In this document: piece after piece, positions 1 to 64,000 of the stretch
Layout of the letters: every line of letters starts with the position of its first letter
Position numbering within the stretch: position 1 is the first letter of the stretch
Assembly: GCA_044350705.1 (NCBI GenBank)
Contig: JBILHA010000001.1
Location: 177,809-241,808, forward strand
Reading direction: 5' to 3'
DNA length: 64,000 nucleotides
DNA from: Candidatus Kapaibacterium sp.
GTDB lineage: Bacteria; Patescibacteriota; Patescibacteriia; UBA9934
Translations under genes and position numbers: made by a program
The notes under the pieces: generated by a model
What the model was told of the DNA's origin: nothing
Databases searched by the model: none
Seen by the model: the letters and a program-made list of their open reading frames with translations, nothing else

Positions 1-1062
1 CTTGCTCCTGAGTATATTCAAAGCGATGCTTCGGAAAGTTATGCACGATTTGATCCCATTGGCGTTGTGCTTGCGATCATGCCGTGGAATTTTCCTTTTT
101 GGCAGGTGATGCGTTTTGCGGCGCCTGCGCTTATGGCGGGCAATGTGGGCGTTCTTAAGCATGCATCAAATGTTCCTCAATGTGCTCAGGCACTCGAGGA
201 TATTTTTAGAGAAGCAGGTTTTCCAGAAGGAGTATTTCTTAATCTCGCGATTGGATCTTCAAAAGTAGAGCAAGTGATTCGTCATCCTGCCGTGTGGGGA
301 GTTGCGCTTACGGGAAGCGAATATGCAGGAAGTAAGGTTGCGGCGCTTGCAGGGTCGCTTATTAAGAAAACGGTACTTGAACTCGGGGGAAGTGATCCGT
401 TTATCGTACTTGCTGATGCGGATATTGCGGTTGCTGCAAAGATTGCTGCAAAGGCTCGATTGCAAAATAATGGACAAAGTTGTATTGCGGCGAAGCGGTT
501 TATTGTAGTAGAGGAAGTGTATGATGAGTTTCTTTCTGCGTTTACGAAAGAAGTGGAATCGTATGTTGTAGGAGACCCGCTTGATGAGAAAACAACATTG
601 GGACCTCTCGTTAATGCAGCAGGGCGTGAAGATATTGAGCGCCAGGTGCAAGAATCTGTTGAAAAAGGTGCACGTATTGTTTCGGGTGGGAAAAGAATAG
701 GGGAGAAAGGTTTCTTTTATGCGGCAACTATTCTTGCGGACGTTGCTCCAGGAATGCCTGCGTACCACGAAGAGTTGTTTGGACCGGTTGCTTCAGTTAT
801 TCGTGTGCGTGATGCGGAGGAGGCGGTGCGAGTAGCAAACGATACGCCGTTTGGACTAGGGGGAAGTGTGTGGACGAAGAATACTGAGGTTGCAAAGTCG
901 CTTGCGGTGAAGATTCGTTCAGGATCGGTATTTGTAAATGGACTTGTGAAATCTGACGCGAGACTGCCTTTTGGAGGCACAGGAATTTCCGGATATGGAC
1001 GCGAACTTTCCTCGTACGGTCTTCGAGAGTTTGTGCATGTGAAGACCGTTTGGGTTGCGTAG
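1..1062 (+). CDS. NAD(P)-dependent aldehyde dehydrogenase, 5'-truncated at window edge (succinate-semialdehyde/aldehyde DH family)
   Basis: Frame 1 is open from base 1 (LAPEYIQSDASESYARFDPIGVVLAIMPWNFPFWQ...). ALDH motifs ELGGSDP, GQSCIAAKRFIV and EELFGPV are read directly. Stop at 1062. Confidence 0.85.
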   Translation, partial: LAPEYIQSDASESYARFDPIGVVLAIMPWNFPFWQVMRFAAPALMAGNVGVLKHASNVPQCAQALEDIFREAGFPEGVFLNLAIGSSKVEQVIRHPAVWGVALTGSEYAGSKVAALAGSLIKKTVLELGGSDPFIVLADADIAVAAKIAAKARLQNNGQSCIAAKRFIVVEEVYDEFLSAFTKEVESYVVGDPLDEKTTLGPLVNAAGREDIERQVQESVEKGARIVSGGKRIGEKGFFYAATILADVAPGMPAYHEELFGPVASVIRVRDAEEAVRVANDTPFGLGGSVWTKNTEVAKSLAVKIRSGSVFVNGLVKSDARLPFGGTGISGYGRELSSYGLREFVHVKTVWVA

Positions 1063-1334
1063 TGATGAGAAGGTCGGTAGTCTTTTTGCGGAGGAAAGAT
1101 TTATGCAGGAATATCAAGGCGTCTGGGTGAGATTTGCCGGGAACATTCGGCACATCAAAGAAGGGAGGCCACACCACTGGCGTTGCTTTGTCAACGCTCA
1201 GGGTGAGGAGATGCCTCTTACGAGCTGGCGACTTGTGGGGGAGGCCACGGCGCAGAATTTTAGGGTCGGAACAGACCCAGAGGCGAAAAATCTACTTGGT
1301 CTTTTTCAGCTATTCTGTTGCTTTACTCCAGGTA

Positions 1335-1372
1335 ATAAAAAACATCACGGAATATTCCGTGATGTTTTTTAT
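1335..1372. terminator. Bidirectional rho-independent terminator hairpin
   Basis: Perfect inverted repeat aacatcacggaatattccgtgatgtt flanked by an A-run upstream and a T-run downstream. It sits at the 3' end of the convergent minus-strand gene ending at 1372. Confidence 0.5.
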
Positions 1373-2325
1373 TATCGTTCGATTTTTTCTTCTGTCCAAG
1401 AACCGTCTTCATGTCGAGCGTTGAAGTGTATGGCTCCATCTTCAATGCGGACGTTGTCAATATAATCGTATACTTTTTGATCTCGGTGATTGATCACGAT
1501 TCTCCAGCGGTCATTGATTTGCGCTCGATAGACGATCGTTTCATCATCTGCCCATATCAGCGAATCGATATAGTCGTACGAGAATCCATTTCCGATACTT
1601 GAAAGAACAATGAATTGCTCGGGATTTGCACCGTCGCCCTGGTTGTTTCGTACCGCGTACTCAGTGTTCCTTGGATTGAAGGTGAGGAGCTTGTAATCCC
1701 ATCCACAGCTGTAGTGTGAGTTTTCCTTACCATCTACGACGAGTTGGAAACCGTGTGAAGCGTTACTGCATACTCTTTCTTCTTCACCTTTTGTGTCGGC
1801 GAGATAGAGGAGGTGTTTTTCGTCTTCGCTTACGCTGATATTGCGGACAAAGTGGTAAGGTCCCCCGTATACTTTGTTCCCAGAAGTTACCACTCCCGTT
1901 CCATCAGCATTTCGAGACCAAGAGATGATATTTCCTGTTTGAGGGTCAAATACTGGACTACCGTCTACGTATTCATACCCTCTATATGGGTCCATCTGGG
2001 AGGTGTCGATCGTGACCTTCATTCCTGGTTGCAGCGTTCTTGGGTCATAATCGAGATACTCTTCTGCATTTGTCTGTTTGCGTTCATCCCAGCGAATGAA
2101 GAGCTCTTTCCATTGAAAACCGCTTCCCAGATAATAGTCTGCAATTCCCCAGAGTGTATCTCCACGTTCTACGGTGTAGCAGAGCGATGTTTCTTCATAG
2201 GGTGTTTCAAAGGTTTGTGGGCCATGACAGTAGTCGAGGCCACTTGCAGGCGTTGCTGCTGAGGCAGGAAGCGCAAAAGCGAGGCTCGCAACCGTCATCC
2301 CCATAAGGGTGAGGATTTTTTTCAT
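1372..2325 (-). CDS. Secreted LysM-domain protein (hypothetical)
   Basis: N-terminal signal peptide (MKKILTLMGMTVASLAFALPASAA). LysM-like segment YTVERGDTLWGIADYY. Remainder has no recognisable motif. Start chosen at MKKIL (ORF track starts 18 nt upstream). Confidence 0.6.
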   Translation of the reverse strand: MKKILTLMGMTVASLAFALPASAATPASGLDYCHGPQTFETPYEETSLCYTVERGDTLWGIADYYLGSGFQWKELFIRWDERKQTNAEEYLDYDPRTLQPGMKVTIDTSQMDPYRGYEYVDGSPVFDPQTGNIISWSRNADGTGVVTSGNKVYGGPYHFVRNISVSEDEKHLLYLADTKGEEERVCSNASHGFQLVVDGKENSHYSCGWDYKLLTFNPRNTEYAVRNNQGDGANPEQFIVLSSIGNGFSYDYIDSLIWADDETIVYRAQINDRWRIVINHRDQKVYDYIDNVRIEDGAIHFNARHEDGSWTEEKIER

Positions 2326-2550
2326 AACGGCGGATGCTCTCACGATTTTTTTCCACTGTCAAGAAATTTTTTTGGGAAAATAAAATAAAATATTGCTTCA
2401 TTTAGCAAAATTTTATCTTCAGGAGAAATGTTTTTATTGCGTTGCTGCAGTCTTTTGGGGTGGAGGGAGTATGGTTTCGAGTATAGGCGGCTGCGCTCGC
2501 TTGCTTGCCTATAGAATCCAGCGAATTCTCATCCGCTCGCCCCTACAATG

Positions 2551-2580
2551 AAAAAAATACGGAAGAATCCGTAATTTTTT
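2551..2580. terminator. Putative bidirectional terminator hairpin
   Basis: aaaaaaa-tacgga-agaa-tccgta-attttttcg: a 6-bp stem flanked by A- and T-runs, downstream of the minus-strand gene ending at 2740. Confidence 0.4.
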
Positions 2581-2739
2581 CGTGGCAGGACACATGACTG
2601 CTGAACTCAATTTTCAGAGGCGTTTAAAGGATTTTGCGAACGTTACGCTGGCAGGCAGGTACGGTGATTAGTGTGGCTTTTAAAAAAAAAACAGATGAGT
2701 ATAATTAGTTGAAATTTGTTCAATTAAACGTATCATTTT

Positions 2740-3732
2740 TTAATTATTAAAATCAGCAATCCAAATATCGTGTGTATTTTTTAAAGCAATAATATTTTTA
2801 ATATTTAGTTTAGTCGCGTGTTCATTTATCTGTTCTTGATTTGCACCGGATAATTCTTTATGAATTGCATTCGCGACTGTTAGCGCTAAGAGGCGATGAT
2901 TTCCATCCATCACGCTATGCCCCCTGAAGATGCCAAATTCATATTCTTTTTTAAGAATGATGGGCTTTGGAAAAGTTCCATTTTCTAGGAGGTATCGAAG
3001 AGCGTTTTCAAAACGCCGATATCCATTTCCTGTTTTTTTCAAATTACTATAAGCATTGTCAATGTTATATAAATAACATTTTTGCATGTCTTCAAGGCAT
3101 TTTATTGCTGCAGTACTCCACCTAATACTAAATGGTTTAATATTAACCTTATTCCAAGTGGCACGCTGCCAGGTATGCAGATCTAATGTTAAAATACGTA
3201 ACCATCTTTCCGGATTTTTACTTTCATAAGGAGGCCATCCCTCATATTCAGCAAATGATAGTAGCCATTCATCGATGATTTCTTCTGGAAAATTTGGCAA
3301 ATCACGCTTAATGCTTTCTCGTAAAGAATTCGAAACATCTCCAGTCACTTCAATGGCAATAGCGAGTACTCCAAATTTCTGAATATCCTCTGATGAATAG
3401 TAGCGGGCCATGTCAGCCGCTGCCTGTTTCACGGTTGTGCCCGGACTCCACCCAGCAAGAGTGGGATCTGTTATCGTGAATAGTTCAATAAAATCTTTTG
3501 CAGTTTTGGTTTCCTTAACTAATGCTACCAATGTCTTGTTATTCTTACCGTCCGTGAAGCGAATATTGTCACCGGCATTAATACACTTACGCTTACTGTC
3601 ATTGAGACGAATTTCAAATATTTTCTCTTTGCGAGATATCATCCCGAACGATTCCGGATTAAGTTTCATTTTATGTTGCATAATTTTTGAAAAACCACCA
3701 GACATTGCTGGTGATTTTTCAGCTGCCGTCAT
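2740..3732 (-). CDS. ASCH (PUA-like) domain protein with C-terminal ParB/DGQHR-like domain (hypothetical)
   Basis: N-terminal ASCH-like pattern (KIFEIRLNDSKRKCINAGDNIRF...LVALVKE...FGVLAIAIEV). C-terminal ParBc/DGQHR-like motif IILKKEYEFGIFRGHSVMDGNHRLLAL. Gene is markedly AT-rich (~38% GC) versus ~49% background. It lies immediately downstream of tRNA-Trp on the same strand. Confidence 0.6.
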   Translation of the reverse strand: MTAAEKSPAMSGGFSKIMQHKMKLNPESFGMISRKEKIFEIRLNDSKRKCINAGDNIRFTDGKNNKTLVALVKETKTAKDFIELFTITDPTLAGWSPGTTVKQAAADMARYYSSEDIQKFGVLAIAIEVTGDVSNSLRESIKRDLPNFPEEIIDEWLLSFAEYEGWPPYESKNPERWLRILTLDLHTWQRATWNKVNIKPFSIRWSTAAIKCLEDMQKCYLYNIDNAYSNLKKTGNGYRRFENALRYLLENGTFPKPIILKKEYEFGIFRGHSVMDGNHRLLALTVANAIHKELSGANQEQINEHATKLNIKNIIALKNTHDIWIADFNN

Positions 3733-3823
3733 AATGCTCCTGAGAACCTGGAGAGACGCAGGTATCCGTGAGGATAATTAGCGTTGCCCTAGGCATTCAG
3801 GTATTTCGCACCATAACAGCGCT

Positions 3824-3897
3824 TGGCAGGGGCGGAGGGAATCGAACCCGCGCTAGAGGTTTTGGAGACCCCTGTACTACCATTATACGACGCCCCT
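3824..3897 (-). tRNA. trnW: tRNA-Trp (anticodon CCA)
   Basis: Reverse complement reads AGGGGCGTCGTATAATGGTAGTACAGGGGTCTCCAAAACCTCTAGCGCGGGTTCGATTCCCTCCGCCCCTGCCA. Acceptor stem AGGGGCG/CGCCCCT, anticodon stem GGGGT/ACCTC with loop CTCCAAA (U33, anticodon CCA, A37), GTTCGATTC T-loop, encoded CCA end. Confidence 0.85.
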
Positions 3898-4125
3898 ATG
3901 GAGTAACGTGCTATAGTTTTTCCAGTGATTTTGCTGGGAGAGTATACAGAATCTTTTCCTGTCCGGCAAGTAAAATATCCTATGACCCCAACGAGAGGAA
4001 TTATGGAAGAGGAAAAGAAAGATCTTGAATGTAGCGGGTATGGCGTAGCTTACGATTACATCTGAGCAGTTCTTTGCAAGGGTGAATATTCGTTGGGAGT
4101 TTCCCAAGGGGTTTCGTTGGAGAAT

Positions 4126-4155
4126 AAAAACACGTCTCATATGAGACGTGTTTTT
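4126..4155. terminator. Bidirectional terminator (perfect palindrome)
   Basis: aaaaacacgtctcat|atgagacgtgttttt is a perfect 30-nt palindrome with A5/T5 flanks. It sits directly after the stop of the minus-strand gene ending at 4159. Confidence 0.6.
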
Positions 4156-4158
4156 AGA

Positions 4159-5880
4159 CTATTCCGTAGCAAGTGCTCCTTCTCCCGCGGGGTTGTATCC
4201 TGCTTCTACCTCAGCTTTATCATCGAATCCATCATAGTCACTGTCGGTTGAGAGGTCGCTTGAGCGGTAGAGGACCGCTTCATCGTATGCCGAGAGTCCG
4301 TCTTCATCTTCGTCGGTTTTCTTTGCTCCTTCCTCGGAGAGAAAGAGTTCAGTTGCGGTGTTTGTGCCTTTTACCACTTTTCCATAGAAGGAAAATGTAT
4401 CATCTTCCTCCCCCTTTTTTACTTCAAAGAGTAAAGTGTATCCGTTTTCGGTACGGCTATATGGATAGGGTTTTTCTGTAAAAATGTCGTTTGGAATGGT
4501 GTTTACTTTTTTATATTCATCTTCGAGGCCGATCAGATCGTTGAGAGACTCGGGATACTCCCCACGCTCCCCATGGTAGAGATCAAGTGCGGATTGAATA
4601 TCGCTTACGGTTTCGAGTTGCGTATCTTGGTTTGCAGTTTCCATATCCATTCCCACGAGAAGATTGATTGCTTCTTCGGTGGTCATGGCATCTGTAGGAG
4701 CGCTTACATTTACGGGGATATTAATACTTTCAAAGTGTATTTCGGTTTCTAAAGTAATTTGTCGATCTTTCAGGAGATCTCCTTGGAGCTTTGGGGCCAG
4801 ACGTGTTGAGAGGGCGATCATGAGAGGGGTGCCGTCATCGCGCATGGTTGCTGAGAGGTTGAGTCTCTTGAAAAGCTCGCGGTAGATATCTCTTGCACGT
4901 TCCTTTGTAGACGCTTCAATAAATTCATCGGTAAATACCATGTATTCTTCGGTTTCCGGGAAGAGTCCTTCTCGGTCATCACCAATTGCAATGACTGTTT
5001 CGCGGAGTTTTTCTCCATCGATCACTGCGGTTGTATGCCATGCGCGTTCATCCTGATAGGTTACTCGTTCTGGAACTGAGAAAATGATCGCGCCATTTTT
5101 TACTCCTTGTTCAAGAAGGGTAAAGATCTCTTCTCGTGGATCAGGGCTTTTTTCTTTCTCGTCTTCCTTTTCCTCCTCTGATTCTTCAATATCCATAAAG
5201 AAGGGGTCGGTGTACGTGAATACTTCCTCACGTTCTTCCGATTCATTTTCAAGATCAATCCATTTTCCCTCTAAGGCGCTTAAGTCCAAGATGGGAATGG
5301 GGAGAGGAATGGCATCGGGCTTGATATAGGTCGTTCCTTCCACGGTACGTGTTGTGAGATCGATGTTTGCGCTTATATTGTTTCCGGTATACGTGCCTTG
5401 TATGCGTGTTTCTTCATTTGCTCCTTCTTGTTGTTCTGCGAAAGAAGAAGTAATGGAGAGATCGAGATGAAGATCGCTTGGGAGCATTTGGAGTGTGAGC
5501 GGATTGAGTGATTCGTCATCCATTTCTTTATCTAAGAAAAGAGAGAAATCAAGAGGCTCCACATCTTCTGCGCGAGGCTCTATGGCTACATTGAGGTTTA
5601 CGGTTGTTTTTGCTGAATTGATGCTTTGTAATGTGGCAAGCATCTGTTCTGCGGTCGGGCGTTTCATGAGCGGGTTCGGAAGATAGCCTGCCCAAGCGGC
5701 ATAGCCTAATCCGGTAATAGCGCCGATACCTACGATCGTTGCTCCTGCAATAAAGATGATGCGCTTTTTGCCATGTGAGGGTTTTGATGGAGGAGGAGAG
5801 GTGGGTTGAGGAATGGGAGTGGACGGTGCGTTTTGCCCCGCGGACATCTCGGGGAGCAAGGGGGAGGGGAGTTCTGGCAT
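4159..5880 (-). CDS. Hypothetical membrane-anchored acidic protein
   Basis: Pro-rich N-terminus, then one TM helix (IIFIAGATIVGIGAITGLGYAAWAGYL). Long Glu/Asp-rich extracytoplasmic region. C-terminal DSDYDGFDD acidic motif. No catalytic motif recognised. Confidence 0.55.
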   Translation of the reverse strand: MPELPSPLLPEMSAGQNAPSTPIPQPTSPPPSKPSHGKKRIIFIAGATIVGIGAITGLGYAAWAGYLPNPLMKRPTAEQMLATLQSINSAKTTVNLNVAIEPRAEDVEPLDFSLFLDKEMDDESLNPLTLQMLPSDLHLDLSITSSFAEQQEGANEETRIQGTYTGNNISANIDLTTRTVEGTTYIKPDAIPLPIPILDLSALEGKWIDLENESEEREEVFTYTDPFFMDIEESEEEKEDEKEKSPDPREEIFTLLEQGVKNGAIIFSVPERVTYQDERAWHTTAVIDGEKLRETVIAIGDDREGLFPETEEYMVFTDEFIEASTKERARDIYRELFKRLNLSATMRDDGTPLMIALSTRLAPKLQGDLLKDRQITLETEIHFESINIPVNVSAPTDAMTTEEAINLLVGMDMETANQDTQLETVSDIQSALDLYHGERGEYPESLNDLIGLEDEYKKVNTIPNDIFTEKPYPYSRTENGYTLLFEVKKGEEDDTFSFYGKVVKGTNTATELFLSEEGAKKTDEDEDGLSAYDEAVLYRSSDLSTDSDYDGFDDKAEVEAGYNPAGEGALATE

Positions 5881-5953
5881 ATGGTCCCTATCATAACATT
5901 TTTGATGTATGAAAAAACGTCCCCCATACCGCGTTGGGTGTGGGGGCGTTTTT

Positions 5954-6688
5954 TTATTTTTTGAATCCGCTAAATGCTTGAAGGATTTCGAGAGGAACCG
6001 TGAAGACGACGGTGTTGGATTGGTCGGAGCTCAGGTCGTTTATTGCGTGAAGAGTTCGCAGGTGGAGTGCGCCCGGAGCAGAGGCGAGCATACTCGCTGC
6101 TCGTGCAATGTTTTCCGAGGCCTTTACTTCACCTTCTGAATTGATTACTACGGCGTCGCGCTCACGTTCTGCTTCAGCTTTCTTTGCCATCGTACGAATC
6201 ATTTCAGGAGGAAGGTTAATGTCCTTCAATTCCACTGAAGATACCTCTACTCCCCAACTTGCAGTTACGGTTTCTAGGAGTTTCTCGATTTTTTCGGAGA
6301 TTGTTGCGCGTCCTGCGAGGAGTTCGTCAAGTGTTACTTCTCCTACCACGTTGCGCATGGTGGTTTGTGCGAGCTGCATGACCGCGTAATGTGCATTTTC
6401 TACTTCAAGAACAGATTTCGCGGGGTCAGCGATTTTGTAGTAGATTACTGCGTTAATTTTTGCAGATACGTTATCTTTTGTGATCGCGTCTTGACTGGGA
6501 ACATCCATTGCCTTTACGCGCAAGTCTACTTTACGGAGTGACTGAAATACAGGGATCACCAGTCTCCATCCTGGGTTTATGGTAGAGGTGTATTTTCCCA
6601 TGGTGAATTTAATACCTCGTTCGTACTGATTCACCTGACGCAGGGAAATGAGGAGTACCATGATGACCGGGAAAATCAATCCTTCCAT
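5954..6688 (-). CDS. SPFH/band-7 (stomatin/prohibitin-like) membrane protein
   Basis: N-terminal TM then SPFH-like core (RGIKFTMGKY...VDLRVKAMDVPSQDAITKDNVSAKINAVIYYKI...LAQTTMRNVVGEVTLDELL). Confidence 0.8.
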   Translation of the reverse strand: MEGLIFPVIMVLLISLRQVNQYERGIKFTMGKYTSTINPGWRLVIPVFQSLRKVDLRVKAMDVPSQDAITKDNVSAKINAVIYYKIADPAKSVLEVENAHYAVMQLAQTTMRNVVGEVTLDELLAGRATISEKIEKLLETVTASWGVEVSSVELKDINLPPEMIRTMAKKAEAERERDAVVINSEGEVKASENIARAASMLASAPGALHLRTLHAINDLSSDQSNTVVFTVPLEILQAFSGFKK

Positions 6689-6765
6689 AATATAAGGTTA
6701 ATTCTTTTGAGAGGAGCGTAGCAAAGCTATTTTCAAGAGACAAATTTTTGTTAGAATCTCTGTGT

Positions 6766-8007
6766 ATGGATTCTTCTGAAGATGTGTTGTTTCGTCGTGC
6801 ATTTGGTGCGGGTATTCTCGGTGCTTTTTTTGGTATAATCCTCGTCAGCGGAGGAGTATGGCTTTTGTATCAAGATCCTCGTGGAAAGTCATGGATTCAT
6901 GATCGTATTTCCTCTCTTTTGCTTACGGAGGAAGTTCCCACGATTACTGATACTACGGGAACGATTGATCCTCTTGTTTCCGTGGTTGCCGCTGCTGATC
7001 CTGCGGTTGTTTCGCTGGTGGTGACAAAGGAGGTTCCTATCTATGAGCGGTATTATGAGCGAGCCAATCCTTTCGGAGGGGGATTTTCTGGGTTCCTCAT
7101 TCCGCAGTATCGAGAGAATGGTACTCGTGAAGAGGAGGTATCGGGCGGAACGGGATTCTTCATTTCTTCGGATGGATATCTTGTAACAAATAATCACGTG
7201 ATAGATGTAGAAGAATCGTCGTATACCGTTTATCTTAATGATGGGGCTTCCTATCCTGCGAGCCTTATTGCAACAGATGCTTTGCTTGATGTAGCTCTGT
7301 TAAAAGTTGACGCGCCGGGTGTTTCATTTTCTTCGCTTTCTTTTGCTGATTCTGATAAGGCTCAAGCAGGTCAAACGGTTATCGCGATCGGAAATGCGCT
7401 CGGGGAATATCGTAATACGGTTTCTGTAGGAGTTATTTCGGGTTTGTCTCGCTCGGTGTTTGCGGCAACGACGGGAGGATCCGCGGAGCTATTGCAGGAT
7501 ATTATTCAGACCGATGCGGCGATCAACCCCGGGAATTCTGGAGGTCCGCTTCTTGATCTTTCGGGAAAGGTGATCGGGGTGAATGTTGCTGCGTCGGTAG
7601 GGAGCGCTGAGAATATTGGATTTGCTCTTCCTGCGAATGCGGTACGTGTCGCGGTAGAATCCATGAAAGAGCATGGGAAGATTCTTCGTCCATGGCTCGG
7701 GGTGCGTTATGACATGATTACTCCTGAGTTCGCGGAGAGCGCAGGATTGCCGGTGACTTTTGGAGCGCTTATTCGGAGAGGAGGGGATAATGAGCCCGCG
7801 GTTATTCCGGGTTCGCCTGCTGATAAAGCAGGGTTGGTGGAAAACGATATTATTTTGAGTGTAAATGGTGAGTTTGTGAATGATTCTCATGATTTAGGGT
7901 ATCTTCTTCGTCTTCATGCTCCTGGTGATGCTGTGGTTATTCGTGTTATGCGTGAGGGGGAAGAGCGCGAGTATCAGGTAACTCTTGAAGAGCGTCCTGC
8001 TGAATAG
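6766..8007 (+). CDS. htrA: HtrA/DegP-family serine protease with C-terminal PDZ domain
   Basis: Trypsin-like catalytic motifs GTGFFISSDGYLVTNNHV (His), D in LLDVALLKVD, GNSGGPL (Ser). C-terminal PDZ-like segment. N-terminal TM. ORF track starts at a TTG at 6748; first ATG is 6766. Confidence 0.85.
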   Translation: MDSSEDVLFRRAFGAGILGAFFGIILVSGGVWLLYQDPRGKSWIHDRISSLLLTEEVPTITDTTGTIDPLVSVVAAADPAVVSLVVTKEVPIYERYYERANPFGGGFSGFLIPQYRENGTREEEVSGGTGFFISSDGYLVTNNHVIDVEESSYTVYLNDGASYPASLIATDALLDVALLKVDAPGVSFSSLSFADSDKAQAGQTVIAIGNALGEYRNTVSVGVISGLSRSVFAATTGGSAELLQDIIQTDAAINPGNSGGPLLDLSGKVIGVNVAASVGSAENIGFALPANAVRVAVESMKEHGKILRPWLGVRYDMITPEFAESAGLPVTFGALIRRGGDNEPAVIPGSPADKAGLVENDIILSVNGEFVNDSHDLGYLLRLHAPGDAVVIRVMREGEEREYQVTLEERPAE

Positions 8008-8010
8008 CGT

Positions 8011-8868
8011 ATGAAATTTTCTCGTACAGGAATTTTGCCCGTAGGAGGCATCGTCTTGATGCTCTTTGTTCTCATTGTTCTTGTTTTATTCGTCCTTCCT
8101 CGGGATACCGCATATGCGCCTGTTGTTCCTGTTGAGTCGGGAGAGGAAGGGGGGCAGGGCGAGCAAGTATGGAAAAATATTATGGTCTCAGAGCCGGTTC
8201 CAGGACAAGAAGTCGGGTTTCCTTTAAAGATTGTTGGACAGGCGCGTGTATTTGAAAATACGTTTCAGTATCGTGTGGTAGATGACGCGGGAAATGTGCT
8301 TACAGATGGATATGGCATGGCAGAGGCGAAGGAAGCGGGAGAGTTCGGAACATTTCGTATTTTGCTTACCTACCGTGAGCCGACAACGCCTACGGGGAAG
8401 GTGGAAGTATTTTCTTCCTCCGCAAGGGATGGTTCTCAGGAGAACAGCGTTGTTATTCCCGTTGTTTTTTCACAAGATGTTTCTGCTCAAGAGATTTTGA
8501 TCCCCTTTGTGCCTCGTGAGAACGAGGGTACTGATTGTGCTGAGATTGCCTTCGTGCCTCGACGCGTTGAACGTACACCTGCGATTGCGCATGCAGCAAT
8601 GATTGAGCTTCTTGAAGGGCCCGATGAAGGTGAGCGTCAATTATTTCTTACGCTTCTTCCTGCCGAGGCCCGTCTTCGTTCTGTTGTTATCGAGGAGGGG
8701 GTTGCGAGGGTTACCTTTGTTGCGGGATCTTTTGATCGTGTTGCGGGATCGTGTATGGTCACGGGTATTCGTGCCCAAATTGAGGCAACCTTAGCACAAT
8801 TTCCCTCCGTTGATTTGGTGATTATTTTAGAAGAAGGGAAAGAAGCGGGGGAGATTTTGCAGCCATAA
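8011..8868 (+). CDS. Secreted GerMN/Gmad2-like domain protein (hypothetical)
   Basis: N-terminal TM/signal. Ig-like Gmad2-type segment (PLKIVGQARVFENTFQYRVVDDAGNVLTDGYGMA) followed by GerMN-like segment (AAMIELLEGP...VTFVAGSFDRVAGSCMV). Pattern-level call only. Confidence 0.5.
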   Translation: MKFSRTGILPVGGIVLMLFVLIVLVLFVLPRDTAYAPVVPVESGEEGGQGEQVWKNIMVSEPVPGQEVGFPLKIVGQARVFENTFQYRVVDDAGNVLTDGYGMAEAKEAGEFGTFRILLTYREPTTPTGKVEVFSSSARDGSQENSVVIPVVFSQDVSAQEILIPFVPRENEGTDCAEIAFVPRRVERTPAIAHAAMIELLEGPDEGERQLFLTLLPAEARLRSVVIEEGVARVTFVAGSFDRVAGSCMVTGIRAQIEATLAQFPSVDLVIILEEGKEAGEILQP

Positions 8869-8983
8869 TGTGCATTTTTCCGTGTGTTTTCGGCACTTAT
8901 TGTTGATAACTTCCTTTGCGGAACAAACTGCTGTGCTACGCTTTCCCCGCAAAATCATTACTATTTCTTAAAAAAACCATTGT

Positions 8984-9271
8984 ATGGCAGCAAAGCGCAT
9001 GACCAAGAGTCAGATGATTGCAGATCTTTCCGAACGCTGGGGAGTCTCCAAGAAGCAGGTAAACGAAATGTACGAGGGTCTCATTGAACTCTCTTACAAG
9101 GAAATTAAGCGCGCAGGAGAGTTTGTCATGCCAGGTCTTGGAAAGCTCGTGAAGAAGAATCGTCCTGCACGTCAGGGTCGCAACCCAGCAACGGGTGAAA
9201 CGATCAAGATTCCTGCAAAGACGGTTATTAAGTTCACTGTTGCAAAGGCCGCAAAGGAAGCGCTTCTCTAA
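8984..9271 (+). CDS. hup: DNA-binding protein HU
   Basis: 95 aa. HU hallmarks: MTKSQMIADLSERWGVSKKQV...GEFVMPGLGKLVKKNRPARQGRNPATGETIKIPAKTVIKF. Confidence 0.9.
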   Translation: MAAKRMTKSQMIADLSERWGVSKKQVNEMYEGLIELSYKEIKRAGEFVMPGLGKLVKKNRPARQGRNPATGETIKIPAKTVIKFTVAKAAKEALL

Positions 9272-9287
9272 GTTGTCCACATAACAC

Positions 9288-9321
9288 AAAAAAGATACTC
9301 GACGATCGAGTGTCTTTTTTG
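9288..9321 (+). terminator. Rho-independent terminator after hup
   Basis: Hairpin gatactcgacgatcgagtgtc (one G-U pair) followed by TTTTTT. Confidence 0.6.
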
Positions 9322-9323
9322 TT

Positions 9324-10646
9324 ATGAGTGCATTAACGCATGATGCTGCAGGAAGGGGAAAAAAGTATTGTACGCGCGCCTTCTTTTCGTTACCATTCGG
9401 CCGAATTTTTTACTGCATGTGTATGATCAAACGAATCTCTTGGATGTTCGGTTTTTTTGTTGTCGCTATTCTGTTGCTCTTGGGCATAGCGTCATGGTTC
9501 TTTTTACGTCCTCAAGAAGTACCTGAGCTTACTGCTGCCCAGCCTGCGGTGCGATCCTTGGTTGAAGATATGCTTGCCGCTCGTAAGGCGGAGCTTCTCT
9601 CCGCGCCTGATGATGTTTTCGGCAGTGAAGAGGAGATTAATATTCTCACGTTGGGTATTGATTCAAGAAAAGAAGGTACAGGGCAGCATTGTGATGCGAT
9701 TCATTTGGTTACCTTGAATATTGAAGAATGGACGATACGTATCACCTCTGTTCCTCGAGGAACGTATGCGGCACTTCCTGGGGGTGGAAAATATCAAGAC
9801 ACGGATTACTATATTGCGAATGCCTGCGCTTTTGGTGGTTTAGAGTATGGTATTGCGCAAATTGAGAAAATTACTGGAGTGAAGGCGGATTATGTTGCTA
9901 CGGTAGGATTTTCTCAGGCGCTTGGCATTTTCCGTACGATCGGTTTGCCTACGACGGAAACGTTGCAATGGCTTCGTCATCGTCAAAGTTACGCGATTGG
10001 AGATCCGCAGCGGAGCCAAAATCAGGCGACCTTTATGAAGGATGTCGCTCTTCAGCTTCTTGAAGGCGATGGGATTTCTACGCCACTTCTCTACATTCTT
10101 TATACCTTTATTGATACCGACCTCACGTTTGATCAGGTGCATTCGCTGTATCTTGCGTATCTTGCTTCGGGCATTGATGAACAACCTGAGCGTATTTCCT
10201 TTGACATGAAGCCGCATTACGATACCGAAATTTATCATTTTGATGCGTTGAATGCCGACGAGCAAATAGATACGCTTCTTGAGCATTTGCAGGGTCGATT
10301 GTCAGAAGAAGATTTATCGAACAAGTCTCTTGCAGAAATTCAGCGGGTGCTGATTGATTACCTTTACGACATGCTCGGAAGTAAAGAGCAGATTGCGCAG
10401 GTGTATCGTGATCAACTTTGGAGACAAGTGGAAGATGCGGCAATTCGGGAAGAGCTTCACTATCGTTTTTTGGAAAAATATGTTCGAGAAGTGAAAAATA
10501 CTGACCGAGAGGCCGCTGTGCAGGTGGTCACGGATTATGTACTCGAGATGCAATTTTTTGGACTTGAAGAGTGGGAGGCCCGTGGAAAGAACATCATGCG
10601 TACGCTTGTTGACGAGGAAGTTCCTTTGTCTTCTTCGGGAGAATAG
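9324..10646 (+). CDS. LytR-CpsA-Psr (LCP) family cell-envelope protein
   Basis: N-terminal TM, then LCP core (NILTLGIDSRKEGTGQHCDAIHLVTLNIEEW...ITSVPRGTYAALPGG...IANACAFGGLEYGIAQIEKITGVKADYVATVGFSQAL). Start uncertain: in-frame ATGs also at 9417/9423. No SD at any of them. Confidence 0.7.
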   Translation: MSALTHDAAGRGKKYCTRAFFSLPFGRIFYCMCMIKRISWMFGFFVVAILLLLGIASWFFLRPQEVPELTAAQPAVRSLVEDMLAARKAELLSAPDDVFGSEEEINILTLGIDSRKEGTGQHCDAIHLVTLNIEEWTIRITSVPRGTYAALPGGGKYQDTDYYIANACAFGGLEYGIAQIEKITGVKADYVATVGFSQALGIFRTIGLPTTETLQWLRHRQSYAIGDPQRSQNQATFMKDVALQLLEGDGISTPLLYILYTFIDTDLTFDQVHSLYLAYLASGIDEQPERISFDMKPHYDTEIYHFDALNADEQIDTLLEHLQGRLSEEDLSNKSLAEIQRVLIDYLYDMLGSKEQIAQVYRDQLWRQVEDAAIREELHYRFLEKYVREVKNTDREAAVQVVTDYVLEMQFFGLEEWEARGKNIMRTLVDEEVPLSSSGE

Positions 10647-10673
10647 CGCGTAGCTCCGGTCCCTTCTTTTTAC

Positions 10674-10702
10674 TTGCGAATCTTTGCGCTCCCGGCTATA
10701 CT
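10674..10702 (+). promoter_or_regulatory. Sigma70-like promoter of the ATP synthase operon (TTGCGA-17-TATACT)
   Basis: ttgcga (10674-10679), 17-nt spacer, tatact (10697-10702). Predicted TSS about 10709. First ATG of the operon is at 10711, implying a leaderless or near-leaderless first cistron. Confidence 0.45.
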
Positions 10703-10710
10703 TTCGCCAT

Positions 10711-10908
10711 ATGTTTTCTTGGCGTTTTCGCCTTGTTGCCATAGGAACCACCCTTCTTTGTGCGGGCATTGCTTTTCTTGGGACGTTTTTTTTCCTTGGA
10801 AGATCTCTTGCCCCTTCTTGGCCATATTTTTTGAGTATGGTCGTATCTGCCCTTGTTACGCAAATTATCCTTGTTTTTCTCATGCCTCGCATTGTTCGAG
10901 GGAAGTAA
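10711..10908 (+). CDS. Small two-TM membrane protein preceding atpB (AtpI/AtpZ-like, hypothetical)
   Basis: 65 aa from ATG 10711 (MFSWRFRLVAIGTTLLCAGIAFLGTFFFLG...LSMVVSALVTQIILVFLM). Two hydrophobic helices. Position is typical of atpI/atpZ. The ORF track version starts at a TTG (10684) inside the promoter. Confidence 0.4.
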   Translation: MFSWRFRLVAIGTTLLCAGIAFLGTFFFLGRSLAPSWPYFLSMVVSALVTQIILVFLMPRIVRGK

Positions 10909-10911
10909 TTT

Positions 10912-11697
10912 ATGATTGACGTCGTTCTTGCTCCACGCGAGTACGTTACCTGGGGACCTTTCATGATTACTGATGCCAATCTTGGAGCACTTATTTCCAC
11001 GTTTCTTCTCGTGCTTCTTGTTGCGTTTGGCATGAAGAAATTTACGTTGGTACCTACGCGTTTGCAGGTTATTGTGGAAGGTGCGATTGATGTGGTGTAT
11101 AGCCGATTGCTTTCTGCATTTGGTAATGATAAGGATGTTCGTTCGTTTTTACCGCTGTTCGTTTCGTTGCTCTTTTTTATTTTTGTTGCGAATCAGCTCA
11201 CGCTCATGCCGTTCATGTTTGATATTTTGTGGGGTGATGCGGCGCTTGTTCGTCAACCGACATCAGATTTATCTGGTACGATCGTTCTTGCTGCGCTTGT
11301 AGTGATTACTGCGAATATTTTGTCATTTCGTGCATCACCGTGGGGACATGCCCGTACGTTTTTTCCTCTTGATACCTTATTTCGTGCGCGATCATTTGGT
11401 GCATTTTTCCAAGCGTGTATCGATGTTGCACTTGGTCTTCTTAATATCATTGGTGAAATTGCAAAGGTTATTTCACTTTCTTGCCGTTTGTTTGGAAATA
11501 TTTTTGCAGGAAATGTTATCGTTCTTGTTTTGGCGGGCATTACCGCGTTTACGGGATACATTGTCCCCATTCCATTTCTCGTATTGAGTATCTTTTCTGG
11601 CCTTGTGCAGGCCTACGTATTTACTGCACTTTCTATGGAATTTACGCTTGGTCCTGTGCTTGGTGCGCGTGCGTATCGTGAGGCGGTGAAAAACTAA
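10912..11697 (+). CDS. atpB: F0F1 ATP synthase subunit a
   Basis: Multi-TM protein with the conserved Arg motif LSCRLFGNIFAGNVIVLVL. RBS GGGAAG 5 nt upstream. Confidence 0.9.
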   Translation: MIDVVLAPREYVTWGPFMITDANLGALISTFLLVLLVAFGMKKFTLVPTRLQVIVEGAIDVVYSRLLSAFGNDKDVRSFLPLFVSLLFFIFVANQLTLMPFMFDILWGDAALVRQPTSDLSGTIVLAALVVITANILSFRASPWGHARTFFPLDTLFRARSFGAFFQACIDVALGLLNIIGEIAKVISLSCRLFGNIFAGNVIVLVLAGITAFTGYIVPIPFLVLSIFSGLVQAYVFTALSMEFTLGPVLGARAYREAVKN

Positions 11698-11757
11698 TTT
11701 GCATTTTTTCACAAAGCCTTCATACTATATTCGTCTTAAAATTATTTTTTCCATTTT

Positions 11758-11988
11758 ATGGATGCAGAAGCAGCACGTTACATGGCAGCAGGTCTTTGTA
11801 TGGGTATTGGTTCTATCGCACCAGCACTTGCCGAAGGTTTTGTTGCAGGAAAGGCAATGGAATCCATCGGTCGTAATCCAGAGGTAAGCGATAAAATCAC
11901 CCCAACCATGATTACCGCAATGGCAATTTGTGAATCTACGGGTATTTACGCACTTATCATCTCTCTTCTTATTCTCTTCGTCGCGTAA
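11758..11988 (+). CDS. atpE: F0F1 ATP synthase subunit c
   Basis: 76 aa hairpin proteolipid: GLCMGIGSIAPALAEGFVAGKAMESIGRNPE...AMAICESTGIYALIISLLILF, with the conserved carboxylate in ICES. Confidence 0.9.
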   Translation: MDAEAARYMAAGLCMGIGSIAPALAEGFVAGKAMESIGRNPEVSDKITPTMITAMAICESTGIYALIISLLILFVA

Positions 11989-12005
11989 GCGAATTTTGCC
12001 AAGGT

Positions 12006-12503
12006 ATGGAAGCTTCGGGTATTGCAAAGCTCGGCATTAACTGGCAGAGCATGCTGCTCTACTTCGTGAACTTTGGCGTTCTCTTTTTCGTGCTCAGGCA
12101 CTTTTTAGGAAAAAAGGTGCTCGTTCTTTTGGATGAACGGAGAAATCGTATTGCCGAGAGCGTTGAAGCCGCGGATCGTTTAAAGAAAGAGGTTGAGCAA
12201 GAGCGTGGTCGATTGGCCGAGGAAATGCACGAGCTTCGTACGCAGTTTGCATATGAGACTTTGCAAATGCGCAAAGGCTTGGAAGAAGAGCGGGCAAAGG
12301 CACTTGCACATGTAGAAGAGTACCGCGCACAAGCGCTTGCCCAGGTTGAGGCAGAGGCAAAAAGTGTTCGCGCGCGCATGTTTTCCGATATGCAAGAGGA
12401 AATTCGTTCCGTTGTTGCTGAAATGACCTTGCGTATTCTTGGAGATCGTATTTCTTCAGAGGATATTGATCGAGCTGCACATAATTCGCGGAAGTCGGTA
12501 TGA
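12006..12503 (+). CDS. atpF: F0F1 ATP synthase subunit b
   Basis: N-terminal TM then long charged coiled-coil (RIAESVEAADRLKKEVEQERGRLAEEMHELR...). Position between atpE and atpH. Confidence 0.8.
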   Translation: MEASGIAKLGINWQSMLLYFVNFGVLFFVLRHFLGKKVLVLLDERRNRIAESVEAADRLKKEVEQERGRLAEEMHELRTQFAYETLQMRKGLEEERAKALAHVEEYRAQALAQVEAEAKSVRARMFSDMQEEIRSVVAEMTLRILGDRISSEDIDRAAHNSRKSV

Positions 12504-12994
12504 TGACTGATGTTTTTTGCGCCTATTTGCTCGATACATGGAATAATTCCTCGTCTGTTGAGCGAGATCCTCTTTTCCTTTCTGTTCTTGCGGGGAGGAT
12601 GTCTTTTGGGGCTGCGATCAAAAAGGCGAGATTTCGCTCTCATGAATTCGTATTGCTTTTTGCAAGTTTTCTTGAACGGCCCGATCTTGCTGAAAGAAAA
12701 GCTTACCCGCTTTTTTTCCAGGCACTTGATCGCGTTGCTCGTGTTACTCAGGCTGATGAACGGAAGAGGATTCATTGGGATCGTGAATGCCTTTTGTTTG
12801 CTCAGGCATTGGGAAGGTCGGTTACTCGGTTGCAAGTTGCATCTTCTGCGCAGGCACCGTCTTATTCATTTGGGACATTTGTGCGTGTGTATCGACAGCT
12901 TTTAGGAGGTTCGCGTACGTTTCATCATAGCTCGCTTCTTGATGCGAGTTGGATAGGTCGTGTACGTGCATTCACTCAACGAATTACGTTCTAG
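12500..12994 (+). CDS. atpH: F0F1 ATP synthase subunit delta (OSCP), divergent
   Basis: 164-aa ORF in the canonical delta position between atpF and atpA, overlapping atpF stop by 4 nt. Sequence is divergent, so the call rests mainly on synteny. Confidence 0.55.
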   Translation: MMTDVFCAYLLDTWNNSSSVERDPLFLSVLAGRMSFGAAIKKARFRSHEFVLLFASFLERPDLAERKAYPLFFQALDRVARVTQADERKRIHWDRECLLFAQALGRSVTRLQVASSAQAPSYSFGTFVRVYRQLLGGSRTFHHSSLLDASWIGRVRAFTQRITF

Positions 12995-12995
12995 T

Positions 12996-14502
12996 ATGGA
13001 TATTTCCCCCCAAAAAATTAGTGAAGCATTCGCTCAGGCGCTTGCCCGTGATACGGCCGAGCAGCAGGTAGATCGTGTTGGTGTTGTCGAAACCATGAAA
13101 GATGGTGTTGCGCGCATTGTCGGTATTTCCGGTGTGGTAATGGGCGAGGTGCTTGAAGTACACGATGGCGCCCCTGTTCGTCTTTTGGCCATGGATATTG
13201 ATACTGAAGGGGTATATGCCCTTGTTCTTGATACCGCGCAAGAGGTTCGCGAAGGTACTGCGGTCCGTGCTACGGGTGAGCGTCTTTCGCTTCCGGTTGG
13301 CGATGCGTTGTTTGGTCGAGTTGTTGATCCGCTCGGTCGTCCGCTTGATGGGCTCGGGGAGGTGAAAACTGCTCAGCGTGGATTTTTGGAATCTCCTGCT
13401 CCTTCGGTTATGGAGCGAAAGAGCGTGCACGAGCCTTTGCAAACTGGAATTTTGGCTATTGATGCCATGATCCCTATTGGTCGTGGTCAGCGTGAGTTGA
13501 TTATCGGTGATAGAAAAACGGGAAAATCGAGTGTTGCATTTTCTACCATTCTTGAACAAAAGAAAGCGGGTGTTTTCTGTATTTATGTAGCTGTTGGTCA
13601 GCGCGAAGCTGCGGTTGCTGAGTTCGTTGAGCGTCTTCGTCAAACGGGTGCTCTGTCGTATACGGCGGTTATTTCCGCGAGTGCATCTGCTCCGGCGACG
13701 TTGCAGTATCTTGCGCCGTACGCAGGTGCCGCTCTTGGCGAATACATTATGCGTTCCGGTCGTCATGCAGTAGTTATTTATGACGATCTTTCCAAGCATG
13801 CGGTTGCGTACCGTGAAGTTTCGCTTCTTTTGCGCCGTCCGCCAGGACGTGAGGCATATCCTGGAGATGTTTTCTTCTTGCATTCGCGGCTTTTGGAGCG
13901 CGCTGCAAAGCTCTCTGATGAGTTGGGTGGAGGATCTCTCACTGCGCTTCCGATCATTGAAACTCAAGCAGGCGACGTTTCTGCTTACATTCCTACGAAC
14001 GTCATCTCTATCACCGATGGTCAGATCTTCCTTGATCGAAGTTTGTTTAATTCGGGTATTCTTCCCGCGATCAACATTGGTATTTCGGTTTCTCGTGTGG
14101 GAGGTGCCGCGCAAACAAATCTCATGAAGAAGGTTTCCGGATCTTCAAAGCTTGAATTGGCGCAGTATTACGAATTGGCGGCATTCTCTCAATTCGCGAG
14201 TGAGCTTGATGATAGTGCTCAGCAGCAGCTTCGTCGCGGAGAGCGTGTGGTAGAGGTTCTGAAGCAAGGCGCTGATCAGCGATATGCGGTTTGGGAGGGT
14301 TCACTCTTGTTGTACGCGGTTTCTCAGGGTTATTTTGATTCTATTCCTCGTGGAGATGTGCTCCGTGTAAAGGACGCGTTCCTTTTGCAAGTTGCTCGCA
14401 GTGAGAAAGATCTTGTTGATCGACTTGAAACGCAGCCGGTCTTGAATGATGAAGTAAAATCTCGATTTGCCGAACTCTTGAAGAAGTATCCGGCGCAGTC
14501 GT

Positions 14503-14516
<14 letters not shown>
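12996..14516 (+). CDS. atpA: F0F1 ATP synthase subunit alpha
   Basis: Walker A GDRKTGKS. Strong alpha-subunit similarity throughout (LIIGDRKTGKSSVAFSTILEQK...ALPIIETQAGDVSAYIPTNVISITDGQIFL). ATG 12996 chosen (ORF track GTG at 12960 overlaps atpH). Confidence 0.95.
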
Positions 14517-16798
<2,282 letters not shown>

Positions 16799-16801
16799 CG
16801 T

Positions 16802-17215
16802 ATGCGTTGCGAGCTTATTACTCCTTCAGCTTCGTTCGAGCGCACGTTTACGGACGTGCGTTCGGTCCGAGGTGCTTCACAAACCGGAGCGCTAGAAATT
16901 TTTTCCGGTCACGTGCCTTTTTATGCAACGGGGAACGCTTCGCCTTTGCATGTTCTTCAGCAAGATGGGCGTGAGGAAATTTTCCTTCTCCTTCGTCCGA
17001 CATATCGGGTCTGGCAAGATGAACAGGGGGAGACGGTGGTTACGGTGGCTGCACAACAGGCTTTTTTGCGTGAAGTAGATGTTCACATTTCGTTGCGTAC
17101 GTATGTTGAGCGTTTGCGTGAGATACTTTCTACGCATGAAGCCTCATCGCATGAGAAGATCTTTTTAGAGGAAGAGCTTCTGCTCACTTCAAAACTGGTT
17201 CAGGATGAAAAATAA
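16802..17215 (+). CDS. atpC: F0F1 ATP synthase subunit epsilon
   Basis: 137 aa. N-terminal beta-sandwich pattern (LEIFSGHVPFYATG) and C-terminal helical region. Last gene of the operon. Confidence 0.85.
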   Translation: MRCELITPSASFERTFTDVRSVRGASQTGALEIFSGHVPFYATGNASPLHVLQQDGREEIFLLLRPTYRVWQDEQGETVVTVAAQQAFLREVDVHISLRTYVERLREILSTHEASSHEKIFLEEELLLTSKLVQDEK

Positions 17216-17250
17216 AAAAATCTCCAGAAATATTTCTGGAGATTTTTTTA
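17213..17250. terminator. Bidirectional rho-independent terminator (atp operon end / rpmB end)
   Basis: aaaaaaa-atctccagaaatatttctggagat-ttttttt: a perfect 10-bp stem with A7 and T7 flanks. Confidence 0.7.
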
Positions 17251-17478
17251 TGCTACGAAAGAGCGGAGATCAACCTTCTTTCCTTCCGCGAGCCACTTGT
17301 TGAGGGTGCGGAGTGCACGACCGGTTACCAATACCTTCATTGCCTTTCCTGTTGCAGGATTGATGACCGTTTTCTTTTGCAGATTCGGCATCTGGCGGCG
17401 CTTGGTTTTGCGGTTGGAGTGCGAAACGTTGTTTCCAACGAGGGGCTTCTTGCCCGTAATTGCACAAACTTTAGCCAT
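17248..17478 (-). CDS. rpmB: 50S ribosomal protein L28
   Basis: [36 protein letters not shown].... Start chosen at the MAKVC Met. ORF track extends 12 codons upstream to 17514. Confidence 0.8.
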
Positions 17479-17680
17479 AAGAGAAAACTTTTTTATTTTG
17501 TCTCTTTCCGGCATGCTCCTTGAAAGTTTCGACGGCGTACGAAATAGTACGTCTTGACGATTCTTTCGGCGTCGCGAGCCGAAAATAGCTTAAAATAAAG
17601 AAAGTTTTTAAAATTAAGAACGCAAATACTGTATCTTATCTGGGAAAATTTGGCAAGTAAACAGGGTATACTATCCCCAT

Positions 17681-19042
17681 ATGCGTTCTTCGTTTGTAGG
17701 GAGGGAGGGGGATGGGCTCGCGCACGTTGTTGCGGTGAGTATGGGATACGGGCACGAGCGTGCGGCTTTTGGCCTTCGGCATTTGGCGAAAGGAAAGGTA
17801 GTTCTTGCGAATGCGTACGAGGGTATTCCTCAGGGGGATCATTTTCTTTGGCATGAGGGAAGAAGGTGGTATGAACGTATCTCCCGGTTTAAGAAGGTGC
17901 CGATGATGGGGAAATGGGTCTTTGGCGCCATGGATCACTTGCAGCGCATTGATGACTTTTATCCTCGGAGAGACTTATCTGAGCCTACGCTTCAGTTGAG
18001 GCAGACGTATGGTCTTTTGCGGGGCAAGGGATGGGGAAGGCATCTGGTCGAGCAACTTGCAAAGGATCGGAAGCCGCTCGTCTCTACATTTATGACCCCT
18101 GCATTTGCGGCGGAAGAATTCGGGTATCCCGAAGATATTTATCTGGTTACTTGCGATGCTGATGTTAGTCGTGGATGGGCTCCCTTACGGCCCCAAAAAA
18201 GTCGTATCCAGTATATTGCTCCTACGGGAAGAGTTGCAGAGCGCTTACAGCTTTACGGAGTTCCTAAGAGGAATATTCATCTTACGGGCTTTCCTCTTCC
18301 TCCGGAAAATATTGGCGGTCAAGATCCGAAGACCCTTTTGCAGGATCTTAATCGTCGACTTTGTCTTCTTGATTCGCAAGGAGTCTTCGCGCAATGGGCA
18401 TCTCCTATGCTTGCCGCTTCGCTTGGAGAAGGATTTTGTGAGTGGCCACGGAAGCGGGCTACCCCGCTCCATGTAGCTTTTGCAGTTGGTGGTGCTGGCG
18501 CACAGGTTGATCTTGGTATCGCGCTCCTTCGTTCGCTTGCAAAAGATATCCATGCAGGGCGGGTGGTTCTCACGCTTATTGCTGGAACGCTTGAGCATAT
18601 TGGTAAACAATTTCTTGATGCAGTTCGTGCTGCTGATCTCGATCGGGCGCTTCAGACCGGAGGCGTTGTGGTCCTGTGCGAGCGCGAACGACATGTATAT
18701 TTTACTGCTTTTGGAGATACGATGAGGAAAGTTGACGTACTTATCACGAAGCCTTCCGAACTTTCGTTTTATGTTGGTTTGGGCATTCCGCTTATTATGA
18801 CCGAGCCGGTGGGAAGTCAGGAATTGTTTAATCGATCGTGGCTCTTTCAAGTGGGCGCGGGAGCGGATATGCTTGATCCCCATTTTGCGCATGAATGGCT
18901 GTGGGACTGGGTTGCTTCGGGCGCGTTAGCGCGTATGGCATGGATGGGATTTATGAATGCTCCCACGCATGGTGCATACCGTATTGAAGATCTTATTCGA
19001 GGAAAAACGGCAACTATGCACCCTTTGCCACTTATTGTGTAA
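17681..19042 (+). CDS. GT28-like (MGDG synthase/UgtP-like) glycosyltransferase, divergent
   Basis: N-terminal HVVAVSMGYGHERAAFGL resembles the G-x-GH motif of MGDG-synthase-family GT-B enzymes. C-terminal VDVLITKPSELSFYVGLGIPLIMTEPVGSQELFNRSWL resembles the GT-B C-domain nucleotide-sugar pocket. Pattern-level only. Confidence 0.5.
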   Translation: MRSSFVGREGDGLAHVVAVSMGYGHERAAFGLRHLAKGKVVLANAYEGIPQGDHFLWHEGRRWYERISRFKKVPMMGKWVFGAMDHLQRIDDFYPRRDLSEPTLQLRQTYGLLRGKGWGRHLVEQLAKDRKPLVSTFMTPAFAAEEFGYPEDIYLVTCDADVSRGWAPLRPQKSRIQYIAPTGRVAERLQLYGVPKRNIHLTGFPLPPENIGGQDPKTLLQDLNRRLCLLDSQGVFAQWASPMLAASLGEGFCEWPRKRATPLHVAFAVGGAGAQVDLGIALLRSLAKDIHAGRVVLTLIAGTLEHIGKQFLDAVRAADLDRALQTGGVVVLCERERHVYFTAFGDTMRKVDVLITKPSELSFYVGLGIPLIMTEPVGSQELFNRSWLFQVGAGADMLDPHFAHEWLWDWVASGALARMAWMGFMNAPTHGAYRIEDLIRGKTATMHPLPLIV

Positions 19043-19053
19043 GATAGGAACTC

Positions 19054-19743
19054 TTGTATAACACATGTCTTATGAAACTCACTCCTTCCCAGCAGCGTCT
19101 TCTTCTGAATCTTCAAAAACGTAAAGAGCGTGAGCGTTTGGGTTTATGTATCGTGGAAGGAGAAAAGTTTGTGCATGATGTAAAGGAATTTGTAGAATTT
19201 TCTTTTACTGATCGTGATACGCCCATTTTTAGAGAAATTATTACGACGGAAAATCCTCAGCGGAGTGCGGCTGTGGCGCGTATTCCAAAGTGGACCATGG
19301 AGGACGTTCTTGCCCGTTCCACCGTTCTCGTTCTTGATGCGGTGCAAGATCCAGGAAACGTAGGAACACTTTTGCGCCTTGCTTTGGGATTTGATGCGGG
19401 CATCATTCTTGTTGAGTCTGCGGAAGTATCAAATCCTAAGACGGTTCGTGCTTCAGCGGGCGCTCTATTTTATGCACCGTGGGTGACGGTGGGGCGAGAA
19501 GAAATAGAGGATGTTCTTCAGGACGCCGAGCGGCCGTTATATCGTCTCGAGTTGAAAAAAGGTGCAATTTCTCCAGAACAACTTCCTGAAGGGCAGCTTG
19601 TTCTCGTGGTCGGGAGTGAGGGGAAGGGTATTCGTATTGGCGCGCGAGGCACGTCGGTTGCCGTTCGTCACCATCCTCGTCTTGAATCTCTTAACGTCGC
19701 AGTGGCAACGGGGATTGTGTTACATGCGCGCTATCATGCTTAG
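19054..19743 (+). CDS. SpoU/TrmH-family RNA 2'-O-methyltransferase
   Basis: SPOUT motifs VLVLDAVQDPGNVGTLLRLALGFDAGIIL, LVLVVGSEGKGI and LNVAVATGIVL. Confidence 0.8.
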   Translation: MYNTCLMKLTPSQQRLLLNLQKRKERERLGLCIVEGEKFVHDVKEFVEFSFTDRDTPIFREIITTENPQRSAAVARIPKWTMEDVLARSTVLVLDAVQDPGNVGTLLRLALGFDAGIILVESAEVSNPKTVRASAGALFYAPWVTVGREEIEDVLQDAERPLYRLELKKGAISPEQLPEGQLVLVVGSEGKGIRIGARGTSVAVRHHPRLESLNVAVATGIVLHARYHA

Positions 19744-19746
19744 TCT

Positions 19747-20925
19747 ATGTTTTCTGTTCTCTCCCAACATGGCGACGCACGTACCGGGGTACTTTTAACG
19801 CAGTCAGGCGCTATTGAAACGCCGGTATTCATGCCTATTGCTACTGCTGGCGCAGTGAAGACGCTGACGGCTGACGAGGTAAAGAGTTTGGGTGCGTCGG
19901 TCATTCTTGGGAACACGTATCATCTCCTTCTTCGTCCTGGCGTTGAGATGCTTCGCAGGGTTGGGGGCATGAAGTCGCTCATGGGCTGGCATGGTCCGAT
20001 GCTTACCGATAGCGGAGGGTATCAGGTGTTTAGTTTGGCAACGCTTAATGCGACAGATGAAGAAGGGGTGACGTTTCAGTCGCATCTTGATGGAGCTTCG
20101 ATTCGTTTGACGCCAGAGATTTCGATGGATGTTCAAGCGGCGATTGGGTCTGATATTCGCATGCAATTCGATGATGTAGCCGCAGGAACCTCGCCACGAC
20201 AGCGATATCAGGAGGCGATGGAGCGATCCTTGCGCTGGGCACGGGGATCAAAGGAGGCGTTTGAGAAGATTCTTGAGCAAGAGGGGAAGGGCTTTGATGA
20301 GTTTTCTGGTCGTCCGCTGTTGTTTGGCATAGTGCAGGGAGGAACGCACGAAGATTTGCGTCATTCTTCTGCGGTAGGACTTCGAGACATTGGTTTTGAC
20401 GGGTATGCAATCGGCGGGCTCTCTGTTGGCGAGCAGCGAGAAGATGCGTTTCGGATTGCCAAGCGAACGGTGTGGGATTTACCGGTTGAGCAGCCGCGTT
20501 ATTTTATGGGAGGAGGCATGCCTGAGGAGATTGTGTATTACGTTTCGGTGGGCGTTGATATGTTTGATTGTGTACTTCCGACGCGTAATGCACGTCATGG
20601 ACAGCTGTTTGTGTGGAAAGGGGAGCCTGAAGGATGTGTTCGGGAAGCATTTCATCGTGCGCAAGAAGGTGCCGCAGATACGCGCATCGCTGAGGCGCTT
20701 TATGAGAAAATCAATATTACCAATGAACGGTTTACCGCGGATCTCGCTCCGATCGATTCGTATAGTGATATGCCGACATCGCTTCATTTTTCACGCGCGT
20801 ATTTGCGACATCTCTTCCGTACCGGCGAAGTACTCGGTCTTCGTTTAGCTACTGCGCAAAATATTCGGTTTTATATCCGCATGATGGAGGAGCTTCGAAA
20901 GGTTATTCGAGAAGGGGGAGCGTAA
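19747..20925 (+). CDS. tgt: Queuine tRNA-ribosyltransferase
   Basis: TGT motifs: TPVFMPIATAGAVK, LTDSGGYQVFSL (catalytic Asp), GLSVGE, CVLPTRNARHGQLF (zinc site region). Confidence 0.9.
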   Translation: MFSVLSQHGDARTGVLLTQSGAIETPVFMPIATAGAVKTLTADEVKSLGASVILGNTYHLLLRPGVEMLRRVGGMKSLMGWHGPMLTDSGGYQVFSLATLNATDEEGVTFQSHLDGASIRLTPEISMDVQAAIGSDIRMQFDDVAAGTSPRQRYQEAMERSLRWARGSKEAFEKILEQEGKGFDEFSGRPLLFGIVQGGTHEDLRHSSAVGLRDIGFDGYAIGGLSVGEQREDAFRIAKRTVWDLPVEQPRYFMGGGMPEEIVYYVSVGVDMFDCVLPTRNARHGQLFVWKGEPEGCVREAFHRAQEGAADTRIAEALYEKINITNERFTADLAPIDSYSDMPTSLHFSRAYLRHLFRTGEVLGLRLATAQNIRFYIRMMEELRKVIREGGA

Positions 20926-20927
20926 GA

Positions 20928-21311
20928 ATGCTATACTTCCCGCATATGGCAATGGGGGAAGTGTTAGGCGCGGTGGGAATAACGGCGGTTAAAGATGTCG
21001 TTCTGTTTCCATTATGGTGGTACACCAAGGGCATCGTGTACATGCTTGATAAGCTTTGGCTCTCTGCGCGACGGCAGTCGGCGAATTTTGCAGTCGGTAT
21101 TTGGATTAAGAATCTTTTTGTTCCCATGTACGGTCAATACGATTGGCAGGGGCGTATTATTAGTTTTGTAGTGCGTTTAGTGCAGATTATTGTGCGGTCG
21201 ATCGCGTATAGTATTTGGCTTATGATCCTTGCTCTTCTTGCGGTTGTGTATTTAGTTATTCCGCTCATTTTCATAGGAGGAGTTGTTTTTCATGCTGATC
21301 TTGCCGTATGA
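20928..21311 (+). CDS. Hypothetical small membrane protein
   Basis: 127 aa with 2-3 hydrophobic helices. Tightly packed between tgt and the Clp-like gene. Confidence 0.4.
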   Translation: MLYFPHMAMGEVLGAVGITAVKDVVLFPLWWYTKGIVYMLDKLWLSARRQSANFAVGIWIKNLFVPMYGQYDWQGRIISFVVRLVQIIVRSIAYSIWLMILALLAVVYLVIPLIFIGGVVFHADLAV

Positions 21312-23920
21312 GTATCCCGCTTTCTCCTCAAACTCCTGCACTGCGAGTTGGGCAGCAGATTTTTCATGCCGCTCTTGTTTTTGATGAGCAGATGATCATG
21401 GAACGTCGCGCTCATAAACGGGCGAGAGAGGTGCTTGCGAGCTTAGCGTGGGGGGTGGGTCTTTTTGGTCTCGTCGGAGCCGTGGCGACGTTTGTTCTTT
21501 CCGGTGCTCTTGAAGATGCGTTTACGGTTTCTTATTGGCTTGACGGAGGTCATCCTCCGGTAGCTCTTCTTGCGGCCAGTGGACTTTTGTTGTGTTACGC
21601 CTGGTATCGGCATGCGGCCAATGAGCGCAAGAATCTTTTTTTGTTTGGTGATGATCGTGCACTGGGCATGGTCGGAGAATCACGGGCAAAGCCTTTGTGG
21701 GATGCTGCAGAAGAGGACGCGCAGCGCGTGCTTGAAGATGCATATTTGCTTGCGCTTCGTATGAAGCATGCGGTAGTTACTCCAGTACATCTTTTTTCTA
21801 CATCATTTGCTACTTCTCGCGTACAGACGTTGTTTGCGCGTCTTGGCATTTCCTTTGAGGAGGTAAAAGACGCGCTTAGACGTAAATTGCAGGAAACTCC
21901 TCAAGGACAAGCGGTCTTTGAAAGAAACGCGCAGATTCTTTTTGCGCGTGCCGCTGCAGAAGCATTTGATCATAAGCGTCCTCAGATCACTGCACTCGAT
22001 ATTTGCGCCGCCTCATTTTCGGAAGAACCTTTTTTGCAAGATCTTCTTGCGGAAAAACATGTGGATGTTGATGCGTTTCGTCATGCCGTTGCCTGGCTCG
22101 CCATGCAGGATCAGCTTGTTACTCGCTATCGCGCGTTTCGTGAGGCGGCGGCTTTTAAACCGACCACAAACATGGATCGTGCAATGACCGCCCAAGCTTC
22201 TCCATTTTTAGATGCGGTATCGGAAGACTTTACGCGCAAAGCGGTTTTTGGAGGAATGGGGTTGACGGTTGCGCGTGATCAGGAGACCACGGCGATTTTT
22301 CGGGCGATTGAAGGAGGGGGGAAAAGCGTCGTGCTTGTGGGCGAGCCTGGCGTAGGAAAGATGGCGATTATTGAAGGTATCGCGAGTCTCATGGTTGAAG
22401 AAAAAGTTCCCCGCATCTTGCAAGATAAGCGTCTTTTACGTTTAGATCTTCCTCGCATTGTGAGTGCGCAAGGAGGTCAGGGAGCTGGTGAGCGTCTCTT
22501 ATATGCGCTTAATGAAGCGGCACATGCAGGAAATGTGGTTTTGGTGTTGGAAGATGTGCATCAGCTTGTGGGAGCGGGCGGACAGGGCATCGATCTTGCT
22601 TCCATTTTGGCGAGCGAACTTTCCAAGGGATATACCTTCGCGCTTTGTACTTCGACGCCAAGTGCATATGCGCAGCATCTTGAGCGTTCGGTTCTTGGTC
22701 CTCGATTAGAACGCGTCAGCGTTCAAGAGCCTGAGATTGATAAGGCGATGCGCATGGTTGAGGCGAATGTTGGTTTCATTGAGCATGAACGAGGCGTTGT
22801 TTTTACGTATAAAGCCCTTGATGCGGCAGTGCGGCTCTCTTCTAAATTTGTTGCAGATACTGCGCTCCCTGAAAAGGCGCTTACGCTTTTGCGGGAATCT
22901 GGTGCGCGTGCAAAAGGGAGGGGAGGAGTGCCTTGTTGGGCGACGCATGAAGATGTTGCCGCTATTGTTGAAGAGAAGACGCATGTGCCCGTTTCTGCAA
23001 TTGCGCAAGACGAGACTGCGAAGTTGTTGAATTTAGAAGAGAAAATTCGTGAACGGGTGGTTGGGCAGGAAGATGCGGTGAATGCGGTTTCATCTGCGAT
23101 TCGTCGTGCGCGAACGGCGATGCGTGCTCAAAATCGACCTATTGCGAATTTTCTGTTTCTTGGACCTACGGGTGTGGGAAAGACTGAGCTCGCAAAGGCC
23201 ACTGCTCAGGTATTTTTTGGCGATGAATCACGGATGATTCGTTTTGATATGTCTGAGTATCAGAATAAGGAATCGGTTGCGCGGTTGATTGGAGGAAATG
23301 GAGAGGCGGGCCTTTTGACCGAAGCGGTTCGTAAGGCGCCTTTCTCTTTGGTATTACTCGATGAGTTGGAGAAGGCGCATCCTGATCTTTTGAACGTTTT
23401 TTTGCAAGTCATGGATGATGGTCGTTTGACGGATGGTCTTGGCCGTACGGTTGATTTTACGAATGTTATTCTCATTGCAACGTCGAATGCGGGGACGCTG
23501 TATATTCAAGACGAAGTAGCAAAAGGAAGTTCTCTTGCGGTTATCAAAGAGGGTCTTATGGAAACCGAACTTCGTACGACGTATCGTCCAGAGTTTTTGA
23601 ACCGCTTTGATGACGTCATCGTGTTTCATCCACTTACGTCTGAAGATGTGGTTGCCATTGCCTACTTAATGTCTGCGAGTATTGCGAAGCGTCTTTCGGA
23701 AAAGGGTATTCTTTTGCAAGTTACCGATGCGGCAGTGCATGATCTTGCTGCAATGGGGTACGATCCAAAATTTGGCGCACGTCCTCTGCGTCGTGTGATG
23801 CAGGATAAGATAGAGAATGGTTTGGCTGATCTTCTTTTGCGCGGTGCGGTAGCGACGCGTGATACTGTTGTGGTTGATAAGGGTGTTGTTCTTCGCGTTG
23901 AAAAGGCAAAGGCGTTGTAG
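21308..23920 (+). CDS. ClpC/ClpB-like AAA+ chaperone with N-terminal membrane anchor
   Basis: Two N-terminal TM helices, then Clp_N repeats. D1 has atypical Walker [10 protein letters not shown] and Walker B VLVLED. D2 has canonical Walker [11 protein letters not shown] and Walker [13 protein letters not shown], plus the Clp C-terminal D2-small domain. Confidence 0.85.
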
Positions 23921-23924
23921 AAAG

Positions 23925-23978
23925 AGGGGAGTAATCCGGCGAGTAGCCGGACGGGAGGGAGTAGGGGGAGTGAGGGGA
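23925..23978. repeat. G-rich dispersed repeat copy A (GGGGAGTRR units + ccggc-gagta-gccgg hairpin core)
   Basis: gggagtaatccggcgagtagccggacgggagggagt is shared exactly with the copy at 35718-35753. Flanked by GGGGAGT(G/A)(A/G) units. Confidence 0.5.
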
Positions 23979-23985
23979 TTGGATT

Positions 23986-24354
23986 TCATTCAGCACGAGA
24001 TTCCTCGTTTGAAGGTTCTTTGAGAACTACAAGATCTGCTTGAGGGAAAGAAAGGGAGCTGAGAGGGATGGTTTTTTCTCGGATTGCTCCGATCCAATAG
24101 GTTTTCCGTTCAATGAATCCAATTTCAAAATGTTCTTCAGAAAGGATGCATTCAAGGGTGAGGGCGTAGCTTTCATCTTCGGTGTAAAACCAAAAGCGGT
24201 CGTCATCTCCGGTTCGTTCAAGATCCATGCATTTTCCGAGGATATATTCATTTTCATTCGCCTCAAAGCGTGTTCCGGGAACACAGGCGGTCTTCAAACG
24301 CTGTGCAAGATCCTCTGAAATGAGGATGGTCCCATCAATATTGCGTGCCCACAT
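23986..24354 (-). CDS. Hypothetical protein
   Basis: 122-aa ORF, no recognisable motif. Convergent with the Clp-like gene. Confidence 0.35.
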   Translation of the reverse strand: MWARNIDGTILISEDLAQRLKTACVPGTRFEANENEYILGKCMDLERTGDDDRFWFYTEDESYALTLECILSEEHFEIGFIERKTYWIGAIREKTIPLSSLSFPQADLVVLKEPSNEESRAE

Positions 24355-24403
24355 AGATAGTATTTAGTTTGACGTCTTCTCTTTAAAATGTCTACTCTGC
24401 TGT

Positions 24404-25435
24404 ATGCCTTTGTGGATTTATCCTGTTATTTTAGCAGCATTTGCCTGCTCTGCTGGAGGGGTTTTTTTCTGTATGAATCTTGCTCAACAGTGGAAGGTTT
24501 TGGATGTGCCGGCATTACCGAAGAAGGTCCATGATGTTCCTACCCCTTTATGGGGAGGTGTTGCTCCTTTTCTTCTCTTTATCCTTTTTGCAGGAGTGGT
24601 AGAGCTAACCACAGGATTTTTTACCTCTGGTTCACTTGCTTCTCAAACTCTGTGGGGATTTTTTGGTGCACTTCTCATTTTGGTTGGAGGGGGCATGTGG
24701 GATGATGTGAAGGCGCTTCCTCCGCGTGTTTCTTTTTTATTTCCTTTTCTTGCCGCTCTTCTTGCGGTTGCAGCGGGAATGGGAGTGAGCAAGGTTACCA
24801 ATCCTTTTGGAGGTGCTTTTGTGGTCGCGTCATCTCTTTCGGTGGTTATTACTTTTTTGTGGCTATTGGGCGTAACGTACACCACTAAGCTTTTAGATGG
24901 CGTAGACGGTCTTGCAACGGGCGTGGGGATGGTTGGTGCGGTGATGATTGCGGCGCTTACGTTAAGCGAACGTTGGTACCAGCCGGATATTGCCCTTCTC
25001 TCTCTTCTTTTTTTTGCGGTTCTTCTCGGGTTCTTTTTATGGAATAGCGCACCTGCGAAGATTTTTCTTGGCGAAGCCGGGAGTACCGCGATTGGGTTTA
25101 CTCTTGGCGCCCTCGCCGTGATGGGAGGAAGCAAATTTGCAACGCTTTTGCTTGTTGTTGGTCTTCCAGCGCTTGATGTGGCCTTTGTGATGGTGCGAAG
25201 AATTTTGGTGAGGAGATCGCCTTTTCAAGGAGGGGATGGGTTTCATTTTCATACGGTACTTCGGAAATGTGGATGGTCTGCACGCAAGATTGTTGCGCTC
25301 TACATGGCCACCGCTTTTATTTTTGGAGCAACTACACTTCTTTTTGTTTCTTGGCAGAAGCTGCTTGCGTTGGCAGTTTTGGGGGGTGGCGCTCTTGTTG
25401 CCATGATTGTTTTTGCAAGAAAGGCAGAGGGATAG
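24404..25435 (+). CDS. MraY/WecA-family polyprenyl-phosphate sugar-1-phosphate transferase
   Basis: Polytopic membrane protein with family motifs LLDGVDGLATGV and IFLGEAGSTAIGFTLG. A His-rich loop DGFHFH is suggestive of MraY, but MraY versus WecA not resolvable by eye. Confidence 0.7.
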   Translation: MPLWIYPVILAAFACSAGGVFFCMNLAQQWKVLDVPALPKKVHDVPTPLWGGVAPFLLFILFAGVVELTTGFFTSGSLASQTLWGFFGALLILVGGGMWDDVKALPPRVSFLFPFLAALLAVAAGMGVSKVTNPFGGAFVVASSLSVVITFLWLLGVTYTTKLLDGVDGLATGVGMVGAVMIAALTLSERWYQPDIALLSLLFFAVLLGFFLWNSAPAKIFLGEAGSTAIGFTLGALAVMGGSKFATLLLVVGLPALDVAFVMVRRILVRRSPFQGGDGFHFHTVLRKCGWSARKIVALYMATAFIFGATTLLFVSWQKLLALAVLGGGALVAMIVFARKAEG

Positions 25436-25491
25436 CTTTTTTTGGGAGATTTGCTACCCTTGTGCTGCCCAATTTCAAGGAGGGCAGGATC

Positions 25492-26448
25492 ATGAGTCTG
25501 TATCAGCTTCGTACGGTTTCTCTGGACGATCTCCGTTCCATTGGTTCCGGCGTTCTCGTTCGGCAGATTCTCCGGGATGATTTCCTCCTGGTCGAGGGGG
25601 CTGCATCGGAGCAGCTCATGGACGACGCTGAGGGTCTCACTCAGCGTCTGTTCACCGAGTGGTCTCTCTGGGAGCTGGAGGAGCGGTACGGTCGTCCCAG
25701 TCTCCGTCGCCAGCGTGGTCTCACGGCCAAGCTGGGTGTGGAGCAGGCGGCTGCTCGCCCGGGTGAGAAGGAACGTCCTCCGGGGGACATGAAGGTCTTC
25801 GGCATGTTCCGGATGGAAGAATGGCCTGACAACATGGCCGTGGATGCGCCGTTCGGTCCCAACCTCTGGCCGGATGAGATCTTGCCGGAATTCAAGCCGG
25901 TCATGCTGCGGCACATGCAGGCGCAGATGGATGTCTACATGGCGGTGCTCGGTGCTCTGGAGGAGGCCTATGGCTTCTCGCAGGGTTTCCTGCAGCGCAT
26001 GGCACGTGGCGCTGAATCTGTCGCTCGCAACATCTTCTACCCGGGGTCTGATCTCCTTGCGCAGTGGGGGATCGAGGTTCCGGAAGGTGCACTGCAGTCT
26101 GCTCCGCACGAGGACATCAACGGCTGTACCGTGCTTCGGCTCAACAAGGGGTTGTATCTTCAGCGCCATGATGAATGGAAGCGGGTGGATACCTCGAACC
26201 GCAGGGCCTTTGGGGTCAATGTCGGTGAGATGATCTGCAAGGTGGCCGGGATCGATGATCTTGTCCCCACCACGCACTGCGTCGGTGCGCCTCCAGGTGT
26301 TTTCGACCCTGAAGCCGAGATGCTCCAGCGGATGCCGCGTGTGGCCATTCTGCTCTTCGGTCACTTCCTTCGTTCGACTGAGCTCAGGCCTGGTCTTCGA
26401 ACGGGGGACTGGTTCGACCAGCGTATTCAGGAGATCACCCAGGGTTGA
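25492..26448 (+). CDS. 2OG-Fe(II) oxygenase superfamily protein (IPNS-like), high-GC gene
   Basis: Starts MSLYQL with RBS AAGGAGG 7 nt upstream. Putative HxD...H iron triad (APHEDINGCTVL ... TTHCVGAPPG). Codon usage strongly GC3-biased, ~62% GC against a ~49% background. Confidence 0.5.
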   Translation: MSLYQLRTVSLDDLRSIGSGVLVRQILRDDFLLVEGAASEQLMDDAEGLTQRLFTEWSLWELEERYGRPSLRRQRGLTAKLGVEQAAARPGEKERPPGDMKVFGMFRMEEWPDNMAVDAPFGPNLWPDEILPEFKPVMLRHMQAQMDVYMAVLGALEEAYGFSQGFLQRMARGAESVARNIFYPGSDLLAQWGIEVPEGALQSAPHEDINGCTVLRLNKGLYLQRHDEWKRVDTSNRRAFGVNVGEMICKVAGIDDLVPTTHCVGAPPGVFDPEAEMLQRMPRVAILLFGHFLRSTELRPGLRTGDWFDQRIQEITQG

Positions 26449-26555
26449 GGAGGGAGCCCGTGTTTCGTCGAGGGGAGTGTTTCTGGCCTGAAGAAGGCTG
26501 GGGACGCTCCCCGTTGAGTTTCTGGAGAAAATTTGGCATGCTTTTTATCGAAAAT

Positions 26556-27014
26556 ATGACGATGAAACAAAAAATTCTTGCAGGAAGCATGCTTCTCTTG
26601 GTGAGCGTTGCGGGTTTTATAGCTTGGTCGTTTCAGACGTCTGTCGAACGTATTTCTATTAATGGTACTGAGTTTACCGTGCGTGTTGCCGAGCGACCTT
26701 TTGCGCAAAAGAAGGGTTTATCGGGATATACTGAGGAGAGTTTGCAGGAAGAGGGGATGCTTTTCTTGTTTTCTGAAAGTAAAGTGCGAGAGTTTTGGAT
26801 GAGGGGCATGGAGTTTGATCTTGATATTTTATGGATTGCTGATGGAAAGATTGTGGCGATTGATCGAGATGTTGATGCGCCTTATTCGCGCAATGACGAG
26901 CCTGAGCGCGCTACGTCTAGTCCGTTAAAAGTGAATGCGGTTTTGGAGCTTCCTGCCGGAAAGGCCGATGAGTTGGGTCTTGTGGAAGGTATGACCATGG
27001 TGGTTCTCGAATAA
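26556..27014 (+). CDS. DUF192-domain protein (secreted/membrane-anchored)
   Basis: N-terminal TM/signal (MKQKILAGSMLLLVSVAGFIAW). DUF192-like core (MLFLFSESKVREFWMRGMEFDLDILWIADGKIVAI...VLELPAG). Confidence 0.55.
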   Translation: MTMKQKILAGSMLLLVSVAGFIAWSFQTSVERISINGTEFTVRVAERPFAQKKGLSGYTEESLQEEGMLFLFSESKVREFWMRGMEFDLDILWIADGKIVAIDRDVDAPYSRNDEPERATSSPLKVNAVLELPAGKADELGLVEGMTMVVLE

Positions 27015-27037
27015 AAAGGCAAATCACAGCCATTTTC

Positions 27038-27066
27038 TTGACGATTTGGGACGAGAATGCTATAGT
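27038..27066 (+). promoter_or_regulatory. Sigma70-like promoter upstream of rplU (TTGACG-17-TATAGT)
   Basis: ttgacg (27038-27043), 17-nt spacer, tatagt (27061-27066). Leaves an ~80-nt leader before the rplU ATG. Confidence 0.4.
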
Positions 27067-27148
27067 CTTGCCGTCAATTCTTAGCGGTTTGTCCAGGGTA
27101 TGCAAGTCTTATAGACATCGTTTATAAGCACCCGCGCAACCAATTTCT

Positions 27149-27463
27149 ATGATGCACGCAGTTATTACCACCGGCGGCAAGCAATACCTCGTTGCTGAAG
27201 GTGAAACCATTCAGGTAGAAAAGCTTACGGCTGAAGCTGGTGAAAAGATCCAGTTTGATGCCATGCTTGTTACCAATACGGAAGGTACGGATGTACGCGT
27301 TGGAACTCCTCTTGTTTCTGGCGTAAAAGTAAGTGCCGTTGTTGCTGAGCATGGTCGCGGAGAGAAGATCTCTGTAATTAAGTACAAGCGCAAGGCTCGT
27401 TACCGCCGCAATGTTGGTCATCGTCAGCCATTTACGATGCTTACCATCGAAAAGATTGCATAA
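27149..27463 (+). CDS. rplU: 50S ribosomal protein L21
   Basis: MHAVITTGGKQYLVAEGETIQVEKL...ISVIKYKRKARYRRNVGHRQPFTMLTIEKI. Not followed by rpmA. Confidence 0.9.
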   Translation: MMHAVITTGGKQYLVAEGETIQVEKLTAEAGEKIQFDAMLVTNTEGTDVRVGTPLVSGVKVSAVVAEHGRGEKISVIKYKRKARYRRNVGHRQPFTMLTIEKIA

Positions 27464-27504
27464 AAAATTCCCTTCGGATATATCCGAAGGGAATTTTTAT
27501 TTTC
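27464..27504. terminator. Rho-independent terminator after rplU (bidirectional)
   Basis: aaaaaa-ttcccttcggatatatccgaagggaa-tttttatttt, an 11-bp perfect stem. Confidence 0.65.
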
Positions 27505-28351
27505 GTAGTGAGGAAGAGATTTTCCAGTAGCCTGAAGGTAGATGAACTCGTGTAATGCCAAAATGTGTTTTGAAGTTGGAGAGGCCCCACCAGGGATCAA
27601 GGCGAGAGGTGTGAGGTCCGACCATGAGGCCAAAGTTTCCTGCGCGGTATCCGCGTTCTTGGAGGAGAGCGAGCCAAGTATGGACGAGCCCGGTCATGGG
27701 TTGAAGTTTTGCAGCTTCCGGGAGAAAATATCCCATGATGTACATACTTTCTTTACTCTCTTCGTCGTTTGCCGCAACAAAGCACGCGATGCGTTTCCCT
27801 TCCTTATTTTCGGCGACAAAGATATCGATATTTTCTGGATCAATGGTCAGACGATAGGCAACGATGCGTGCGAGGGCGAGACTCATGGTGCGCGGCACTT
27901 GCGAGCGGAGCATGTCTGTTTCGAGATCTTCATATGTTCCCAAACGTACGCTACATTCTGCTTTATAAAATGTTTTCAGGTGCCGTTTTGCATGTGTTGA
28001 CCATGTCGTGGTGACGTCGGTATTAGAAGTAATGTACGCAATTCCATGGTGTGAATGATTTCCAAGGGGAAGCCAAGAAGTCCGGTCTTTTTTGAGGGGC
28101 CAGATGCCTGGTGCCCATTCGTCGATGGTTATCCAAGATGGGGATGGGGGGTGGGGTGTAGGGGGTTTGCCATTTTTTGTATAGTGACGACGCCACGTGA
28201 ACAGGCGTGAGGAGAAAACGGTATCGGTGTAGCCATTTTTTAAGGTGGTCGTTGGAGGCATCCCTCTTCGGTGCCAGCTGGATGATCTCCAGGCGTGTTT
28301 ATCATTTGTAAGGATGTGGCACACATCATGAACAAAGGTGAGACGATCCAT
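27497..28351 (-). CDS. FemAB/GNAT-like acyltransferase-fold protein (hypothetical)
   Basis: C-terminal half (IFVAENKEGKRIACFVAANDEESKESMYIMGYFLPEAAKLQPMTGLVHTWLALLQERGYRAGNFGLMVGP) resembles the FemAB/Acetyltransf_6 GNAT-like core. Start uncertain: ORF track start 28477 overlaps the upstream gene by 152 nt. Internal Mets at 28351 and 28261. Confidence 0.4.
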   Translation of the reverse strand: MDRLTFVHDVCHILTNDKHAWRSSSWHRRGMPPTTTLKNGYTDTVFSSRLFTWRRHYTKNGKPPTPHPPSPSWITIDEWAPGIWPLKKDRTSWLPLGNHSHHGIAYITSNTDVTTTWSTHAKRHLKTFYKAECSVRLGTYEDLETDMLRSQVPRTMSLALARIVAYRLTIDPENIDIFVAENKEGKRIACFVAANDEESKESMYIMGYFLPEAAKLQPMTGLVHTWLALLQERGYRAGNFGLMVGPHTSRLDPWWGLSNFKTHFGITRVHLPSGYWKISSSLRK

Positions 28352-28925
28352 ACATGCCAATAGTTGATGCGTAGTACTGTATGCGTTTGCGTGGAAGATG
28401 GGCAATTGTATTATCCACTTCGCGGAGGATGTCTTGGTGCGTGTATACGTTGATAAAGGTAAAATCGGAATGCGCAATGACGTGCTGCAGAAAAGGGAGT
28501 TTTCTTACGCAAGGTGCTACATCTGCTCCGGTGAACAGATCAATGCAGGTTATGTTGGTGTGGGGCATCGTTTTTGTCCATATTTCCGCATCTGCTTCGA
28601 TGAGGGTCGTGTTATTTTCTGAGGTCAGGCTTTGTTCCGCGATGTTTTTGAGGGTGGAGTCCCATTCAATGCCGGTGATATTTGCGGAAGGAAATTTTTT
28701 GGCCGCAATACGGAGCGCCCCACCTGTTCCGACTCCCAGGAAAAGTATCGAAGAAGGGGAGAATTTTTTTGGAAGCGTGCGTAGGGCAGTTTTCCAGAGG
28801 CTATTCATGTACGATCCAGATTGCTCTGTTCCATCTTCTGCGAGGAGGCGTTGTGAATTAAAAAACTTCACGAGACGCATGCGCCCGTTGCGCGTGTCGA
28901 GTTCGTGAAGTTCTTTCCAGGCCAT
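28326..28925 (-). CDS. Class I SAM-dependent methyltransferase
   Basis: Rossmann SAM motif ILFLGVGTGGALRIAAKKF, acidic residue after beta2 (ITGIEWD), motif II region LIEADAEIW. Confidence 0.6.
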   Translation of the reverse strand: MAWKELHELDTRNGRMRLVKFFNSQRLLAEDGTEQSGSYMNSLWKTALRTLPKKFSPSSILFLGVGTGGALRIAAKKFPSANITGIEWDSTLKNIAEQSLTSENNTTLIEADAEIWTKTMPHTNITCIDLFTGADVAPCVRKLPFLQHVIAHSDFTFINVYTHQDILREVDNTIAHLPRKRIQYYASTIGMYGSSHLCS

Positions 28926-28931
28926 GGTTAT

Positions 28932-29525
28932 TTATTCAATGTCTCCAAGCCATGTGCGCATGTCTTCGATTTCTGCAGATTGGGTTTCAATGATCTTTTC
29001 TGCAAGTGCTTTCATTTCCTCTCGTGTCGTTGTGTGGAGGAGCATTTGTGCCATCATGACTGCCATTTCATGGTGAGGAATCATTTGCTGTAAGAAAGTT
29101 TCGTCGATATTCTTCGCATTTGAAAGTGCGGCAAGATCTCCTGACATGGTTCCCATATGCATGGATCCCATGCCATGCATAGAGATGAGCGGGCTTTTTT
29201 CCGGGATATCTTTCCCGAACCATGTTTTGTACCATGCGCGCATCTGGGTAATTTCTTCTTCTTGTGCATCGATGATTGATTGTGCAAGGTTTCTGACTTC
29301 TTCGGTTTTTGCTTTCGCAAGTGCAATTTTCGCCATTTCGATTGCTCCTTCGTGATGAGGGATCATTTCTTCAATGAAGACCGCGTCAATGGAGCTGTCG
29401 GCGGAGCTTTCGGTCGTCGTTTTTCGGTACCAGAAGAAATCGTCGCGGGCAACAATAATGATGCCGCTGGTGATAACGCCGATGAGTATGCCGATGAGGA
29501 GAGGAGGGGCGAATGAGGGTTTCAT
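28932..29525 (-). CDS. DUF305-domain protein (metal-binding four-helix bundle)
   Basis: N-terminal TM. Two DUF305 half-motifs MIPHHEGAIEMAKIAL and MIPHHEMAVMMAQMLL. Confidence 0.75.
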   Translation of the reverse strand: MKPSFAPPLLIGILIGVITSGIIIVARDDFFWYRKTTTESSADSSIDAVFIEEMIPHHEGAIEMAKIALAKAKTEEVRNLAQSIIDAQEEEITQMRAWYKTWFGKDIPEKSPLISMHGMGSMHMGTMSGDLAALSNAKNIDETFLQQMIPHHEMAVMMAQMLLHTTTREEMKALAEKIIETQSAEIEDMRTWLGDIE

Positions 29526-29530
29526 AAACT

Positions 29531-29590
29531 GGAGAGGGGAGTAAGGGGAGTAGGGGGAGTAAAGGGAGTGGGGGGGTTGGGTGTGGAGGA
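29531..29590. repeat. G-rich dispersed repeat copy C (tandem GGGGAGTRR units)
   Basis: ggagaggggagtaaggggagtagggggagtaaagggagtgggggggttggg, directly upstream (C-rich on the mRNA strand) of the DUF305 gene start. Confidence 0.45.
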
Positions 29591-29615
29591 ATTTGATTGA
29601 ACATGGTCAATATCT

Positions 29616-30215
29616 TCACGTTTCACTTCTGCCTTGCAGTGCGCTTAAGAGCGTTACTTCATCAGCATACTCAATATCTGCGCCCATGGGGAGGCCGCGA
29701 GCAAGACGAGTAACTTTTCTTTGGAACGGTTTTAGTATACGGGAAAGATACATGATTGTTGTTTCACCGTGCACATCGGGGGAGAAGGCGAGAATGATTT
29801 CTTTTATTTCTGAAGAAGACTCTATGCGTTTGAGGAGTTCCTTTATGTTCAATGTTTCCGGAGTTCTGCCATCAACAGGATTGAGCGTGCCTCCCAGAAC
29901 GAAATACTTTCCTGTGAATGCTGCAGTCGCTTCCATGGTTGCGACATCGCGAGACTCGGCGACAACACAAAGCTGGTGTTTGTTGCGTTGGGTATTTCGG
30001 CAGATTTCACAGACAGCTCCTTCGCTAAATGCAAAACACGACTCACATGTTTGCACGTTCGCTAATTCAGCAAGCGCTTTTGCAAATGACGCGATGTCGT
30101 GTTTTGTGAAATGGAGAACCGCAAATGCGTACCGCAGGGCGGTCTTTGGGCCAACGCCCGGCAATTTCCCTAGTGCGCTAGCAGCGTTACGAATGGGCGC
30201 GGGGAAGTTTCTCAC
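29616..30215 (-). CDS. recR: Recombination protein RecR
   Basis: HhH region, C4 zinc finger CESCFAFSEGAVCEICRN, Toprim (VVAESRDVATMEATAAFTGKYFVLGG...ILAFSPDVHGETT). Confidence 0.9.
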   Translation of the reverse strand: MRNFPAPIRNAASALGKLPGVGPKTALRYAFAVLHFTKHDIASFAKALAELANVQTCESCFAFSEGAVCEICRNTQRNKHQLCVVAESRDVATMEATAAFTGKYFVLGGTLNPVDGRTPETLNIKELLKRIESSSEIKEIILAFSPDVHGETTIMYLSRILKPFQRKVTRLARGLPMGADIEYADEVTLLSALQGRSET

Positions 30216-30218
30216 ATC

Positions 30219-30518
30219 CTACTGACCCATCATGTTTTTGATGGCTTCGAGACCGCCTCCCATCTCTTGCATCTTTTTCATGAGTTCGCTTTGGAGTTTT
30301 TTATTTGCATCGGTGATGGCATCTTTCACGCCTTCCTCGATCTTTGTTTTTTCCATGCCTTCTTCAATTTGTACGCCGAGTACCTCGTGGCTTCCGTTAA
30401 AGGTGATGAGTACTTTTCCGCTTGCGCCAGAACCGACGACAATGACCTCATCAAGCATTTCTTTCATCTGCTTGGCCTGATCGCGCATGTCTTTGAATTG
30501 TTTGAGTTTATTAAACAT
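30219..30518 (-). CDS. ybaB: Nucleoid-associated protein YbaB/EbfC
   Basis: 99 aa. MFNKLKQFKDMRDQAKQMKEMLDEV...GSGASGKVLITFNGSHEVLGVQIEE. Confidence 0.85.
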   Translation of the reverse strand: MFNKLKQFKDMRDQAKQMKEMLDEVIVVGSGASGKVLITFNGSHEVLGVQIEEGMEKTKIEEGVKDAITDANKKLQSELMKKMQEMGGGLEAIKNMMGQ

Positions 30519-30747
30519 AGAAGAACGATTTATTTTGCCTCTTTTGGCCCCTATTTATTATTACTTGAACAAAGGTAGTTTAAAGGAAAGCCTGTTTTTC
30601 GGAAACCCTTCTTGTGCACGGTTTTTTGGGATTTTATTTATATAAATCCCAGAAAATGCTCTTTTTTCGAGCGGCCTGACGTCTCAAAGAAATGATTTTA
30701 TACAAGCAAATTTGACGATTCGGTTTCTCATGACGAACGCTTGGCTT

Positions 30748-32256
30748 TTATGCGGTGGCTTTTTTGGGTGCAAAGCCTTTTGGAGGGATGCCTGGAGGAA
30801 GATTGGTGTTCTCGGAAGCAGGTGTTGCGGGTGAACCGTTAGGAGAGGTTGCGAATGTTGAAGGATTTCCTCCGTTTTTCGGAAGAGCGTTTGCGGGGAG
30901 TTGGGTACTGTGGCGCGTATCGAGATTTTTGAAGCTTGCGCGTGCGCCGTCCCAGAAGAGTTTTACGACGCCAGTAGGACCGTTACGGTGTTTGGCGATG
31001 TGTACTTCTGCGGAAGCTTTTTCTTCTGGTGTGAGTTCTTCAATTTGATAGTTACGGTCTGCGGCTTTTCGGTACAAAAACATGACGACGTCAGCGTCTT
31101 GCTCAATAGATCCCGAGTCACGGAGGTGTGAAAGGCGAGGAATTGCTGGTTTTGTCATTTCGACCGCACGAGAAAGCTGTGCAAGGGCGAGGACTGGTAC
31201 GTTTAATTCGCGCGCGATCTGTTTGAGACCACGGCTGATTTCCGCAACTTCTTGCACGCGGTTATCGCTTTTTCGATTGCGACCTTCCATGAGCTGTAAG
31301 TAGTCGACGACGATCATGGAGAGGCCGTGCTCGGTTTGTAAGCGACGTGCTTTGGTACGAATCGCCATGACCGAGGCTGCAGAAGAATCATCAATATAAA
31401 TTGGGGCTTCGGAGAGTTTTCCGAGTGCATCACCAATTTTTGGAAAGTCGTCCTCATGTTCGGAAAGGCGTCCGGTACGCAGTTTCCAGAGATCCACTCC
31501 TGCTTCCGCACAAATTAAACGATCAACGAGCTGTTCTTTTGACATTTCCAAGCTGAAGAAGCCCACGGGGAGTTTTGTGCGGAGAGCGACGTTACGGCAG
31601 AGGTCGAGTGCGAAGGATGTTTTACCGACGGAAGGACGAGCAGCGAGAATAACAAGGTCGGAACGCTGGAGGCCTGCGAGGAGATTATCAAGACCAGTGA
31701 AGCCGGTAGGAACACCGCGCAGTTTTCCTTTGTCGCGATGCAGTTCGTCGATACGATCAAAGGCTTCGTCCAGAATTGATTTGAGGGGAACAAAACTTTG
31801 TTTCAGGAAGTTTCCGGAAACGTTAAAGAGGCGTTGTTCTGCTTGATCAAGGACGAGATCCACGTCTTGCGTTTCGTCGAATCCAAGCTCAGTAATTTCT
31901 CCTGCAGCGTTGATCAGGCGGCGTAATGCTGCTTTTTTAGAAATAATTTCTGCGTAATGCGCGATGTTTGCCGCGGTAGTAACGGAGTTGGAGAGTTCAA
32001 CGAGCATGGTGCGTCCGCCAATTTGTTTGAGGACGCCTTTTTCTTCTAGGCGGTTTCCAAGGGTGAGGAGGTCGATTGGTTGATGGCTGCTATATAAATC
32101 CTGCATCGTTTCAAAGATGATGCGATGTGATTCTTTATAAAAATCTTCCGGACGAACATTGTCGCCGATTTTGAGAAATGCTTCTGGATCAAGCAGAACT
32201 CCGCCAAGAAGGGATTGTTCGGCTTGGATATTGTGTGGGGGAATTCGGCCCTCCAT
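30748..32256 (-). CDS. dnaB: Replicative DNA helicase DnaB
   Basis: N-terminal PPHNIQAEQSLLGGVLLDPEAF, Walker A LAARPSVGKTSFALDL, Walker B IVVDYLQLM. Carries an unusual ~60-aa Pro/Ala/Asn-rich C-terminal tail. Confidence 0.9.
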   Translation of the reverse strand: MEGRIPPHNIQAEQSLLGGVLLDPEAFLKIGDNVRPEDFYKESHRIIFETMQDLYSSHQPIDLLTLGNRLEEKGVLKQIGGRTMLVELSNSVTTAANIAHYAEIISKKAALRRLINAAGEITELGFDETQDVDLVLDQAEQRLFNVSGNFLKQSFVPLKSILDEAFDRIDELHRDKGKLRGVPTGFTGLDNLLAGLQRSDLVILAARPSVGKTSFALDLCRNVALRTKLPVGFFSLEMSKEQLVDRLICAEAGVDLWKLRTGRLSEHEDDFPKIGDALGKLSEAPIYIDDSSAASVMAIRTKARRLQTEHGLSMIVVDYLQLMEGRNRKSDNRVQEVAEISRGLKQIARELNVPVLALAQLSRAVEMTKPAIPRLSHLRDSGSIEQDADVVMFLYRKAADRNYQIEELTPEEKASAEVHIAKHRNGPTGVVKLFWDGARASFKNLDTRHSTQLPANALPKNGGNPSTFATSPNGSPATPASENTNLPPGIPPKGFAPKKATA

Positions 32257-32328
32257 ATGCGAGGATGCTACCTTGCGGCAGGCTTTTTAGGAAGTGGAAA
32301 AAGTGGGGACAAGGTATACTATGCCCAT

Positions 32329-33459
32329 ATGCATGAGCGAATTTCGCTGTGGAGGGGCATGCGTCCACTGATTGGTACGGTTGTTGGGGTAGGTTTTTTT
32401 GGCCTTCCGTACGTTTTTGCACGCGCCGGCTATGGCATTGCTCTTCTTGAGCTTTTTCTTTTAGCGGTCGTTCAAATTGCTTTTTTGCGCATGTACGCAG
32501 ATCTCACTTTGGCAAAAAAGGGACATGCACGGTTCTTGCATATTGTTGCGGATGCGTTTGGTCCGGTGGGAAAGGGCGTGGCTATCATGAGTTTTTTTGG
32601 ATCTTTTTGGGGGGCGCTGGTAGCCTATCTTCTCGCGGGAGGGGAGTTCCTTTCATATCTTTTGAAAGTTTGGATTCCAACCATTTCACCTCATGTGCTG
32701 AGTATCGGGTATGGAGCAGTGCTTTTTCTCGCGCTTTTTGGTGGCATGTTTGTGACAAGTCATGTACAAAAGTATCTCGTACCTTTTTTCTTTTGTATTA
32801 TTGCGTTTCTTGTCGCGTTTGCGCTTCCTTCGGTTCGTGTTGAGTACCTTGCTTCTCTCCAATTCGATTCCTGGGTCCTTCCTCTGGGCGTCATTCTCTT
32901 TTCTCTGAGTGCCATTACGGCCATTCCTGAAATGCGGGATGTTCTTCGGGGTAATGCCAAGCGACTTCATCAAGCAATTTTTTGGGGCATTCTTACGGTT
33001 GCAACGGTATACGCAATTTTTACTGCAACGGTAGTGGGGATTACGGGCCTTGGGACTCCCGAACAGGCGATTTCCGCATTTGCACATGTGGCACCATGGA
33101 TGGTTTTAGTAGGGTCTCTGCTGGGACTGACAACCATTACCAGCGCATATATCAATGTAGGTTCCGCACTTATCAATACGTTGCTTTACGATTTTCGTGC
33201 TCGTTTCGTGCCCTCATGGTTGTTTGTCGGAGGTGTGCCTTTCGTTGTTGTGCTTTTGGGAGTTGAAAACATGATTCATGTACTGCAATTTACCGGGGGT
33301 GTTTTGGGAGCTCTTTTGGGAATCATTGTTCTTCTCGCATATGAAAAAGCGCGCAGATCGCGTGAACTTTCTGCGCACTCCCATGTTGCTTCTCCCTTTT
33401 TAGTTTTTGGAGTTTTTACGGTGTTTTTTGTCATGCTCGTCATGACTTTGCGTTCTTAA
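32329..33459 (+). CDS. Amino acid permease-like polytopic membrane transporter (Trp/Tyr/Ser permease-like)
   Basis: ~11 predicted TM helices. N-terminal LIGTVVGVGFFGLPYVFARAGYGIALLELFLLAVVQ resembles the aromatic/hydroxy amino acid permease family. Start set at ATG 32329 to avoid overlap with dnaB. Confidence 0.5.
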   Translation: MHERISLWRGMRPLIGTVVGVGFFGLPYVFARAGYGIALLELFLLAVVQIAFLRMYADLTLAKKGHARFLHIVADAFGPVGKGVAIMSFFGSFWGALVAYLLAGGEFLSYLLKVWIPTISPHVLSIGYGAVLFLALFGGMFVTSHVQKYLVPFFFCIIAFLVAFALPSVRVEYLASLQFDSWVLPLGVILFSLSAITAIPEMRDVLRGNAKRLHQAIFWGILTVATVYAIFTATVVGITGLGTPEQAISAFAHVAPWMVLVGSLLGLTTITSAYINVGSALINTLLYDFRARFVPSWLFVGGVPFVVVLLGVENMIHVLQFTGGVLGALLGIIVLLAYEKARRSRELSAHSHVASPFLVFGVFTVFFVMLVMTLRS

Positions 33460-34304
33460 ACATCCTTTGCTCGTTCCTGAACATCTTTTGCTTTTATGAC
33501 GTTCATCAGAAGGTAGGCGACCGTGAGCGGGCCTACTCCTCCTGGAACTTTACTGAGAAATCCTGCATGTCCTTCGAGTTCTAGCGAAGCATCTCCTCGT
33601 ACCTTTCCGTCTTCGCCTTTATTTGTTCCTACATCAATGACAATTGCAGAGTTCTTTACCATGTCTTTGGTGAGGACCCTTGCTTCTCCTACGGCAACTA
33701 CGATGATATCTGCTACGCGACAGATGTCTTTGTAGCCGGGAGTTTCACGCGATACCCATTCTGCGGCGACATGATTTTCTTTTAAGAGCTCGATGATAGG
33801 CTCTGCGAAAATCAGACTATTTCCTAAAATGACTGCCGTTCGGCCGTGGAGTGGCTGACGTGTTGCTTGAATAAGGCGCATGATTGCAAGGGCGACGGGA
33901 GGAACGAGCAGCGGTTCATCCGCAAGAAGTGCTTTTCTGTTTTCTGGGTGAAATCCATCCACATCTTTTGTGGGATGGATCTCTTCGATGATTTCATCGG
34001 TGTTGAGATGGGGGGGGAGGGGGAGCTGTACGAGGATCCCATTGATATCTGTTCGTTTATTCAGTTCTCGGATTTTCTCTAATACCACCTCTGCTTTTGT
34101 GTCTTCGGGAAAAAGGTGTTTTTCAACATAAATACCTACTTCTTGCCCGGCTTTTTCCTTGAGGGAAACGTAAAGATGGGAGGCGGGATTTTCGCCTACG
34201 AGAATGACGCCAAGTCCTGGAGGTTGGCGAAGATCGGCGACGCGTTGCGCTACCTTTTCTTGGATTGTTCTCGCGAGAACGGTTCCATTGAGTATTTCTG
34301 TCAT
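33456..34304 (-). CDS. folD: Bifunctional methylene-THF dehydrogenase/methenyl-THF cyclohydrolase
   Basis: ILNGTVLARTIQEKVAQRVADL...GLGVILVGENPASHLYVSLKEKA, NAD(P) motif TAVILGNSLIFAEPI, PGGVGPLTVAYLLMN. Confidence 0.85.
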   Translation of the reverse strand: MTEILNGTVLARTIQEKVAQRVADLRQPPGLGVILVGENPASHLYVSLKEKAGQEVGIYVEKHLFPEDTKAEVVLEKIRELNKRTDINGILVQLPLPPHLNTDEIIEEIHPTKDVDGFHPENRKALLADEPLLVPPVALAIMRLIQATRQPLHGRTAVILGNSLIFAEPIIELLKENHVAAEWVSRETPGYKDICRVADIIVVAVGEARVLTKDMVKNSAIVIDVGTNKGEDGKVRGDASLELEGHAGFLSKVPGGVGPLTVAYLLMNVIKAKDVQERAKDV

Positions 34305-34383
34305 ACAATGACAAAAAGTATGCAAAACTTTGCGAAAAAAAGCAAAACAGCCCGTTGGGCTGCTTATGCTTTTTTAGTATAGA

Positions 34384-35688
34384 CTAGCTTTCCCATTCCT
34401 TCGCAAAAAGTGGACGTTCTTGCATGAATGCATGGATTTCAGATTTTATCGTTGCAAGTTTTTGCTCATCGCCTTTACTGAGAAGCGCAGCATCCATCCA
34501 CTCGACTACACGCTCCATGTCTTCAGGTTGCAAACCACGCGTGGTAATTGCCGGAGAGCCCATGCGTAGACCGCTTGGGCGGAAGGGGGGGAGAGGATCA
34601 TTGGCAATGCTGTTGCAGTTTGCGGTGATGCTGATGGAATCGAGGATGTTTTGCGCTTCACGGCCGTCAATGTTGCGGCTCTTCATCATGTCGATTTGGA
34701 GAAGATGATTATCGGTGCCGTTGGTGATGAGTTTGTAACCTCGTTTCATGAGCGCTTCAGAAAGTGCTTTTGCATTCGCGATGACGCGTTCGCCGTACGC
34801 TTTGAAATTCGGTTGTAGCGCTTCTTTGAATGCGACGGCCTTTGCCGCGATGTTATTCATGTGCGGACCTCCTTGGAAACCGGGGAATACCTGGCGGTCA
34901 ATAAGTGTAGGAATGTTTTCAATGTTTTTTTCTGGAGCCTTCAGGGGATTGCTTACGGTTCCTTTGCTGAGAATCATGCCACCACGGGGACCGCGCAGGG
35001 TTTTGTGCGTTGTCGTGGTGAGGACGTGAAAGCCGTCATCAAATGGGTTGGGAAGGACTTTTCCTGCGATCAGACCTGCGATGTGTGCGACGTCGGCCAT
35101 GAGGAGCGCGCCTACTTCGTTTGCAATGTCGGCAAATTTTCCGTAATCCAAGCTGCGGGGATACCCGCTAAATCCTGCGAGAATAATTTTTGGTCGCTCT
35201 TTGAGCGCGACTTCGCGCATTTCGTCAAAGTCGATTTCTCCCGTCTCTACATCTTTCATGCCATAGCGTACAAAGTTATAGAGTTTTGCACTGCCGGTTA
35301 CCGGATGGCCGTGCGTGAGGTGTCCGCCGTGATCGAGTTTCATCGCAAGAACAGTGTCTCCTGGTTCAAGCCATGCTTGGTAGACGGCAATGTTTGCGGG
35401 TGCTCCTGAATGCGGCTGAACATTTGCGTGATCTGCGCCAAAGAGTTGCTTCGCGCGATCGATGGCAAGCTGTTCGATAACGTCGACGTTTTGACATCCG
35501 CCGTAATAGCGTTTGCCAGGGTATCCCTCCGCGTACTTGTTGGTTGCGATGGAGCCAAGCGCTTCGAGAACCGCAGGGGAAACGAAGTTTTCTGAAGGAA
35601 TCATTTCGAGGCCTTCGCGTTGGCGTTGCTCTTCGGAAATGAGGGCGTTGGCAATGTCGGAGTCAGTGTGGGAGAGAGAGGGGAACAT
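34384..35688 (-). CDS. glyA: Serine hydroxymethyltransferase
   Basis: PLP site TTTTHKTLRGPRGGMI. GYPGKRYYGGCQNVD, LDHGGHLTHGHPVTGSAK. Confidence 0.95.
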   Translation of the reverse strand: MFPSLSHTDSDIANALISEEQRQREGLEMIPSENFVSPAVLEALGSIATNKYAEGYPGKRYYGGCQNVDVIEQLAIDRAKQLFGADHANVQPHSGAPANIAVYQAWLEPGDTVLAMKLDHGGHLTHGHPVTGSAKLYNFVRYGMKDVETGEIDFDEMREVALKERPKIILAGFSGYPRSLDYGKFADIANEVGALLMADVAHIAGLIAGKVLPNPFDDGFHVLTTTTHKTLRGPRGGMILSKGTVSNPLKAPEKNIENIPTLIDRQVFPGFQGGPHMNNIAAKAVAFKEALQPNFKAYGERVIANAKALSEALMKRGYKLITNGTDNHLLQIDMMKSRNIDGREAQNILDSISITANCNSIANDPLPPFRPSGLRMGSPAITTRGLQPEDMERVVEWMDAALLSKGDEQKLATIKSEIHAFMQERPLFAKEWES

Positions 35689-35694
35689 AGAGAA

Positions 35695-35770
35695 AAGGGG
35701 AGTTAGGGGAGTGAAGGGAGTAATCCGGCGAGTAGCCGGACGGGAGGGAGTGAGGGGAGTAAGGGGGGGG
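35695..35770. repeat. G-rich dispersed repeat copy B (GGGGAGTRR units + hairpin core)
   Basis: aaaaggggagttaggggagtgaagggagtaatccggcgagtagccggacgggagggagtgaggggagtaagggggggg, starting 7 nt upstream of the glyA start codon (C-rich on glyA mRNA strand). Confidence 0.5.
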
Positions 35771-35913
35771 TGTTTGTTGAATTTATCGTTAACCGTTAAC
35801 CCTCAACTGTCAACAATATTCTCTATTCCATACTCGGCGCATCATAGGAGAAGCGTTTCTCTTTGTGGAGGGAGTTATCCAGGAAGGGAAAATGAGGTAT
35901 TCTCTAGGGGACT

Positions 35914-36888
35914 ATGGAATCCTTTGTACAGGCCATGCAGGACCGTTTTGGTTCTTTATTTAAGGAACAGGAGCCTTTGGGGAGACATTTGAATATTCGT
36001 ATTGGCGGTCCTGCGCGTTTTTTTGTTGAGACTAAAACCGAGGATGAGGTAAAAGATGCGGTTCGTTTTGCTCGTCAGCATGATGTGGAGTACTTCGTTC
36101 TCGGAGGAGGATCGAATACGCTTGCGAACGATGAAGGGTGGAATGGCTTGGTCATTAAAATGACGAATCGCGCGCTTTTTATTGAGGGTACGAAGGTGGT
36201 CGCGGATGCGGGAGTGATCTCTGCGCTTGTTGCCCGCAAAGCGGCCGAACGGGGCTTGCAAGGTTTTGGGTGGGCTATTTCATTGCCAGGAACCATGGGT
36301 GGAGCGGTGCGCGGGAATGCGGGATGTTTTGGAGGAGAAATGAAAGATACCGTAACTTCAGTAAAAGTGATTCGTCATGATGAGGTTGTAGAGATGGCTG
36401 CTCATGACCTTCGTTTTGGGTATCGGCATAGCATTTTTAAAGAACCTTCTCATGTGGGTGACGTTATTTTTTCCGTCACTATGGAGTTGCGGCAGGGAAT
36501 TTCTGAGGAGGAAATGGCGTTGCTTGAGAAGTATCTTGCATCACGAAAGGCCTCTCAGCCTTTGGGATCTTCTTCTGCGGGATGTATGTTTAAGAATTTT
36601 GAGTTTACAGATGAGACGGAGATAGGGCGGATGAAGACGGATGCGGACATTCCTGAGCATATGCTTGCGAATCACCGGATTGCTGCGGGATGGATCATTG
36701 AACAGTTGGGACTGAAAGGCTTGCAGGTGGGGGATGCTCAGGTTTCTGATGTGCATGGGAATTTTCTTTTGAATAAAGGACATGCGACTGCAAAAGATAT
36801 TGCGATGCTCATTAGTCGCATTAAAATGGAAGCACGTGATAAATACGGTATAGAGTTACATGAAGAAGTGCAGTTTTTAGGTTTATAA
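35914..36888 (+). CDS. murB: UDP-N-acetylenolpyruvoylglucosamine reductase
   Basis: FAD-binding region NIRIGGPARFFVETKTEDEVKDAVRFARQHDVEYFVLGGGSNTL. C-terminal substrate domain. Confidence 0.85.
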   Translation: MESFVQAMQDRFGSLFKEQEPLGRHLNIRIGGPARFFVETKTEDEVKDAVRFARQHDVEYFVLGGGSNTLANDEGWNGLVIKMTNRALFIEGTKVVADAGVISALVARKAAERGLQGFGWAISLPGTMGGAVRGNAGCFGGEMKDTVTSVKVIRHDEVVEMAAHDLRFGYRHSIFKEPSHVGDVIFSVTMELRQGISEEEMALLEKYLASRKASQPLGSSSAGCMFKNFEFTDETEIGRMKTDADIPEHMLANHRIAAGWIIEQLGLKGLQVGDAQVSDVHGNFLLNKGHATAKDIAMLISRIKMEARDKYGIELHEEVQFLGL

Positions 36889-36890
36889 GT

Positions 36891-37928
36891 ATGTTTCGCG
36901 AACGCGCTTTTCCTCCTCAGGAAGTTTCTCGTCTTGATCAGATGCTTGCAGACTTTCCTGATCACCCGATTCTTTCTCGATATCGTGTTCAGGAAGTGGG
37001 GCGAGGTGGTTATCGCGTGGTCTTTTCACTGGAAAAGCACCCGGGTCTCGTTGCTAAAGTTGATCCCCGTCAGCTGAAAAAGGGCGTAGATGTTTTTTCT
37101 CATCAAGAAGATTCTCCTGGGCAGCGTGAAGAATTTGTTGGACATTTGAAAGAGCAGGTTACGCGGGATCGTCGTCGTTTGCATCATTTACGTGCATATT
37201 TCGGTGACTGGATTCCAAGAGAGCGTATTGTTTTGCGCGATCTTTCTGTCACTGAAGATCTCGTACATTTTCTTGAACATCCTCATGATGAGCATCGTGA
37301 AATTACTCATGATGCTTCATGTATCGATGTTCCCGCCGTTGTGCATTTACAAGAGCGAGTTTCTTTTGAGAATTCTTGCGATATCGGATTCGTTTTGCAT
37401 GAGAATGATTCCTCCTGTTCAGATGAGCGTTATGTGCGTCTGCACCGGGTTTTGTCTGAGCCTCATTTGGGAGCTGATTATCTTGGCAGTTTTTTTGCCG
37501 GTCAGGAATTGCTCCGCGTGATTCGTGATCATGCGCGTGCACGTGATTTGTTGCGTACGTTTATTACACGAGTAAGTACATATACTCATGAGGTGGGGGA
37601 AATGATTGATTTTGCCGGGCGGCACAATTGCTTTTTGTATTTGAAGCATGGTAAATCGTGGGATATTTCTTTGCCTGACGCGCTCACGCCCCGTGAGTAT
37701 GAGTGGAGTTTTGCAAACGATAGTTTGACGCATCTTTTGTCGGATGGTGCGTGTACTAAACGAGAAGCTCAGGCGCTTATGCATGCCTTGAGCTATACGC
37801 GTTTTCTTGCAGCATGTGCGGATGCTATTGATCTCCGATCGATTGAACTCCCTCGACTCAAAGATGTTGATCGTATACCGCTTCTTGATTTGCGACGCAT
37901 GCTTCTCGCGTCAATAAACGGTGTATAG
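36891..37928 (+). CDS. Hypothetical protein with protein-kinase-like N-terminal Gly-loop
   Basis: YRVQEVGRGGYRVVFSL...GLVAKV resembles a kinase Gly-rich loop plus VAxK. No clear HRD/DFG seen. Tightly coupled (2-nt gap) to murB. Confidence 0.35.
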   Translation: MFRERAFPPQEVSRLDQMLADFPDHPILSRYRVQEVGRGGYRVVFSLEKHPGLVAKVDPRQLKKGVDVFSHQEDSPGQREEFVGHLKEQVTRDRRRLHHLRAYFGDWIPRERIVLRDLSVTEDLVHFLEHPHDEHREITHDASCIDVPAVVHLQERVSFENSCDIGFVLHENDSSCSDERYVRLHRVLSEPHLGADYLGSFFAGQELLRVIRDHARARDLLRTFITRVSTYTHEVGEMIDFAGRHNCFLYLKHGKSWDISLPDALTPREYEWSFANDSLTHLLSDGACTKREAQALMHALSYTRFLAACADAIDLRSIELPRLKDVDRIPLLDLRRMLLASINGV

Positions 37929-37988
37929 CGTTCTTGTTTTTTTCAATGCTCGTGTTACAACGGAGATGAAGATTCTTTCTTCATTTTT

Positions 37989-38291
37989 ATGCGCATTATT
38001 GATATTCGTGGTCTCAATATTGAGCTCACCGATGCTCTCCATGCGTTCGTGCATGAGAAGCTTCGTGCTCTTGAAAAATTGTGTGAGAGCTATTCTCCCT
38101 GTGATGTTTCTGTTGAAGTAGGAAAGATAACACCTGCTCAGCATAAGGGAAATATTTGGCGTGCTGAGTTGCGCATGACGATTCCGGGAAATTCTTTTCA
38201 CATTGAGCGTGTTACTGACGATCTTTATGCTGCTGTTGATTTAGCAAAAGATGCATTAAAGCAACAAATTGTCGATTATAAAAGAAAATAA
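37989..38291 (+). CDS. hpf: Ribosome hibernation promoting factor (RaiA/YfiA/HPF short form)
   Basis: 100 aa. MRIIDIRGLNIELTDALHAFVHEKLRALEKL...VEVGKITPAQHKGNIWRAELRMTIPGNSFHIERVTDDLYAAVDLAKDAL. Confidence 0.85.
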   Translation: MRIIDIRGLNIELTDALHAFVHEKLRALEKLCESYSPCDVSVEVGKITPAQHKGNIWRAELRMTIPGNSFHIERVTDDLYAAVDLAKDALKQQIVDYKRK

Positions 38292-38293
38292 TT

Positions 38294-38329
38294 GGGCGCC
38301 CAGGATATTGGGCGCCTTTCTTTTTTTTT
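38294..38329 (+). terminator. Rho-independent terminator after hpf
   Basis: gggcgcccaggatattgggcgcc hairpin (8-bp GC-rich stem) followed by a T-rich tract tttctttttttttt. Confidence 0.6.
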
Positions 38330-38355
38330 GCCCTTGTCGTACGCTCATTTCATCT

Positions 38356-39756
38356 ATGGCATTTCTTCCTTCGTTTTCTCATGTGCATTGTGTAGGTATT
38401 GGTGGTATTGGCGTTTCGGGGGTTGCGCGCTTTTGCAAGGCGCATGGGAAGGGAGTGAGCGGTTCTGATCTTTCCGGGAGTGAGCTTACGGATGCTTTGG
38501 TTCGAGAGCATATTGAAGTGCATCTTGGTCCTTCTGATGCCTCGTGGATTCCGGTCGGATGTGATCTTTTGGTTTACTCTGAGGCGGTTCCTGAAGATGC
38601 TCCTGAACGCGTAGAGGCTCAAAAGCGCGGAATTCGTCAGCTTGGGCATTTTGGTTTTATCGGGGAATTGTCAAAAGATTTCCGTACCATTTGTATTTCT
38701 GGCACCAATGGCAAGTCAACAACGACGGCTATGGTAGGAAGGATTTTTGAAGCTGCGGGAATGGATCCCACGGTATTTGTCGGATCTCTTTTGCCTGATT
38801 GGTCACTTGGAAACGTGCGCGTAGGCGAGAGCGATATTTTGATTGTAGAGGGAGATGAATATAAGAAAAAAATGCTTGCGCTTCATCCGGAAGTAACTTT
38901 GATTACGAATATTGAAGCTGATCATTTGGATGTTTATAAAGACCTTCAAGATATCGAAGAATCGTTTCATAAACTTTGTGAGCAGACGACGCGTTTAGTA
39001 TTTTTGAATCCACACGATCGTGATCGTGGAATTGTTTGCGGCCATGAGCAGGCAGAGGCGCGGCTTTTTGGAGAGGCACTTCACCAGGGACGGCGAAAAA
39101 CTCAAGCAGGATCGCAGTCGCTAGCAATGGAGGCTCGTATTCTTCCCCTTTTGCCGTTTAAGAAGAAGGTAGGAGAGCTGATCCTTCAGATTCCTGGGGA
39201 GTTTAATATGATGAACGCGCTTGGTGCGGTTGCTCTTGGTGAAGCGTTTGGGATTGATTTTGAGATCATGCGAAAGACCCTCGAAGATTTTACCGGTATT
39301 TGGCGACGGTTTGAGCGTGTTGGCGAATTTCAAGGTGCTCCTGTTGTTTCTGACTATGCGCATCATCCCACGGCAATTAAAGGAACGCTCAAGGCTGCGA
39401 AAGAATTTTTTCCCGGCAAGCGAATCGTTGCGCTTTTTGAACCGCATCAACATAGTCGCACAAAAGAACTCTTTGATGATTTTGTAACTTCTTTTGATGA
39501 TGCTGACGTACTCATTCTCTCTGAGGTGTATGGCGTTGCGGGGCGTACAGATGAAAAAGATCAGGTGTCGAGTGAGGATTTATTAGTGGCGGTTGAAAAG
39601 CATCAAGAAGTAAAAGGAGTACAGACTGATCGGTATTTTGTCTCCGATCTCAAGGATGCTGAAGAAAAAATACGTGAGCTTGCTCAAGAACAGGATGTTA
39701 TTTTAGTTATGGGTGCGGGGAATGTTGATAAAGTGGCGAGAAACTTAGTTTCTTAG
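38356..39756 (+). CDS. murC: UDP-N-acetylmuramate--L-alanine ligase
   Basis: HCVGIGGIGVSGVARF, Mur ligase P-loop ISGTNGKSTTTAMVGRIF. ATG 38356 lies downstream of the hpf terminator (ORF track TTG 38269 overlaps it). Confidence 0.85.
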   Translation: MAFLPSFSHVHCVGIGGIGVSGVARFCKAHGKGVSGSDLSGSELTDALVREHIEVHLGPSDASWIPVGCDLLVYSEAVPEDAPERVEAQKRGIRQLGHFGFIGELSKDFRTICISGTNGKSTTTAMVGRIFEAAGMDPTVFVGSLLPDWSLGNVRVGESDILIVEGDEYKKKMLALHPEVTLITNIEADHLDVYKDLQDIEESFHKLCEQTTRLVFLNPHDRDRGIVCGHEQAEARLFGEALHQGRRKTQAGSQSLAMEARILPLLPFKKKVGELILQIPGEFNMMNALGAVALGEAFGIDFEIMRKTLEDFTGIWRRFERVGEFQGAPVVSDYAHHPTAIKGTLKAAKEFFPGKRIVALFEPHQHSRTKELFDDFVTSFDDADVLILSEVYGVAGRTDEKDQVSSEDLLVAVEKHQEVKGVQTDRYFVSDLKDAEEKIRELAQEQDVILVMGAGNVDKVARNLVS

Positions 39757-39770
39757 AAAGAAAAATAGAT

Positions 39771-40631
39771 GTGGCGGTCGTTCCTGTTTACAAAAAGTTA
39801 GGGGCAACTCCCCTTGAGGCTTTGGAAGCGCTTCGCGTTGATCGACCTGATCTTGCTCATGAGCTGATGACGTATGCAGGGCGACTAGATCCGATGGCTG
39901 AGGGCGTGCTTTTGGTGCTTACGGGCGAGGATCGATACCGGGCGAAGGAATTTCAGCAGTTAGATAAGACGTATCGAGCAACTTTTTTACTTGGGTTTTC
40001 ATCGGATACGGGAGATGTGTTGGGGATGGTGGGGAGTGAGATGGGACGGATGGGGACGGATGAGGTGGATAAGGGGAGTAAAGGGAGTGAGGGGAGTTTG
40101 GGGAGTAGGAGAGGTACAGGTGATGGGTGTCATTTTGACCGGCAAGTGGCCGGTCTTGAGGGAGATGCTCAGGCGACCGAAGGATCTCCGCATGAAGGGC
40201 ATTTTGAAGAGCGAATAAGAGAAATACTGGTGGGAAATCATGAAATACCGCTCCCGGCTTATTCTTCTTATAAAGTAAAAGGAAAACCACTTCATTATTG
40301 GGCAAAAAGTGGGCGTCTTGCTGAGATTGAGATTCCTCGTCGGGTGATGCGTGTGCATGCGGTGCGTAATGTTTCGCTTTCACGGATTTCGTATGCGGAT
40401 CTTTTTCAAGAAATAGCATCCCGTATTGCGCTTGTTCAGGGAGACTTTCGCCAAGAAGAAATTCTTTTGCGGTGGCGGGATGTTTTACGAGAAGAAAAAC
40501 ATGCGGTTCTTGTGCATTGTGAGCTTGATGTTTCATCAGGAACATATGTGCGTTCCTTGGCAAAGTGTATTGAGGAGAATTTTCATATTCCTACTCTGCT
40601 TTTTCGACTTTTTCGATCGCGTGTTGGGTAG
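39771..40631 (+). CDS. truB: tRNA pseudouridine(55) synthase TruB-like, with in-frame Gly/Ser-rich insertion, no PUA domain
   Basis: YKKLGATPLEALEALR (TruB motif I region), YAGRLDPMAEGVLLV (catalytic Asp), KTYRATFLLGFSSDTGD, later PAYSSYKVKGKPLHYWA. A ~60-aa low-complexity segment GSEMGRMGTDEVDKGSKGSEGSLGSRRGTGDG... is encoded by the G-rich repeat. Confidence 0.75.
   Translation: MAVVPVYKKLGATPLEALEALRVDRPDLAHELMTYAGRLDPMAEGVLLVLTGEDRYRAKEFQQLDKTYRATFLLGFSSDTGDVLGMVGSEMGRMGTDEVDKGSKGSEGSLGSRRGTGDGCHFDRQVAGLEGDAQATEGSPHEGHFEERIREILVGNHEIPLPAYSSYKVKGKPLHYWAKSGRLAEIEIPRRVMRVHAVRNVSLSRISYADLFQEIASRIALVQGDFRQEEILLRWRDVLREEKHAVLVHCELDVSSGTYVRSLAKCIEENFHIPTLLFRLFRSRVG
40021..40125. repeat. G-rich repeat copy D, embedded in-frame in truB
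   Basis: tggggatggtggggagtgagatgggacggatggggacggatgaggtggataaggggagtaaagggagtgaggggagtttggggagtaggagagg: same GGGGAGTRR-type units as the intergenic copies. Confidence 0.5.
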
Positions 40632-40722
40632 GGCTTATTTTATTGGTTATTTTTACGATTTTTTTGTGTAAAACTTTTTCTTTTCCTTCTTTCTTTTTTG
40701 TATACTTTGAGCGTCTCAATTT

Positions 40723-43700
40723 ATGGTGCTTTTCCCCTCTTCTTTTTCTCGTTTCTCGCGTTTTTTGAAAGTTCTCGGAGGATCGATCTTTATTCTTACG
40801 TTTATTCTTCTTTCGCCTTTTTGGTCTGAAGCTGCCGCATGTCCGGTTACCGATGGAGGCGTGGGAGATGGTGATGGTTCTGCGAATGGAACTCTAACGA
40901 TTAATGCGAGTACTTCCTGGACTCCTCCTGCAACGCGGGGCGATTTTTGGGATTGTACGGGGAAGACGGTTCATGTAACAGGTGGTGCTACGTTGACTTT
41001 TTCAACGGTAACTACCTCGGGTCGTTTCGGTTATTTGAAAGCGGATAACATCATTGTTGATGCGGGGTCGGCTATTTCTTCCGATGGCCTTGGCTGTTCC
41101 GTGAGCTCTCCTGGATGGGGATTTGGGCCGAATGTCACTACGGGTATTTGTACCTTGGAAACAACGGGAGCTGGACGTGGTGGTAGTGGTAGCGGATATT
41201 CTCCTGCTTCGGGTAGTTATGGTGGGCTTGGTGGATATGGAGGAAGCCCTTCTTGGCTCGCGGGAAGTGTTTATGGTGATCCTATTTCCCCCATGCTTTT
41301 TGGGTCTTCTTCTGGTGATACGAACTATGAAGATTCTGGTCCTGGAGGAGGTGTTGTTTGGTTGCACGCTACCGATACGCTCACGTTAGATGGCACGATA
41401 TCTGCACGAGGACTTGCAGGTGCTTCTGCTGCGGCGGGTGCAGGATCTGGCGGATCCATTCTTTTGTTAGCTCAAGTTATCGATGGAACAACTGGTGCTT
41501 TGAATGCCGAAGGTGCGGATGGAAAGTCGAGTGGATCGGGAAGGTTTAGCGGCGGTGGTGGTGGTGGAAGGGTATCCGTTCTTTATGGTACAGATTCGAG
41601 TTCTTGGCTTGGTTCGCTATCCCCGTCGACCGTTGTTTCGGGGGGTCTTTCTTCTGGTGGTACGAGCACTGCGGGTGAAGATGGCACTGTTTATAAAAGC
41701 GCTTCATACGATCCTGCGATCGCGTTTGCCACTATTTCTGATAGTGATGCTGATTATCAAGTCGATACGATTACCATTACTTTTGATCGAGATTTAGATG
41801 GCGCTACAGTTGCCATGAGTGATTTTTCTCTTGATGGTGGATATACTATTACTTCCGCTTCCGAAACTTCAGCTGGTGTTGTTACTTTAACGGTTGCTGA
41901 GCGCGGATATGTTGATGTTGAGCGCTCGATTACCATTTCTCTTGTAGGAAGTGTTACTGATACCATGTTTGGACTTTCGTCGTCGAGCGACGTGTACTAT
42001 GCGGTTTCTTCGACATGTCCATTCTTTGATGGCTCTCCAGACGATGCAGATTTGGCAAGAAATGGTTCGTATACCATTGCAGAAGCAGTTCAGCTCACTC
42101 CATCGCCATATCGCCTGAACTGTGAAGGTTTAGATTTGGTTGTGAATAGTACCGTCACTTTTGCAGGAAGTGTTTCTACGGGCGATTATTCTCATTTGCG
42201 TGCTGACGATATTACGTTGGGATTTGGTGGGGTATTTTCTGCAACAGAAAGGGGATGTCAGGGACTTGCACAATCAGCCCATGAGCCTGGTTTGGATAAT
42301 ATTTGTGGTGCAAGTGCACTTTCTTCTGGAAATGGAAGTAGCGGAGCGGGAGGTGGTGGTATTAGTCAGGCGCGTGGTGGTGGAGGAGGATACGGTGGAA
42401 ATGGAGGGCAGGGTGGTTCAGCAGCTGCACTTGCAGGATTTTTAGGAGGTACGAGTTACGGTTCCTCAACGACGCCATTGCTGTTTGGTTCTACGGGAGG
42501 TGGTACAACGGGTAGCCGGGGTGGACATGCGGGAGGTATTGTTGCCATTACCGCTTCTGGTACGTTTACCTGGAACGGATCCATTCTTTCTCAAGGAGGA
42601 AATGGTACGGGAACGAGCGGATCTGCGGCTGGTGGAGGTGGATCGGGTGGATCGGTGTATATTCAGGCCGCAACGCTTGCGGGAAGTACGGGTTCTGTTT
42701 CTGCTGCTGGAGGGAATGGATATAGTGGAAGTTCGGTGAATGGTGGTGGAGGTGGAGGAGGACGTGTTGCTATTTATTACGGTACAGATTCTACATCGTT
42801 TGTAAGTGGATTGAGTGCGGCAGGTGTTGCAGCAGGTGGAACTGGTCCTTCTGCTGCCGCTGAAGGTACCGCGGGAAGTTTGTATACGTCGGCTACCTAT
42901 ACCGCTGCTGCTCCGGAAGCTATTGAAGGTTTTACTCGAGATGCTGATACAGATGGCTATTTAGATGCCATTGTTTTACTTTTTACTGAAGATCTTGATG
43001 CTGCATCACTTGCGACGACTGATTTTTCGGTGACGGGATATACAATTACCGGCGTTGCGCTTACTTCCGGTAATGTTGTAACACTTTCACTTCAAGAAGG
43101 CGGAACTCCTGATACATCTGCAATTCCGGCTACTTCTATCGTTGGATCGATTAGCGGTGCAACGTCGGGAACGATTACTTCGGGAAGTTTTGTTATGAAT
43201 GATGAGGCGTACCCGGTTGCGATGTCGGCTTCATATTTGGATACGAATGTGAACGGTGCAGTTGATCGTGTAGATATTGTTTTTTCTGAAACCATCACCT
43301 TTAGCTATAACTCTGGTGATTGGACTTTTCCCGATGCGGGTTCGTTTAATTTAGTAGATACCACTTTCGCAGTAACTACGAATACGCTTCGTCTTACGGT
43401 TACTGCAGATGCTGAAGAGACGAGTTCTAGTACAACGCCGACTGTTTTATATACAAATACTGCAAATCGCTTGCAGGATGCTTCTGGAAACTTTACCGCA
43501 ACATTCCCTTCGGCGTTATCTATTTCCGATGCTGCTGCGCCAGCAATTAATGCCATGACTACGGGAGATGCAAATAGTGATGGATATATTGATACATTAA
43601 TATTTGTATGGACTGAAAATGTTGATACCAATGATGGAGCCCCTCCTGTTCTTGCTGACTTTGGTACGATTACCATGCCAAACGGAGGTACTGCATCGAG

Positions 43701-46700
43701 TGCGACGATTAGTGACCCTGGGGGAATTTCGAATACGGTTACTCTCACAAACGTAACTGGACAAACGAATATTTTTACGGGTACTACAAGCGTTGCGATT
43801 AATGGGATTACAGGGCAGTGGAGTGATGGCACGAACCTTACGACGAATCCTGACGATTCTGAAACAGTTATCGATGCCGCTTCGCCGATTATTCGTACGG
43901 ATGGTGCGAACGCTCCTCGTTATGAAGATAGTAATAGCGATGGAACTATTGATCGTATCCGTTTAATTTTTTCTGAAAATACCACCATTACGTATACTGA
44001 TGCGGATTGGACCATTACGCCAAACGCATTAACGAGCGCTGATGTTTCGGCAGTTTCTTCGGGAAGCGGTACGACGACGGTTTATTTAACCGCTACAGCT
44101 CAATCGCTTTTGACGGGTGTTGGTACTGGCACGGTTCCTACGCTTTCATATGCGCAAAGTTCTGGCTCGGTTGCTGATGCAACAGGCAACCAACTTGCTA
44201 CGGTATCCGGTGTCAATCTTGTCGACTTTGCGAATCCTCGTTTGCGAACGGATTCTGGTAATCAAATGGCGTATCAAGATGCTGATGCGAATGGCAGCAT
44301 AGATCGTGTTCGTTTGATATTTACAGAGCCGGTTACGATTACCTATGTTGATGCAAACTGGGTTTCTGTGGCGAACTCACTTACGGGTTTTGATGTCGGT
44401 GCGCTTTCTTCGGGAAATGGAACATCAACGGTCTATCTTACCGCTACGACATCTTCTGCAACAACAGGTGTTGGCGCGGGAACGCAGCCTACCCTTCGCT
44501 TTACCGCGGGAAGTGGGGGAAGTATTGTTGATAGTGCTTCTAACGCACTTGCTTCTATTGCAGCCACTTCTCTTATTGATGAAGCGTTGCCGATTTTGCT
44601 TACTTCTCGATACCGCGATATTAACTACAACGCTACGGTAGATCGGTTTGATCTTACTTTTTCTGAAACCATGACCGTTGCTACGTGTGAAACGGGAGAT
44701 TATACCCTTTCGGGAAGTGACGCTTCGGGCGTTTCGGTGGCGTCGTGTTCTGCTACGGGTGCCGTGGTTGAGCTTACGCCCTCAGGTATTCCTGCAAATG
44801 ATACTTCGTTAACATTGGCCCTTTCGTATAATGCATCTGCGGGTACGGCGAATAGTTTGCGCGACGGTGCTGCAAATGGCGTTGCATCTTTTTCCTCGGT
44901 TTCGCTTGCTGATGCAACCTCACCCGTGCCTCTTGGTGGGGTTTCTCGCGATGTAAATAGTGATGGCACCGTAGATAGAGTTGTCGTTTCTTTTTCGGAG
45001 AATGTTACGGCAGCACATTGCGATGCAGCTGATTACACATTCTCAGGCACGCATGCGAGTGGTTTAGCGATTAGTGCATGTAGCCCTTCTGGACAAGATA
45101 TTTCGTATACACTCACTGGAGCTCCAGTTGCAAATACTGCGTTAAGTTTTTCGTGGACCTATACTCAGGCGGCGGGAACGGCAAATAGTTTAGCTGATGA
45201 TATTGGAAATGTGATTCCTAATGTCACTCTTGCAGTTACCGATGCCGCTGCGCCGGTTATCATTTCCGGTTCTTATACTGATGGCAATGGAGATGGAACA
45301 GTAGATGCGGTTTCTCTTGGTTTTTCTGAAGCGGTAACTGTCACGTATGACGATGGTGACTGGATAGCCAATGCTCGTGATTTAACGGGCTTTGATGTTA
45401 CAGGACTTACTTCTGGATCGGGAACTTCCTCACTTGTTTTTTCAGCAACGTCATCCTCGGTTACGGGTGTTGGCGCTTTGGGTGACGAGCCTACGCTTCG
45501 TTATACCGATGGCGCAGGTTCGCTTACGAGCGCGACGGGGGAGACCCCGTTGTCTATTAGTGCATTTACCCTTGCCGATAATGCAGATCCGTTGATTGTT
45601 TCTGGTGCGTATCAAGATGACAATGGGAACGGAACGGTTGATCTCGTCGTGCTTTCATTCACCGAGCCATTGGATTATGCCGCTTGTGAGGTTGGAGATT
45701 TTTCTTTTGCGGGTGCTGATGGATCGGGATTGTCGTTTTCTTCGTGCTCTGCAGGGTCCGGGGTTGATGGGGAATTTGTGCTTAATGGCGCTCCTTCTCT
45801 TGAAACAACGCTTGATATTGATCTTTCCTATAATGCGCTTGCCGGGCTTGCGAGCAGCTTAGTTGATAGCGAAGGAAATGCGCTCCCTTCATTTAGTGCC
45901 CTGAGTATTGACGATGAAGCGACACCCGTTCTTCTTTCTTCGTCTTATCAAGATGCTAATGCTGACGGTCGGGTTGATCGTGTCGCCTTGCAATTTTCTG
46001 AACCGGTTACGCTTACGTATGCAGATGGCGATTGGACAGCTATTGCGAACGGCTTGGTAAGTTTTGATGTCACAGGTATTCATTCGGGAAATGGTAGCGC
46101 TACCCTTCTTCTTTCTGCTACGGCGATGGCGGATCGTACGGGTGTTTCCTCTATTTCTTCTCAACCGCAACTTTCATTTACTGCGACCACAGGAAGTTTG
46201 GTTGATGCGGTTGGACAGGCGATTACTTCCTTAAGTACGTTTTCCGTTGCCGATGCGGCGGCCCCAGTTATTATTAGTGGTTCGTATGTAGATAGTGATA
46301 GCGATGCGGAGGTTGATCGTGTGCAATTGTTGTTTACGGAAGAGACGACGATTAATTTTGCTCTTGCGGATTGGACGGTTTCTTCAGGGGATCTCACGGG
46401 ACTTGCGATTTCTGCGATTGCTTCAGGGAATGGCAATGCGCTTATTTCTTTTGATGCATCTGCTGCTGCGGAGTTAACGGGAGTAGGTGCTGGTATTGAA
46501 CCGACATTAACATATCTTCCTGTTACGGGTTCAGTTGCTGATCGTTACGCTAATGCGCTGGTTTCTTCCGGACCGCATTCGCTTGTTGATGCCGCTGATC
46601 CGGTTTTGTTGAGTACAAATCCATCGCATAGTGAGTTGCATGTTGATCGAGATGCTGATGTTGTACTTTCTTTTTCTGAAGCTATGGATATCAATACATT

Positions 46701-49700
46701 TGCGTATGATATTTCCAATGCCGGTGTTTCTGAAGGTATTACGTGGGATGCCGATGAACGTATCGCAACGATTGATTTTGTATCAACACTTCCTGAAGAA
46801 ACGGTTATTACTGTTGAGGTGACCTTGGCCACGGACTATACGGGAAACGGATTCTCTCTTCTTGCGGGTATCGATAATCCTTTCTCATTTACTACAGCGG
46901 GTGCCATTATTAACCCCGTCCTCACCTCCGGATCTACACGCGACACTGATAATGACGGAAAAATAGATGCAATTGTTCTCTCCATCGATCAAGATATTAA
47001 TGGACTTACGGTTGCTGCTGCTGACTTTACGGTGACGGGCTACACCATTTCTTCTGCTTCTCGTACGGCTTCTGGTCAAATTACCCTTGTTCTCACCGAA
47101 GGAGGCTCTCTTGATACCGATGCTCGACCAGTAGTACAGGTCGTTGGTTCTGTAGATGGAGTATCTTCTGGTTTTCTTACCTCTGGAAGTATTACTCCGG
47201 CTGACGGTGCCGCACCTCTTGTGGTTTCTGGAGCGTATAAAGATAGTAATGCCGACGGTACGGTAGACCGTGTTGAAGTGTTGTTCTCCGAACCTCTTTC
47301 TTACAGCGCTTGTGAATACAGCGACTTCTCCTTTGGCGGCGCTGATGGGGCAGGGTTTTCTGTAAACGGTTGTGCAGCAGGGAGCGGTGATTACGGAGTA
47401 TTTGCTCTTGCAGGAGCTCCTAGTGGAGATACCTCGCTTACGCTTACCTTCTCGTACACCGCATCTCTTGGAACCACGAACAGTCTTGATGACGCTGCAG
47501 ATAACGCACTTCCTACGTTCTCTGCACTTGCACTTGCTGATGAAGCTCTTCCTGCACGACTTTCTAGTGCATACCAAGATGCTAATGCTGACGGTACGGT
47601 TGACCGTGTAGAACTTGTCTTCTCTGAAGCGGTCACGCTTACCTATGCAGATGCTGATTGGACGGCAACGGCTCATGGACTCACCGGATTTGATGTTACT
47701 GGCATTGCTTCTGGTAACGGTACGGATACCTTGTACCTTACGGCAACGGCAAGTGCTCATGTTACGGGTATTGCTGAGGAGGCAAGTCAACCAACGCTTG
47801 CTTTTACGGCAACGACGGGAAGCTTGGTTGACGGTGAAGGTTCCGCACTCTCTTCACTCACTACATTTGTTCTTCTCGATGATGCTGCTCCTGTTTTGCG
47901 AAGCGATATTGAAAGCGTATATCGTGATACTTCAGGAAATGGTGTTGTTGATCGTGTTGTCTTGCGTTTTACTGAAGATGTTAATGCGACGTACGATGCC
48001 GTAGATTGGGCTGTTACGGAAAATGACTTAGCAGGTCTTACAATTACGAGTGCGTCTGCCGGCTGGGCCTCTACAGTAAGTCTTACGGCTACCGCTGATG
48101 GTGTTCAGACGGGTGTTGGTCTTGGCGCAGAGCCGGGAATTGCTTTTTCTCCCGCGCTTGGTCAAATTGTCGATCGCTCAGGTAATGTGGTCAGTGCTTT
48201 TTCTCGCACGCTCGTTGATGATGCTTCGCCGCTTCTTGTAAGCTCTTCACCCCTTCATGGTGCAACGGGTGTTGCTCTTGATACGAACATTGTTCTTTCA
48301 TTTAGTGAAACAATGGATATCAATAACTTCTCTTTTTCTCTTTCTGAAGTTGTTGCGGGTGAAAGCTTGGGATGGAATGCGGCAGAAGATGAAATTACCA
48401 TTGAATATGCTGATAATTTTGAGTATGAAACTGAATATACGGTCTCACTTCTTGCCGCTCCTGATCTTGCGGGTAATGCGCTTGGCGGTGCATTAATCGG
48501 TTCTGCAAATCCTTTTAGCTTCACGACACTCTCCATTGTTGTGCATCCTGTCCTCACCTCTGGATCTACTCGAGATACCGATAACGATGGAAAGATAGAC
48601 GCCATTGTTCTCTCCATCGATCAAGACATTAATGGATTAACGGTTGCTTCTTCAGATTTTTCGGTGACGGGCTATACCATTTCTTCTGCTTCTCGTACGG
48701 CTTCTGGTGAAATCACTCTCGTTCTCACCGAAGGAGGTTCTCTTGATACCGATGCTCGACCGGCAGTACAGGTTGTTGGTTCTGTAGATGGAGCATCTTC
48801 TGGTTTTCTTACCTCTGGAAGTATTACTCCAGCTGACGGTGCCGCACCTCTTGTGGTATCTGGAGCGTATAAAGATAGCAATGCCGACGGTACCGTAGAT
48901 CGTGTTGAAGTATTGTTCTCCGAACCTCTTTCTTACGGCGCTTGTGAATACGGTGACTTCTCCTTTGGTGGTGCTGATGGGGCAGGGGTTTCTGTAGCGT
49001 CTTGTGGTTCGGGGGATGATGCCTATGGAATCTTTATTCTTTCTGGAACTCCAAGTAACGACACTTCTCTTGAGCTTACGTTTACGTATGCGGCATCTGC
49101 GGGAACTGCAAATAGCCTTGATGACGCTGCAGACAACGCACTTCCTTCCTTCTCTGCACTTGCACTTGCCGACGAAGCTCTTCCTGCACGGCTTTCTAGT
49201 GCATACCAAGATGCTAATGCTGACGGTACGGTAGACCGTGTAGAGCTTGTCTTTTCTGAAGCGGTTACGCTTACCTATGCCGATGCTGATTGGACGGTAA
49301 CGGCTCATGGTCTCGCTGGATTTGACGTTACAGGCATTGCTTCTGGAAACGGCACCGATACTTTGTACCTTTCGGCAATGGCGAGTGCGAATACGACCGG
49401 AATTGGTGAAGAGGATAGTCAGCCAACGCTTGCTTTTACGGCTACGACGGGAAGTTTGGTTGCGCTAGTTGGCGGCTCCGCTTTGCCTGCACTTTCCTCA
49501 TTTTATCTCTCCGATGAGGCGGCTCCTCGCATGATTTCTGGATCGTATTTTGATGAAAATGCTGATGCGCGTGTTGACGCAATGGATATTCTTTTTACTG
49601 AACCTGTCGATGTTCCATTTTGTGAATCCGAAGATTATGCATTTACTGGTGATGATGTGGGATCTCTCGTCGTAATTACATGCCCTGGGGAATCCGCTTC

Positions 49701-51351
49701 TCTTGGGCGATTTACGCTTTCTGGATCTCCAGCTTTTACCACGTATCTCTCTTTCGGCATTACGTATTCACAGATCTCGGGAATTAGTAACAGTATTGTT
49801 GATCTTTTAGGCAATGTCATGATTGATCAGGCGGTTGCATCGTTTGATGATGAAGCGCTTCCTATCATTCGCACGGATAACGGGCATGCTCCGCGCTATG
49901 AAGATGCGAATGGTGACGGTTCAGTAGATCGCGTTCGTCTTTCCATGACGGAAGATGTACTCGTGACGTATGTTGATGCTGAATGGACTGCTTCAGCAAA
50001 TGCATTTGGTACCCTTGATGCTGTTGGTCTTTCGGGTGGTAGTGGTACGTCGACGATTTTCATTTCTCTTGAAGCTCCGAGTGAGCTTACTGGCGTTGGT
50101 TCTTCGGCTCAACCACGTATTGCGTATGCGCCAACGTCTTCGGGTATTACTGACCTTGCGGGAAATGTGGGTCGATCGCTTGCAAGTAGGGCGATGGTTG
50201 ATGCCGCCGCGCCACTTATCAAGGATCTTTTTCCTGATTTTGGTGAGAGTGCCGTTGCAACTGATAGTCTGCCGGTTATTCGCTTTACCGAACCGATGTC
50301 GACGTCGCTTGCTGATACCGTTTTCACGCTTACTCCCTCGGTGGCTGGACTTTCCGGTGTATGGAGTGAGAGTAATGCGGTTTATTCTATGACTGCAACT
50401 TCTGCGCTTGATGCTTCAACGGAATATTTCTTAGCAATTGAGAGTAATGATGTTGTGGGTAATCTCTTTGGAAATGGCATCGTTTCTTCGTTGACGGGTT
50501 CGTTCCCTTGGACATTCACCACTGCGCAAGCTCGTCGATCGGGTTCTCAAGATCTTTTGCCACTTCCTCCGCAAACTCTTTCCGTTACGGTGCATCAGCC
50601 TCTTCCTGCTCCGTTGCCGCTTGGTTATCTTCGTGCAGATCGGCCCATCATTGTAAGTTGGCGAACGACAAGTGTTTTTTCAACGCTTGCACGAGTTTCC
50701 TATCGGGTGAATGAAGGTCCTTGGGAAGTTGCTGTTGAAAATACTACGATGCCTAGTGCTATGGTTCGTCTCCCGTATGATGCGCAAGGTAACGTTGACT
50801 TCATGGTGTCGATTTATGACCTTGATCGAGTAGTTATTGAAGGATTTAGTTTGGGATATGTTGTTGGTGAAGAGGTCGAAGAAATGCCTTCTGATTATCA
50901 TATTGTTTCGTATATCAAGTCAGAAGAGTTTTCCACGATTTACGGACTTGATTCTCTCGGAGTTCGTAGGCCGTTCTTAAATGAACAAGTTTTCTTTACA
51001 TGGGCAGAGCGTTTTGATGAAGTGCACGTTCTTTCTTCCGTGGATCTTGCAGAGTATCCGATTGGATCGCCTATGCTTCCGAAGGCAGAAAGTATTTTGG
51101 TGAAGATTCAGTCTGATCCTCGGGTGTATTTCGTTGTTACTCCTGAATATCCTCAAGATCCTCCTTTGCTTCGTCATGTTCCGAACGAATTAGTTGCGCG
51201 TGAATTGTTCGGTGATGCTTGGGATCGTTCGGTGATCGATATTGAACCTACTTTCTTCACACAATTCACGCTTGGACTTCCGCTAGACGTTTCCTTTGGT
51301 GCGCGTTCGCTCTTTACTCGTGAGGATCTTTCAGCTCGTGCGCTTCGTTGA
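40723..51351 (+). CDS. Giant secreted repeat protein (3542 aa): signal peptide, two Gly-rich beta-helix-like modules, >25 tandem ~100-aa Ca-binding-motif repeats, unique C-terminal domain
   Basis: Single uninterrupted ORF. N-terminal signal/TM (FILTFILLSPFWSEAAA). Duplicated Gly-rich modules ending GGGGGGRVSVLYGTDSS / GGGGGGGRVAIYYGTDST. Alternating repeats with DxNxDGxVDRVxLxFSE and Cys-pair ACE...C motifs. Antisense ORFs in the track are shadows. Confidence 0.8.
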   Translation: MVLFPSSFSRFSRFLKVLGGSIFILTFILLSPFWSEAAACPVTDGGVGDGDGSANGTLTINASTSWTPPATRGDFWDCTGKTVHVTGGATLTFSTVTTSGRFGYLKADNIIVDAGSAISSDGLGCSVSSPGWGFGPNVTTGICTLETTGAGRGGSGSGYSPASGSYGGLGGYGGSPSWLAGSVYGDPISPMLFGSSSGDTNYEDSGPGGGVVWLHATDTLTLDGTISARGLAGASAAAGAGSGGSILLLAQVIDGTTGALNAEGADGKSSGSGRFSGGGGGGRVSVLYGTDSSSWLGSLSPSTVVSGGLSSGGTSTAGEDGTVYKSASYDPAIAFATISDSDADYQVDTITITFDRDLDGATVAMSDFSLDGGYTITSASETSAGVVTLTVAERGYVDVERSITISLVGSVTDTMFGLSSSSDVYYAVSSTCPFFDGSPDDADLARNGSYTIAEAVQLTPSPYRLNCEGLDLVVNSTVTFAGSVSTGDYSHLRADDITLGFGGVFSATERGCQGLAQSAHEPGLDNICGASALSSGNGSSGAGGGGISQARGGGGGYGGNGGQGGSAAALAGFLGGTSYGSSTTPLLFGSTGGGTTGSRGGHAGGIVAITASGTFTWNGSILSQGGNGTGTSGSAAGGGGSGGSVYIQAATLAGSTGSVSAAGGNGYSGSSVNGGGGGGGRVAIYYGTDSTSFVSGLSAAGVAAGGTGPSAAAEGTAGSLYTSATYTAAAPEAIEGFTRDADTDGYLDAIVLLFTEDLDAASLATTDFSVTGYTITGVALTSGNVVTLSLQEGGTPDTSAIPATSIVGSISGATSGTITSGSFVMNDEAYPVAMSASYLDTNVNGAVDRVDIVFSETITFSYNSGDWTFPDAGSFNLVDTTFAVTTNTLRLTVTADAEETSSSTTPTVLYTNTANRLQDASGNFTATFPSALSISDAAAPAINAMTTGDANSDGYIDTLIFVWTENVDTNDGAPPVLADFGTITMPNGGTASSATISDPGGISNTVTLTNVTGQTNIFTGTTSVAINGITGQWSDGTNLTTNPDDSETVIDAASPIIRTDGANAPRYEDSNSDGTIDRIRLIFSENTTITYTDADWTITPNALTSADVSAVSSGSGTTTVYLTATAQSLLTGVGTGTVPTLSYAQSSGSVADATGNQLATVSGVNLVDFANPRLRTDSGNQMAYQDADANGSIDRVRLIFTEPVTITYVDANWVSVANSLTGFDVGALSSGNGTSTVYLTATTSSATTGVGAGTQPTLRFTAGSGGSIVDSASNALASIAATSLIDEALPILLTSRYRDINYNATVDRFDLTFSETMTVATCETGDYTLSGSDASGVSVASCSATGAVVELTPSGIPANDTSLTLALSYNASAGTANSLRDGAANGVASFSSVSLADATSPVPLGGVSRDVNSDGTVDRVVVSFSENVTAAHCDAADYTFSGTHASGLAISACSPSGQDISYTLTGAPVANTALSFSWTYTQAAGTANSLADDIGNVIPNVTLAVTDAAAPVIISGSYTDGNGDGTVDAVSLGFSEAVTVTYDDGDWIANARDLTGFDVTGLTSGSGTSSLVFSATSSSVTGVGALGDEPTLRYTDGAGSLTSATGETPLSISAFTLADNADPLIVSGAYQDDNGNGTVDLVVLSFTEPLDYAACEVGDFSFAGADGSGLSFSSCSAGSGVDGEFVLNGAPSLETTLDIDLSYNALAGLASSLVDSEGNALPSFSALSIDDEATPVLLSSSYQDANADGRVDRVALQFSEPVTLTYADGDWTAIANGLVSFDVTGIHSGNGSATLLLSATAMADRTGVSSISSQPQLSFTATTGSLVDAVGQAITSLSTFSVADAAAPVIISGSYVDSDSDAEVDRVQLLFTEETTINFALADWTVSSGDLTGLAISAIASGNGNALISFDASAAAELTGVGAGIEPTLTYLPVTGSVADRYANALVSSGPHSLVDAADPVLLSTNPSHSELHVDRDADVVLSFSEAMDINTFAYDISNAGVSEGITWDADERIATIDFVSTLPEETVITVEVTLATDYTGNGFSLLAGIDNPFSFTTAGAIINPVLTSGSTRDTDNDGKIDAIVLSIDQDINGLTVAAADFTVTGYTISSASRTASGQITLVLTEGGSLDTDARPVVQVVGSVDGVSSGFLTSGSITPADGAAPLVVSGAYKDSNADGTVDRVEVLFSEPLSYSACEYSDFSFGGADGAGFSVNGCAAGSGDYGVFALAGAPSGDTSLTLTFSYTASLGTTNSLDDAADNALPTFSALALADEALPARLSSAYQDANADGTVDRVELVFSEAVTLTYADADWTATAHGLTGFDVTGIASGNGTDTLYLTATASAHVTGIAEEASQPTLAFTATTGSLVDGEGSALSSLTTFVLLDDAAPVLRSDIESVYRDTSGNGVVDRVVLRFTEDVNATYDAVDWAVTENDLAGLTITSASAGWASTVSLTATADGVQTGVGLGAEPGIAFSPALGQIVDRSGNVVSAFSRTLVDDASPLLVSSSPLHGATGVALDTNIVLSFSETMDINNFSFSLSEVVAGESLGWNAAEDEITIEYADNFEYETEYTVSLLAAPDLAGNALGGALIGSANPFSFTTLSIVVHPVLTSGSTRDTDNDGKIDAIVLSIDQDINGLTVASSDFSVTGYTISSASRTASGEITLVLTEGGSLDTDARPAVQVVGSVDGASSGFLTSGSITPADGAAPLVVSGAYKDSNADGTVDRVEVLFSEPLSYGACEYGDFSFGGADGAGVSVASCGSGDDAYGIFILSGTPSNDTSLELTFTYAASAGTANSLDDAADNALPSFSALALADEALPARLSSAYQDANADGTVDRVELVFSEAVTLTYADADWTVTAHGLAGFDVTGIASGNGTDTLYLSAMASANTTGIGEEDSQPTLAFTATTGSLVALVGGSALPALSSFYLSDEAAPRMISGSYFDENADARVDAMDILFTEPVDVPFCESEDYAFTGDDVGSLVVITCPGESASLGRFTLSGSPAFTTYLSFGITYSQISGISNSIVDLLGNVMIDQAVASFDDEALPIIRTDNGHAPRYEDANGDGSVDRVRLSMTEDVLVTYVDAEWTASANAFGTLDAVGLSGGSGTSTIFISLEAPSELTGVGSSAQPRIAYAPTSSGITDLAGNVGRSLASRAMVDAAAPLIKDLFPDFGESAVATDSLPVIRFTEPMSTSLADTVFTLTPSVAGLSGVWSESNAVYSMTATSALDASTEYFLAIESNDVVGNLFGNGIVSSLTGSFPWTFTTAQARRSGSQDLLPLPPQTLSVTVHQPLPAPLPLGYLRADRPIIVSWRTTSVFSTLARVSYRVNEGPWEVAVENTTMPSAMVRLPYDAQGNVDFMVSIYDLDRVVIEGFSLGYVVGEEVEEMPSDYHIVSYIKSEEFSTIYGLDSLGVRRPFLNEQVFFTWAERFDEVHVLSSVDLAEYPIGSPMLPKAESILVKIQSDPRVYFVVTPEYPQDPPLLRHVPNELVARELFGDAWDRSVIDIEPTFFTQFTLGLPLDVSFGARSLFTREDLSARALR

Positions 51352-51414
51352 GGAGTTCCTTGAAACTGTTGTCATTTTTTTGCATTTCAGGCACACTCTG
51401 AACGATTATCTTTA

Positions 51415-54090
51415 TTGGATTGTATGGGTTTTTTGAGCAAGATTTTTCCAGATGCAAATACGCGTGTCGTTCAATCGCTTAAAAAAGAGGTTGATCGCAT
51501 GAATGCTCTTGAAGAGGGGATTCAATCGCTTTCAGATGAGGCCTTGCGTGCAAAAACCGCAGAGTTTAAGACGCGTCTTGCGGAAGGGGAAAAGCTTGAT
51601 GCCATTCTTTCCGAAGCTTTTGCAGTATGCCGTGAAGCGGCTCGTCGGACGCTTGGACAGCGCCATTATGATGTGCAGCTCATGGGAGGTCTTGTTTTGC
51701 ATAAGGGTGGTATTGCGGAAATGCGCACGGGTGAAGGAAAGACGCTTACCGCTACTGCGGCCGTGTATGCCAATGCGCTCGTAGGAAAAGGTGTACATGT
51801 GATTACCGTGAACGATTATCTTGCAAAACGTGATGCTGCATGGATGGGTCGCGTTTTCCATTTTCTTGGTCTTTCCACGGGCTGTATCCAGCATGAAAGC
51901 GGGTATGTTTTTGATGAAGCATTTCGTGCCCCAGAGCAAACACAAGAAGAAAAGGAAGCTGCAGCTGAGAAGAGTGGCTATAAGGTGCAGATGGATTTCT
52001 TGCGCCCTTGTGCGCGTAAGGAGGCGTATGCTGCAGATATTACGTACGGAACGAATAATGAATTTGGTTTTGACTACCTTCGCGATAACATGGCTCAGAC
52101 TGCAGAGGCGATGGTGCAGCGTGGTCTTCATTTCGCTATTGTTGATGAAGTTGACTCTATTTTGATCGATGAAGCGCGCACGCCGCTCATTATTTCTGCC
52201 CCTGCTGAGGAATCTTCAGATACGTATTATCGCTTTGCAGAAATTGCAAAGACGCTTATTGCAGGAGAAGACTATAATGTTGATGAAAAGCTTCGCACGG
52301 CAACGTATACCGAAGCTGGTCTTCAAAAAGTTGAGCGTGCGCTGGGGGTTGAGAATTTGTATGAAACGGGGTTGCAAAACGTCCACCACGCCGAGCAGGC
52401 GCTTCGTGCGCAGGCGCTCTTTCATGTTGATAAAGAGTATGTCGTGCGTAATGCTGAAGTCATGATTGTTGATGAATTTACGGGACGTCTCATGGAAGGT
52501 CGTCGGTATTCGGAGGGTCTTCACCAGGCGATTGAGGCGAAAGAAGGGGTGAAGATTCAGCGTGAAAGCAAGACGCTTGCCACGATTACCTTCCAGAATT
52601 ATTTCCGTTTGTATGAGAAGCTTTCGGGAATGACCGGTACTGCAGCAACAGAGGCAGAAGAATTTTCTAAGATTTATAGTTTAGAAGTGACGCAGATTCC
52701 TACCCATCGTGAGAATAAGCGTACCGATCACTCGGATAAAATTTTCCGCAATGAAAAGGGGAAGTGGATGGCAGTCGTAAAAGAGGTGAAGGCGCGTCAT
52801 GAAAAGGGACAGCCGGTACTTATTGGTACGGTTTCTATCGATAAAAATCAGTTGTTATCACAGGCGCTGACTGCGGCAGGTATTCCGCATAAGATGCTTA
52901 ACGCAAAGAACCACGAACAAGAAGCTGAGATTATTGCGCAGGCTGGTCGGCGTGGTGCGGTGACGCTTGCGACCAACATGGCAGGACGTGGTGTCGATAT
53001 TTTGCTCGGCGGAAACCCGCAGGATGCGGAAGAAGCAGCTGCGGTACGTGCACTTGGCGGACTCTTTGTTATTGGTACAGAACGACATGAGAGTCGTCGC
53101 ATTGACAACCAGCTTCGGGGTCGTGCGGGACGCCAGGGAGATCCGGGAGAAACGCAATTCTTCGTGTCGCTCGATGATGATCTCATGCGCATTTTCGGAT
53201 CGGATCGTATTAAGGGCATGATGCAGTCTTTGGGTATTCCCGATGATGAGCCTATTGTGAGCGGTATGGTGACGCGTTCGCTTGAGAAGGCGCAGCAGCG
53301 TGTTGAGGGTCATCATTTCGATACGCGTAAGCATGTCTTGCAATACGACGATGTGCTTAATAAACACCGTCTTGCGATTTATGCAGAGCGTCGCGGTTTG
53401 GTTACAGGTGAGCGTGCAGATGCGCATGAGGAAGTGATGCGTATGATCGAGGGGGAGATTGAACGCGTGGTTCTTTTCCATACGAGCGCTGAAAAAACGG
53501 ATATTCCGCAAGAATTTTCTGAAGAAGGGAAGCTTGCAGAAGGAGATTGGAATCCAAAGGAACTCATTGAAACTTTCAATACTATTGTTCCCCTCACCGA
53601 AGAAGAGAAGATTGCGTTACAGGCAGCGCTTCCAGAGGTTTCTCAAGATAAAGAAAAGCTTCTGCAGGATCGTACGAAGATTATCGAAGAGATGCTTTCG
53701 ATTGTTCGTGTTCGGCTTGTAAAATCAATTGAAGAGTTTGGTGACGAAGAAAAGGTGCGACGCTTGGAGCGAGGATTACTCTTACGTGCGATTGATGGAG
53801 CATGGATGCGTCATTTGGAAGATATGACGTATCTTCGTCGCACGATTGGACTCCAGGGATATGCGCAGCGTGATCCACTCGTGGAGTATAAGAAGGAAGC
53901 ATTCCGTTTGTATGCAGCGCTTCGTGAAGATGTTGCAAAGGAAGTGGTCTACAATGTCGTGAAACTTCTTTCTCAAGCAGCAAGTGCTCAAAAGTTTCTT
54001 GCAGCCGCTCCTGATTTGCTGAAGCAAGCAGCAAAGATGTTTGGAGGAAAGAATGGTACGAGCGGAAGCAGCGGTGTTGTGGGGGGATAA
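51415..54090 (+). CDS. secA: Preprotein translocase ATPase SecA
   Basis: 891 aa. DEAD-like motor motifs (MRTGEGKTLTATAAVYANAL, IVDEVDSILIDEARTPLIIS, ATNMAGRGVDI), preprotein cross-linking and helical scaffold regions. Confidence 0.95.
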   Translation: MDCMGFLSKIFPDANTRVVQSLKKEVDRMNALEEGIQSLSDEALRAKTAEFKTRLAEGEKLDAILSEAFAVCREAARRTLGQRHYDVQLMGGLVLHKGGIAEMRTGEGKTLTATAAVYANALVGKGVHVITVNDYLAKRDAAWMGRVFHFLGLSTGCIQHESGYVFDEAFRAPEQTQEEKEAAAEKSGYKVQMDFLRPCARKEAYAADITYGTNNEFGFDYLRDNMAQTAEAMVQRGLHFAIVDEVDSILIDEARTPLIISAPAEESSDTYYRFAEIAKTLIAGEDYNVDEKLRTATYTEAGLQKVERALGVENLYETGLQNVHHAEQALRAQALFHVDKEYVVRNAEVMIVDEFTGRLMEGRRYSEGLHQAIEAKEGVKIQRESKTLATITFQNYFRLYEKLSGMTGTAATEAEEFSKIYSLEVTQIPTHRENKRTDHSDKIFRNEKGKWMAVVKEVKARHEKGQPVLIGTVSIDKNQLLSQALTAAGIPHKMLNAKNHEQEAEIIAQAGRRGAVTLATNMAGRGVDILLGGNPQDAEEAAAVRALGGLFVIGTERHESRRIDNQLRGRAGRQGDPGETQFFVSLDDDLMRIFGSDRIKGMMQSLGIPDDEPIVSGMVTRSLEKAQQRVEGHHFDTRKHVLQYDDVLNKHRLAIYAERRGLVTGERADAHEEVMRMIEGEIERVVLFHTSAEKTDIPQEFSEEGKLAEGDWNPKELIETFNTIVPLTEEEKIALQAALPEVSQDKEKLLQDRTKIIEEMLSIVRVRLVKSIEEFGDEEKVRRLERGLLLRAIDGAWMRHLEDMTYLRRTIGLQGYAQRDPLVEYKKEAFRLYAALREDVAKEVVYNVVKLLSQAASAQKFLAAAPDLLKQAAKMFGGKNGTSGSSGVVGG

Positions 54091-54275
54091 AGATAAGGAA
54101 AATCCCAACGTGAGAAGGGATTTTTCTTTGAAGAGAGAAAAAATTCAAGGTTCACCTGAAATTCTCACGTTCTTTGAAGAGCTTGTGCAGATACTGGAAA
54201 ACGATAAACAGCGACTCTTTCCCCGCTAGGAACTTTCTCCTATACTCCAGGACGTTCTTATTCCTTTTTCGAGCT

Positions 54276-54623
54276 ATGCAATCCATCCATGAAATTTATT
54301 CTCGTTTAAAATTAAAGAAGGCTGAGCGAAAAGATTTGAAAACCTCTTTTCAGGATGCGCTTAAAAATCATGCTCGTTATCAGCAGGTACTCGAAGAGAT
54401 GATGAAATTGAAAATTGAAAAGAAGGCGATTGAGAATGAGATTCTTGCTACTGAGATGGACAAAGCCAAGCTCGAGGAATTGAATGTGGATATTAAGACA
54501 GATACCGAGCTTATCTCTGATCTCGCACTTACCATGTATGTTTCAGGAGAGCCTGTGGAAATTACCGATGATTATAATGTGCGCTGGGTTCCTGCTTTCC
54601 GTGTAACCTTTAAAAAGAGCTAA
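54276..54623 (+). CDS. Hypothetical coiled-coil protein
   Basis: 115 aa from ATG 54276 (MQSIHEIYSRLKLKKAERKDLK...). Charged heptad-like sequence. Followed by a terminator. Confidence 0.35.
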   Translation: MQSIHEIYSRLKLKKAERKDLKTSFQDALKNHARYQQVLEEMMKLKIEKKAIENEILATEMDKAKLEELNVDIKTDTELISDLALTMYVSGEPVEITDDYNVRWVPAFRVTFKKS

Positions 54624-54630
54624 ACATTAG

Positions 54631-54660
54631 CGAAAAAAGAGCATGCATGCTCTTTTTTCG
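54631..54660 (+). terminator. Rho-independent terminator
   Basis: gaaaaaag-agcatgcatgct-cttttttcg: a palindromic hairpin with a T-run. Confidence 0.55.
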
Positions 54661-54723
54661 TTTCTTTTTCCCGAGTAACTATTCCCCTTTTCTCCGGGTT
54701 TCATATAGAATGCTTCCTAAACT

Positions 54724-56757
54724 ATGACTACGTACGATGCTCAACGCGTCCGAGAAAAGCGCAGAAATGCCTTTATTGCCTCGGGAATACTCGTTCTTTC
54801 TCTTATTGCTTGGCTTGGAAGTTATCCTCAGCCCTACAATGCTTTTGCCGGTTGGGTCGAAGGATCTACGGGACTCTCACTCCCGCGCGTTTCTGAACAG
54901 CCGCTTACGCTTGGTCTTGATCTCCAAGGGGGGGTGCATTTGACCTATGGTGCTGACATGACGAATGTTGCCGAGGCTGACCGAGCTGAGGCTTTGGAGG
55001 GAGTTCGTGATGTGATTGAGCGCAGGGTTAATGCTTTTGGTGTTGTGGAGCCTGTGGTGCAGTCTACCGCTTCCAATGGTTATCGAGTGATTGTTGATTT
55101 GCCAGGAGTGACAAACGCTACCGAGGCGGTTGCGCAAATCGGAGAAACGCCTGTGCTTGAATTTAAAGTTCCTCGAGAAGATTTTTCATTTGAACCTACC
55201 TCCGAAGATCAGGCTGTTGTTGATGCGGCTCAGCCTGCTGAGCGTACGGCTGCTTTAGCGGTGCTTGATCAGGCGCTTGCGCGTGATGCGGACTTTTCTT
55301 CGCTTGCAAACCAATATTCAATTGATGCGTCTACCAAAGAGCAGGGGGGATATGTTGGTTTTATTGCTGCTGATGATCCAGAGTTCGGTGGCCTTGCAGA
55401 ACGCATTGCTTCTGACCGCTTGCGCCCAGGAGTTATTGATGGGCTTTACGAAGGGACATCACGCATGCATGTCGTAAATTATCTTGGTTCACGCGATGAG
55501 ACCGAGGTACAGAGCGCCCACATTCTTATTTGTTATTTTGGCGCAAAGGGTTGTGCGAGCGAGATGTCACGCGATGAAGCTCGTGCTTTGGCAGACGAAG
55601 TTCAGGGTCAGGCGACGAGTAGGAATTTTGCTGATCTTGCAAAACAGTATTCTACTGATCCTGGGAGTGCCTCTGAAGGAGGGGATCTTGGGTGGGTGAA
55701 GGCAGGGCAGATGATTGAGGTATTCGAAGATTCACTTTTCGCTCTCCGTGATGGGCGTATTTCTGAAGTCGTAGAGACGGAGTTTGGTTTTCATATCATT
55801 TATCGCGTAGATAGTCGCACAACGAAAGCCTACGAGATTGCGCATATCGAAATGCCCTGGACCACGCTTTCTGATGTTGTTGCGGTTGATCCATGGGAGA
55901 ATACTGAGCTCTCCGGGAAGCATGTCCGCAATGCTGCGGTGGCGATAGACCCTGTTACGCAGCGCCCCTATGTTGCTATTGAATTTAACGAAGAAGGGGG
56001 CGCGTTATTTGAGCAGATCACAACTGACCATATCGGTGAAGTTATTGGTATTTTCCTTGATGGGGAGCCTATTACGACGCCCGTGGTTCAGCAGACTATT
56101 TATCGGGGTACCCCTGCAAGTATTACCGGTGATTTCACCACGAATGACGCGAAGCTTCTTGCTCAGCGTTTGACCGCGGGAGCTCTTCCGGTTCCTATTG
56201 CCCTTGAATCTCAGCAAACTATTGGACCTACTTTAGGGCTTGCATCGCTTGATATGAGCGTTAAGGCGGGATTGCTCGGTTTTGTGCTGATCGCCGTATT
56301 TATGGTGGCGTACTATCGTCTTCCCGGTCTCTTTGCCACCTTTGCTCTGGCTATTTATGCGGGTTTAAACCTTGTACTTTACAAAGTTTTCGGGGTGACG
56401 ATTACGTTGGCGGGTATTGCTGGTCTCGTGCTTTCCATGGGTATTGCGGTTGATGCGAATGTGCTCGTGTATGAGCGTCTCAAGGAGGAATTGCGTGCTG
56501 GCCGCGATCTTCCTTCGGCACTTGAGGAAGCGTATCGTCGTGCATGGCCTTCGATTCGAGATGGGAATTTCACTACCCTTATCGCGACTATTGTTTTGTA
56601 CTTCATGAGTACGGGGTTCATTCGCGGTTTTGCGCTTACGCTCACGATTGGTGTATTGCTTTCCATGTTTACTGCTCTTACGGTTACGCGCGGCATGCTT
56701 CGTTTAGTTGCTCGCTCTAAAGCTTTCCGGAAAAAGATCTTCTTCCTTGGACTCTAA
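54724..56757 (+). CDS. secD: Protein translocase subunit SecD with two parvulin-type PPIase domains inserted in the periplasmic P1 domain
   Basis: SecD N-terminus (LGLDLQGGVHLTY; ...VIVDLPGVTNATEAVAQIGETPVLEFKV), P1 base (IGPTLG) and six C-terminal TMs. Inserted: two PpiC-like units, with motifs SIDASTKEQGGYVGFI and SAHIL...STDPGSASEGGDLGWVKAGQMIEVFEDSLFALRDGRISEVVETEFGFHIIYRV. Confidence 0.85.
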   Translation: MTTYDAQRVREKRRNAFIASGILVLSLIAWLGSYPQPYNAFAGWVEGSTGLSLPRVSEQPLTLGLDLQGGVHLTYGADMTNVAEADRAEALEGVRDVIERRVNAFGVVEPVVQSTASNGYRVIVDLPGVTNATEAVAQIGETPVLEFKVPREDFSFEPTSEDQAVVDAAQPAERTAALAVLDQALARDADFSSLANQYSIDASTKEQGGYVGFIAADDPEFGGLAERIASDRLRPGVIDGLYEGTSRMHVVNYLGSRDETEVQSAHILICYFGAKGCASEMSRDEARALADEVQGQATSRNFADLAKQYSTDPGSASEGGDLGWVKAGQMIEVFEDSLFALRDGRISEVVETEFGFHIIYRVDSRTTKAYEIAHIEMPWTTLSDVVAVDPWENTELSGKHVRNAAVAIDPVTQRPYVAIEFNEEGGALFEQITTDHIGEVIGIFLDGEPITTPVVQQTIYRGTPASITGDFTTNDAKLLAQRLTAGALPVPIALESQQTIGPTLGLASLDMSVKAGLLGFVLIAVFMVAYYRLPGLFATFALAIYAGLNLVLYKVFGVTITLAGIAGLVLSMGIAVDANVLVYERLKEELRAGRDLPSALEEAYRRAWPSIRDGNFTTLIATIVLYFMSTGFIRGFALTLTIGVLLSMFTALTVTRGMLRLVARSKAFRKKIFFLGL

Positions 56758-56761
56758 TTGT

Positions 56762-57658
56762 ATGAAGTCTCTTAATATCATGCGTCTTAGTACGCTTTGG
56801 CTCAGTCTTTCTGGAGTTATCGTTGCCGCATCTCTTGCTGCATTCATGTTTTTTGGCCTGAACTACGGGGTAGATTTTACGGGAGGTGCTCTTCTTGAGC
56901 TTAACGTGCCCTCGCTTTCTTCCCCTGAGGAACTTCGGGGACATCTTGAATCCTCAGGGTTTGCGGAAATCAAGGTGCAAGAGGGTGAGGGAGACCGGGT
57001 ATTTGTACGAGCAGGGCAGCTTTCTGAAGATGAGCATCAGCGTTTGCTCGCCGAGGTTCAGTCACGCTATGCAGATGCGTCTGAAGTGCAATATACGTTT
57101 GTAGGTCCTTCTGTGGGTTCTGAGCTTCGCCGTTCAGCCACGATCGCTATCGGTGTTCTCTTGGTACTTATTGCTTTGTATGTTGCCTGGGCGTTTCGTA
57201 ATGTGGGAGAAAAAGTTTCTGCATGGAAATTTGGTACGATTACGCTGCTTACTGCCGCGCATGACGTCATTGTTCCTCTTGGGGTTTTTGCAGTTCTGGG
57301 GCGCGTGTGGGGATATCAAATTGATACGGCATTTGTAGCGGCTATTCTCACTATTCTTGGCTACTCCATTAATGATACGATTGTAGTTTTCGATCGTACG
57401 CGTGAGCATTTAGCGGCAAAGCGTACCGGGGAGTCTTTCCGAGAACTGGTAAACAAAAGCGTTAATGAAACGATGGGTCGCTCCATTAACACGACGCTTG
57501 CGGTACTCCTTCCTCTCTTGGCGATTTTCTTTGTTGGGGGCGAATCTACGCGTCCTTTTGTTCTTGCGCTGATCGTTGGAGTTGCGGCGGGAGCATATTC
57601 TTCTCTTTTTCTTGCAAGTCCTCTCTTGGTTCTTTGGCAGGAAAAGACGACGAAATAA
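56762..57658 (+). CDS. secF: Protein translocase subunit SecF
   Basis: ATG 56762 (MKSLNIMRLSTLWLSLSGVIVAAS). SecF pattern DFTGGALLEL..., six TMs (AILTILGYSINDTIVVFDRTRE). Confidence 0.85.
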   Translation: MKSLNIMRLSTLWLSLSGVIVAASLAAFMFFGLNYGVDFTGGALLELNVPSLSSPEELRGHLESSGFAEIKVQEGEGDRVFVRAGQLSEDEHQRLLAEVQSRYADASEVQYTFVGPSVGSELRRSATIAIGVLLVLIALYVAWAFRNVGEKVSAWKFGTITLLTAAHDVIVPLGVFAVLGRVWGYQIDTAFVAAILTILGYSINDTIVVFDRTREHLAAKRTGESFRELVNKSVNETMGRSINTTLAVLLPLLAIFFVGGESTRPFVLALIVGVAAGAYSSLFLASPLLVLWQEKTTK

Positions 57659-57708
57659 AGAAATACTGAATACCGGAAAACCTCATAACACGACCGAAGG
57701 GTCGTGTT

Positions 57709-59307
57709 ATGCTATATAGCGATATGCTTGGGATCGTCCTCAATCTTCCGCCTACTCTTGAACGCTTTTTTGCAGCCACTCCTCCGGATGTTTTGGCGGC
57801 ATATGCACTCCTTATTGTTGGCCCCGTCCCTATTTTAGGGGTCATCGTTTGGGGATTTTCTCATCTTTGGCTTGAATACAAGCAAGAGGTTTTTGAACAT
57901 AGCTTAAAGTGGATCAATCTCGAGGTACGTGTTCCACAAACGAGCATTCAAACTCCAAAAGGCATGGAGAATTTCTTTTCTAACCTTGCGGGAGCAAAGA
58001 GTGGACTTACGTGGAAAGAAACATGGCTTCTCGGAAAAACACAGGCGCGTTTTTCTTTTGAATTGGTGAGTAATGGCGGGGATATTTCTTTCGTGATTCG
58101 TGCGTTGGAAAAATTCCGAGATATTTTGGAGGCTGATTTATACGCGCAGTATCCTGAAGCCCAAATTACCGAGGTGCCTGATTATACCGGCATGGTTGCG
58201 AAGAAGTATCCTAATGATGACCAGGAGTTGTTTGGAGCAGAAATTGTATTGGCAAAAGAACGTTTTTTACCTATTCGTAATTACGATAGTTTTGAACATC
58301 AAGGTGAAAAGGAAAATCGATTTAAAGATCCGCTTTTGTCCCTTCTTGAGCTCATGGGAAAAATGCAGCCCGGTGAGCACTTGTGGGTGCAGCTTATTAT
58401 TCGTCCGCCTCAGAATGAAGATTGGGTGAAAGAGGGTTTGGCATATTTAGGAAAGGTGATGGGGAAGGAGGAAAAAGCTCCGAAAAAGAGCGGTGGCATT
58501 CTGGGTGCGATTGATGGTCTCTTTTGGTTTCCTTTTGGCGTTTTAGAGCAGGTTACTGGCATGAAGATTGGAGGAGGTGCGGAAAAGGCCGAAAAGAAGC
58601 CGGATGATTTTAAGATGTTCCGATTAACAAGTGCGGAGAAAATTCAGATTGACCAGGTTGCAGAAAAGATTTCAAAAGTAGGGTGGGAGGCAAAGATTCG
58701 TTGGATCGGTGTTGGACCTAAGAATAGTTTTAGAAAGGGGGTTTTTGCTTCCGGCATGAAGGGTGCTTTTCAGCCTTTTAATAGTCCTATTCTTAATCAA
58801 CTTTCTACTCATGGTCCTGCTGTTCCAAAAGATGATTATTTTTGGCAGAAGTGGTCGTATGGCAAAAAACAGGGCATTCTTGCTCAGCGGTATGCGGCGC
58901 GATCATTTTCTGCGGGTGCGACTCCTACCATTTTAAATGCTGAAGAGCTTGCAACGCTTTTCCATTTTCCTTCTGCGGATGCGCGTACGCCTGTGCTTAC
59001 GGCAATGGGCGCACGTCGTTCAGAAGCGCCTAACGTTCTTCCCGCGGCTCCTGTTGGTCGGCTTGGAGGTACGCCTGTGAGCGAGCCTACTTCTGACGAT
59101 TGGCGAAGAGTGTATCTTGAACGCAGAACGCAGCAGGGTACTACGCATGCCGTTCCTGCGGGTATTCCCGAAAAGCCTTCGGCGCCTCATGAATTTCCAG
59201 ATCATGCGCCTTTTCATGATGCGATCCTTCCTCATCCGCAGGCGCCTCAAGAACATGGTTTGCATGATGAAAAACAGGATGCTCCTCCTGATAATTTGCC
59301 GGTGTAG
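57709..59307 (+). CDS. Hypothetical membrane protein, operonic partner of the downstream P-loop ATPase
   Basis: 532 aa. N-terminal TM (VLAAYALLIVGPVPILGVIVWGFSHLW), internal hydrophobic patch GGILGAIDGLFWFPFGVL, Pro/His-rich C-terminus. Stop at 59307, next gene ATG at 59310. Confidence 0.45.
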   Translation: MLYSDMLGIVLNLPPTLERFFAATPPDVLAAYALLIVGPVPILGVIVWGFSHLWLEYKQEVFEHSLKWINLEVRVPQTSIQTPKGMENFFSNLAGAKSGLTWKETWLLGKTQARFSFELVSNGGDISFVIRALEKFRDILEADLYAQYPEAQITEVPDYTGMVAKKYPNDDQELFGAEIVLAKERFLPIRNYDSFEHQGEKENRFKDPLLSLLELMGKMQPGEHLWVQLIIRPPQNEDWVKEGLAYLGKVMGKEEKAPKKSGGILGAIDGLFWFPFGVLEQVTGMKIGGGAEKAEKKPDDFKMFRLTSAEKIQIDQVAEKISKVGWEAKIRWIGVGPKNSFRKGVFASGMKGAFQPFNSPILNQLSTHGPAVPKDDYFWQKWSYGKKQGILAQRYAARSFSAGATPTILNAEELATLFHFPSADARTPVLTAMGARRSEAPNVLPAAPVGRLGGTPVSEPTSDDWRRVYLERRTQQGTTHAVPAGIPEKPSAPHEFPDHAPFHDAILPHPQAPQEHGLHDEKQDAPPDNLPV

Positions 59308-59309
59308 CT

Positions 59310-61193
59310 ATGTCGCATGATCATCACGACGAACCCGTCCTTCATTCTTCTGAACCTTCAGGACCTTTTCAGTACGATCATGAAAAGCATGTTACGTACT
59401 TTGCGCAGACGAATTTTCGTAATCAAATGCGGAAATTCGGTATTAAAACCGACGATCGTCGCCGTCACATGTATGTGATTGGAAAGACGGGTATGGGTAA
59501 GACTACCCTTCTTGAAAACATGTTCCTTTCGGATGTGTATGCGGGGCATGGGTGTTGTTATATCGATCCTCACGGAGATACCGCCGAGAAGCTCATTGAT
59601 TTTATTCCTGCTTGGCGCATTAATGACGTGGTGTACTTTAATCCTGCGGATTTTGATAATCCTATTGGATTCAACGTTTTGGAAGTCAATCATGATCTTC
59701 CTCATGATCTTCTCGTTGAAGAGAAGGAGCGTATTTCCTCTTCACTGCTCTCGGTTTTCAAGAAGATTTGGGAGAATGTGTGGAGTGCGCGCATGGAGTA
59801 CATCATGAACAATACGGTGAAGGCGCTTTTGGATACCCCTGGTACGACGCTTTTGGGTATTAACCGCATGCTTTCTGATAAGGATTATCGATTGGAAATT
59901 GTTCGTAACATCAAGGATCCTATCGTGAAGCAATTTTGGGTGCAGGAATTTGCTGCGTATGATGCAAAGTTTGCTTCGGAAGCAGTGGCTCCTATTCAAA
60001 ATAAGGTAGGTCAATTTATTTCTTCCGCAGTTATTCGCAATATCGTTGCACAGGCGAAGAGCTCGTTGAATCTTCGAGATGTCATGGACAATGAGAAGAT
60101 TTTCATCGTGAACCTTTCCAAAGGAAGAAATGGTGATGAAGCGATGCGTTTACTTGGAGGCATGCTCATTACGAAGATCCAGATTGCAGCGATGGAACGC
60201 GTTGATACTCCGGAAAAGCTTCGTAAAGATTTTTATCTTTATGTAGACGAATTTCAGAATTTTGCCGTAGATTCTTTTGCGAGCATTCTTTCCGAGGCGC
60301 GAAAATATCGGTTGAATCTTATTTTGGCGCACCAGTACATTGCTCAGCTTTCTGAACCGGTGCGTGATGCGGTATTTGGTAACATCGGCACTATCGTTTC
60401 TTTCCGCGTAGGTTCTCCGGATGCACTCTTTTTGGAGCCTGAGTTCATGCCGCGCTTTATGGCGCAGGATATTATCGAGCTTCCTCGTGCTGGCGTGTAT
60501 GTCAAGCTCATGATTGATGGTGTTACCAGTCAGCCCTTTTCTGCCTCGACGCTTCCTCCGATTGGTCAGTCGACGGGCAGTACGCAGAAGGTTATTGAAC
60601 AGTCTCGTGAACGATATTCGGGGAATCGGAAGAATATCGAAGAGCGTGTTATGGCGTGGAGTGGTTTTGGCGATGATGTAAATATTGATGAAAAATTGAA
60701 AGAGGTTTCTGATGCGAAAAAAGAAGCGAAGAAAGCAAAGTATAGTTTTACGTATGACTGTACACGATGCGGAAAGCAATTTTTGCTTCCGGTAGAGCTT
60801 GACCGTTCCCGTCCTATTTACTGTGAAGAATGTAAAGCTATCGTGGATTCGGAACGACAGCGTGCGAAAGCAAAGAGTGAGGCAAAGAAGCAGCCGAGTA
60901 CTGCGCCGTCTGGAGCGCCGGTGCGCGCGAAAGATGGGGAGTTGGTGGTTCGTCCAGTTGCTGAGCCGGTTTCTCTTTCTGCGCTCCAGCATGCTGACGC
61001 AGGAAGTGCGGATGCGCAAAAGAAAAAGAGAAAGCGCAAGAGAAAAAAGAAGTCGACTTCAGAGCATTCGGCGACTTCCGGATCTGTATCTTCAGTTCCT
61101 TCGGACGGTCGAGAATTCTCGCTTGATCCGTCTTCGTCCGACTCTTCTTCTCTTCCTCATCCTACGCTTCCTCCTGAGTCATCCCCCGTATGA
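59310..61193 (+). CDS. TraD/VirD4/HerA-superfamily P-loop ATPase with C-terminal zinc ribbon and polybasic tail
   Basis: Walker A HMYVIGKTGMGKTTL followed by YIDPHGD (T4CP/VirB4-like). Walker B FYLYVDEFQNF. LILAHQY. C-terminal CxxC...CxxC (YDCTRCGKQF...IYCEECK) then KKKRKRKRKKK. No N-terminal TM. Confidence 0.5.
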   Translation: MSHDHHDEPVLHSSEPSGPFQYDHEKHVTYFAQTNFRNQMRKFGIKTDDRRRHMYVIGKTGMGKTTLLENMFLSDVYAGHGCCYIDPHGDTAEKLIDFIPAWRINDVVYFNPADFDNPIGFNVLEVNHDLPHDLLVEEKERISSSLLSVFKKIWENVWSARMEYIMNNTVKALLDTPGTTLLGINRMLSDKDYRLEIVRNIKDPIVKQFWVQEFAAYDAKFASEAVAPIQNKVGQFISSAVIRNIVAQAKSSLNLRDVMDNEKIFIVNLSKGRNGDEAMRLLGGMLITKIQIAAMERVDTPEKLRKDFYLYVDEFQNFAVDSFASILSEARKYRLNLILAHQYIAQLSEPVRDAVFGNIGTIVSFRVGSPDALFLEPEFMPRFMAQDIIELPRAGVYVKLMIDGVTSQPFSASTLPPIGQSTGSTQKVIEQSRERYSGNRKNIEERVMAWSGFGDDVNIDEKLKEVSDAKKEAKKAKYSFTYDCTRCGKQFLLPVELDRSRPIYCEECKAIVDSERQRAKAKSEAKKQPSTAPSGAPVRAKDGELVVRPVAEPVSLSALQHADAGSADAQKKKRKRKRKKKSTSEHSATSGSVSSVPSDGREFSLDPSSSDSSSLPHPTLPPESSPV

Positions 61194-61990
61194 CCATTTT
61201 TGAGGCAGTGATCTTGGGCGCCGTACAGGGCTTTACGGAATTTCTTCCTATTTCAAGTTCAGGACACCTTATTTTGTTTCCTGCGATTTTGGGTTGGGAG
61301 GCGCAAAGTGTGGTTTTTGATGTCGCGGTACACGTTGCTACTCTCGGAGCGATTCTTGTTGCATTGTGGCCGAGGATTTCTGCTTGGATCAAAGAATTGC
61401 GCAGGGGTAATAAAACCGCGTGGCGTCTTGCGATGTATCTTGTTTTGGCTACCATTCCTGCGGGACTGTTAGGAATTTTTGGTGGGGATTGGCTTGAAGG
61501 GCAGCGTACGCTTCCCATGGTGGGTATCATGCTTATTTTTTGGGGAATCATTTTGTATATCGCTGATGTGATTGCCGTAAAGCTTTCTCGAACGGTCGTG
61601 AAAGATGGGCAGATTACGCTCCCCTTTGCGCTTGCGATAGGCGTTGCTCAGGCGCTCGCTCTTTTTCCTGGCACTTCTCGTTCGGGTGCGAGTATCAGTA
61701 CGGCAATGCTTCTTGGGTTTGATAGAAAAACGGCTGCAAACTTTTCTTTTCTTCTTGCTATTCCTGCAATTTCTGGTGCGGGTCTGGTGACGGCACTTGA
61801 TATTTCCGAAACGGGTTTAGATGTTCCGATTATTTCATTGGTGGCAGGATGTCTTGTCGCTTTTATTACCGGTATTTTTGCGATTCGATTCCTTTTTGCA
61901 GTTATCGAAAAGGGAGGATTTCGCTGGTTTGCGCTTTATCGTGTAGTGTTGGGAGTACTTGTCCTCAGTCTTTTCTATGCTTCTTCGTGA
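61190..61990 (+). CDS. uppP: Undecaprenyl-diphosphate phosphatase
   Basis: MTIFEAVILGAVQGFTEFLPISSSGHLIL, GTSRSGASI, eight TMs. Overlaps the previous stop by 4 nt. Confidence 0.9.
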   Translation: MTIFEAVILGAVQGFTEFLPISSSGHLILFPAILGWEAQSVVFDVAVHVATLGAILVALWPRISAWIKELRRGNKTAWRLAMYLVLATIPAGLLGIFGGDWLEGQRTLPMVGIMLIFWGIILYIADVIAVKLSRTVVKDGQITLPFALAIGVAQALALFPGTSRSGASISTAMLLGFDRKTAANFSFLLAIPAISGAGLVTALDISETGLDVPIISLVAGCLVAFITGIFAIRFLFAVIEKGGFRWFALYRVVLGVLVLSLFYASS

Positions 61991-62834
61991 AATTGCTCCT
62001 TGGAAACACTACGCGCTCCTTGATTCTGGTGAAGGAGAGAAGAGTGAGCGTTTTGGTGATATTGTCATGGTCCGTCCTGATCCTCAGGCGATTTGGAATA
62101 AAGCAGATGCAAAGGCTGCGTGCTGGATGGATCCTCATTTGACGTATGCGCGTCAGGGTCGAGAGGGAGACTGGACCTATCGTAAGCCCGTTCCTGATGC
62201 GTGGACCGTTCTTTGGGAGGACTTAACGTTCCGTATTCGTCCAACGTCGTTTAAGCACACGGGACTTTTTCCTGAGCAGGCAAGTAATTGGCAGTACATT
62301 AAAAAGCACATCGCACCAGGTATGCGCGTCCTTAATCTTTTTGGGTATACCGGAGGCGCAAGCGTTGCGGCAGCTTCGGCAGGTGCTGATGTGACCCATG
62401 TAGATGCGAGCAAGCCGGTGGTAACTTGGACTCGTGAAAATGCAGAGCTTTCAGGACTTGCCGACAAGCCTCTTCGTTATATCGTTGATGATGCGCAAAA
62501 GTTTATCGCTCGAGAAATTCGTCGTGAAAGCAAGTACGACGCCATTTTTATGGATCCTCCTGCTTTTGGTCGAGGGCCAGAAGGCGAAATTTGGAAATTT
62601 GAAGAGCATCTCCCGAGATTGCTTGATCAGTGCGTGCGGATTCTTCAGAAGGAACGTGGCATGCTTTTAGTGAATGCTTACTCTCTCGGGTATCCTGCTC
62701 TTGCGATTGAGAATATGATCAAGAGCGCGCTTCCTTGGAAGGGAGAAATGATGAGTGTTGAACTCACGCTTCAAGAGCAAAATCCTCGTGGATTTTTACT
62801 TCCTACGGGTGTCGTCGTGCGGGTAACATGGTAG
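61959..62834 (+). CDS. Class I SAM-dependent RNA methyltransferase (RlmI/YccW-like)
   Basis: RVLNLFGYTGGASVAAASAGA (motif I), HVDASK, IFMDPPAFGRG (motif IV DPPxF). Confidence 0.6.
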   Translation: MSSVFSMLLREIAPWKHYALLDSGEGEKSERFGDIVMVRPDPQAIWNKADAKAACWMDPHLTYARQGREGDWTYRKPVPDAWTVLWEDLTFRIRPTSFKHTGLFPEQASNWQYIKKHIAPGMRVLNLFGYTGGASVAAASAGADVTHVDASKPVVTWTRENAELSGLADKPLRYIVDDAQKFIAREIRRESKYDAIFMDPPAFGRGPEGEIWKFEEHLPRLLDQCVRILQKERGMLLVNAYSLGYPALAIENMIKSALPWKGEMMSVELTLQEQNPRGFLLPTGVVVRVTW

Positions 62835-62872
62835 GACTTTTTTTAAAACGCTGTTTGGTATAGGGTGGAGGG

Positions 62873-64000
62873 ATGAAGAAACGGAGATATGCCTTTCCGT
62901 CCGGATTTTCTTGGGGTGCCTCGACATCGAGTCATCAGGTTGAGGGCGGGCATACGAATGATTGGACGGAGTGGGAAGCGTCTCCTGAGCGTCTGGAAGA
63001 TCTTCGAGCGTCTGGAAAATTAGAGAAGTATGGTTTAGAGAATTTTGTTTCCGGTGATGCCGTAATGCACTGGCAGCATTATCGTGATGATTTTTTACTG
63101 GCGAAGGACTTGGGACATAATGCTACGCGTTTTTCGTTAGAATGGTCGCGGATTGAGCCTGAAGAAGGGAGGTTTGATGAAGAGGTGATTGCACATTATC
63201 GAGATGTTTTGCAGACGTGTCATGAGTTTGGCTTGGAACCGTTTGTCACGCTTTGGCACCGGCCTATTCCTTTGTGGCTTCGGGATAAGGGAGGATGGGA
63301 GAGTAAGGAAGTCGTTGAGGCGTTTTCTCGGTATGTTGAGAAAATAGTATCTGTTCTTGGTGATCAGGTGCATTTTTGGATTACGCTTAATGAGCCGGAC
63401 TTGTATACGCGTAATTCGTATTTACTCGGTGTTTGGCCGCCTCAGAAAAAGAGTAAGCGAGCGTATATTCGTGTTCTGCATCGACTTATTGCAGCTCATC
63501 GAAAGGCATATGATGTTATCCATCGTATTCAACCTCGTGCCATGGTAGGAATTGCGAAGAATAATAGCTTTATTGATCCTCAGCCAGATACCTTCCTCAA
63601 TCGCTCGATGGCTGCTGTATTTCGTTGGTGGCATAACGACTATCTTTTGCAACGCATTGGTGATAGGCAAGATTTTATTGGACTCAATCATTATTTTCAT
63701 GATCGGTATGTGTACGGAAAAGTACAGAATGAAAATAAGGTGACGTCTGATGTAGGATGGGAGCTTTATCCGGAAGCGTTGTATTACACGCTTGCTGAAC
63801 TTCAGAAATATAAAAAGCCTATTTTTATTACCGAGAATGGCCTTGCAGATGCAAAAGATGAGAAGCGCGCATGGTTTTTGATTGAATCTCTCAAGCAGGT
63901 GCATCGTGCGATAAAAGACGGTGTTGAGGTGCGTGGATATCTTCATTGGTCGCTCTTGGATAACTTTGAATGGGACTCCGGCTTTTGGCCCCAGTTTGGG
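62873..64000 (+). CDS. GH1-family beta-glucosidase, 3'-truncated at window end
   Basis: Open frame from ATG 62873 to the window end (not in ORF track because no stop). GH1 signatures FPSGFSWGASTSSHQVEGG, RFSLEWSRIEP, TLNEP (acid/base Glu), ITENG (nucleophile Glu), WSLLDNFEW. Confidence 0.85.
   Translation, partial: MKKRRYAFPSGFSWGASTSSHQVEGGHTNDWTEWEASPERLEDLRASGKLEKYGLENFVSGDAVMHWQHYRDDFLLAKDLGHNATRFSLEWSRIEPEEGRFDEEVIAHYRDVLQTCHEFGLEPFVTLWHRPIPLWLRDKGGWESKEVVEAFSRYVEKIVSVLGDQVHFWITLNEPDLYTRNSYLLGVWPPQKKSKRAYIRVLHRLIAAHRKAYDVIHRIQPRAMVGIAKNNSFIDPQPDTFLNRSMAAVFRWWHNDYLLQRIGDRQDFIGLNHYFHDRYVYGKVQNENKVTSDVGWELYPEALYYTLAELQKYKKPIFITENGLADAKDEKRAWFLIESLKQVHRAIKDGVEVRGYLHWSLLDNFEWDSGFWPQFG

Follow-up and report, generated by a model that had tools for sequence, protein, structure and literature searches.

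The 64,000-nt stretch of DNA analysed here (referred to as the window) comes from an uncultured bacterium of the Patescibacteria (candidate phyla radiation) and contains a single tRNA gene, encoding tRNA-Trp(CCA), behind which lies an unusually AT-rich gene on the same strand. The question raised by this locus is whether that gene was acquired at the tRNA, where the acquired DNA begins and ends, and what kind of element could have brought it in. The 3' extremity of tRNA genes is a target typical of site-specific recombinases, and islands at this position are attributed to P4-type and related integrases, with attL/attR direct repeats that restore the tRNA. In Patescibacteria both mobile DNA and defence genes are poorly charted, since the genomes are small, uncultured and mostly derived from metagenome bins. 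A preliminary description of the window, made from the letters alone, had reported one minus-strand tRNA-Trp, on which ARAGORN and Rfam (RF00005, 56 bits) agree, and had proposed an islet with a single cargo gene at its 3' end; this turned out to be largely right, with changes to the borders and repeats described below. The features of the locus are collected in Table 1.

Table 1. Features at the tRNA-Trp locus, in window coordinates.
Feature	Position	Strand	Basis or remark
Promoter-like site 5' of the tRNA (TTGCCG-17 nt-TATACT), predicted	3941..3969	-	Consensus scan only
tRNA-Trp, anticodon CCA, target gene of the insertion	3824..3897	-	ARAGORN, Rfam RF00005, match to L089
Proximal direct repeat CCTGCCA, attL-like core, last 7 nt of the tRNA	3824..3830	-	Overlap of the L089 matches
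Inserted islet, 1,241 bp including one repeat copy	2583..3823	-	Missing from L089 between tRNA end and trailer
Structured RNA module, 135 nt, tRNA-proximal end of the islet	3688..3823	-	Fold, covariance model
Cargo ORF, 330 aa as called	2740..3732	-	ORF list; same ORF in JGI, NCBI and Logan assemblies
N-terminal ASCH/DUF3850 (PUA-like) domain, residues 19-129, predicted	3346..3678	-	phrog_19935, Pfam
C-terminal domain of about 195 aa, putative divergent ParB/Srx	2743..3327	-	Profile and structure matches
DGNHR motif, D276-R280	2893..2907	-	Alignment A1
Islet 3' non-coding part, 35.3% GC	2590..2739	-	Extra internal CCTGCCA at 2649-2655
Distal direct repeat CCTGCCA, attR-like core	2583..2589	-	Borders of the L089 matches
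Displaced original tRNA-Trp trailer, backbone	2496..2582	-	83% identity to the sequence directly 3' of the L089 tRNA; z = 38

An insertion between tRNA-Trp and its original terminator

The cargo gene has a GC content of 37.2% and the spacer downstream of it (2344-2739) one of 37.9%, matching the roughly 38% estimated by eye in the preliminary description. The mean of the window is 47.6%, with 47.0% in the neighbouring LysM gene and 46.7% in the 573-aa gene upstream; the flanks are thus richer in GC than the islet, as had been stated, and the earlier figure of about 49% was slightly high. When GC was computed for successive 993-bp segments of the 64 kb (sd 2.7%), the islet region was the sole stretch below 40% GC, reaching a minimum of 36.0%, and at 1-kb resolution the rest of the window never fell below 42.7%. 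Among 40 long ORFs the cargo gene was lowest in both GC (z = -3.6) and GC3 (30.6%, z = -2.0), whereas its Karlin-type codon-bias distance, calculated with a crude ORF set, was no outlier (0.39 against a mean of 0.385). Statistics within the genomic range had been named beforehand as grounds for rejecting an islet; by GC and GC3 the cargo gene lies outside the range of the window.

The borders were obtained from the closest relative found, metagenome contig L089, which shares approximately 75-76% nucleotide identity with the window over the genes upstream of the tRNA, spanning an HtrA-like protease gene, an SPFH/Band 7 (Band7) gene (approximately 91% amino-acid identity between the two Band7 proteins) and the 573-aa gene (p573). 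Positions 4744-4820 of L089 correspond to the tRNA (window 3900-3824, 97% identity) and positions 4814-4909 to window 2589-2496 (83% identity), and the two matches share a 7-nt overlap, CCTGCCA, which is the end of the tRNA and is present once in the empty site of L089 and twice at the borders in the window. In L089 the homologue of window 2582-2496 begins right where the tRNA ends, with no islet between them. The distal flank was aligned to the L089 trailer with high significance, whereas the tRNA-proximal flank was unalignable (z = -0.7), as was window 2344-2495. As L089 has the tRNA joined straight to the homologue of 2582-2496, window 2583-3823 constitutes an insertion, and the empty site in the closest relative makes it a real though very small genomic islet, with a GC content of 38.1% (against 47.6% for the window, of which it forms the sole minimum). 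Its first nucleotide, 3823, directly follows the CCA end encoded in the gene and the tRNA is left intact, in agreement with the earlier proposal that the tRNA 3' end was the integration target. The islet separates the tRNA from its original terminator, a bidirectional hairpin at about 2549-2581 (stem-loop 2558-2573 with A and T runs; terminator scan) that is followed by a conserved stretch of the trailer. Of the islet of about 1.4 kb first delimited as 2344-3897, the AT-rich unit at the tRNA thus stands with narrower borders, and of the spacer assigned to it, 2590-2739 belongs to the islet whereas 2496-2582 is conserved backbone.

Classical tRNA islands usually duplicate 15-60 nt. A direct repeat of 15-25 nt had also been anticipated here, and the borders share only the 7 bp CCTGCCA: a 22-mer of the tRNA end, with up to three mismatches allowed, matched the tRNA alone, and local alignment of the two 47-nt junction regions returned nothing beyond the 7-mer. 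The source samples are JGI 3300042340, JGI 3300059473 and SRR27421204. The predicted empty junction has its join between ...CGCCCCTGCCA and CGAAAAAATTACGG..., and the predicted circle junction reads ...GTCATGTGT CCTGCCA AGCGCTGTTATGG...; a 20-mer across the circular junction had no match in IMG/VR. A candidate decayed tRNA copy at 2455-2546 (ends TAGGGGCG ... TCCCTCCACCCC, 11/12 match) was discarded after relaxed ARAGORN settings gave nonsense calls, Rfam was empty at E ≤ 10 and the fold was unremarkable (z = -0.6); because its 5' half is conserved in L089, this segment is backbone trailer rather than an att site. Within the non-coding 3' part of the islet, the motif CCTGCCA(G)CGT(AA)CGTTCGC resembles positions 18012-18032 of the related locus L010 (z = 4.1). 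A search of IMG/VR for CCTGCCA-CGT-CGTTCGC gave 31 matches, approximately the chance level by a rough estimate.

No integrase or recombinase was found by tblastn in the window or in the 10 kb beyond its left end (nothing at E < 0.7), using two large serine recombinases and E. coli XerD in approximate sequence as probes, a search less sensitive than one with profiles; the preliminary description had likewise seen no integrase. No recombinase able to have acted was identified in any sequence examined, and the islet contains no transfer genes. We consider it probable that 2583-3823 is a horizontally acquired insertion between the 3' end of tRNA-Trp and its original terminator, bounded by CCTGCCA, devoid of a recombinase and resembling a CIME (cis-mobilizable element). 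Its entry would have been through site-specific recombination targeting the 3' end of the tRNA; a 7-bp identity would be compatible with the overlap region used by a tyrosine recombinase and also with a short core such as that of a large serine recombinase. The islet may be a decayed remnant of a larger island or a non-autonomous unit using a recombinase in trans, both of which would be CIME-like.

A 7-bp direct repeat that is single in the empty site is formally also a target-site duplication, as would be left by a transposase acting on a non-autonomous transposon or MITE-like unit. Such an origin is very improbable, given that the two 80-nt ends hold no terminal inverted repeats (best local alignment z = -0.45), that the islet has no transposase ORF, that neither end recurs in the window or in any of the loci compared (64 kb plus 10 kb of genome), and that the insertion lies at the very 3' end of a tRNA, a target typical of site-specific recombinases.

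The region downstream of tRNA-Trp holds different DNA in every relative, while the upstream order LytR, HU, Gmad2, HtrA, Band7 is kept. A terminator hairpin lies directly 3' of the tRNA in L089, L009, L010 and L021, and other variable genes follow it in L003 and L004; the LysM gene, whose position after trnW in related genomes the preliminary description had proposed to check, does not follow the tRNA in these relatives. None of the related genomes carries the cargo gene at this place; its presence there with similar composition had been named in advance as evidence against an islet. Homologues of the LysM gene were also tried as a route to further empty sites, and since they lie in unrelated contexts (35-56% identity) they yielded none. 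L089, which is of a different species from the host of the window, was the one empty-site genome found. In L003 a large serine recombinase is encoded 3.8 kb downstream of the tRNA, and no distal CCTGCCA occurs within 9.3 kb (L003) or 6.7 kb (L004). In L010, a 10-nt GCCCCTGCCA repeat, a 26-bp palindrome and a second CCTGCCA were observed 4.7 kb downstream of tRNA-Trp. This region is suggestive of another island, yet neither of its terminators, proximal or distal, is closer to the L089 trailer than the other.

Synteny decays fast in these genomes generally, which, together with the inconspicuous codon-bias distance, would suit a native and otherwise ordinary gene that evolves fast and is poor in GC by chance or through local mutational bias, with no horizontal transfer involved. 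We give this explanation hardly any credence in view of the precisely bordered empty site in L089, the unique GC minimum and the near-orphan protein described below.

A structured RNA module at the tRNA-proximal end

The part of the islet adjoining the tRNA forms a long hairpin of about 105 nt, and immediately after it comes a second, terminator-like hairpin bearing a T run (3688-3721); the predicted fold of the module has a minimum free energy of -63 kcal/mol (z = -6.2 and -6.7). Comparison with the tRNA-Trp trailers of L003 and L004 was not significant at the sequence level (blastn, Smith-Waterman). A covariance model built from L003 and L004 only, on the other hand, found the window module as its sole match in 155 kb, at full length (22 bits, E = 0.003, a rough value). 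In the three-sequence alignment 89% of the cells pair, compared to 29-50% in slid controls, and eight pairs change on both sides. From these three sequences, the module appears to be common to the window, L003 and L004, with different genes after it in each case (a SLOG and HisRS-paralogue set in L003, TPR and NucS-like genes in L004). Rfam 15 has no family for it: at the gathering threshold only the tRNA was found, and the best E-value-level matches to the module were terminator-like, scoring 15-21 bits against cut-offs of 47-100. The only other match of covariance model R1 (L043, 27 bits) is a false positive, as it consists of tRNA-Glu plus a terminator. The module is possibly a new feature of the islet.

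In a consensus scan of the minus strand from the tRNA to the cargo gene, the site upstream of the tRNA was the sole promoter-like match. The module would replace the displaced tRNA terminator and gate read-through from the tRNA promoter into the cargo gene. The start codon of the called ORF, ATG 3732, is preceded by AGGAG at a distance of 4 nt but lies within the closing stem of the module; ATG 3681 (M18), 7 nt past the terminator T run, is the likelier start judging from this arrangement, and the domain profiles begin at residue 19.

The apparent sharing of the module bears on the direction of the change. With the module seemingly also present in L003 and L004, parsimony does not discriminate between gain in the lineage of the window and precise loss in L089. 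The segment could accordingly be ancestral to the clade and have been lost from L089 between the CCTGCCA copies, by microhomology deletion or precise excision: L003 and L004 are less closely related than L089, a gain combined with a loss costs no more than two gains, and the module has a backbone-like GC content (50.5% in the 91 nt adjoining the tRNA, 3733-3823). We nevertheless regard an ancestral segment as unlikely. The cargo gene and 3' region have only 35-37% GC and the protein is a near-orphan, L003 and L004 hold unrelated genes after the module, and L009, L010 and L021 have a terminator directly after the tRNA, as in L089. In addition, the displaced copy of the tRNA end and the terminator at the far border are the footprint of an earlier insertion.

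The GC content in the window drops from about 3690 and not at the tRNA end, the homology between L003 and L004 (79% over 130 nt) stops at the module end, and the first variable gene begins 7-25 nt past the module terminator in the window as in L003 and L004, an interval devoid of promoter-like sites. Proteins related to the C-terminal domain of the cargo protein are moreover found in cassette-like arrays. These observations would be explained if the tRNA-Trp promoter and the module with its terminator were resident, with promoterless cargo swapped behind them and a mobile unit of only about 2590-3687. This arrangement is rather improbable, as L089, the only empty site, also lacks the module, the junction with its 7-bp repeat lies at the tRNA end, and the three examples define neither a recombination site nor a recombinase. 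The broader proposal of a tRNA-linked, integron-like cassette system in these Patescibacteria, in which unrelated promoterless accessory genes, including defence-type genes such as the ASCH-ParB/Srx fusion and those named above for L003 and L004, are swapped and gated by read-through, is likewise improbable; if true, it would represent a cassette system in bacteria for which hardly any mobile elements are known. For the islet in the window, acquisition as a single insertion up to the tRNA end is the reading retained here.

The cargo protein

The cargo protein is a near-orphan: among 5.8 billion sequences it matched only itself and one partial ASCH match (P0002), the C-terminal part of which is unrelated to the C-terminal-domain family described below. 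No match was found in INPHARED phages, and PADLOC 2.0 returned no family at E ≤ 1 for either the whole protein or the C-terminal domain. The N-terminal domain matches phrog_19935 ('RNA-binding protein', E = 1.2e-18) and, below the Pfam cut-offs, DUF3850 (20.9 bits, cut-off 22.9) and ASCH (17.7 bits, cut-off 21.2), in line with the name given to the protein by JGI, 'ASC-1-like (ASCH) protein'.

The C-terminal domain has no Pfam match, including to ParB_N, but belongs to a family of 259 representative clusters (E ≤ 0.001) in which the domain otherwise mostly forms a stand-alone protein of 170-210 aa. Whereas a single-sequence AlphaFold model of the whole protein was unusable (pLDDT 36), the AlphaFold2 model of the domain with alignment A1 reached a pLDDT of 96.2. 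Profile comparison to the PDB gave SerK, 1vk1 and SbnI at E-values of 0.004-0.01, and Foldseek searches against PDB and BFVD gave weak, consistent matches to ParB/Srx, DndB and GmrSD_N. In the DGNHR motif, D, G and R are invariant in the family and H nearly so, and the motif aligns to DGHHR of 1vk1/SerK. The domain is therefore provisionally placed as a divergent member of the ParB/Srx superfamily, a relationship that is weak on each criterion taken singly (E 0.004-0.3, shared core of about 50 residues). Features of a canonical ParB were not found, the motif being DGNHRLLA and the neighbouring genes those of tRNA-Trp and the LysM protein.

The stand-alone relatives adjoin, in different cases, a restriction-modification system and a UvrD/PD-(D/E)XK protein, AAA_15/21, Ea47 and a large serine recombinase, or a KAP NTPase, and some lie in cassette-like arrays with a TIR-domain gene. 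As these contexts are defence-island and cassette-like, a role in conflict is suggested by analogy, together with the domain families, and the cargo protein may be an accessory, nucleic-acid-directed conflict protein acting in defence or counter-defence. The PUA-like domain would then recognise RNA or a modified base, while NTP binding or hydrolysis, or else a kinase or nuclease activity, would fall to the ParB/Srx domain.

Comparison to known systems

An empty site in a relative, an att-like core of 7 bp and the lack of a recombinase together indicate that gene gain here follows the logic of classical tRNA islands, down to the scale of a single gene. The locus provides a clean, base-pair-resolved case of horizontal gain at a tRNA gene in Patescibacteria and marks out tRNA-Trp as a hot spot of variation within the lineage. 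It also defines a ParB/Srx-like family of about 260 clusters that has a confident structure model and no Pfam model, and points to a small structured RNA beside tRNA-Trp that may insulate or gate the expression of acquired genes. Current ideas stand, and the value of the locus lies in its annotation and in the concrete experimental candidates that it offers.

The cargo protein was compared to two groups of proteins. Proteins that join a ParB fold to DUF3850 and ASCH domains are described in PMC12704722 as being enriched in prophages and archaea. The cargo protein resembles these ParB-CTPase-fold proteins in pairing a predicted PUA-like with a putative ParB/Srx domain and in its association with mobile DNA. 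It differs in that its ParB-like half is unrecognised by Pfam ParB_N and carries DGNHR instead of the GERRxRA box of canonical ParB, in that no parA is adjacent to the gene, and in that the PUA-like domain is N-terminal; no second protein of the exact architecture was found. SerK (1vk1, 5x0b) and SbnI (5ujd) are the best profile and structural matches to the C-terminal domain, over about 45-50 residues centred on the DG(H/N)HR nucleotide-binding motif. The match is marginal (E 0.004-0.8), however: the N-terminal helical part of the domain, which is rich in invariant Trp, has no counterpart in them, and a metabolic gene context is lacking.

Among mobile elements, insertion sequences and MITEs are defined by inverted repeats and by further copies or a transposase, none of which were seen in the islet. 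Integron cassettes are resembled in that the islet is a single promoterless gene behind a resident promoter, and cassette-like arrays in which a GGCGTTAG/T motif recurs harbour relatives of the C-terminal domain. Unlike a cassette, it has no attC-like structure 3' of the gene (the single-stranded DNA fold of 2575-2745 was no better than shuffles, z = +0.76), the junctions are CCTGCCA with no GTTRRRY core, and there is no integron integrase.

With tRNA islands it shares a position exactly at the 3' end of an intact tRNA, repeats of the tRNA end, an atypical composition, absence from a relative and a downstream region that varies between genomes; it lacks an integrase, is only 1.24 kb long with one gene, has a 7-bp repeat compared to 15-60 nt, and its host is an uncultured member of the Patescibacteria. 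The CIMEs described so far to our knowledge are from Firmicutes and usually larger. Their definition, the loss of integration and transfer genes with attL and attR kept (PMC5704250), describes what was found in the islet. The likeness rests on the repeats and the absence of genes, not on descent from an integrative conjugative or mobilizable element (ICE or IME) or on cis mobilisation, and comprises an islet with att-like repeats and without recombination or transfer genes, at a site where related genomes hold other variable DNA.

Composition and surroundings of the tRNA-Trp locus

ARAGORN and Rfam agreed on a minus-strand tRNA-Trp as the sole tRNA of the window, as the preliminary description had stated, and the AT-richness it had attributed to the following gene and spacer was borne out, with GC contents of 37.2% in the cargo ORF and 37.9% in the spacer against a window mean of 47.6% (LysM gene, 47.0%; upstream 573-aa gene, p573, 46.7%). 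In windows of gene length (sd 2.7%), the cargo ORF region was the sole stretch below 40% GC in 64 kb, and outside it the minimum across the window was 42.7% at 1-kb resolution. Among 40 long ORFs the cargo gene ranked last in both GC (z = -3.6) and GC3 (30.6%, z = -2.0), whereas its codon-bias distance was unremarkable within this crude ORF set. Assemblies from JGI, NCBI and Logan, with contigs reaching 509 kb, all carry the identical sequence, so the cargo ORF is no assembly artefact.

Coordinates of the tRNA gene, adjoining features and counterparts in compared contigs (window positions unless a contig handle, L003 to L088, is given)
Feature	Location	Strand	Remarks
tRNA-Trp(CCA)	3824-3897	minus	ARAGORN + Rfam; sole tRNA of window
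Cargo ORF, 330 aa	2740-3732	minus, same strand as tRNA-Trp	ORF list
LysM-domain gene	1372-2343		396-bp spacer separates it from cargo ORF
Structured RNA module + terminator, ~135 nt	3688-3823	minus	first part of islet
Trailer modules after tRNA-Trp	L003 11418-11545; L004 13972-14100		~130 nt + terminator
LysM homologue near tRNA	L083 5768-5993		tRNA-Ser(tga); gene beside type IV secretion-like genes
LysM homologue near tRNA	L088 7798-8001		tRNA-Ala(ggc)
LysM homologue near tRNA	L085 3613-3834		tRNA-Ser(gga)

An ORF at 25267-26448 (plus strand) is a compositional outlier opposite in kind to the islet, with the top GC of the window (58%), a GC3 of 66% and a high codon-bias distance. A perfect 16+16-nt palindrome at 4125-4156 (TAAAAACACGTCTCAT/ATGAGACGTGTTTTTA), just downstream of p573, is probably the bidirectional terminator of that gene.

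The best relatives of the upstream SPFH/Band 7 protein (61-85% identity) were found in Patescibacteria bins, many labelled Uhrbacteria, and the closest of them keep the gene order LytR, HU, (Gmad2), HtrA-like protease, Band7. Six loci have tRNA-Trp downstream of Band7 (L003, L004, L007, L009, L010 and L021), in L004 with a p573 homologue in between. Downstream of tRNA-Trp, no gene was common to the relatives and the window, or to the relatives themselves, so the tRNA gene marks where a conserved block stops and variable DNA takes over. The question raised, whether trnW is normally followed directly by the LysM gene in related genomes, was answered in the negative: the downstream genes were different, and the LysM homologues (35-56% identity) lay in unrelated contexts. 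In three other Patescibacteria genomes, such homologues lie within approximately 130-140 nt of a tRNA gene. By eye, pair 50-64 in the tRNA-Trp T stem is non-Watson-Crick in the window and L003 (C-U) as well as in L010 and L021 (U-C), and regular in L004.

An empty site and the borders of the islet

When metagenome contigs were scanned once for the last 47 nt of tRNA-Trp, a single contig was returned, L089 (JACCDG010994287.1, 6,079 bp), which shares approximately 75-76% nucleotide identity with window 4172-7930 (HtrA, Band7, p573) and is the closest relative found. Its tRNA match (4744-4820, window 3900-3824; 97%) leads directly into a trailer match (4814-4909, window 2589-2496; 83% over 96 nt), the two overlapping by exactly 7 nt, CCTGCCA, and from this junction window 2583-3823 is recognized by sequence comparison as an indel with base-pair-exact borders. 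By our own estimate, a random junction would show an overlap of 7 nt with a probability of ~6e-5. The distal flank of the window aligned to the L089 trailer with z = 38, while the tRNA-proximal flank gave no alignment (z = -0.7). Directly 3' of its tRNA, L089 carries a bidirectional terminator (AAAAAAATTACGGA...TCCGTAATTTTTTT) with a counterpart at ~2549-2581 in the window, and a terminator hairpin is also found immediately 3' of the tRNA in L009, L010 and L021.

A 7-bp direct repeat, CCTGCCA, brackets the islet (1,241 bp, 38.1% GC) and equals the last 7 nt of tRNA-Trp with the CCA included. The proposed insertion at the tRNA 3' end thus stands, while the span of 2344-3897 is corrected to 2583-3823; the anticipated direct repeat of the tRNA end is present, but is 7 bp rather than 15-25 nt long, and neither sequence search nor alignment of the junctions extended it. 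All eight occurrences of CCTGCCA in the window are on the minus strand; we estimated the extra copy within the islet (2649-2655) as not significant given this density. That the cargo is simply a native gene is contradicted by the empty site. Transposition with a 7-bp target duplication would also yield such a repeat, but is unlikely given that no terminal inverted repeats were found (z = -0.45).

Right after the 96 nt in common with the window, L089 jumps from ~47% GC for the contig to 65% (5100-5700), in a stretch with a lipoprotein-like ORF (5053-5772, minus) that is either foreign DNA from a second insertion or an assembly chimera. Window 2455-2546 (minus) starts with TAGGGGCG and ends with TCCCTCCACCCC, resembling the two ends of tRNA-Trp; no tRNA was detectable there, the fold was no better than chance, and the 5' half is conserved in L089.

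The RNA module and the cargo gene

The tRNA-proximal part of the islet (GC 50.5% over 3733-3823) forms a predicted ~105-nt hairpin closed by GCGCUGUUAUGGUGC / GCAUUAUGACGGCAGC, with a T-run terminator hairpin (3721-3688) directly behind it; the fold of -63 kcal/mol is far better than shuffles (z = -6.2 and -6.7). The trailers of L003 and L004 are 79% identical to each other and have the same layout (fold z = -4.3 and -3.0), and the genes behind the module in the three loci are mutually unrelated. Plain alignment of the window module to these trailers was not significant, and no Rfam family matched it. RNAalifold nonetheless gave a structure common to all three with compensatory changes; 89% of positions were paired, against 29-50% in slid controls, and both partners differed in eight pairs, compared with 0-3 in the controls. 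When a covariance model was trained solely on L003 and L004, it had a single match in 155 kb, window 3823-3675, at full length (22 bits, rough E 0.003) and beginning at the first base 3' of tRNA-Trp. These structure-aware tests support a relationship of the window module to the two trailers, and a new structured RNA module may be part of the islet.

Should the window really share the module with L003 and L004, it would be equally parsimonious that the segment is old and that L089 lost it between the repeats. Even then, insertion at some point is implied by the AT-richness of the orphan cargo and by the displaced terminator. The module could also be resident, with cargo exchanged behind it; this fits the location of the GC step and the positions at which the first variable gene begins, 7-25 nt past the module T run in the window (ATG 3681), L003 (11558) and L004 (14105), but the sole empty site, L089, is without the module too. 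Although an AGGAG lies 4 nt ahead of the called start, ATG 3732, this is probably not the real one, since it falls inside the stem that closes the hairpin and codons 4-15 take in the terminator; M18 at 3681 agrees with domain profiles beginning at residue 19. As the variable genes start after the module and no promoter-like site was found on the minus strand between tRNA-Trp and cargo, expression probably relies on transcription that starts at the predicted tRNA promoter (3941-3969), reads through into the cargo and ends at the old tRNA terminator.

Residues 19-129 of the cargo protein matched PHROG 19935 ('RNA-binding protein', E = 1.2e-18) and scored just under the cut-offs for Pfam DUF3850 and ASCH, which identifies the N-terminal half as a predicted PUA-like domain. 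Residues 125-330 had no match in Pfam, PHROG or PADLOC. An exhaustive HMMER search with this half collected 259 representative clusters, mostly stand-alone proteins of 170-210 aa, and two longer members whose N-terminal domains are different ones: HTH_3 in the first and, by a weak match, an MdcG-like domain in the second. W32, W69, D152, G153, R156 and W200 are invariant (numbering of the 206-aa query), and a DGNHR motif lies at protein residues 276-280. AlphaFold2 with the family alignment modelled the domain with pLDDT 96.2 and pTM 0.90. The best PDB profile matches were ParB/Srx-fold proteins aligned on the DG(H/N)HR motif (1vk1/SerK and SbnI, E 0.004-0.01; Spo0J, E 0.57), Foldseek matches in PDB and BFVD were weak (E 0.03-3) and consistent (ParB, Noc, KorB, SbnI, Srx, DndB-like, GmrSD_N), and family members gave weak DUF1015, GmrSD_N and ParB_N matches. 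From profiles and model we concluded that this half is a divergent ParB/Srx-superfamily domain, and, in contrast to canonical ParB, the cargo has no GERRxRA box, HTH or parA neighbour. The ParB fold is known in combination with DUF3850 or ASCH, reportedly enriched in prophages and archaea (PMC12704722); the same exact fusion was not found elsewhere among 5.8 billion proteins. We infer that the PUA-like half of the cargo might sense RNA or a modified base, coupled to NTP binding/hydrolysis or kinase/nuclease chemistry in the ParB/Srx half.

Stand-alone relatives of the C-terminal domain adjoin a restriction-modification system and a UvrD/PD-(D/E)XK protein in one context, AAA_15/21, Ea47 and a large serine recombinase in another, and a KAP NTPase in a third, and one (P0168, JGI 3300056388) is a lone gene between rplE (L5) and rpsN (S14) in an otherwise canonical ribosomal protein operon. 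Others (L129, also L130-L132 and L094) lie within arrays of small same-strand ORFs, one with a TIR domain. A GGCGTTAG/T motif recurs at the end of the 86-162-nt spacers in these arrays, which resemble integron cassette arrays; no attC-like fold was found 3' of the cargo gene. On genomic context, this is a pattern of accessory, conflict-related and mobile genes.

Mobility and comparison with known elements

The claim that the islet has no integrase agreed with tblastn searches, which returned no recombinase in the window or 10 kb past its left end (queries: E. coli XerD and the two large serine recombinases found in L003 and L092; less sensitive than a profile search). No further copy of the islet ends was found in the window and compared loci, nor the predicted circular junction in IMG/VR. 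L003 has a large serine recombinase gene 3.8-5.2 kb past its tRNA-Trp (15250-16665, minus), and recombinase-bearing variable DNA therefore does sit at this site in the clade. The variable region of L003 (11558-16665) encodes an uncharacterised 265-aa protein, a histidyl-tRNA-synthetase (HisRS) paralogue, SLOG cluster-4 and PRTase-like proteins and the recombinase. It has the appearance of a mobile island carrying a conflict system of the nucleotide-signalling type, for which a distal repeat was not found. In L010, the 4.7 kb downstream of tRNA-Trp (13275-18046; ~44% GC vs 51% upstream) carry at their far end 10 nt that repeat the end of the tRNA (GCCCCTGCCA, 18009-18018), a perfect palindrome of 26 bp, CCTGCCA for a second time (18040-18046) and a terminator. 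This segment is possibly a further island without a recombinase at this site.

The islet probably arose when an element integrated site-specifically at the 3' end of tRNA-Trp and then decayed until one gene was left, or came to rely on a recombinase in trans. The islet is real, and the preliminary reading essentially correct with changed borders and a shorter repeat. Its host belongs to an under-explored phylum, and its cargo is an uncharacterised ASCH-ParB/Srx fusion; as an element it falls, by its sequence features, among tRNA-linked genomic islets or, putatively, CIMEs. CIMEs are defined by retained attL/attR and absent integration genes (PMC5704250), a definition that the islet fits, likewise having attL/attR-like repeats without integration genes, and the earlier wording of a 'minimal or decayed islet' describes the same thing.

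Follow-up and report, generated by a model that had tools for sequence, protein, structure and literature searches.

A low-GC gene behind tRNA-Trp joins an ASCH domain to a probable ParB/Srx-like module of a previously unannotated family

Introduction

Fusions of ParB-type folds to PUA-like domains have been described before. Kaljevic et al. (2025) surveyed ParB-fold fusions to DUF3850, which occur in phages and prophages, and to ASCH, which occur in archaea (PMC12704722). One ParB-DUF3850 fusion binds CTP, and for the prophage ParB-fold-DUF3850 fusions an anti-defence role has been proposed (PMC12704722).

ASCH proteins have themselves been characterised in two recent studies, which define their K/E/R triad and the classes of their octapeptide (bioRxiv 10.64898/2026.08.01.741249, 10.64898/2026.02.27.708502). 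All 19 of the 19 ASCH proteins assayed, GKER-type and Pyrococcus proteins included, deacetylated ac4C on tRNA, and the substrate of EOLA1 is free ac4C. In the characterised relatives the pocket accommodates a modified base, either free or flipped out, and these proteins hydrolyse N4-acetylcytosine; the prokaryotic members of the ac4C-deacetylating GKER class are tied to restriction-modification or base-modification contexts (bioRxiv 10.64898/2026.08.01.741249, 10.64898/2026.02.27.708502).

Here we describe a single gene, found in a 64,000-nucleotide stretch of DNA (the window), that encodes an ASCH domain followed by a module that probably belongs to the ParB/Srx superfamily, and we compare it with its free-standing relatives and with these described proteins.

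Results

The open reading frame claimed by the initial annotation was found in the window as described, with both of the quoted peptides in its translation. The gene and its flanks carry the following features:

2740..3732, minus strand: complete ORF of 330 aa, ASCH plus probable ParB/Srx-like module (ORF list, identical protein on other contigs)
3737..3741, minus strand: Shine-Dalgarno sequence AGGAG, 4 nt 5' of the ATG (read off the sequence)
3824..3897, minus strand: tRNA-Trp(CCA), directly upstream of the ORF on the same strand (ARAGORN)
3969-3941, minus strand: promoter-like site 5' of tRNA-Trp (promoter scan)
2558..2573, minus strand: terminator-like hairpin followed by a T-run, ~170 nt past the stop codon (terminator scan)
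2500..3750: low-GC segment coinciding with the gene, 35-41% against 46-48% on both sides (composition profile)
2696..2708 and 3769-3781: copies of a 13-nt direct repeat (12/13 identical) that bracket the ORF (repeat search)

The same 330-aa protein is present on at least three contigs of different origin (JGI, NCBI and Logan), and an assembly or frameshift artefact is therefore excluded as the source of the fusion. Among 5.8 billion clusters, the only match to the full-length protein was the protein itself. The GC content of the gene is 37.2%, compared to 47.6% for the window. The tRNA-adjacent islet of the earlier description has the size of just one gene. A search of its borders for an integrase gene or for a second copy of the tRNA 3' end found neither; the 13-nt repeat pair is possibly an insertion scar, or a product of chance. 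In the window, the neighbours of the fusion gene are housekeeping genes. We found no defence genes within 10 kb, no ParA-type ATPase among the called genes within the same distance, no dnd genes nearby, and no TmcA/NAT10 acetyltransferase partner in the region around the gene. We conclude that the fusion gene is real and is a horizontally acquired, low-GC single-gene insert after tRNA-Trp. A role for it in conflict or defence is plausible.

The N-terminal half contains two features of interest:

3340..3678, minus strand: ASCH (PUA-like) domain, residues about 19-131 (Pfam, PHROG, PDB, homologue P0002)
3607..3630, minus strand: ASCH octapeptide K35-E-K37-I-F-E40-I-R42 (read from the translation)

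An ASCH domain had been proposed for this half, and the searches bear this out. The ASCH half matched phrog_19935 at 1.2e-18 and the Pfam-tagged ASCH homologue P0002 at 2e-18 (38% identity), and residues 19-128 matched the PDB entries 1s04 (PF0455; 5.8e-6) and 2z0t (PH0355; 1.5e-4). The Pfam ASCH profile (PF04266) was matched over positions 1-101 of its 103 at E=0.006, with a score of 17.7 bits against a gathering cut-off of 21.2, and the N-terminus also scored on Pfam DUF3850 at E=4e-4, slightly short of the gathering cut-off. Judged by these sequence matches, the assignment of residues 19-131 to ASCH is solid. The octapeptide is of the 'GKER' type, with Lys replacing the first Gly of GxKxxExR, and K37, E40 and R42 are intact as the counterparts of the K21/E24/R26 triad. 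The one AF2 model that covered this half, made for the full protein from its single sequence, was unusable (pLDDT 36).

The C-terminal module and its landmarks are:

2743..3330, minus strand: C-terminal module, residues 135-330, with a probable ParB/Srx-like fold (phmmer, alignments, AF2)
3163..3330, minus strand: Trp-rich helical sub-domain at the N-terminus of the module, residues 135-190 (conserved columns, model helices)
3013..3015, minus strand: R240 (module R106), nearly invariant, in the helix that precedes strand 'G-FP-P-IIL' (>=90% conserved)
2893..2907, minus strand: DGNHR motif, D276-R280, where a strand passes into a helix (family alignment, AF2 model)

No Pfam, NCBIfam, PADLOC or PHROG model matched residues 135-330. 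An exhaustive phmmer search with the module nevertheless returned 260 cluster representatives when the threshold was E<=1e-3, and 116 of these also passed E<=1e-10. The relatives are mostly free-standing proteins of 170-220 aa, typically about 190 aa. By the criterion of these searches, the module represents its own, previously unannotated family. The DGxHR signature pointed out in the initial annotation is conserved beyond chance. In the 60-sequence family alignment, the D and G are invariant and the H and R are at least 90% conserved. Of the 142 stand-alone homologues, 136 have DGxxR, and some family members read DGKQR or DGRQR. DGNHR is the signature of the family and presumably its phosphate-binding site; we infer that R240 could provide a second phosphate contact. 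Beyond DG-HR and R240, most conserved positions are occupied by Trp or Pro, with five near-invariant Trp, and no acidic metal-binding cluster is evident among the conserved residues of the family alignments.

AF2 modelled the module, with its alignment, at a pLDDT of 97.4 and a pTM of 0.91. In this model, DGNHR is found where strand E134-142 gives way to helix H144-159. The Trp-rich sub-domain, in which DLPNFP, W156, W166-P-P, W177 and W188 are conserved, forms helices H2-10, H16-30, H40-47 and H51-55 and has no match to any known domain. Among the relatives, homologue P0078 is a family member fused to an XRE-type HTH_3 domain, and another member has an HTH_3 neighbour that is transcribed divergently.

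The C-terminus had been described as ParB/Srx-like, and every weak signal from sequence and structure agrees with this, but no match is significant on its own. The only families to recur when each member was scanned against Pfam were GmrSD_N (10/60 members), DUF1015 (8/60) and ParB_N (4/60); the best E-value was 0.005, short of gathering, and the best for ParB_N was 0.051. The family profile found SerK and SbnI best in the PDB, at E=0.03-0.2 over ~45 residues. Both are ParB/Srx-fold small-molecule kinases related to DUF1015. The alignment falls on '...PkPill..y.ivDGnHR..A', with DGNHR opposite DGHHR in SerK and DGVHR in SbnI; a broader profile of 143 sequences gave no better PDB matches. With hhalign, a Pfam-verified ParB_N alignment was matched in the correct register, DGNHR lying on the GGHxR of ParB_N (P=0.034-0.038); over all hhalign comparisons, with a single ParB_N sequence and with a 47-sequence ParB_N alignment, the register was correct at P=0.03-0.1. 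ParB, Noc, Spo0J, KorB, SbnI, SerK or Srx accounted for 30 of the top 50 Foldseek matches in the PDB, with cores of ~50 residues at 2.2-3.6 A (best E=0.35, TM<=0.26), and ~22 of the top 50 in BFVD were named ParB, Srx, GmrSD or Dnd, with a probability of up to 0.89. Several members also showed weak PADLOC matches to the N-terminus of PD-Lambda-5_A, the best at 2.4e-4. The window protein itself matched no ParB-clan model, PF02195 included (Pfam, E<=10), and the family alignments contain no conserved Box III-like segment after the DGNHR helix.

Together these sub-threshold signals make it quite likely that the module has the ParB/Srx superfamily fold; none of the searches gave the C-terminus an unrelated fold. 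The likeness to DndB (DGQHR) and GmrSD (DUF262) that had been suggested does not extend to membership of either family, as the window protein matches no Pfam, NCBIfam or PADLOC model of them. The idea that PD-Lambda-5_A is a ParB_N-methyltransferase like the protein at locus L015 found no confirmation, as the scores of the L015 protein are those of an ordinary type II MTase.

The fusion to ASCH is unique among the 28 loci and the 150 homologues listed. Its linker is very short, at about residues 130-137, and the junction coincides with the start of the free-standing homologues, '..IKxDLPNFP'. The architecture had been put forward as one not recognised before. This holds for the particular fusion, which is a singleton, but not for the class, as ParB folds joined to DUF3850 or ASCH were surveyed in 2025 (PMC12704722). 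Because PUA-like plus ParB-fold fusions were already described there (Kaljevic 2025), the protein is a new variant and not a new class.

We then located the genes of free-standing relatives, for which a 13-sequence alignment was used as the search query, the 60-sequence one being too diverse. A defence neighbour, an integrase island or an integron cassette is present at 12 of 18 independent loci by raw count. At one locus the family gene accompanies SIR2 and HerA, with overlapping coding ends, and elsewhere its neighbours include PifA and AbiLi/AbiLii. Further loci carry an ABC-3C trio, SEFIR/TIR, a C5-MTase with Vsr and BglII, or a resolvase with DUF499; Bsp6I restriction-modification is found at one family locus and MazF at another. 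One member sits in an island with an integrase and DUF3987 (primase), one adjoins a ParB_N-methylase, and one is enclosed in an integron cassette bracketed by attC sites. At two loci the family gene and a neighbour overlap, the neighbour being HerA (at its end) or Vsr (at its start). The GC content of the family gene is below that of its locus in 11 of 14 cases. No partner gene recurs across the 28 loci. L026 and L027 appeared to be the same protein in two contexts, but blastn showed them to be overlapping pieces of one locus.

Searches of mobile genomes were negative: tblastn found nothing with either half in 50,697 phage genomes and nothing with the C-terminal half in 72,556 plasmids, and 2.9 million viral contigs contained no relative. 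The window protein had 0 matches in PADLOC-DB v2 at E<=10, and no family member is listed there as a defence gene. As to whether homologues sit in defence islands, they are patchily distributed accessory genes in defence or mobile contexts; we also considered whether they might be universally conserved housekeeping genes, and they are not. The C-terminal module is normally a self-sufficient single-gene unit that travels via defence islands, integron cassettes and mobile elements.

Discussion

We consider the chances evenly balanced that this gene is a horizontally acquired conflict protein composed of an ASCH sensor and a ParB/Srx-like, NTP-binding effector. In such a protein, the ASCH/PUA-like barrel, of the 'GKER' (TRIP4/EOLA1/PF0455-like) type, would hold a modified base in its K37/E40/R42 pocket. 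The module would be a highly divergent ParB/Srx branch, in which a Trp-rich helical extension precedes a beta-alpha-beta-beta-alpha-beta core, and would bind an NTP via DGNHR and R240, with hydrolysis or phosphate transfer as the probable outcome. In this lineage alone, ASCH could couple the activity of the module to a modified base, whether this base is part of RNA, of DNA or of a free nucleotide, so that sensor and effector would act from one polypeptide against phages or mobile elements. We tentatively extend this to the whole family, which we call WPP-DGNHR: its members may be new single-gene conflict effectors with a ParB/Srx-like NTP fold, found mainly in CPR/Patescibacteria and mobilised by cassettes and islands, and the ASCH modified-base pocket would gate the effector in the fusion. 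The gating ligand may be an N4-acylated or otherwise modified base. This fuller reading is possible rather than probable.

Alternatively, the protein might serve RNA-modification turnover or nucleotide salvage, with ASCH deacetylating ac4C in a nucleoside or tRNA and the module acting as a SerK/SbnI-type kinase or an NTP-dependent regulator. ASCH relatives deacetylate ac4C, and the window protein retains the K/E/R triad. ParB/Srx-fold kinases are what the module matches best by sequence in the PDB, and the gene lies 3' of a tRNA gene among housekeeping neighbours. However, the fusion is a singleton of foreign composition and not a conserved metabolic gene, the free-standing homologues occupy defence islands, integrative elements and an integron cassette instead of nucleotide-metabolism operons, and no TmcA/NAT10 partner was found in the region around the gene. 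We regard this explanation as unlikely.

An equally unlikely explanation is that the family is mobile-element cargo that serves the element itself. It could then be an NTP-gated regulator or a counter-defence factor, binding nucleic acid and altering the action of neighbouring immune systems or of host processes. The HTH_3 fusion in P0078 and the divergent HTH_3 neighbour of another member speak for this, as do the members in the integrase/DUF3987 island, beside the ParB_N-methylase and inside the integron cassette, and the proposed anti-defence function of prophage ParB-fold-DUF3850 fusions (PMC12704722). The overlaps with HerA or Vsr are likewise something that an accessory gene might show. 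On the other hand, the empty searches of phages, plasmids and viral contigs are unexpected for a counter-defence gene of a phage or plasmid, and most members have no DNA-binding domain.

Modification-dependent restriction, proposed by the initial annotation, would make the protein a type IV enzyme: ASCH would recognise modified bases of invading DNA, which the ParB-like domain would cleave as the nuclease. A PUA-like reader joined to a nuclease is an established design (PMC6765204, PMC7641849), an REase-ASCH fusion is known from mobile defence neighbourhoods (PMC10853773), some ParB-superfamily proteins have been claimed as nucleases, and the family is found in defence contexts. Nevertheless, Pfam, NCBIfam and PADLOC reveal no HNH, PD-(D/E)xK, DUF1524 or other nuclease domain, the conserved residues contain no evident acidic metal cluster, and the nearest sequence matches are the kinases SerK and SbnI, not nucleases. 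All other family members persist as single genes without a reader domain, and the activity of the module is therefore independent of reading a modification. With a housekeeping neighbourhood as well, and an ASCH domain of a type that includes ac4C deacetylases as well as readers, we did not retain this reading and consider it quite improbable. That the gene is a chimera without selected function, whether a pseudogene, a mis-assembly or an accidental fusion, is very improbable: the singleton architecture, the very short linker and the self-only match in 5.8 billion clusters would fit, but the gene has an unbroken frame, a Shine-Dalgarno site and a terminator-like hairpin, the identical sequence recurs in independent samples, neither the ASCH triad nor any of the residues invariant in the family has been lost, and the junction falls precisely where free-standing homologues start.

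If the conflict reading is correct, a protein family with a very confident predicted fold lies outside all curated libraries, and given its habitat one could reasonably expect of it an uncharacterised single-gene role in immunity or counter-immunity, especially in CPR bacteria. The defence repertoire of these bacteria is poorly known. The diversification that has recently been recognised in the ParB/Srx NTP-binding fold would then reach a branch too divergent for PF02195-based surveys, and the ASCH fusion would be a 'Rosetta stone', suggesting that the activity of the family is linked to modified bases or nucleotides. Should the WPP-DGNHR effector reading be true, the fusion would give the first experimental handle on how the family senses and acts; should the conflict reading be wrong, the gene would be one more orphan accessory gene.

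Among known systems, the ParB-CTPase-ASCH/DUF3850 fusions (PMC12704722) resemble the window protein in that a PUA-like domain (ASCH or DUF3850) shares one chain with a nucleotide-binding fold of ParB/Srx type, the probable fold of the module here, and the N-terminus of the window protein also scores on DUF3850. Those fusions carry canonical PF02195, whereas the window protein has no PF02195 or ParB-clan match; its module has an additional Trp-rich extension, shows DGNHR where those proteins have GERRxR (Box II), and contains nothing equivalent to Box III. ASCH comes first here, while the name ParB-CTPase-DUF3850 suggests that the ParB fold comes first there. The reported DUF3850 fusions are adjoined by parA, and the window gene has no parA neighbour.

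Of the solved structures, SerK, a free serine kinase (1vk1, 5x0b), and SbnI (5ujd, 6nr6) match the module best in sequence. The alignment spans a helix, the 'P-PILL' strand, the 'Y-IVDG-HHR' strand and a further helix, and the local structural core agrees at 2.6-3.1 A. The C-terminal substrate-binding halves of SerK and SbnI are absent here, and the Trp-rich extension is absent from SerK and SbnI. GmrSD/DUF262 (DGQQR), DndB (DGQHR) and the N-terminus of PD-Lambda-5_A share with the WPP-DGNHR family the DG-x-[HQ]-R signature and the defence-island habitat. In contrast, the window protein matches none of these models at E<=10 and has no DUF1524/HNH partner domain, and these are multidomain proteins of 450-600 aa compared to ~190 aa for the stand-alone family.

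The GKER-type ASCH proteins (PF0455, PH0355, the EOLA1/TRIP4-like clade and phrog_19935) match over the full length of the domain and share K-x-x-E-x-R. The window protein differs from them in the Lys for Gly in its octapeptide, in that the TRIP4-like N-terminal Ser/Thr is not evident, and in its fusion to a ParB-like module. Finally, while no nuclease can be recognised in the effector here, and its reader is an ASCH domain that is itself perhaps catalytic, the general logic is the same as in the PUA/EVE/SRA-nuclease type IV enzymes: a modified-base pocket joined to an effector on mobile or defence-associated DNA (PMC6765204, PMC7641849).

The ASCH-fusion gene and its surroundings

The ORF is as the initial annotation described it, and both peptide strings that it quoted are present in the protein. 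A Shine-Dalgarno sequence, AGGAG, lies 4 nt 5' of the ATG, and ~170 nt downstream of the stop codon there is a terminator-like hairpin with a T-run after it. Contigs of JGI, NCBI and Logan assemblies from different samples (the longest 509 kb) encode an identical protein, which rules out misassembly or a frameshift as the source of the fusion. The gene and the elements around it are as follows (window coordinates).

2740–3732, minus strand: ORF of the 330-aa ASCH-fusion protein
3824–3897, minus strand: tRNA-Trp(CCA), directly upstream of the ORF
2696–2708 and 3769–3781: 13-nt direct repeat bracketing the ORF, TGAGTATAATTAG and TGAGGATAATTAG, 12/13 identical
1333–1374: perfect palindrome, 21+21 nt, no spacer between arms, at the end of a flanking gene
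4125–4156: perfect palindrome, 16+16 nt, no spacer between arms, at the end of a flanking gene
4159–5880, minus strand: 573-aa protein of unknown function, upstream of the tRNA

With 37.2% GC vs 47.6% for the window, the gene stands as a single low-GC insert between the tRNA and a gene for a secreted LysM-like protein, among aldehyde dehydrogenase, Band_7, HtrA, HU and ATP-synthase genes. We found neither an integrase nor a tRNA 3'-end repeat around it. The copies of the 13-nt repeat, both within the low-GC segment, lie 31 nt past the stop and 37 nt ahead of the ATG. They may mark an insertion or have arisen by chance: in the 2.9 kb scanned, ~2.5 such pairs are expected, though far fewer at these exact positions. 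The two palindromes are probably bidirectional terminators. No Pfam match is on record for the 573-aa protein; its N-terminus is Pro-rich, a membrane anchor is predicted, and it contains low-complexity stretches that are very acidic.

The N-terminal ASCH domain

Judged by profile matches, residues 19–131 are an ASCH domain, in agreement with the initial annotation. The Pfam models ASCH (E=0.006, profile positions 1–101 of 103) and DUF3850 (4e-4) both fall just under their gathering cut-offs, and significant matches were obtained to phrog_19935 (1.2e-18), to the solved ASCH proteins PF0455 (1s04, 5.8e-6) and PH0355 (2z0t, 1.5e-4) over residues 19–128, and to the Pfam-tagged ASCH domain of a homologue, P0002 (38% identity). 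The single-sequence AF2 model reached a pLDDT of only 36. Residues 15–63 (~3544–3690) also match positions 93–138 of the 253 in phrog_986 ('RNA-binding protein') weakly (E=0.0016); the ASCH-like part of that profile begins after ~90 positions, and phrog_986 may correspond to the phage ParB-DUF3850 fusions of Kaljevic et al.

The octapeptide of this domain, K35-E-K37-I-F-E40-I-R42, keeps the K, E and R and has the first Gly replaced by Lys. According to two 2026 preprints, the ASCH pocket and catalytic residues are K21, R26 and E24 (the YqfB clade has Thr/Ser instead of the Glu), 'GKER' octapeptides are the common ASCH type, which includes EOLA1, TRIP4 and archaeal proteins, 19/19 ASCH proteins tested removed ac4C from tRNA, and EOLA1 deacetylates free ac4C (bioRxiv 10.64898/2026.08.01.741249; 10.64898/2026.02.27.708502). 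Because these relatives deacetylate ac4C and the window protein keeps K/E/R, its ASCH half may, by analogy, be an enzyme beyond a reader. P0002 (L037, 519–1421), the closest ASCH relative, has a C-terminal ASCH domain preceded by an unrelated ~185-aa region without a Pfam match, and thus this ASCH subtype seems to be fused to varied partners. The P0002 gene lies near that for a 1991-aa Flg_new/MBG_2 surface protein.

A divergent C-terminal family

Up to E = 10, residues 135–330 matched nothing in Pfam, NCBIfam, PADLOC or PHROGs. A word-indexed search of 5.8 billion clusters with the full-length protein returned only itself and one ASCH-only relative, and an exhaustive phmmer search with the C-terminal half alone, over 1.84 billion representatives, returned 260 proteins at E ≤ 1e-3 (116 at E ≤ 1e-10), nearly all free-standing and 170–220 aa long. 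In alignments of 60 and 143 members, the module starts with 'DLPNFP', continues with five near-invariant tryptophans and a W-P-P motif, and then has a near-invariant Arg (R240 of the full-length protein), a 'G-FP-P-IIL' strand, an invariant D-G and a near-invariant H-R. DGxxR is present in 136/142 stand-alone members, mostly as DGNHR (D276-R280 in the window protein), with variants including DGHHR, DGSHR, DGCHR and DGKQR. AlphaFold2 with the 60-sequence alignment modelled the module confidently (pLDDT 97.4, pTM 0.91) with four N-terminal helices ahead of a beta-(alpha)-alpha-beta-beta-alpha-alpha-beta core; DGNHR lies where the third strand meets the next helix. In the ParB/Srx fold (ParB, sulfiredoxin, SerK), a GxxR or GGCHR phosphate-binding motif occupies the third-strand/helix junction.

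The initial annotation had proposed a ParB-like C-terminus, and all of the weak signals concur with this, although none gives a decisive score. In per-member Pfam scans of the 60 members, the recurrent hits were GmrSD_N (10), DUF1015 (8) and ParB_N (4), all sub-threshold; unrelated families appeared once each, except CUE (three). PDB-sequence profile searches gave SerK and SbnI at E=0.03–0.2 over '...RF..l..G.fPkPill..y.ivDGnHR..A'. No PDB hit from Foldseek was significant (best E=0.35, TM ≤ 0.26); 30 of the best 50 entries were ParB, Noc, Spo0J, KorB, SbnI, SerK or sulfiredoxin, matching locally over a core of ~50 residues at 2.2–3.6 Å, and ~22 of the best 50 in BFVD were named ParB, Srx, GmrSD or Dnd (probabilities up to 0.89). 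Alignment to 47 Pfam-verified ParB_N domains by hhalign gave P=0.034–0.038 in the expected register ('fP-PIil...I-DGnHR-A' vs 'v-DPIiV...IigGHqR'). Several members also matched the PD-Lambda-5_A models of PADLOC weakly over the N-terminal ~130 positions (best 2.4e-4).

Genomic distribution of the family

Carrier genome representatives are mostly Patescibacteria/CPR (unclassified Patescibacteria, Peribacteria and Saccharibacteria), with one Halomonas and one Rhodospirillaceae. Searches of 50,697 phage genomes, 72,556 plasmids and a viral contig collection returned no member of the family. Among 28 loci the ORF is free-standing (177–220 aa) in all but the window, and no neighbour gene recurs across independent loci. 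Rare N-terminal fusions carry an XRE-type HTH_3 (P0078) or an unknown domain (P0062), and the ASCH fusion is unique among the 28 loci and the 150 homologues listed. By raw count, defence, toxin-antitoxin or mobile-element markers occur at 12/18 independent loci with usable flanks, and housekeeping surroundings at 2/18, the window among them. The GC content of the family gene is below that of its locus in 11/14 cases.

In a Saccharibacteria MAG (L014, 4913–8582), a SIR2 (6e-61) + HerA (9e-173) defence pair precedes the family gene, which starts (7983) inside the end of HerA (stop at 7992), with a Prim-Pol gene nearby; this variant of the SIR2 + HerA system may have the family gene as its third component. 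At L025 (1072–2104), in an R-M cluster of C5-MTase, Vsr and BglII-type REase, a Vsr/MTES_1575 endonuclease gene begins (1658) just before the family gene stops (1665), so that the two overlap. Other neighbours are PifA (2.5e-86), AbiLi (1.9e-76) with AbiLii (2.9e-9), a full ABC-3C trio (CTD7, MC3, DUF3732) with a resolvase and DUF499 across the family gene from it, a SEFIR/TIR protein, a Bsp6I R-M pair and a MazF toxin. Members also occur in an integrase + DUF3987-primase island, next to a ParB_N-methylase and near an IS transposase. Separately, L003/L011 encode (6319–7896, minus strand), beside a Bsp6I-type restriction enzyme, a 525-aa protein with LexA DNA-binding, Peptidase_S24 and C5 DNA methylase domains; this unusual fusion of a self-cleaving repressor and a methyltransferase points to an R-M system under DNA-damage control.

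At L005 (also L006), a large array of small same-strand ORFs is separated by a ~125-nt repeat, with >20 occurrences in 13 kb (copies including 7871–7992 and 8534–8658). The repeat starts with GCCTAAC, finishes with GTTAGGC and forms a long imperfect hairpin (z=-3.1), and its copies bracket the family gene (P0152). Integron attC sites have RYYYAAC and GTTRRRY cores. The repeat ends correspond to these cores, and thus L005 is an integron-type cassette array in which P0152 is a single cassette; DUF4062, DUF2059 and an HI1420-type antitoxin are among the other cassettes. Published work has shown phage defence to be encoded by integron cassettes of unknown function (bioRxiv 10.1101/2024.07.02.601719; PMC12614218).

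A candidate accessory protein

Outside the window, the ParB/Srx-like module is a self-sufficient mobile gene of defence islands, and the best-supported reading of the window protein is a two-module accessory protein. The domain identities, the conservation, the fold confidence, the distribution and the signs of acquisition are observed; its ligand, NTP binding and any phenotype are inferences. The ASCH pocket would take a modified base, possibly with catalysis, and the ParB/Srx-like module most likely binds and turns over NTP via DGNHR and R240. The modification-dependent (type IV) restriction enzyme suggested by the initial annotation is weakened, as the protein is without any nuclease domain and its homologues lack the reader. 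ASCH biochemistry and the kinase matches of the C-terminal module support an enzyme of ac4C turnover or salvage, its other half being a SerK-like kinase; the mobile, patchy distribution of the family weakens this explanation. The HTH fusions and island cargo support a mobile-element regulator or counter-defence factor, a possibility weakened by the absence of the family from phages and plasmids. It is very unlikely that the gene is a dead chimera.

Comparison with known fusions

The architecture was unfamiliar to the initial annotation, yet the pairing of PUA-like and ParB-fold modules is of a known kind, since a PF02195 survey reports that prophage proteins are often fused to DUF3850 and archaeal ones to ASCH, and that various members bind CTP, ATP or GTP (Kaljevic et al. 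2025, PMC12704722), and Iyer et al. noted ASCH fused to Dam/ParB-HTH proteins (PMC4738411). In contrast to those fusions, the ParB-like partner here belongs to an unannotated, very divergent family unseen by PF02195-based surveys, with its own extension and motif, a defence/mobile habitat and a CPR bias. What is new is this divergent ParB-like family and its one-off fusion to ASCH.

Follow-up and report, generated by a model that had tools for sequence, protein, structure and literature searches.

A predicted Fe(II)/2-oxoglutarate oxygenase gene with a recurrent GC3 excess is a long-retained resident of groundwater Patescibacteria

Within the window, the 64-kb stretch of DNA analyzed here, a single gene departs abruptly in composition from all of its neighbors, which raises the question of where this island came from and what keeps it GC rich. 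The first-pass annotation proposed that the gene had been acquired very recently by horizontal transfer from a donor of high GC content. GC islands are routinely taken as recent transfers and dated by amelioration, and the gene described here is a warning case, an old resident that has kept its GC-rich codons. The explanation that we favor, with a probability of roughly 0.55 for the whole, is that of a resident oxygenase gene with recurrently elevated GC3, the interior of which would be a recombining cassette kept GC rich by a GC-biased process, possibly together with selection on the mRNA.

The compositional island and its predicted product

The GC-rich open reading frame (ORF) runs from ATG to TGA over 957 nt and has a GC content of 0.604 (GC1, 0.693; GC2, 0.423; GC3, 0.696), in a window with an overall GC content of 0.476. 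Across sliding windows of 957 nt, the background is 0.475 ± 0.025 and does not exceed 0.537, which places the gene 5.2 standard deviations (SD) above it, and the five windows of this size with the highest GC in the 64 kb all start at positions 25521 to 25571. The earlier figure of ~62% for the gene stands, close to the 0.61 peak of the profile, whereas the ~49% given for the genome compares with the 0.476 measured for the window. The GC3 of the 48 other ORFs in the window is 0.433 ± 0.056 (0.54 in the highest real gene), which leaves the oxygenase gene ~4.7 SD outside the background distribution. The anomaly is therefore real, and only its explanation changes. In a 100-nt profile, GC rises from 0.51 to 0.61 across positions 25450 to 25550 and falls from 0.59 to 0.41 across positions 26400 to 26500; because the rise and the fall sit at the ORF borders, the island coincides with the oxygenase ORF, in agreement with the sharp, single-gene island first described.

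This shift is almost purely synonymous. A3 is 0.04 in the gene versus 0.20 in the background, CGG accounts for 29 to 56% of the Arg codons, and neither the ribosomal gene L21 nor other housekeeping genes have a high GC3. The low A3, the richness in CGG, and the ordinary GC3 of L21 indicate GC pressure rather than tRNA adaptation. Translational optimization was rejected on the same grounds, as the housekeeping genes are not GC3 rich and the enriched CGG is a nonoptimal codon.

An assembly chimera, in which a high-GC fragment was joined into a Patescibacteria contig, had been raised as a possibility and has nothing but the sharp compositional borders in its favor; it is excluded for all practical purposes by the Logan assembly L001, which equals window positions 23933 to 27492 (3,560 bp, both junctions) at 100% identity, by the shared gene order of the NCBI (190-kb) and JGI (509-kb) contigs around the gene, by a ribosome-binding site and ORF ends that are continuous with conserved flanks, and by a homologous gene at the same place in six lineages from other samples.

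The features of the locus are collected in Table 1. The gene downstream of the oxygenase gene was correctly named as DUF192 in the first pass, and the glycosyltransferase gene upstream is syntenic in every locus of this slot (slot A). The segment preceding the oxygenase ATG has a host-like GC and aligns with lineages L002, L004, L005, and L006; ~8 codons at the beginning of the ORF and ~15 at its end are also conserved and of the host-like class. Alignment shows that the stem ends of the hairpin in the downstream spacer (GGGGAG…CTCCCC) are kept in L002, L004, L005, and L007, and a search of Rfam returned no family match for it.

Table 1. Positions of the features of the oxygenase locus in the window
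Feature	Position	Strand	Basis or remark
Family-4 glycosyltransferase GT4 (WecA/MraY-like)	24404..25435	+	PF00953, E = 5e-29; GC3 ~0.40, host-like
Shine-Dalgarno-like AAGGAGGG	25477..25484	+	7 nt 5' of ATG; read from sequence
Predicted divergent IPNS-like Fe(II)/2-oxoglutarate oxygenase ORF, 318 aa	25492..26448	+	Homologues, AF2, Foldseek, subfamily profile
GC-rich interior (approximate), the hyperdivergent mosaic segment	25520..26400	+	Identity profile, boundary alignments, 100-nt GC
H206-E207-D208 codons (HxD of the predicted iron triad)	26107..26115	+	H206 and D208 invariant in 13- and 15-sequence alignments
H262 codon, distal predicted iron-binding His	26275..26277	+	Invariant; pairs with the His of "tHrV" (3oox, 3on7)
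R283 codon, Arg of the RxS motif (Ser position = Ala285)	26338..26340	+	R283 invariant
18-pair GC-rich hairpin	26472..26512	+	Inside the 113-nt spacer after the stop; terminator-like, weak T tail
DUF192 protein	26562..27014	+	PF02643, E = 1.9e-22; host-like composition; start per NCBI gene call

The product had been read as resembling 2-oxoglutarate (2OG)/Fe(II) oxygenases and as having a plausible HxD…H iron triad, and the two peptides quoted in support of this (APHEDINGCTVL and THCVGAPPG) are both present in the translation. Fold, profile, and invariant residues bear out the assignment. The AF2 model of the 318-residue protein has a pLDDT of 90.4 and a pTM of 0.91. Foldseek retrieved 227 matches in the PDB at E ≤ 1e-3, with 3oox first (E = 3.4e-18; TM, 0.72 to 0.75), and the best 50 of these (E ≤ 2e-14) are all oxygenases of the 2OG/IPNS class; the matches to 3oox, T7H, TraH, EFE, and IPNS have E values from 3e-18 to 1e-14. 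A profile of the subfamily likewise matches the solved structures 3oox (1.4e-45), 3on7 (5.7e-37), and T7H (8e-32). By itself, the window protein gave no match above the Pfam or NCBIfam thresholds; among 15 members of the subfamily, PF14226 (DIOX_N) is matched by 13 and PF03171 (2OG-FeII_Oxy) by 8, and the name given by JGI/IMG to the identical cluster is "isopenicillin N synthase-like dioxygenase."

Residues H206, D208, H262, and R283 are invariant in the subfamily alignments, and those of the triad align with HEDIN of 3on7 and HGDIN of 3oox, followed by tHrV. R283 presumably corresponds to the Arg of the RxS motif, through which enzymes of the IPNS-like class bind the C5 carboxylate of 2OG. 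The Ser position of this motif is occupied by Ala in the window protein, L002, and L004, whereas L003 and the canonical enzymes have Ser; with this replacement, the use of 2OG by the window protein is likely but not certain. The product is thus best described as a predicted divergent IPNS-like Fe(II)/2OG oxygenase, modeled with a double-stranded beta-helix (DSBH) core and an alpha/beta N-terminal half of the DIOX_N type. Judging from fold and motifs, H206, D208, and H262 would hold the iron and R283 the 2OG, and the enzyme would oxidize some substrate using O2. The dN/dS of the gene is 0.10 to 0.32, which shows that it is under purifying selection.

The nearest solved structures, 3oox (CC_0200 from Caulobacter) and 3on7 (SO_2589 from Shewanella), are both of uncharacterized proteins. 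They are matched over their full length by the subfamily profile, rank among the best Foldseek hits (TM, ~0.72 to 0.75), and share the DIOX_N-type N-terminal half, the DSBH C-terminal half, and, at the same places, both motifs (HxD…H and R(x)S). They differ from the window protein in being only ~20 to 30% identical to it, and the window protein has "HCVG.PPG" in place of "HRVVNP" and RVA in place of RYS, an extra insert at residues ~88 to 100, and a distinctive C terminus (RSxELRPGLxxGDWFDQRIxEIT). Among characterized enzymes, thymine-7-hydroxylase (5c3p), ethylene-forming enzyme (9ovh), TraH (9ig5), isopenicillin N synthase (1bk0), and the plant 2-ODDs share the fold and the metal and cosubstrate motifs, but they are only 13 to 22% identical to the window protein. 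Their substrate-binding residues differ from those of the window protein, so the substrate cannot be transferred by homology.

Residence of the gene in Patescibacteria

The oxygenase gene is a long-retained, fast-evolving chromosomal resident of groundwater Patescibacteria (CPR). The slot between the GT4 and DUF192 genes is filled in six other lineages, L002 to L007, the flanking genes of which are separated from those of the window by a dS of 1.3 to 1.8, near synonymous saturation. The oxygenase gene has diverged along with these flanks. Between the window and L002, identity falls from GT4 (75%) through DUF192 (63%) to the oxygenase (55%), as it does between L002 and L004 (92%, 89%, and 71%, respectively), and identity at 4-fold sites between the window and L002 or L005 is 0.35 to 0.40 for the oxygenase gene versus 0.37 to 0.44 for the flanks. 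In deeper Patescibacteria (P0016 genome, L011), the gene is found in the same neighborhood, after L21; the far more distant P0016 genome is the sole case in which GT4 and DUF192 are adjacent to each other, with the oxygenase gene 2 kb off. Two further scans were sparse in yield: a metagenome scan with a 7-sequence alignment retrieved one partial locus only, and a genome scan with GT4 retrieved two loci, with the window's own genome not among them.

The search for nearest homologues, from which a donor clade was to be identified, led back to the same group. Homology is closest to the syntenic Patescibacteria copies, at 45 to 55% identity, and the nearest nonsyntenic relatives reach at most 46%. 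Exhaustive searches, one through 1.84 billion and another through 5.8 billion proteins, retrieved only a few dozen members of the subfamily, and all those with genomic context lie in Patescibacteria-like loci; no close copy from a high-GC genome was found among the proteins searched. In neighbor-joining trees, the subfamily and the canonical enzymes, including those of Myxococcota, form separate clades in 100 of 100 bootstraps.

A gene taken up very recently from a donor of high GC, and not yet ameliorated, would form a sharp GC island of one gene, and the distant homologues do include enzymes of high-GC Myxococcota (Kofleriaceae, Myxococcales, and Polyangiales). These, however, are only ~30% identical to the oxygenase, and the shared slot, the codivergence with the flanks, and the borders of the gene all argue against such an event. 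No direct or inverted repeats were found flanking the gene, no integrase or tRNA lies at its borders, where the neighbors are housekeeping genes, and searches of viral contigs, plasmids, and phages yielded no copies. The claim of a very recent transfer is therefore not borne out, and we regard it as highly improbable. A mobile element, an integron cassette, and a diversity-generating retroelement were also considered and rejected, given the lack of flanking or template repeats, of Rfam matches, and of viral, plasmid, or phage copies.

The locus resembles a classical compositional island, produced by recent transfer and then subject to amelioration, in being a sharply bordered single gene whose GC3 and codon usage are strongly atypical. 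In the model of Lawrence and Ochman, recently transferred islands are said to ameliorate in composition. The oxygenase gene differs from such islands in its age and in its synteny among lineages that have diverged; no donor or mobility signature was found for it, and in some lineages its GC3 is stationary although synonymous divergence is close to saturation.

GC3 and divergence among the alleles

The GC excess is not confined to the window allele. GC3 is 0.78 in the L002 gene versus 0.33 to 0.39 in its neighbors, 0.79 versus 0.43 in L004, and 0.875 versus 0.45 to 0.52 in L011; it reaches 0.84 in L008 and 0.875 in L010, in backgrounds of ~0.6. In L003 (0.41), it is not elevated. As shown for these relatives, the excess is a property of the synonymous sites of the whole small subfamily and recurs in many Patescibacteria lineages. 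Because it recurs, it is not the leftover of a recent import, and we infer the same for the GC3 of the window allele, whose own direction of change is not polarizable.

The alleles of L002 and L004 are nearly randomized relative to each other at 4-fold sites (identity of 0.39 versus 0.33 expected), and their GC4 values are still 0.72 and 0.78. Polarized synonymous changes (S→W:W→S) in these two lineages are close to balance, at 4:4, 10:7, 2:6, and 6:7, whereas AT-biased mutation alone is estimated to give about 6:1. In L003, the ratio ranges over 17-31:2-4 with the choice of outgroup, and in L005 it is 9-19:6-9; all of these are small counts from parsimony polarization at near-saturated sites and are accordingly noisy. 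Where the GC-driving force lapses, as in L003 and partly in L005, the gene would decay to the composition of its host with the protein intact.

Among the close relatives L002, L004, L006, and L007, the interior of the ORF is a hyperdivergent mosaic. Between L002 and L004, dS is 1.36 for the oxygenase gene versus 0.52 for GT4 and 0.38 for DUF192, and dN is 0.24 versus 0.04 to 0.06 for the flanks; rows for the 5' fragment of L006, read one base out of frame, were left out of this comparison. Some 8 codons inside the ORF, an identity of ~95% gives way abruptly to unalignable sequence, and the reverse switch lies ~45 nt before the stop. This pattern suggests that the interior is a cassette in which alleles replace one another by homologous recombination, by way of the conserved flanks and ORF ends. 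The suggestion draws on a handful of short metagenomic contigs with few alleles and saturated synonymous sites; the flanks of L002, L004, and L006 extend over 0.4 to 1 kb per side, and their identity of ~90% is assumed to be the genome-wide level.

Hypervariable loci that undergo allelic replacement, such as O-antigen and capsule genes and the central regions of flagellins, show the same diverged alleles, conserved flanks, abrupt borders, and atypical composition. Those loci are usually AT rich and encode surface structures. The oxygenase cassette, in contrast, is GC rich and is a single gene for a cytoplasmic-type enzyme, with a dN/dS of 0.18 to 0.3 that gives no indication of diversifying selection.

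These observations also bear on an alternative history, in which the gene was transferred just once, long ago, from a donor very rich in GC, perhaps Myxococcota-like, into an ancestral Patescibacterium and then only ameliorated slowly and neutrally, the present GC3 being a fading relic. The canonical relatives in high-GC phyla and the AT-ward decay in L003 and L005 fit such a history, and the T-ending 4-fold codons of the window allele (GGT, CGT, and GCT) could be products of C→T decay. A two-state model based on dS, with a donor GC3 of ≈0.95, expects 0.54 to 0.60 for the window allele versus the 0.70 observed, a gap that is not huge and makes for a moderate rejection. For L002, however, the same model expects ~0.54 versus the observed 0.78, and the balanced substitutions and high GC4 of the mutually randomized L002 and L004 alleles, together with the GC3 of the far more distant L011, are difficult to reconcile with a relic. 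The ancient transfer also leaves the 3-fold excess of dS over the flanks and the abrupt mosaic borders unexplained, and we consider it distinctly unlikely.

Candidate forces behind the GC3 excess

For a resident gene whose alleles would be exchanged, the leading candidate for the force that keeps GC3 high is a GC bias linked to recombination. A process of this kind, akin to GC-biased gene conversion (gBGC), would hold GC3 30 to 40 points above the genome while alleles are swapped, and selection for a stably folded mRNA may add to the bias. Lassalle et al. (2015; PMC4450053) report nonoptimal GC-ending codons in recombining bacterial genes, and the gBGC described there resembles the present case in that higher GC3 accompanies signs of recombination and is achieved largely through such codons. 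The oxygenase case differs in size and persistence, with +27 to +40 GC3 points in one gene that are maintained across deep divergence. In recombining bacterial genes, the GC3 excess reportedly averages a few points, an order of magnitude below that of the oxygenase gene. The excess seen here (+0.27 to +0.4) would thus be far larger, which counts against the recombination-linked explanation.

Selection on the mRNA, for stability, structure, or control of expression, could instead be the main force keeping GC3 high, with recombination being incidental. The stability of mRNA folding was compared with that of synonymous shuffles (24 per gene), and the alleles of the window, L011, and L010 fold more stably than their own shuffles, with z-scores of −2.27, −2.46, and −3.66, respectively, and 0 of 24 shuffles as stable in each case; block-wise shuffling gives −1.9, −3.4, and −3.6. 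The signal is lacking in the ameliorated L003 allele (+1.1) and in seven neighboring control genes (−1.2 to +1.1; Mann-Whitney P = 0.018). In L008, a GC3-rich ORF that is unrelated to the oxygenase gene has a z-score of −3.4. The signal is, however, absent or weak in L002 (−1.07 and −0.46), despite a GC3 of 0.78 and balanced substitutions, and in L005 (−0.83), and replicates and genes are few. Structural constraint, moreover, should slow synonymous change and not triple it. Selection on the mRNA as the main force therefore appears unlikely to us.

Repeated import offers another source of GC-rich alleles. An unsampled GC-rich reservoir, be it a flexible gene pool, hosts, or Patescibacteria of higher GC, would repeatedly supply replacements for the ORF, and its composition would be determined there. 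The hyperelevated divergence with sharp mosaic borders is compatible with it, as are other GC3-rich genes of related loci that look like lineage-specific, accessory insertions (in L011, a NUDIX gene and an ORF of 252 aa; in L008, an ORF of 326 aa) and the occurrence of the subfamily members of L008 and L010 in backgrounds of higher GC. Against it stand the scarcity of the subfamily in the protein searches, which found no close copy from a high-GC genome, and the oxygenase distances, which roughly follow those of the flanks. In addition, swapping through conserved ORF ends requires donors that already have the same locus. Import from such a reservoir is, on balance, rather unlikely.

If the preferred reading of a resident, recombining gene is extended beyond this locus, some Patescibacteria may hold a few genes, most clearly this oxygenase subfamily, at a GC3 equilibrium of their own, 30 to 40 points above the genome, until synonymous saturation, with the genes behaving as hypervariable cassettes exchanged by recombination. 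We put this forward tentatively and at less than even odds. Were it true, a strong gene-specific process driving GC in bacteria, whether gBGC-like or selection on mRNA, would mimic fresh horizontal transfer, and the amelioration clock used to date gene transfers would break; if the pattern is genome-wide, such a force would be at work in ultrasmall bacteria. Our literature search found nothing on IPNS-like oxygenases of Patescibacteria or on persistent GC3 islands in CPR. Patescibacteria are generally regarded as fermentative, and this rare and very divergent subfamily of predicted O2-dependent Fe/2OG enzymes provides a lead on oxygen use in groundwater lineages.

Overlapping the oxygenase gene on the opposite strand is a 354-aa ORF (positions 25300 to 26364). 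It was rejected as a functional antisense gene, its frame being broken in L002, L004, L008, L003, and L013. The sense codons TTA, CTA, and TCA close this frame wherever they occur, and the ORF is thus a by-product of A3 depletion.

Composition and predicted product of the oxygenase gene

The oxygenase gene (OXY), located between genes for a family-4 glycosyltransferase (GT4) and a DUF192 protein, has a GC content of 0.604 (0.693, 0.423, and 0.696 at the three codon positions) in a window of GC 0.476. Sliding 957-nt windows outside OXY have a mean GC of 0.475 ± 0.025 and never exceed 0.537, which places the gene 5.2 standard deviations higher, and the top five windows in the 64 kb all fall on it. 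GC3 in the 48 other ORFs of the window is 0.433 ± 0.056, and a 100-nt profile rises at 25450 to 25550 and drops at 26400 to 26500, confirming the one-gene high-GC island described in the first-pass annotation. GC2 is unchanged, and the anomaly is therefore essentially synonymous. A-ending codons are nearly gone (A3 of 0.04 versus 0.20; GGA 0/29, CAA 0/17, and AAA 0/7), C- and G-ending codons are more frequent, and GGT, CGT, GCT, and TCT are still common.

As a single sequence, OXY gave no significant match in Pfam or NCBIfam. Homologues with approximately 30% identity contain DIOX_N and 2OG-FeII_Oxy domains, and within the subfamily PF14226 is matched by 13 of 15 members and PF03171 by 8 of 15. 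Residues H206, D208, H262, and R283 are invariant in alignments of 13 and 15 sequences. The AlphaFold2 model of OXY is confident (pLDDT 90.4, pTM 0.91) and matches solved IPNS-like 2OG/Fe(II) oxygenases (3oox, thymine-7-hydroxylase, TraH, EFE, GA2ox, and IPNS; E = 3e-18 to 1e-14), while matches of the subfamily profile to 3oox (E = 1.4e-45) and 3on7 (E = 5.7e-37) extend over the entire length and align the HxD…H and R(x)S motifs. In the window OXY, the RxS motif has Ala at the Ser position. These data bear out the earlier assignment of a 2OG oxygenase-like product with an HxD…H motif, and support a rare, divergent subfamily of Patescibacteria IPNS-like 2OG oxygenases, whose enzymatic activity is predicted from sequence and model. 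JGI/IMG already names the identical protein cluster "isopenicillin N synthase-like dioxygenase."

Coordinates of features in the window and in loci of other assemblies
Feature	Sequence	Position	Strand	Properties
OXY ORF	Window	25492 (ATG) to 26448 (TGA)	+	318 aa
Ribosome-binding site AAGGAGGG	Window	7 nt 5' of OXY ATG	+	
122-aa ORF	Window	23986-24354	-	Between ClpB and GT4; without Pfam family
Hairpin	Window	26472-26512		18 pairs, 3' of OXY stop
Palindrome	Window	27463-27498		Perfect, 18+18 nt, AAAAATTCCCTTCGGATA/TATCCGAAGGGAATTTTT
Low-GC region	Window	2501-3500		GC 0.36-0.39
Low-GC ORF	Window	2740-3732	-	GC 0.372, GC3 0.305
Giant ORF	Window	40723-51351	+	3,542 aa; GC2 0.545, GC3 0.326
NUDIX gene	L011	10660-11193	-	GC3 0.775
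ORF	L011	11288-12046	+	GC3 0.68
ORF	L011	4901-5419	+	GC3 0.60
326-aa ORF	L008	204-1184	+	GC3 0.89; excess mRNA structure, z = -3.4
77-aa ORF	L008	7003-7236	+	GC3 0.77
Single in-frame TAG	L004	688-690		…EEH*GRPELL…; Tyr or Phe in other alleles
Altered OXY stretch	L007	2-325		~13-codon insertion and changed residues just before the conserved C terminus (…RRGAFRHPHTGRMLKALWVGHWFDQRIREITTG)

Residence in a conserved neighbourhood

The first-pass annotation had called for a chimeric assembly to be excluded. A chimera is rejected, as a contig identical across both junctions exists and homologues occupy the same place in contigs of other samples. The identical protein occurs in three assemblies (NCBI GCA_041445565.1, on a 190-kb contig; a JGI 509-kb contig; and Logan SRR27421204), of which the NCBI and Logan assemblies may share source reads. 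Logan contig L001 covers both junctions and matches window positions 23933 to 27492 with 100% identity.

Relatives of OXY number a few dozen among 1.84 and 5.8 billion proteins, in clusters of one or two members each. The nearest (45 to 55% identity) are without exception flanked immediately by GT4 and DUF192 (slot A). In the two pairs compared, OXY divergence scales with that of GT4 and DUF192: the window and L002 share 75% identity in GT4, 63% in DUF192, and 55% in OXY, and L002 and L004 share 92%, 89%, and 71%, respectively. Between the window and other loci, dS is 1.3 to 1.8 in the flanks and 1.2 to 2.7 or saturated in OXY, where a dN/dS of 0.10 to 0.32 indicates purifying selection.

In more distant Patescibacteria, OXY is found after the ribosomal protein gene L21 of the same neighbourhood (slot B; ClpB–GT4–DUF192–…–L21–OXY–DUF305/RecR–YbaB–DnaB–amino-acid transporter–FolD–SHMT), as in the 586-kb JGI contig P0016 and in GCA_018062825.1 (labelled "Patescibacteria group bacterium"). 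In P0016 (JGI 3300050046), GT4 and DUF192 adjoin with an 18-nt gap, a CAP-domain gene stands between DUF192 and L21, and OXY follows L21. The adjacency of GT4 and DUF192 together with this position of OXY argues, from gene order, for a change of slot inside one conserved neighbourhood. A neighbor-joining tree separates the subfamily from canonical Myxococcota and Pseudomonadota enzymes in 100/100 bootstraps. No flanking repeats were found at OXY, and searches of phages, plasmids, and viral contigs yielded no copies. The shared slot, the codivergence with the flanks, and the lack of repeats or mobile-element copies speak against the very recent transfer from a high-GC donor proposed earlier, which is rejected; on these comparisons, OXY is an old, fast-evolving resident gene.

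Among L002, L004, L006, and L007, which are closely related, the flanks, including intergenic DNA, are 80 to 100% identical and the ORF 50 to 76%. Between L002 and L004, dS is 1.36 in OXY, 0.52 in GT4, and 0.38 in DUF192, and dN is 0.24 in OXY versus 0.04 to 0.06 in the flanks. The switch is abrupt and falls within the ORF, with approximately 95% identity over the ribosome-binding site and the first ~8 codons followed by unalignable sequence, and approximately 95% identity resumes from ~45 nt 5' of the stop. OXY thus evolves fast as a mosaic cassette, the interior of which would be replaced by homologous recombination between alleles through the conserved ORF ends.

The altered L007 allele may be degenerating, and the in-frame TAG of L004 is either a pseudogene mutation or a sequencing error. 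The 122-aa ORF is probably a lineage-specific insertion, because L005, with overlapping ClpB and GT4 ORFs, lacks it. The L005 record (CAYPWV010000009.1) bears the title "uncultured Gammaproteobacteria bacterium"; the order of its genes is that of the Patescibacteria-type locus, which its ClpB, GT4, and L21 proteins match with 83%, 70%, and 85% identity. This taxonomic label is probably wrong.

Maintenance of high GC3

The GC island is a property of the OXY gene family, in which GC3 lies far above that of the own genome.

Loci carrying OXY relatives
Locus	Source of slot A loci	OXY	Neighbours
L002	SRR33557408	GC3 0.78	GC3 0.33-0.39
L003	ERZ27247837	GC3 0.41; ORF and catalytic residues intact	No elevation of OXY
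L004	GCA_021733325.1	GC3 0.79	GC3 0.43
L005	CAYPWV01	GC 0.56-0.59	GC 0.45-0.47 (flanks)
L006	Patescibacteria MAG H41-bin180_1		
L007	Hainich H41 groundwater	GC 0.64-0.66	GC 0.43-0.50 (flanks)
L008		GC3 0.84	GC3 ~0.6
L010		GC3 0.875	GC3 ~0.6
L011		GC3 0.875	GC3 0.45-0.52
L013		GC3 0.54	GC3 ~0.40

Fourfold sites of identical residues in L002 and L004 are almost randomised (identity of 0.39 versus 0.33 expected; n = 90), and despite this GC4 is still 0.72 and 0.78, respectively. Outgroup-polarised synonymous changes (GC to AT:AT to GC), which are small counts at near-saturated sites and come from mostly short metagenomic contigs, are 4:4, 10:7, 2:6, and 6:7 in L002 and L004, against approximately 6:1 expected, by our own estimate, for AT-biased neutral decay at their GC3. 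The corresponding counts are 17-31:2-4 in L003, varying by outgroup, and 9-19:6-9 in L005; for the allele of the window itself, no direction of change could be assigned. A two-state model (our arithmetic from computed dS values, with donor GC3 set at 0.95) predicts a GC3 of ~0.54 to 0.60 for the window and ~0.54 for L002, where 0.70 and 0.78 are observed. Given the balanced changes in L002 and L004, the AT-ward changes in L003, and the underprediction by the model, some lineages have therefore kept a high GC3 and others have lost it, and the high GC3 is more than a fading relic.

The favoured explanation for this maintenance is a GC bias linked to recombination, possibly with a contribution from selection for mRNA stability. 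GC-biased gene conversion fits, although the effect at OXY is much larger than that reportedly seen in recombining bacterial genes. Such conversion is in line with the association, described for bacteria, of recombination signatures and non-optimal codons that end in G or C (PMC4450053). There is some support for selection on mRNA stability: relative to synonymous-codon shuffles, z is -2.27 for the window, -2.46 for L011, -3.66 for L010, and -3.39 for a GC3-rich L008 ORF unrelated to OXY, with similar values from block-wise shuffles, whereas z is +1.11 for the ameliorated L003 allele and between -1.24 and +1.12 for seven control genes. The signal in L002 is weak (z = -1.07 and -0.46), and mRNA stability can therefore be only part of the explanation. 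Another possibility is a flexible gene pool of high GC, as further GC3-rich genes in L011 and L008 resemble accessory insertions; those of L011 sit in the interval from the amino-acid transporter to FolD, which is empty in the window, and are therefore apparently insertions. Translational optimisation is unlikely, with L21 and other housekeeping genes lacking high GC3 and CGG being enriched, and a functional antisense ORF is rejected, its frame being open only where TTA, CTA, and TCA are lacking and broken in five alleles.

Other features of the window

The hairpin downstream of OXY matched no Rfam family, and its stem ends are kept in L002, L004, L005, and L007. The palindrome separates the L21 gene from the convergent minus-strand ORF that comes next, and resembles a bidirectional terminator. 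The low-GC region is an outlier in the direction opposite to OXY, and the sole Pfam match of the low-GC ORF is DUF3850, below threshold. The giant ORF, of unusual codon-position composition, carries Big_5 (bacterial Ig-like) domains (E = 3e-28) and resembles a large protein of the cell surface.
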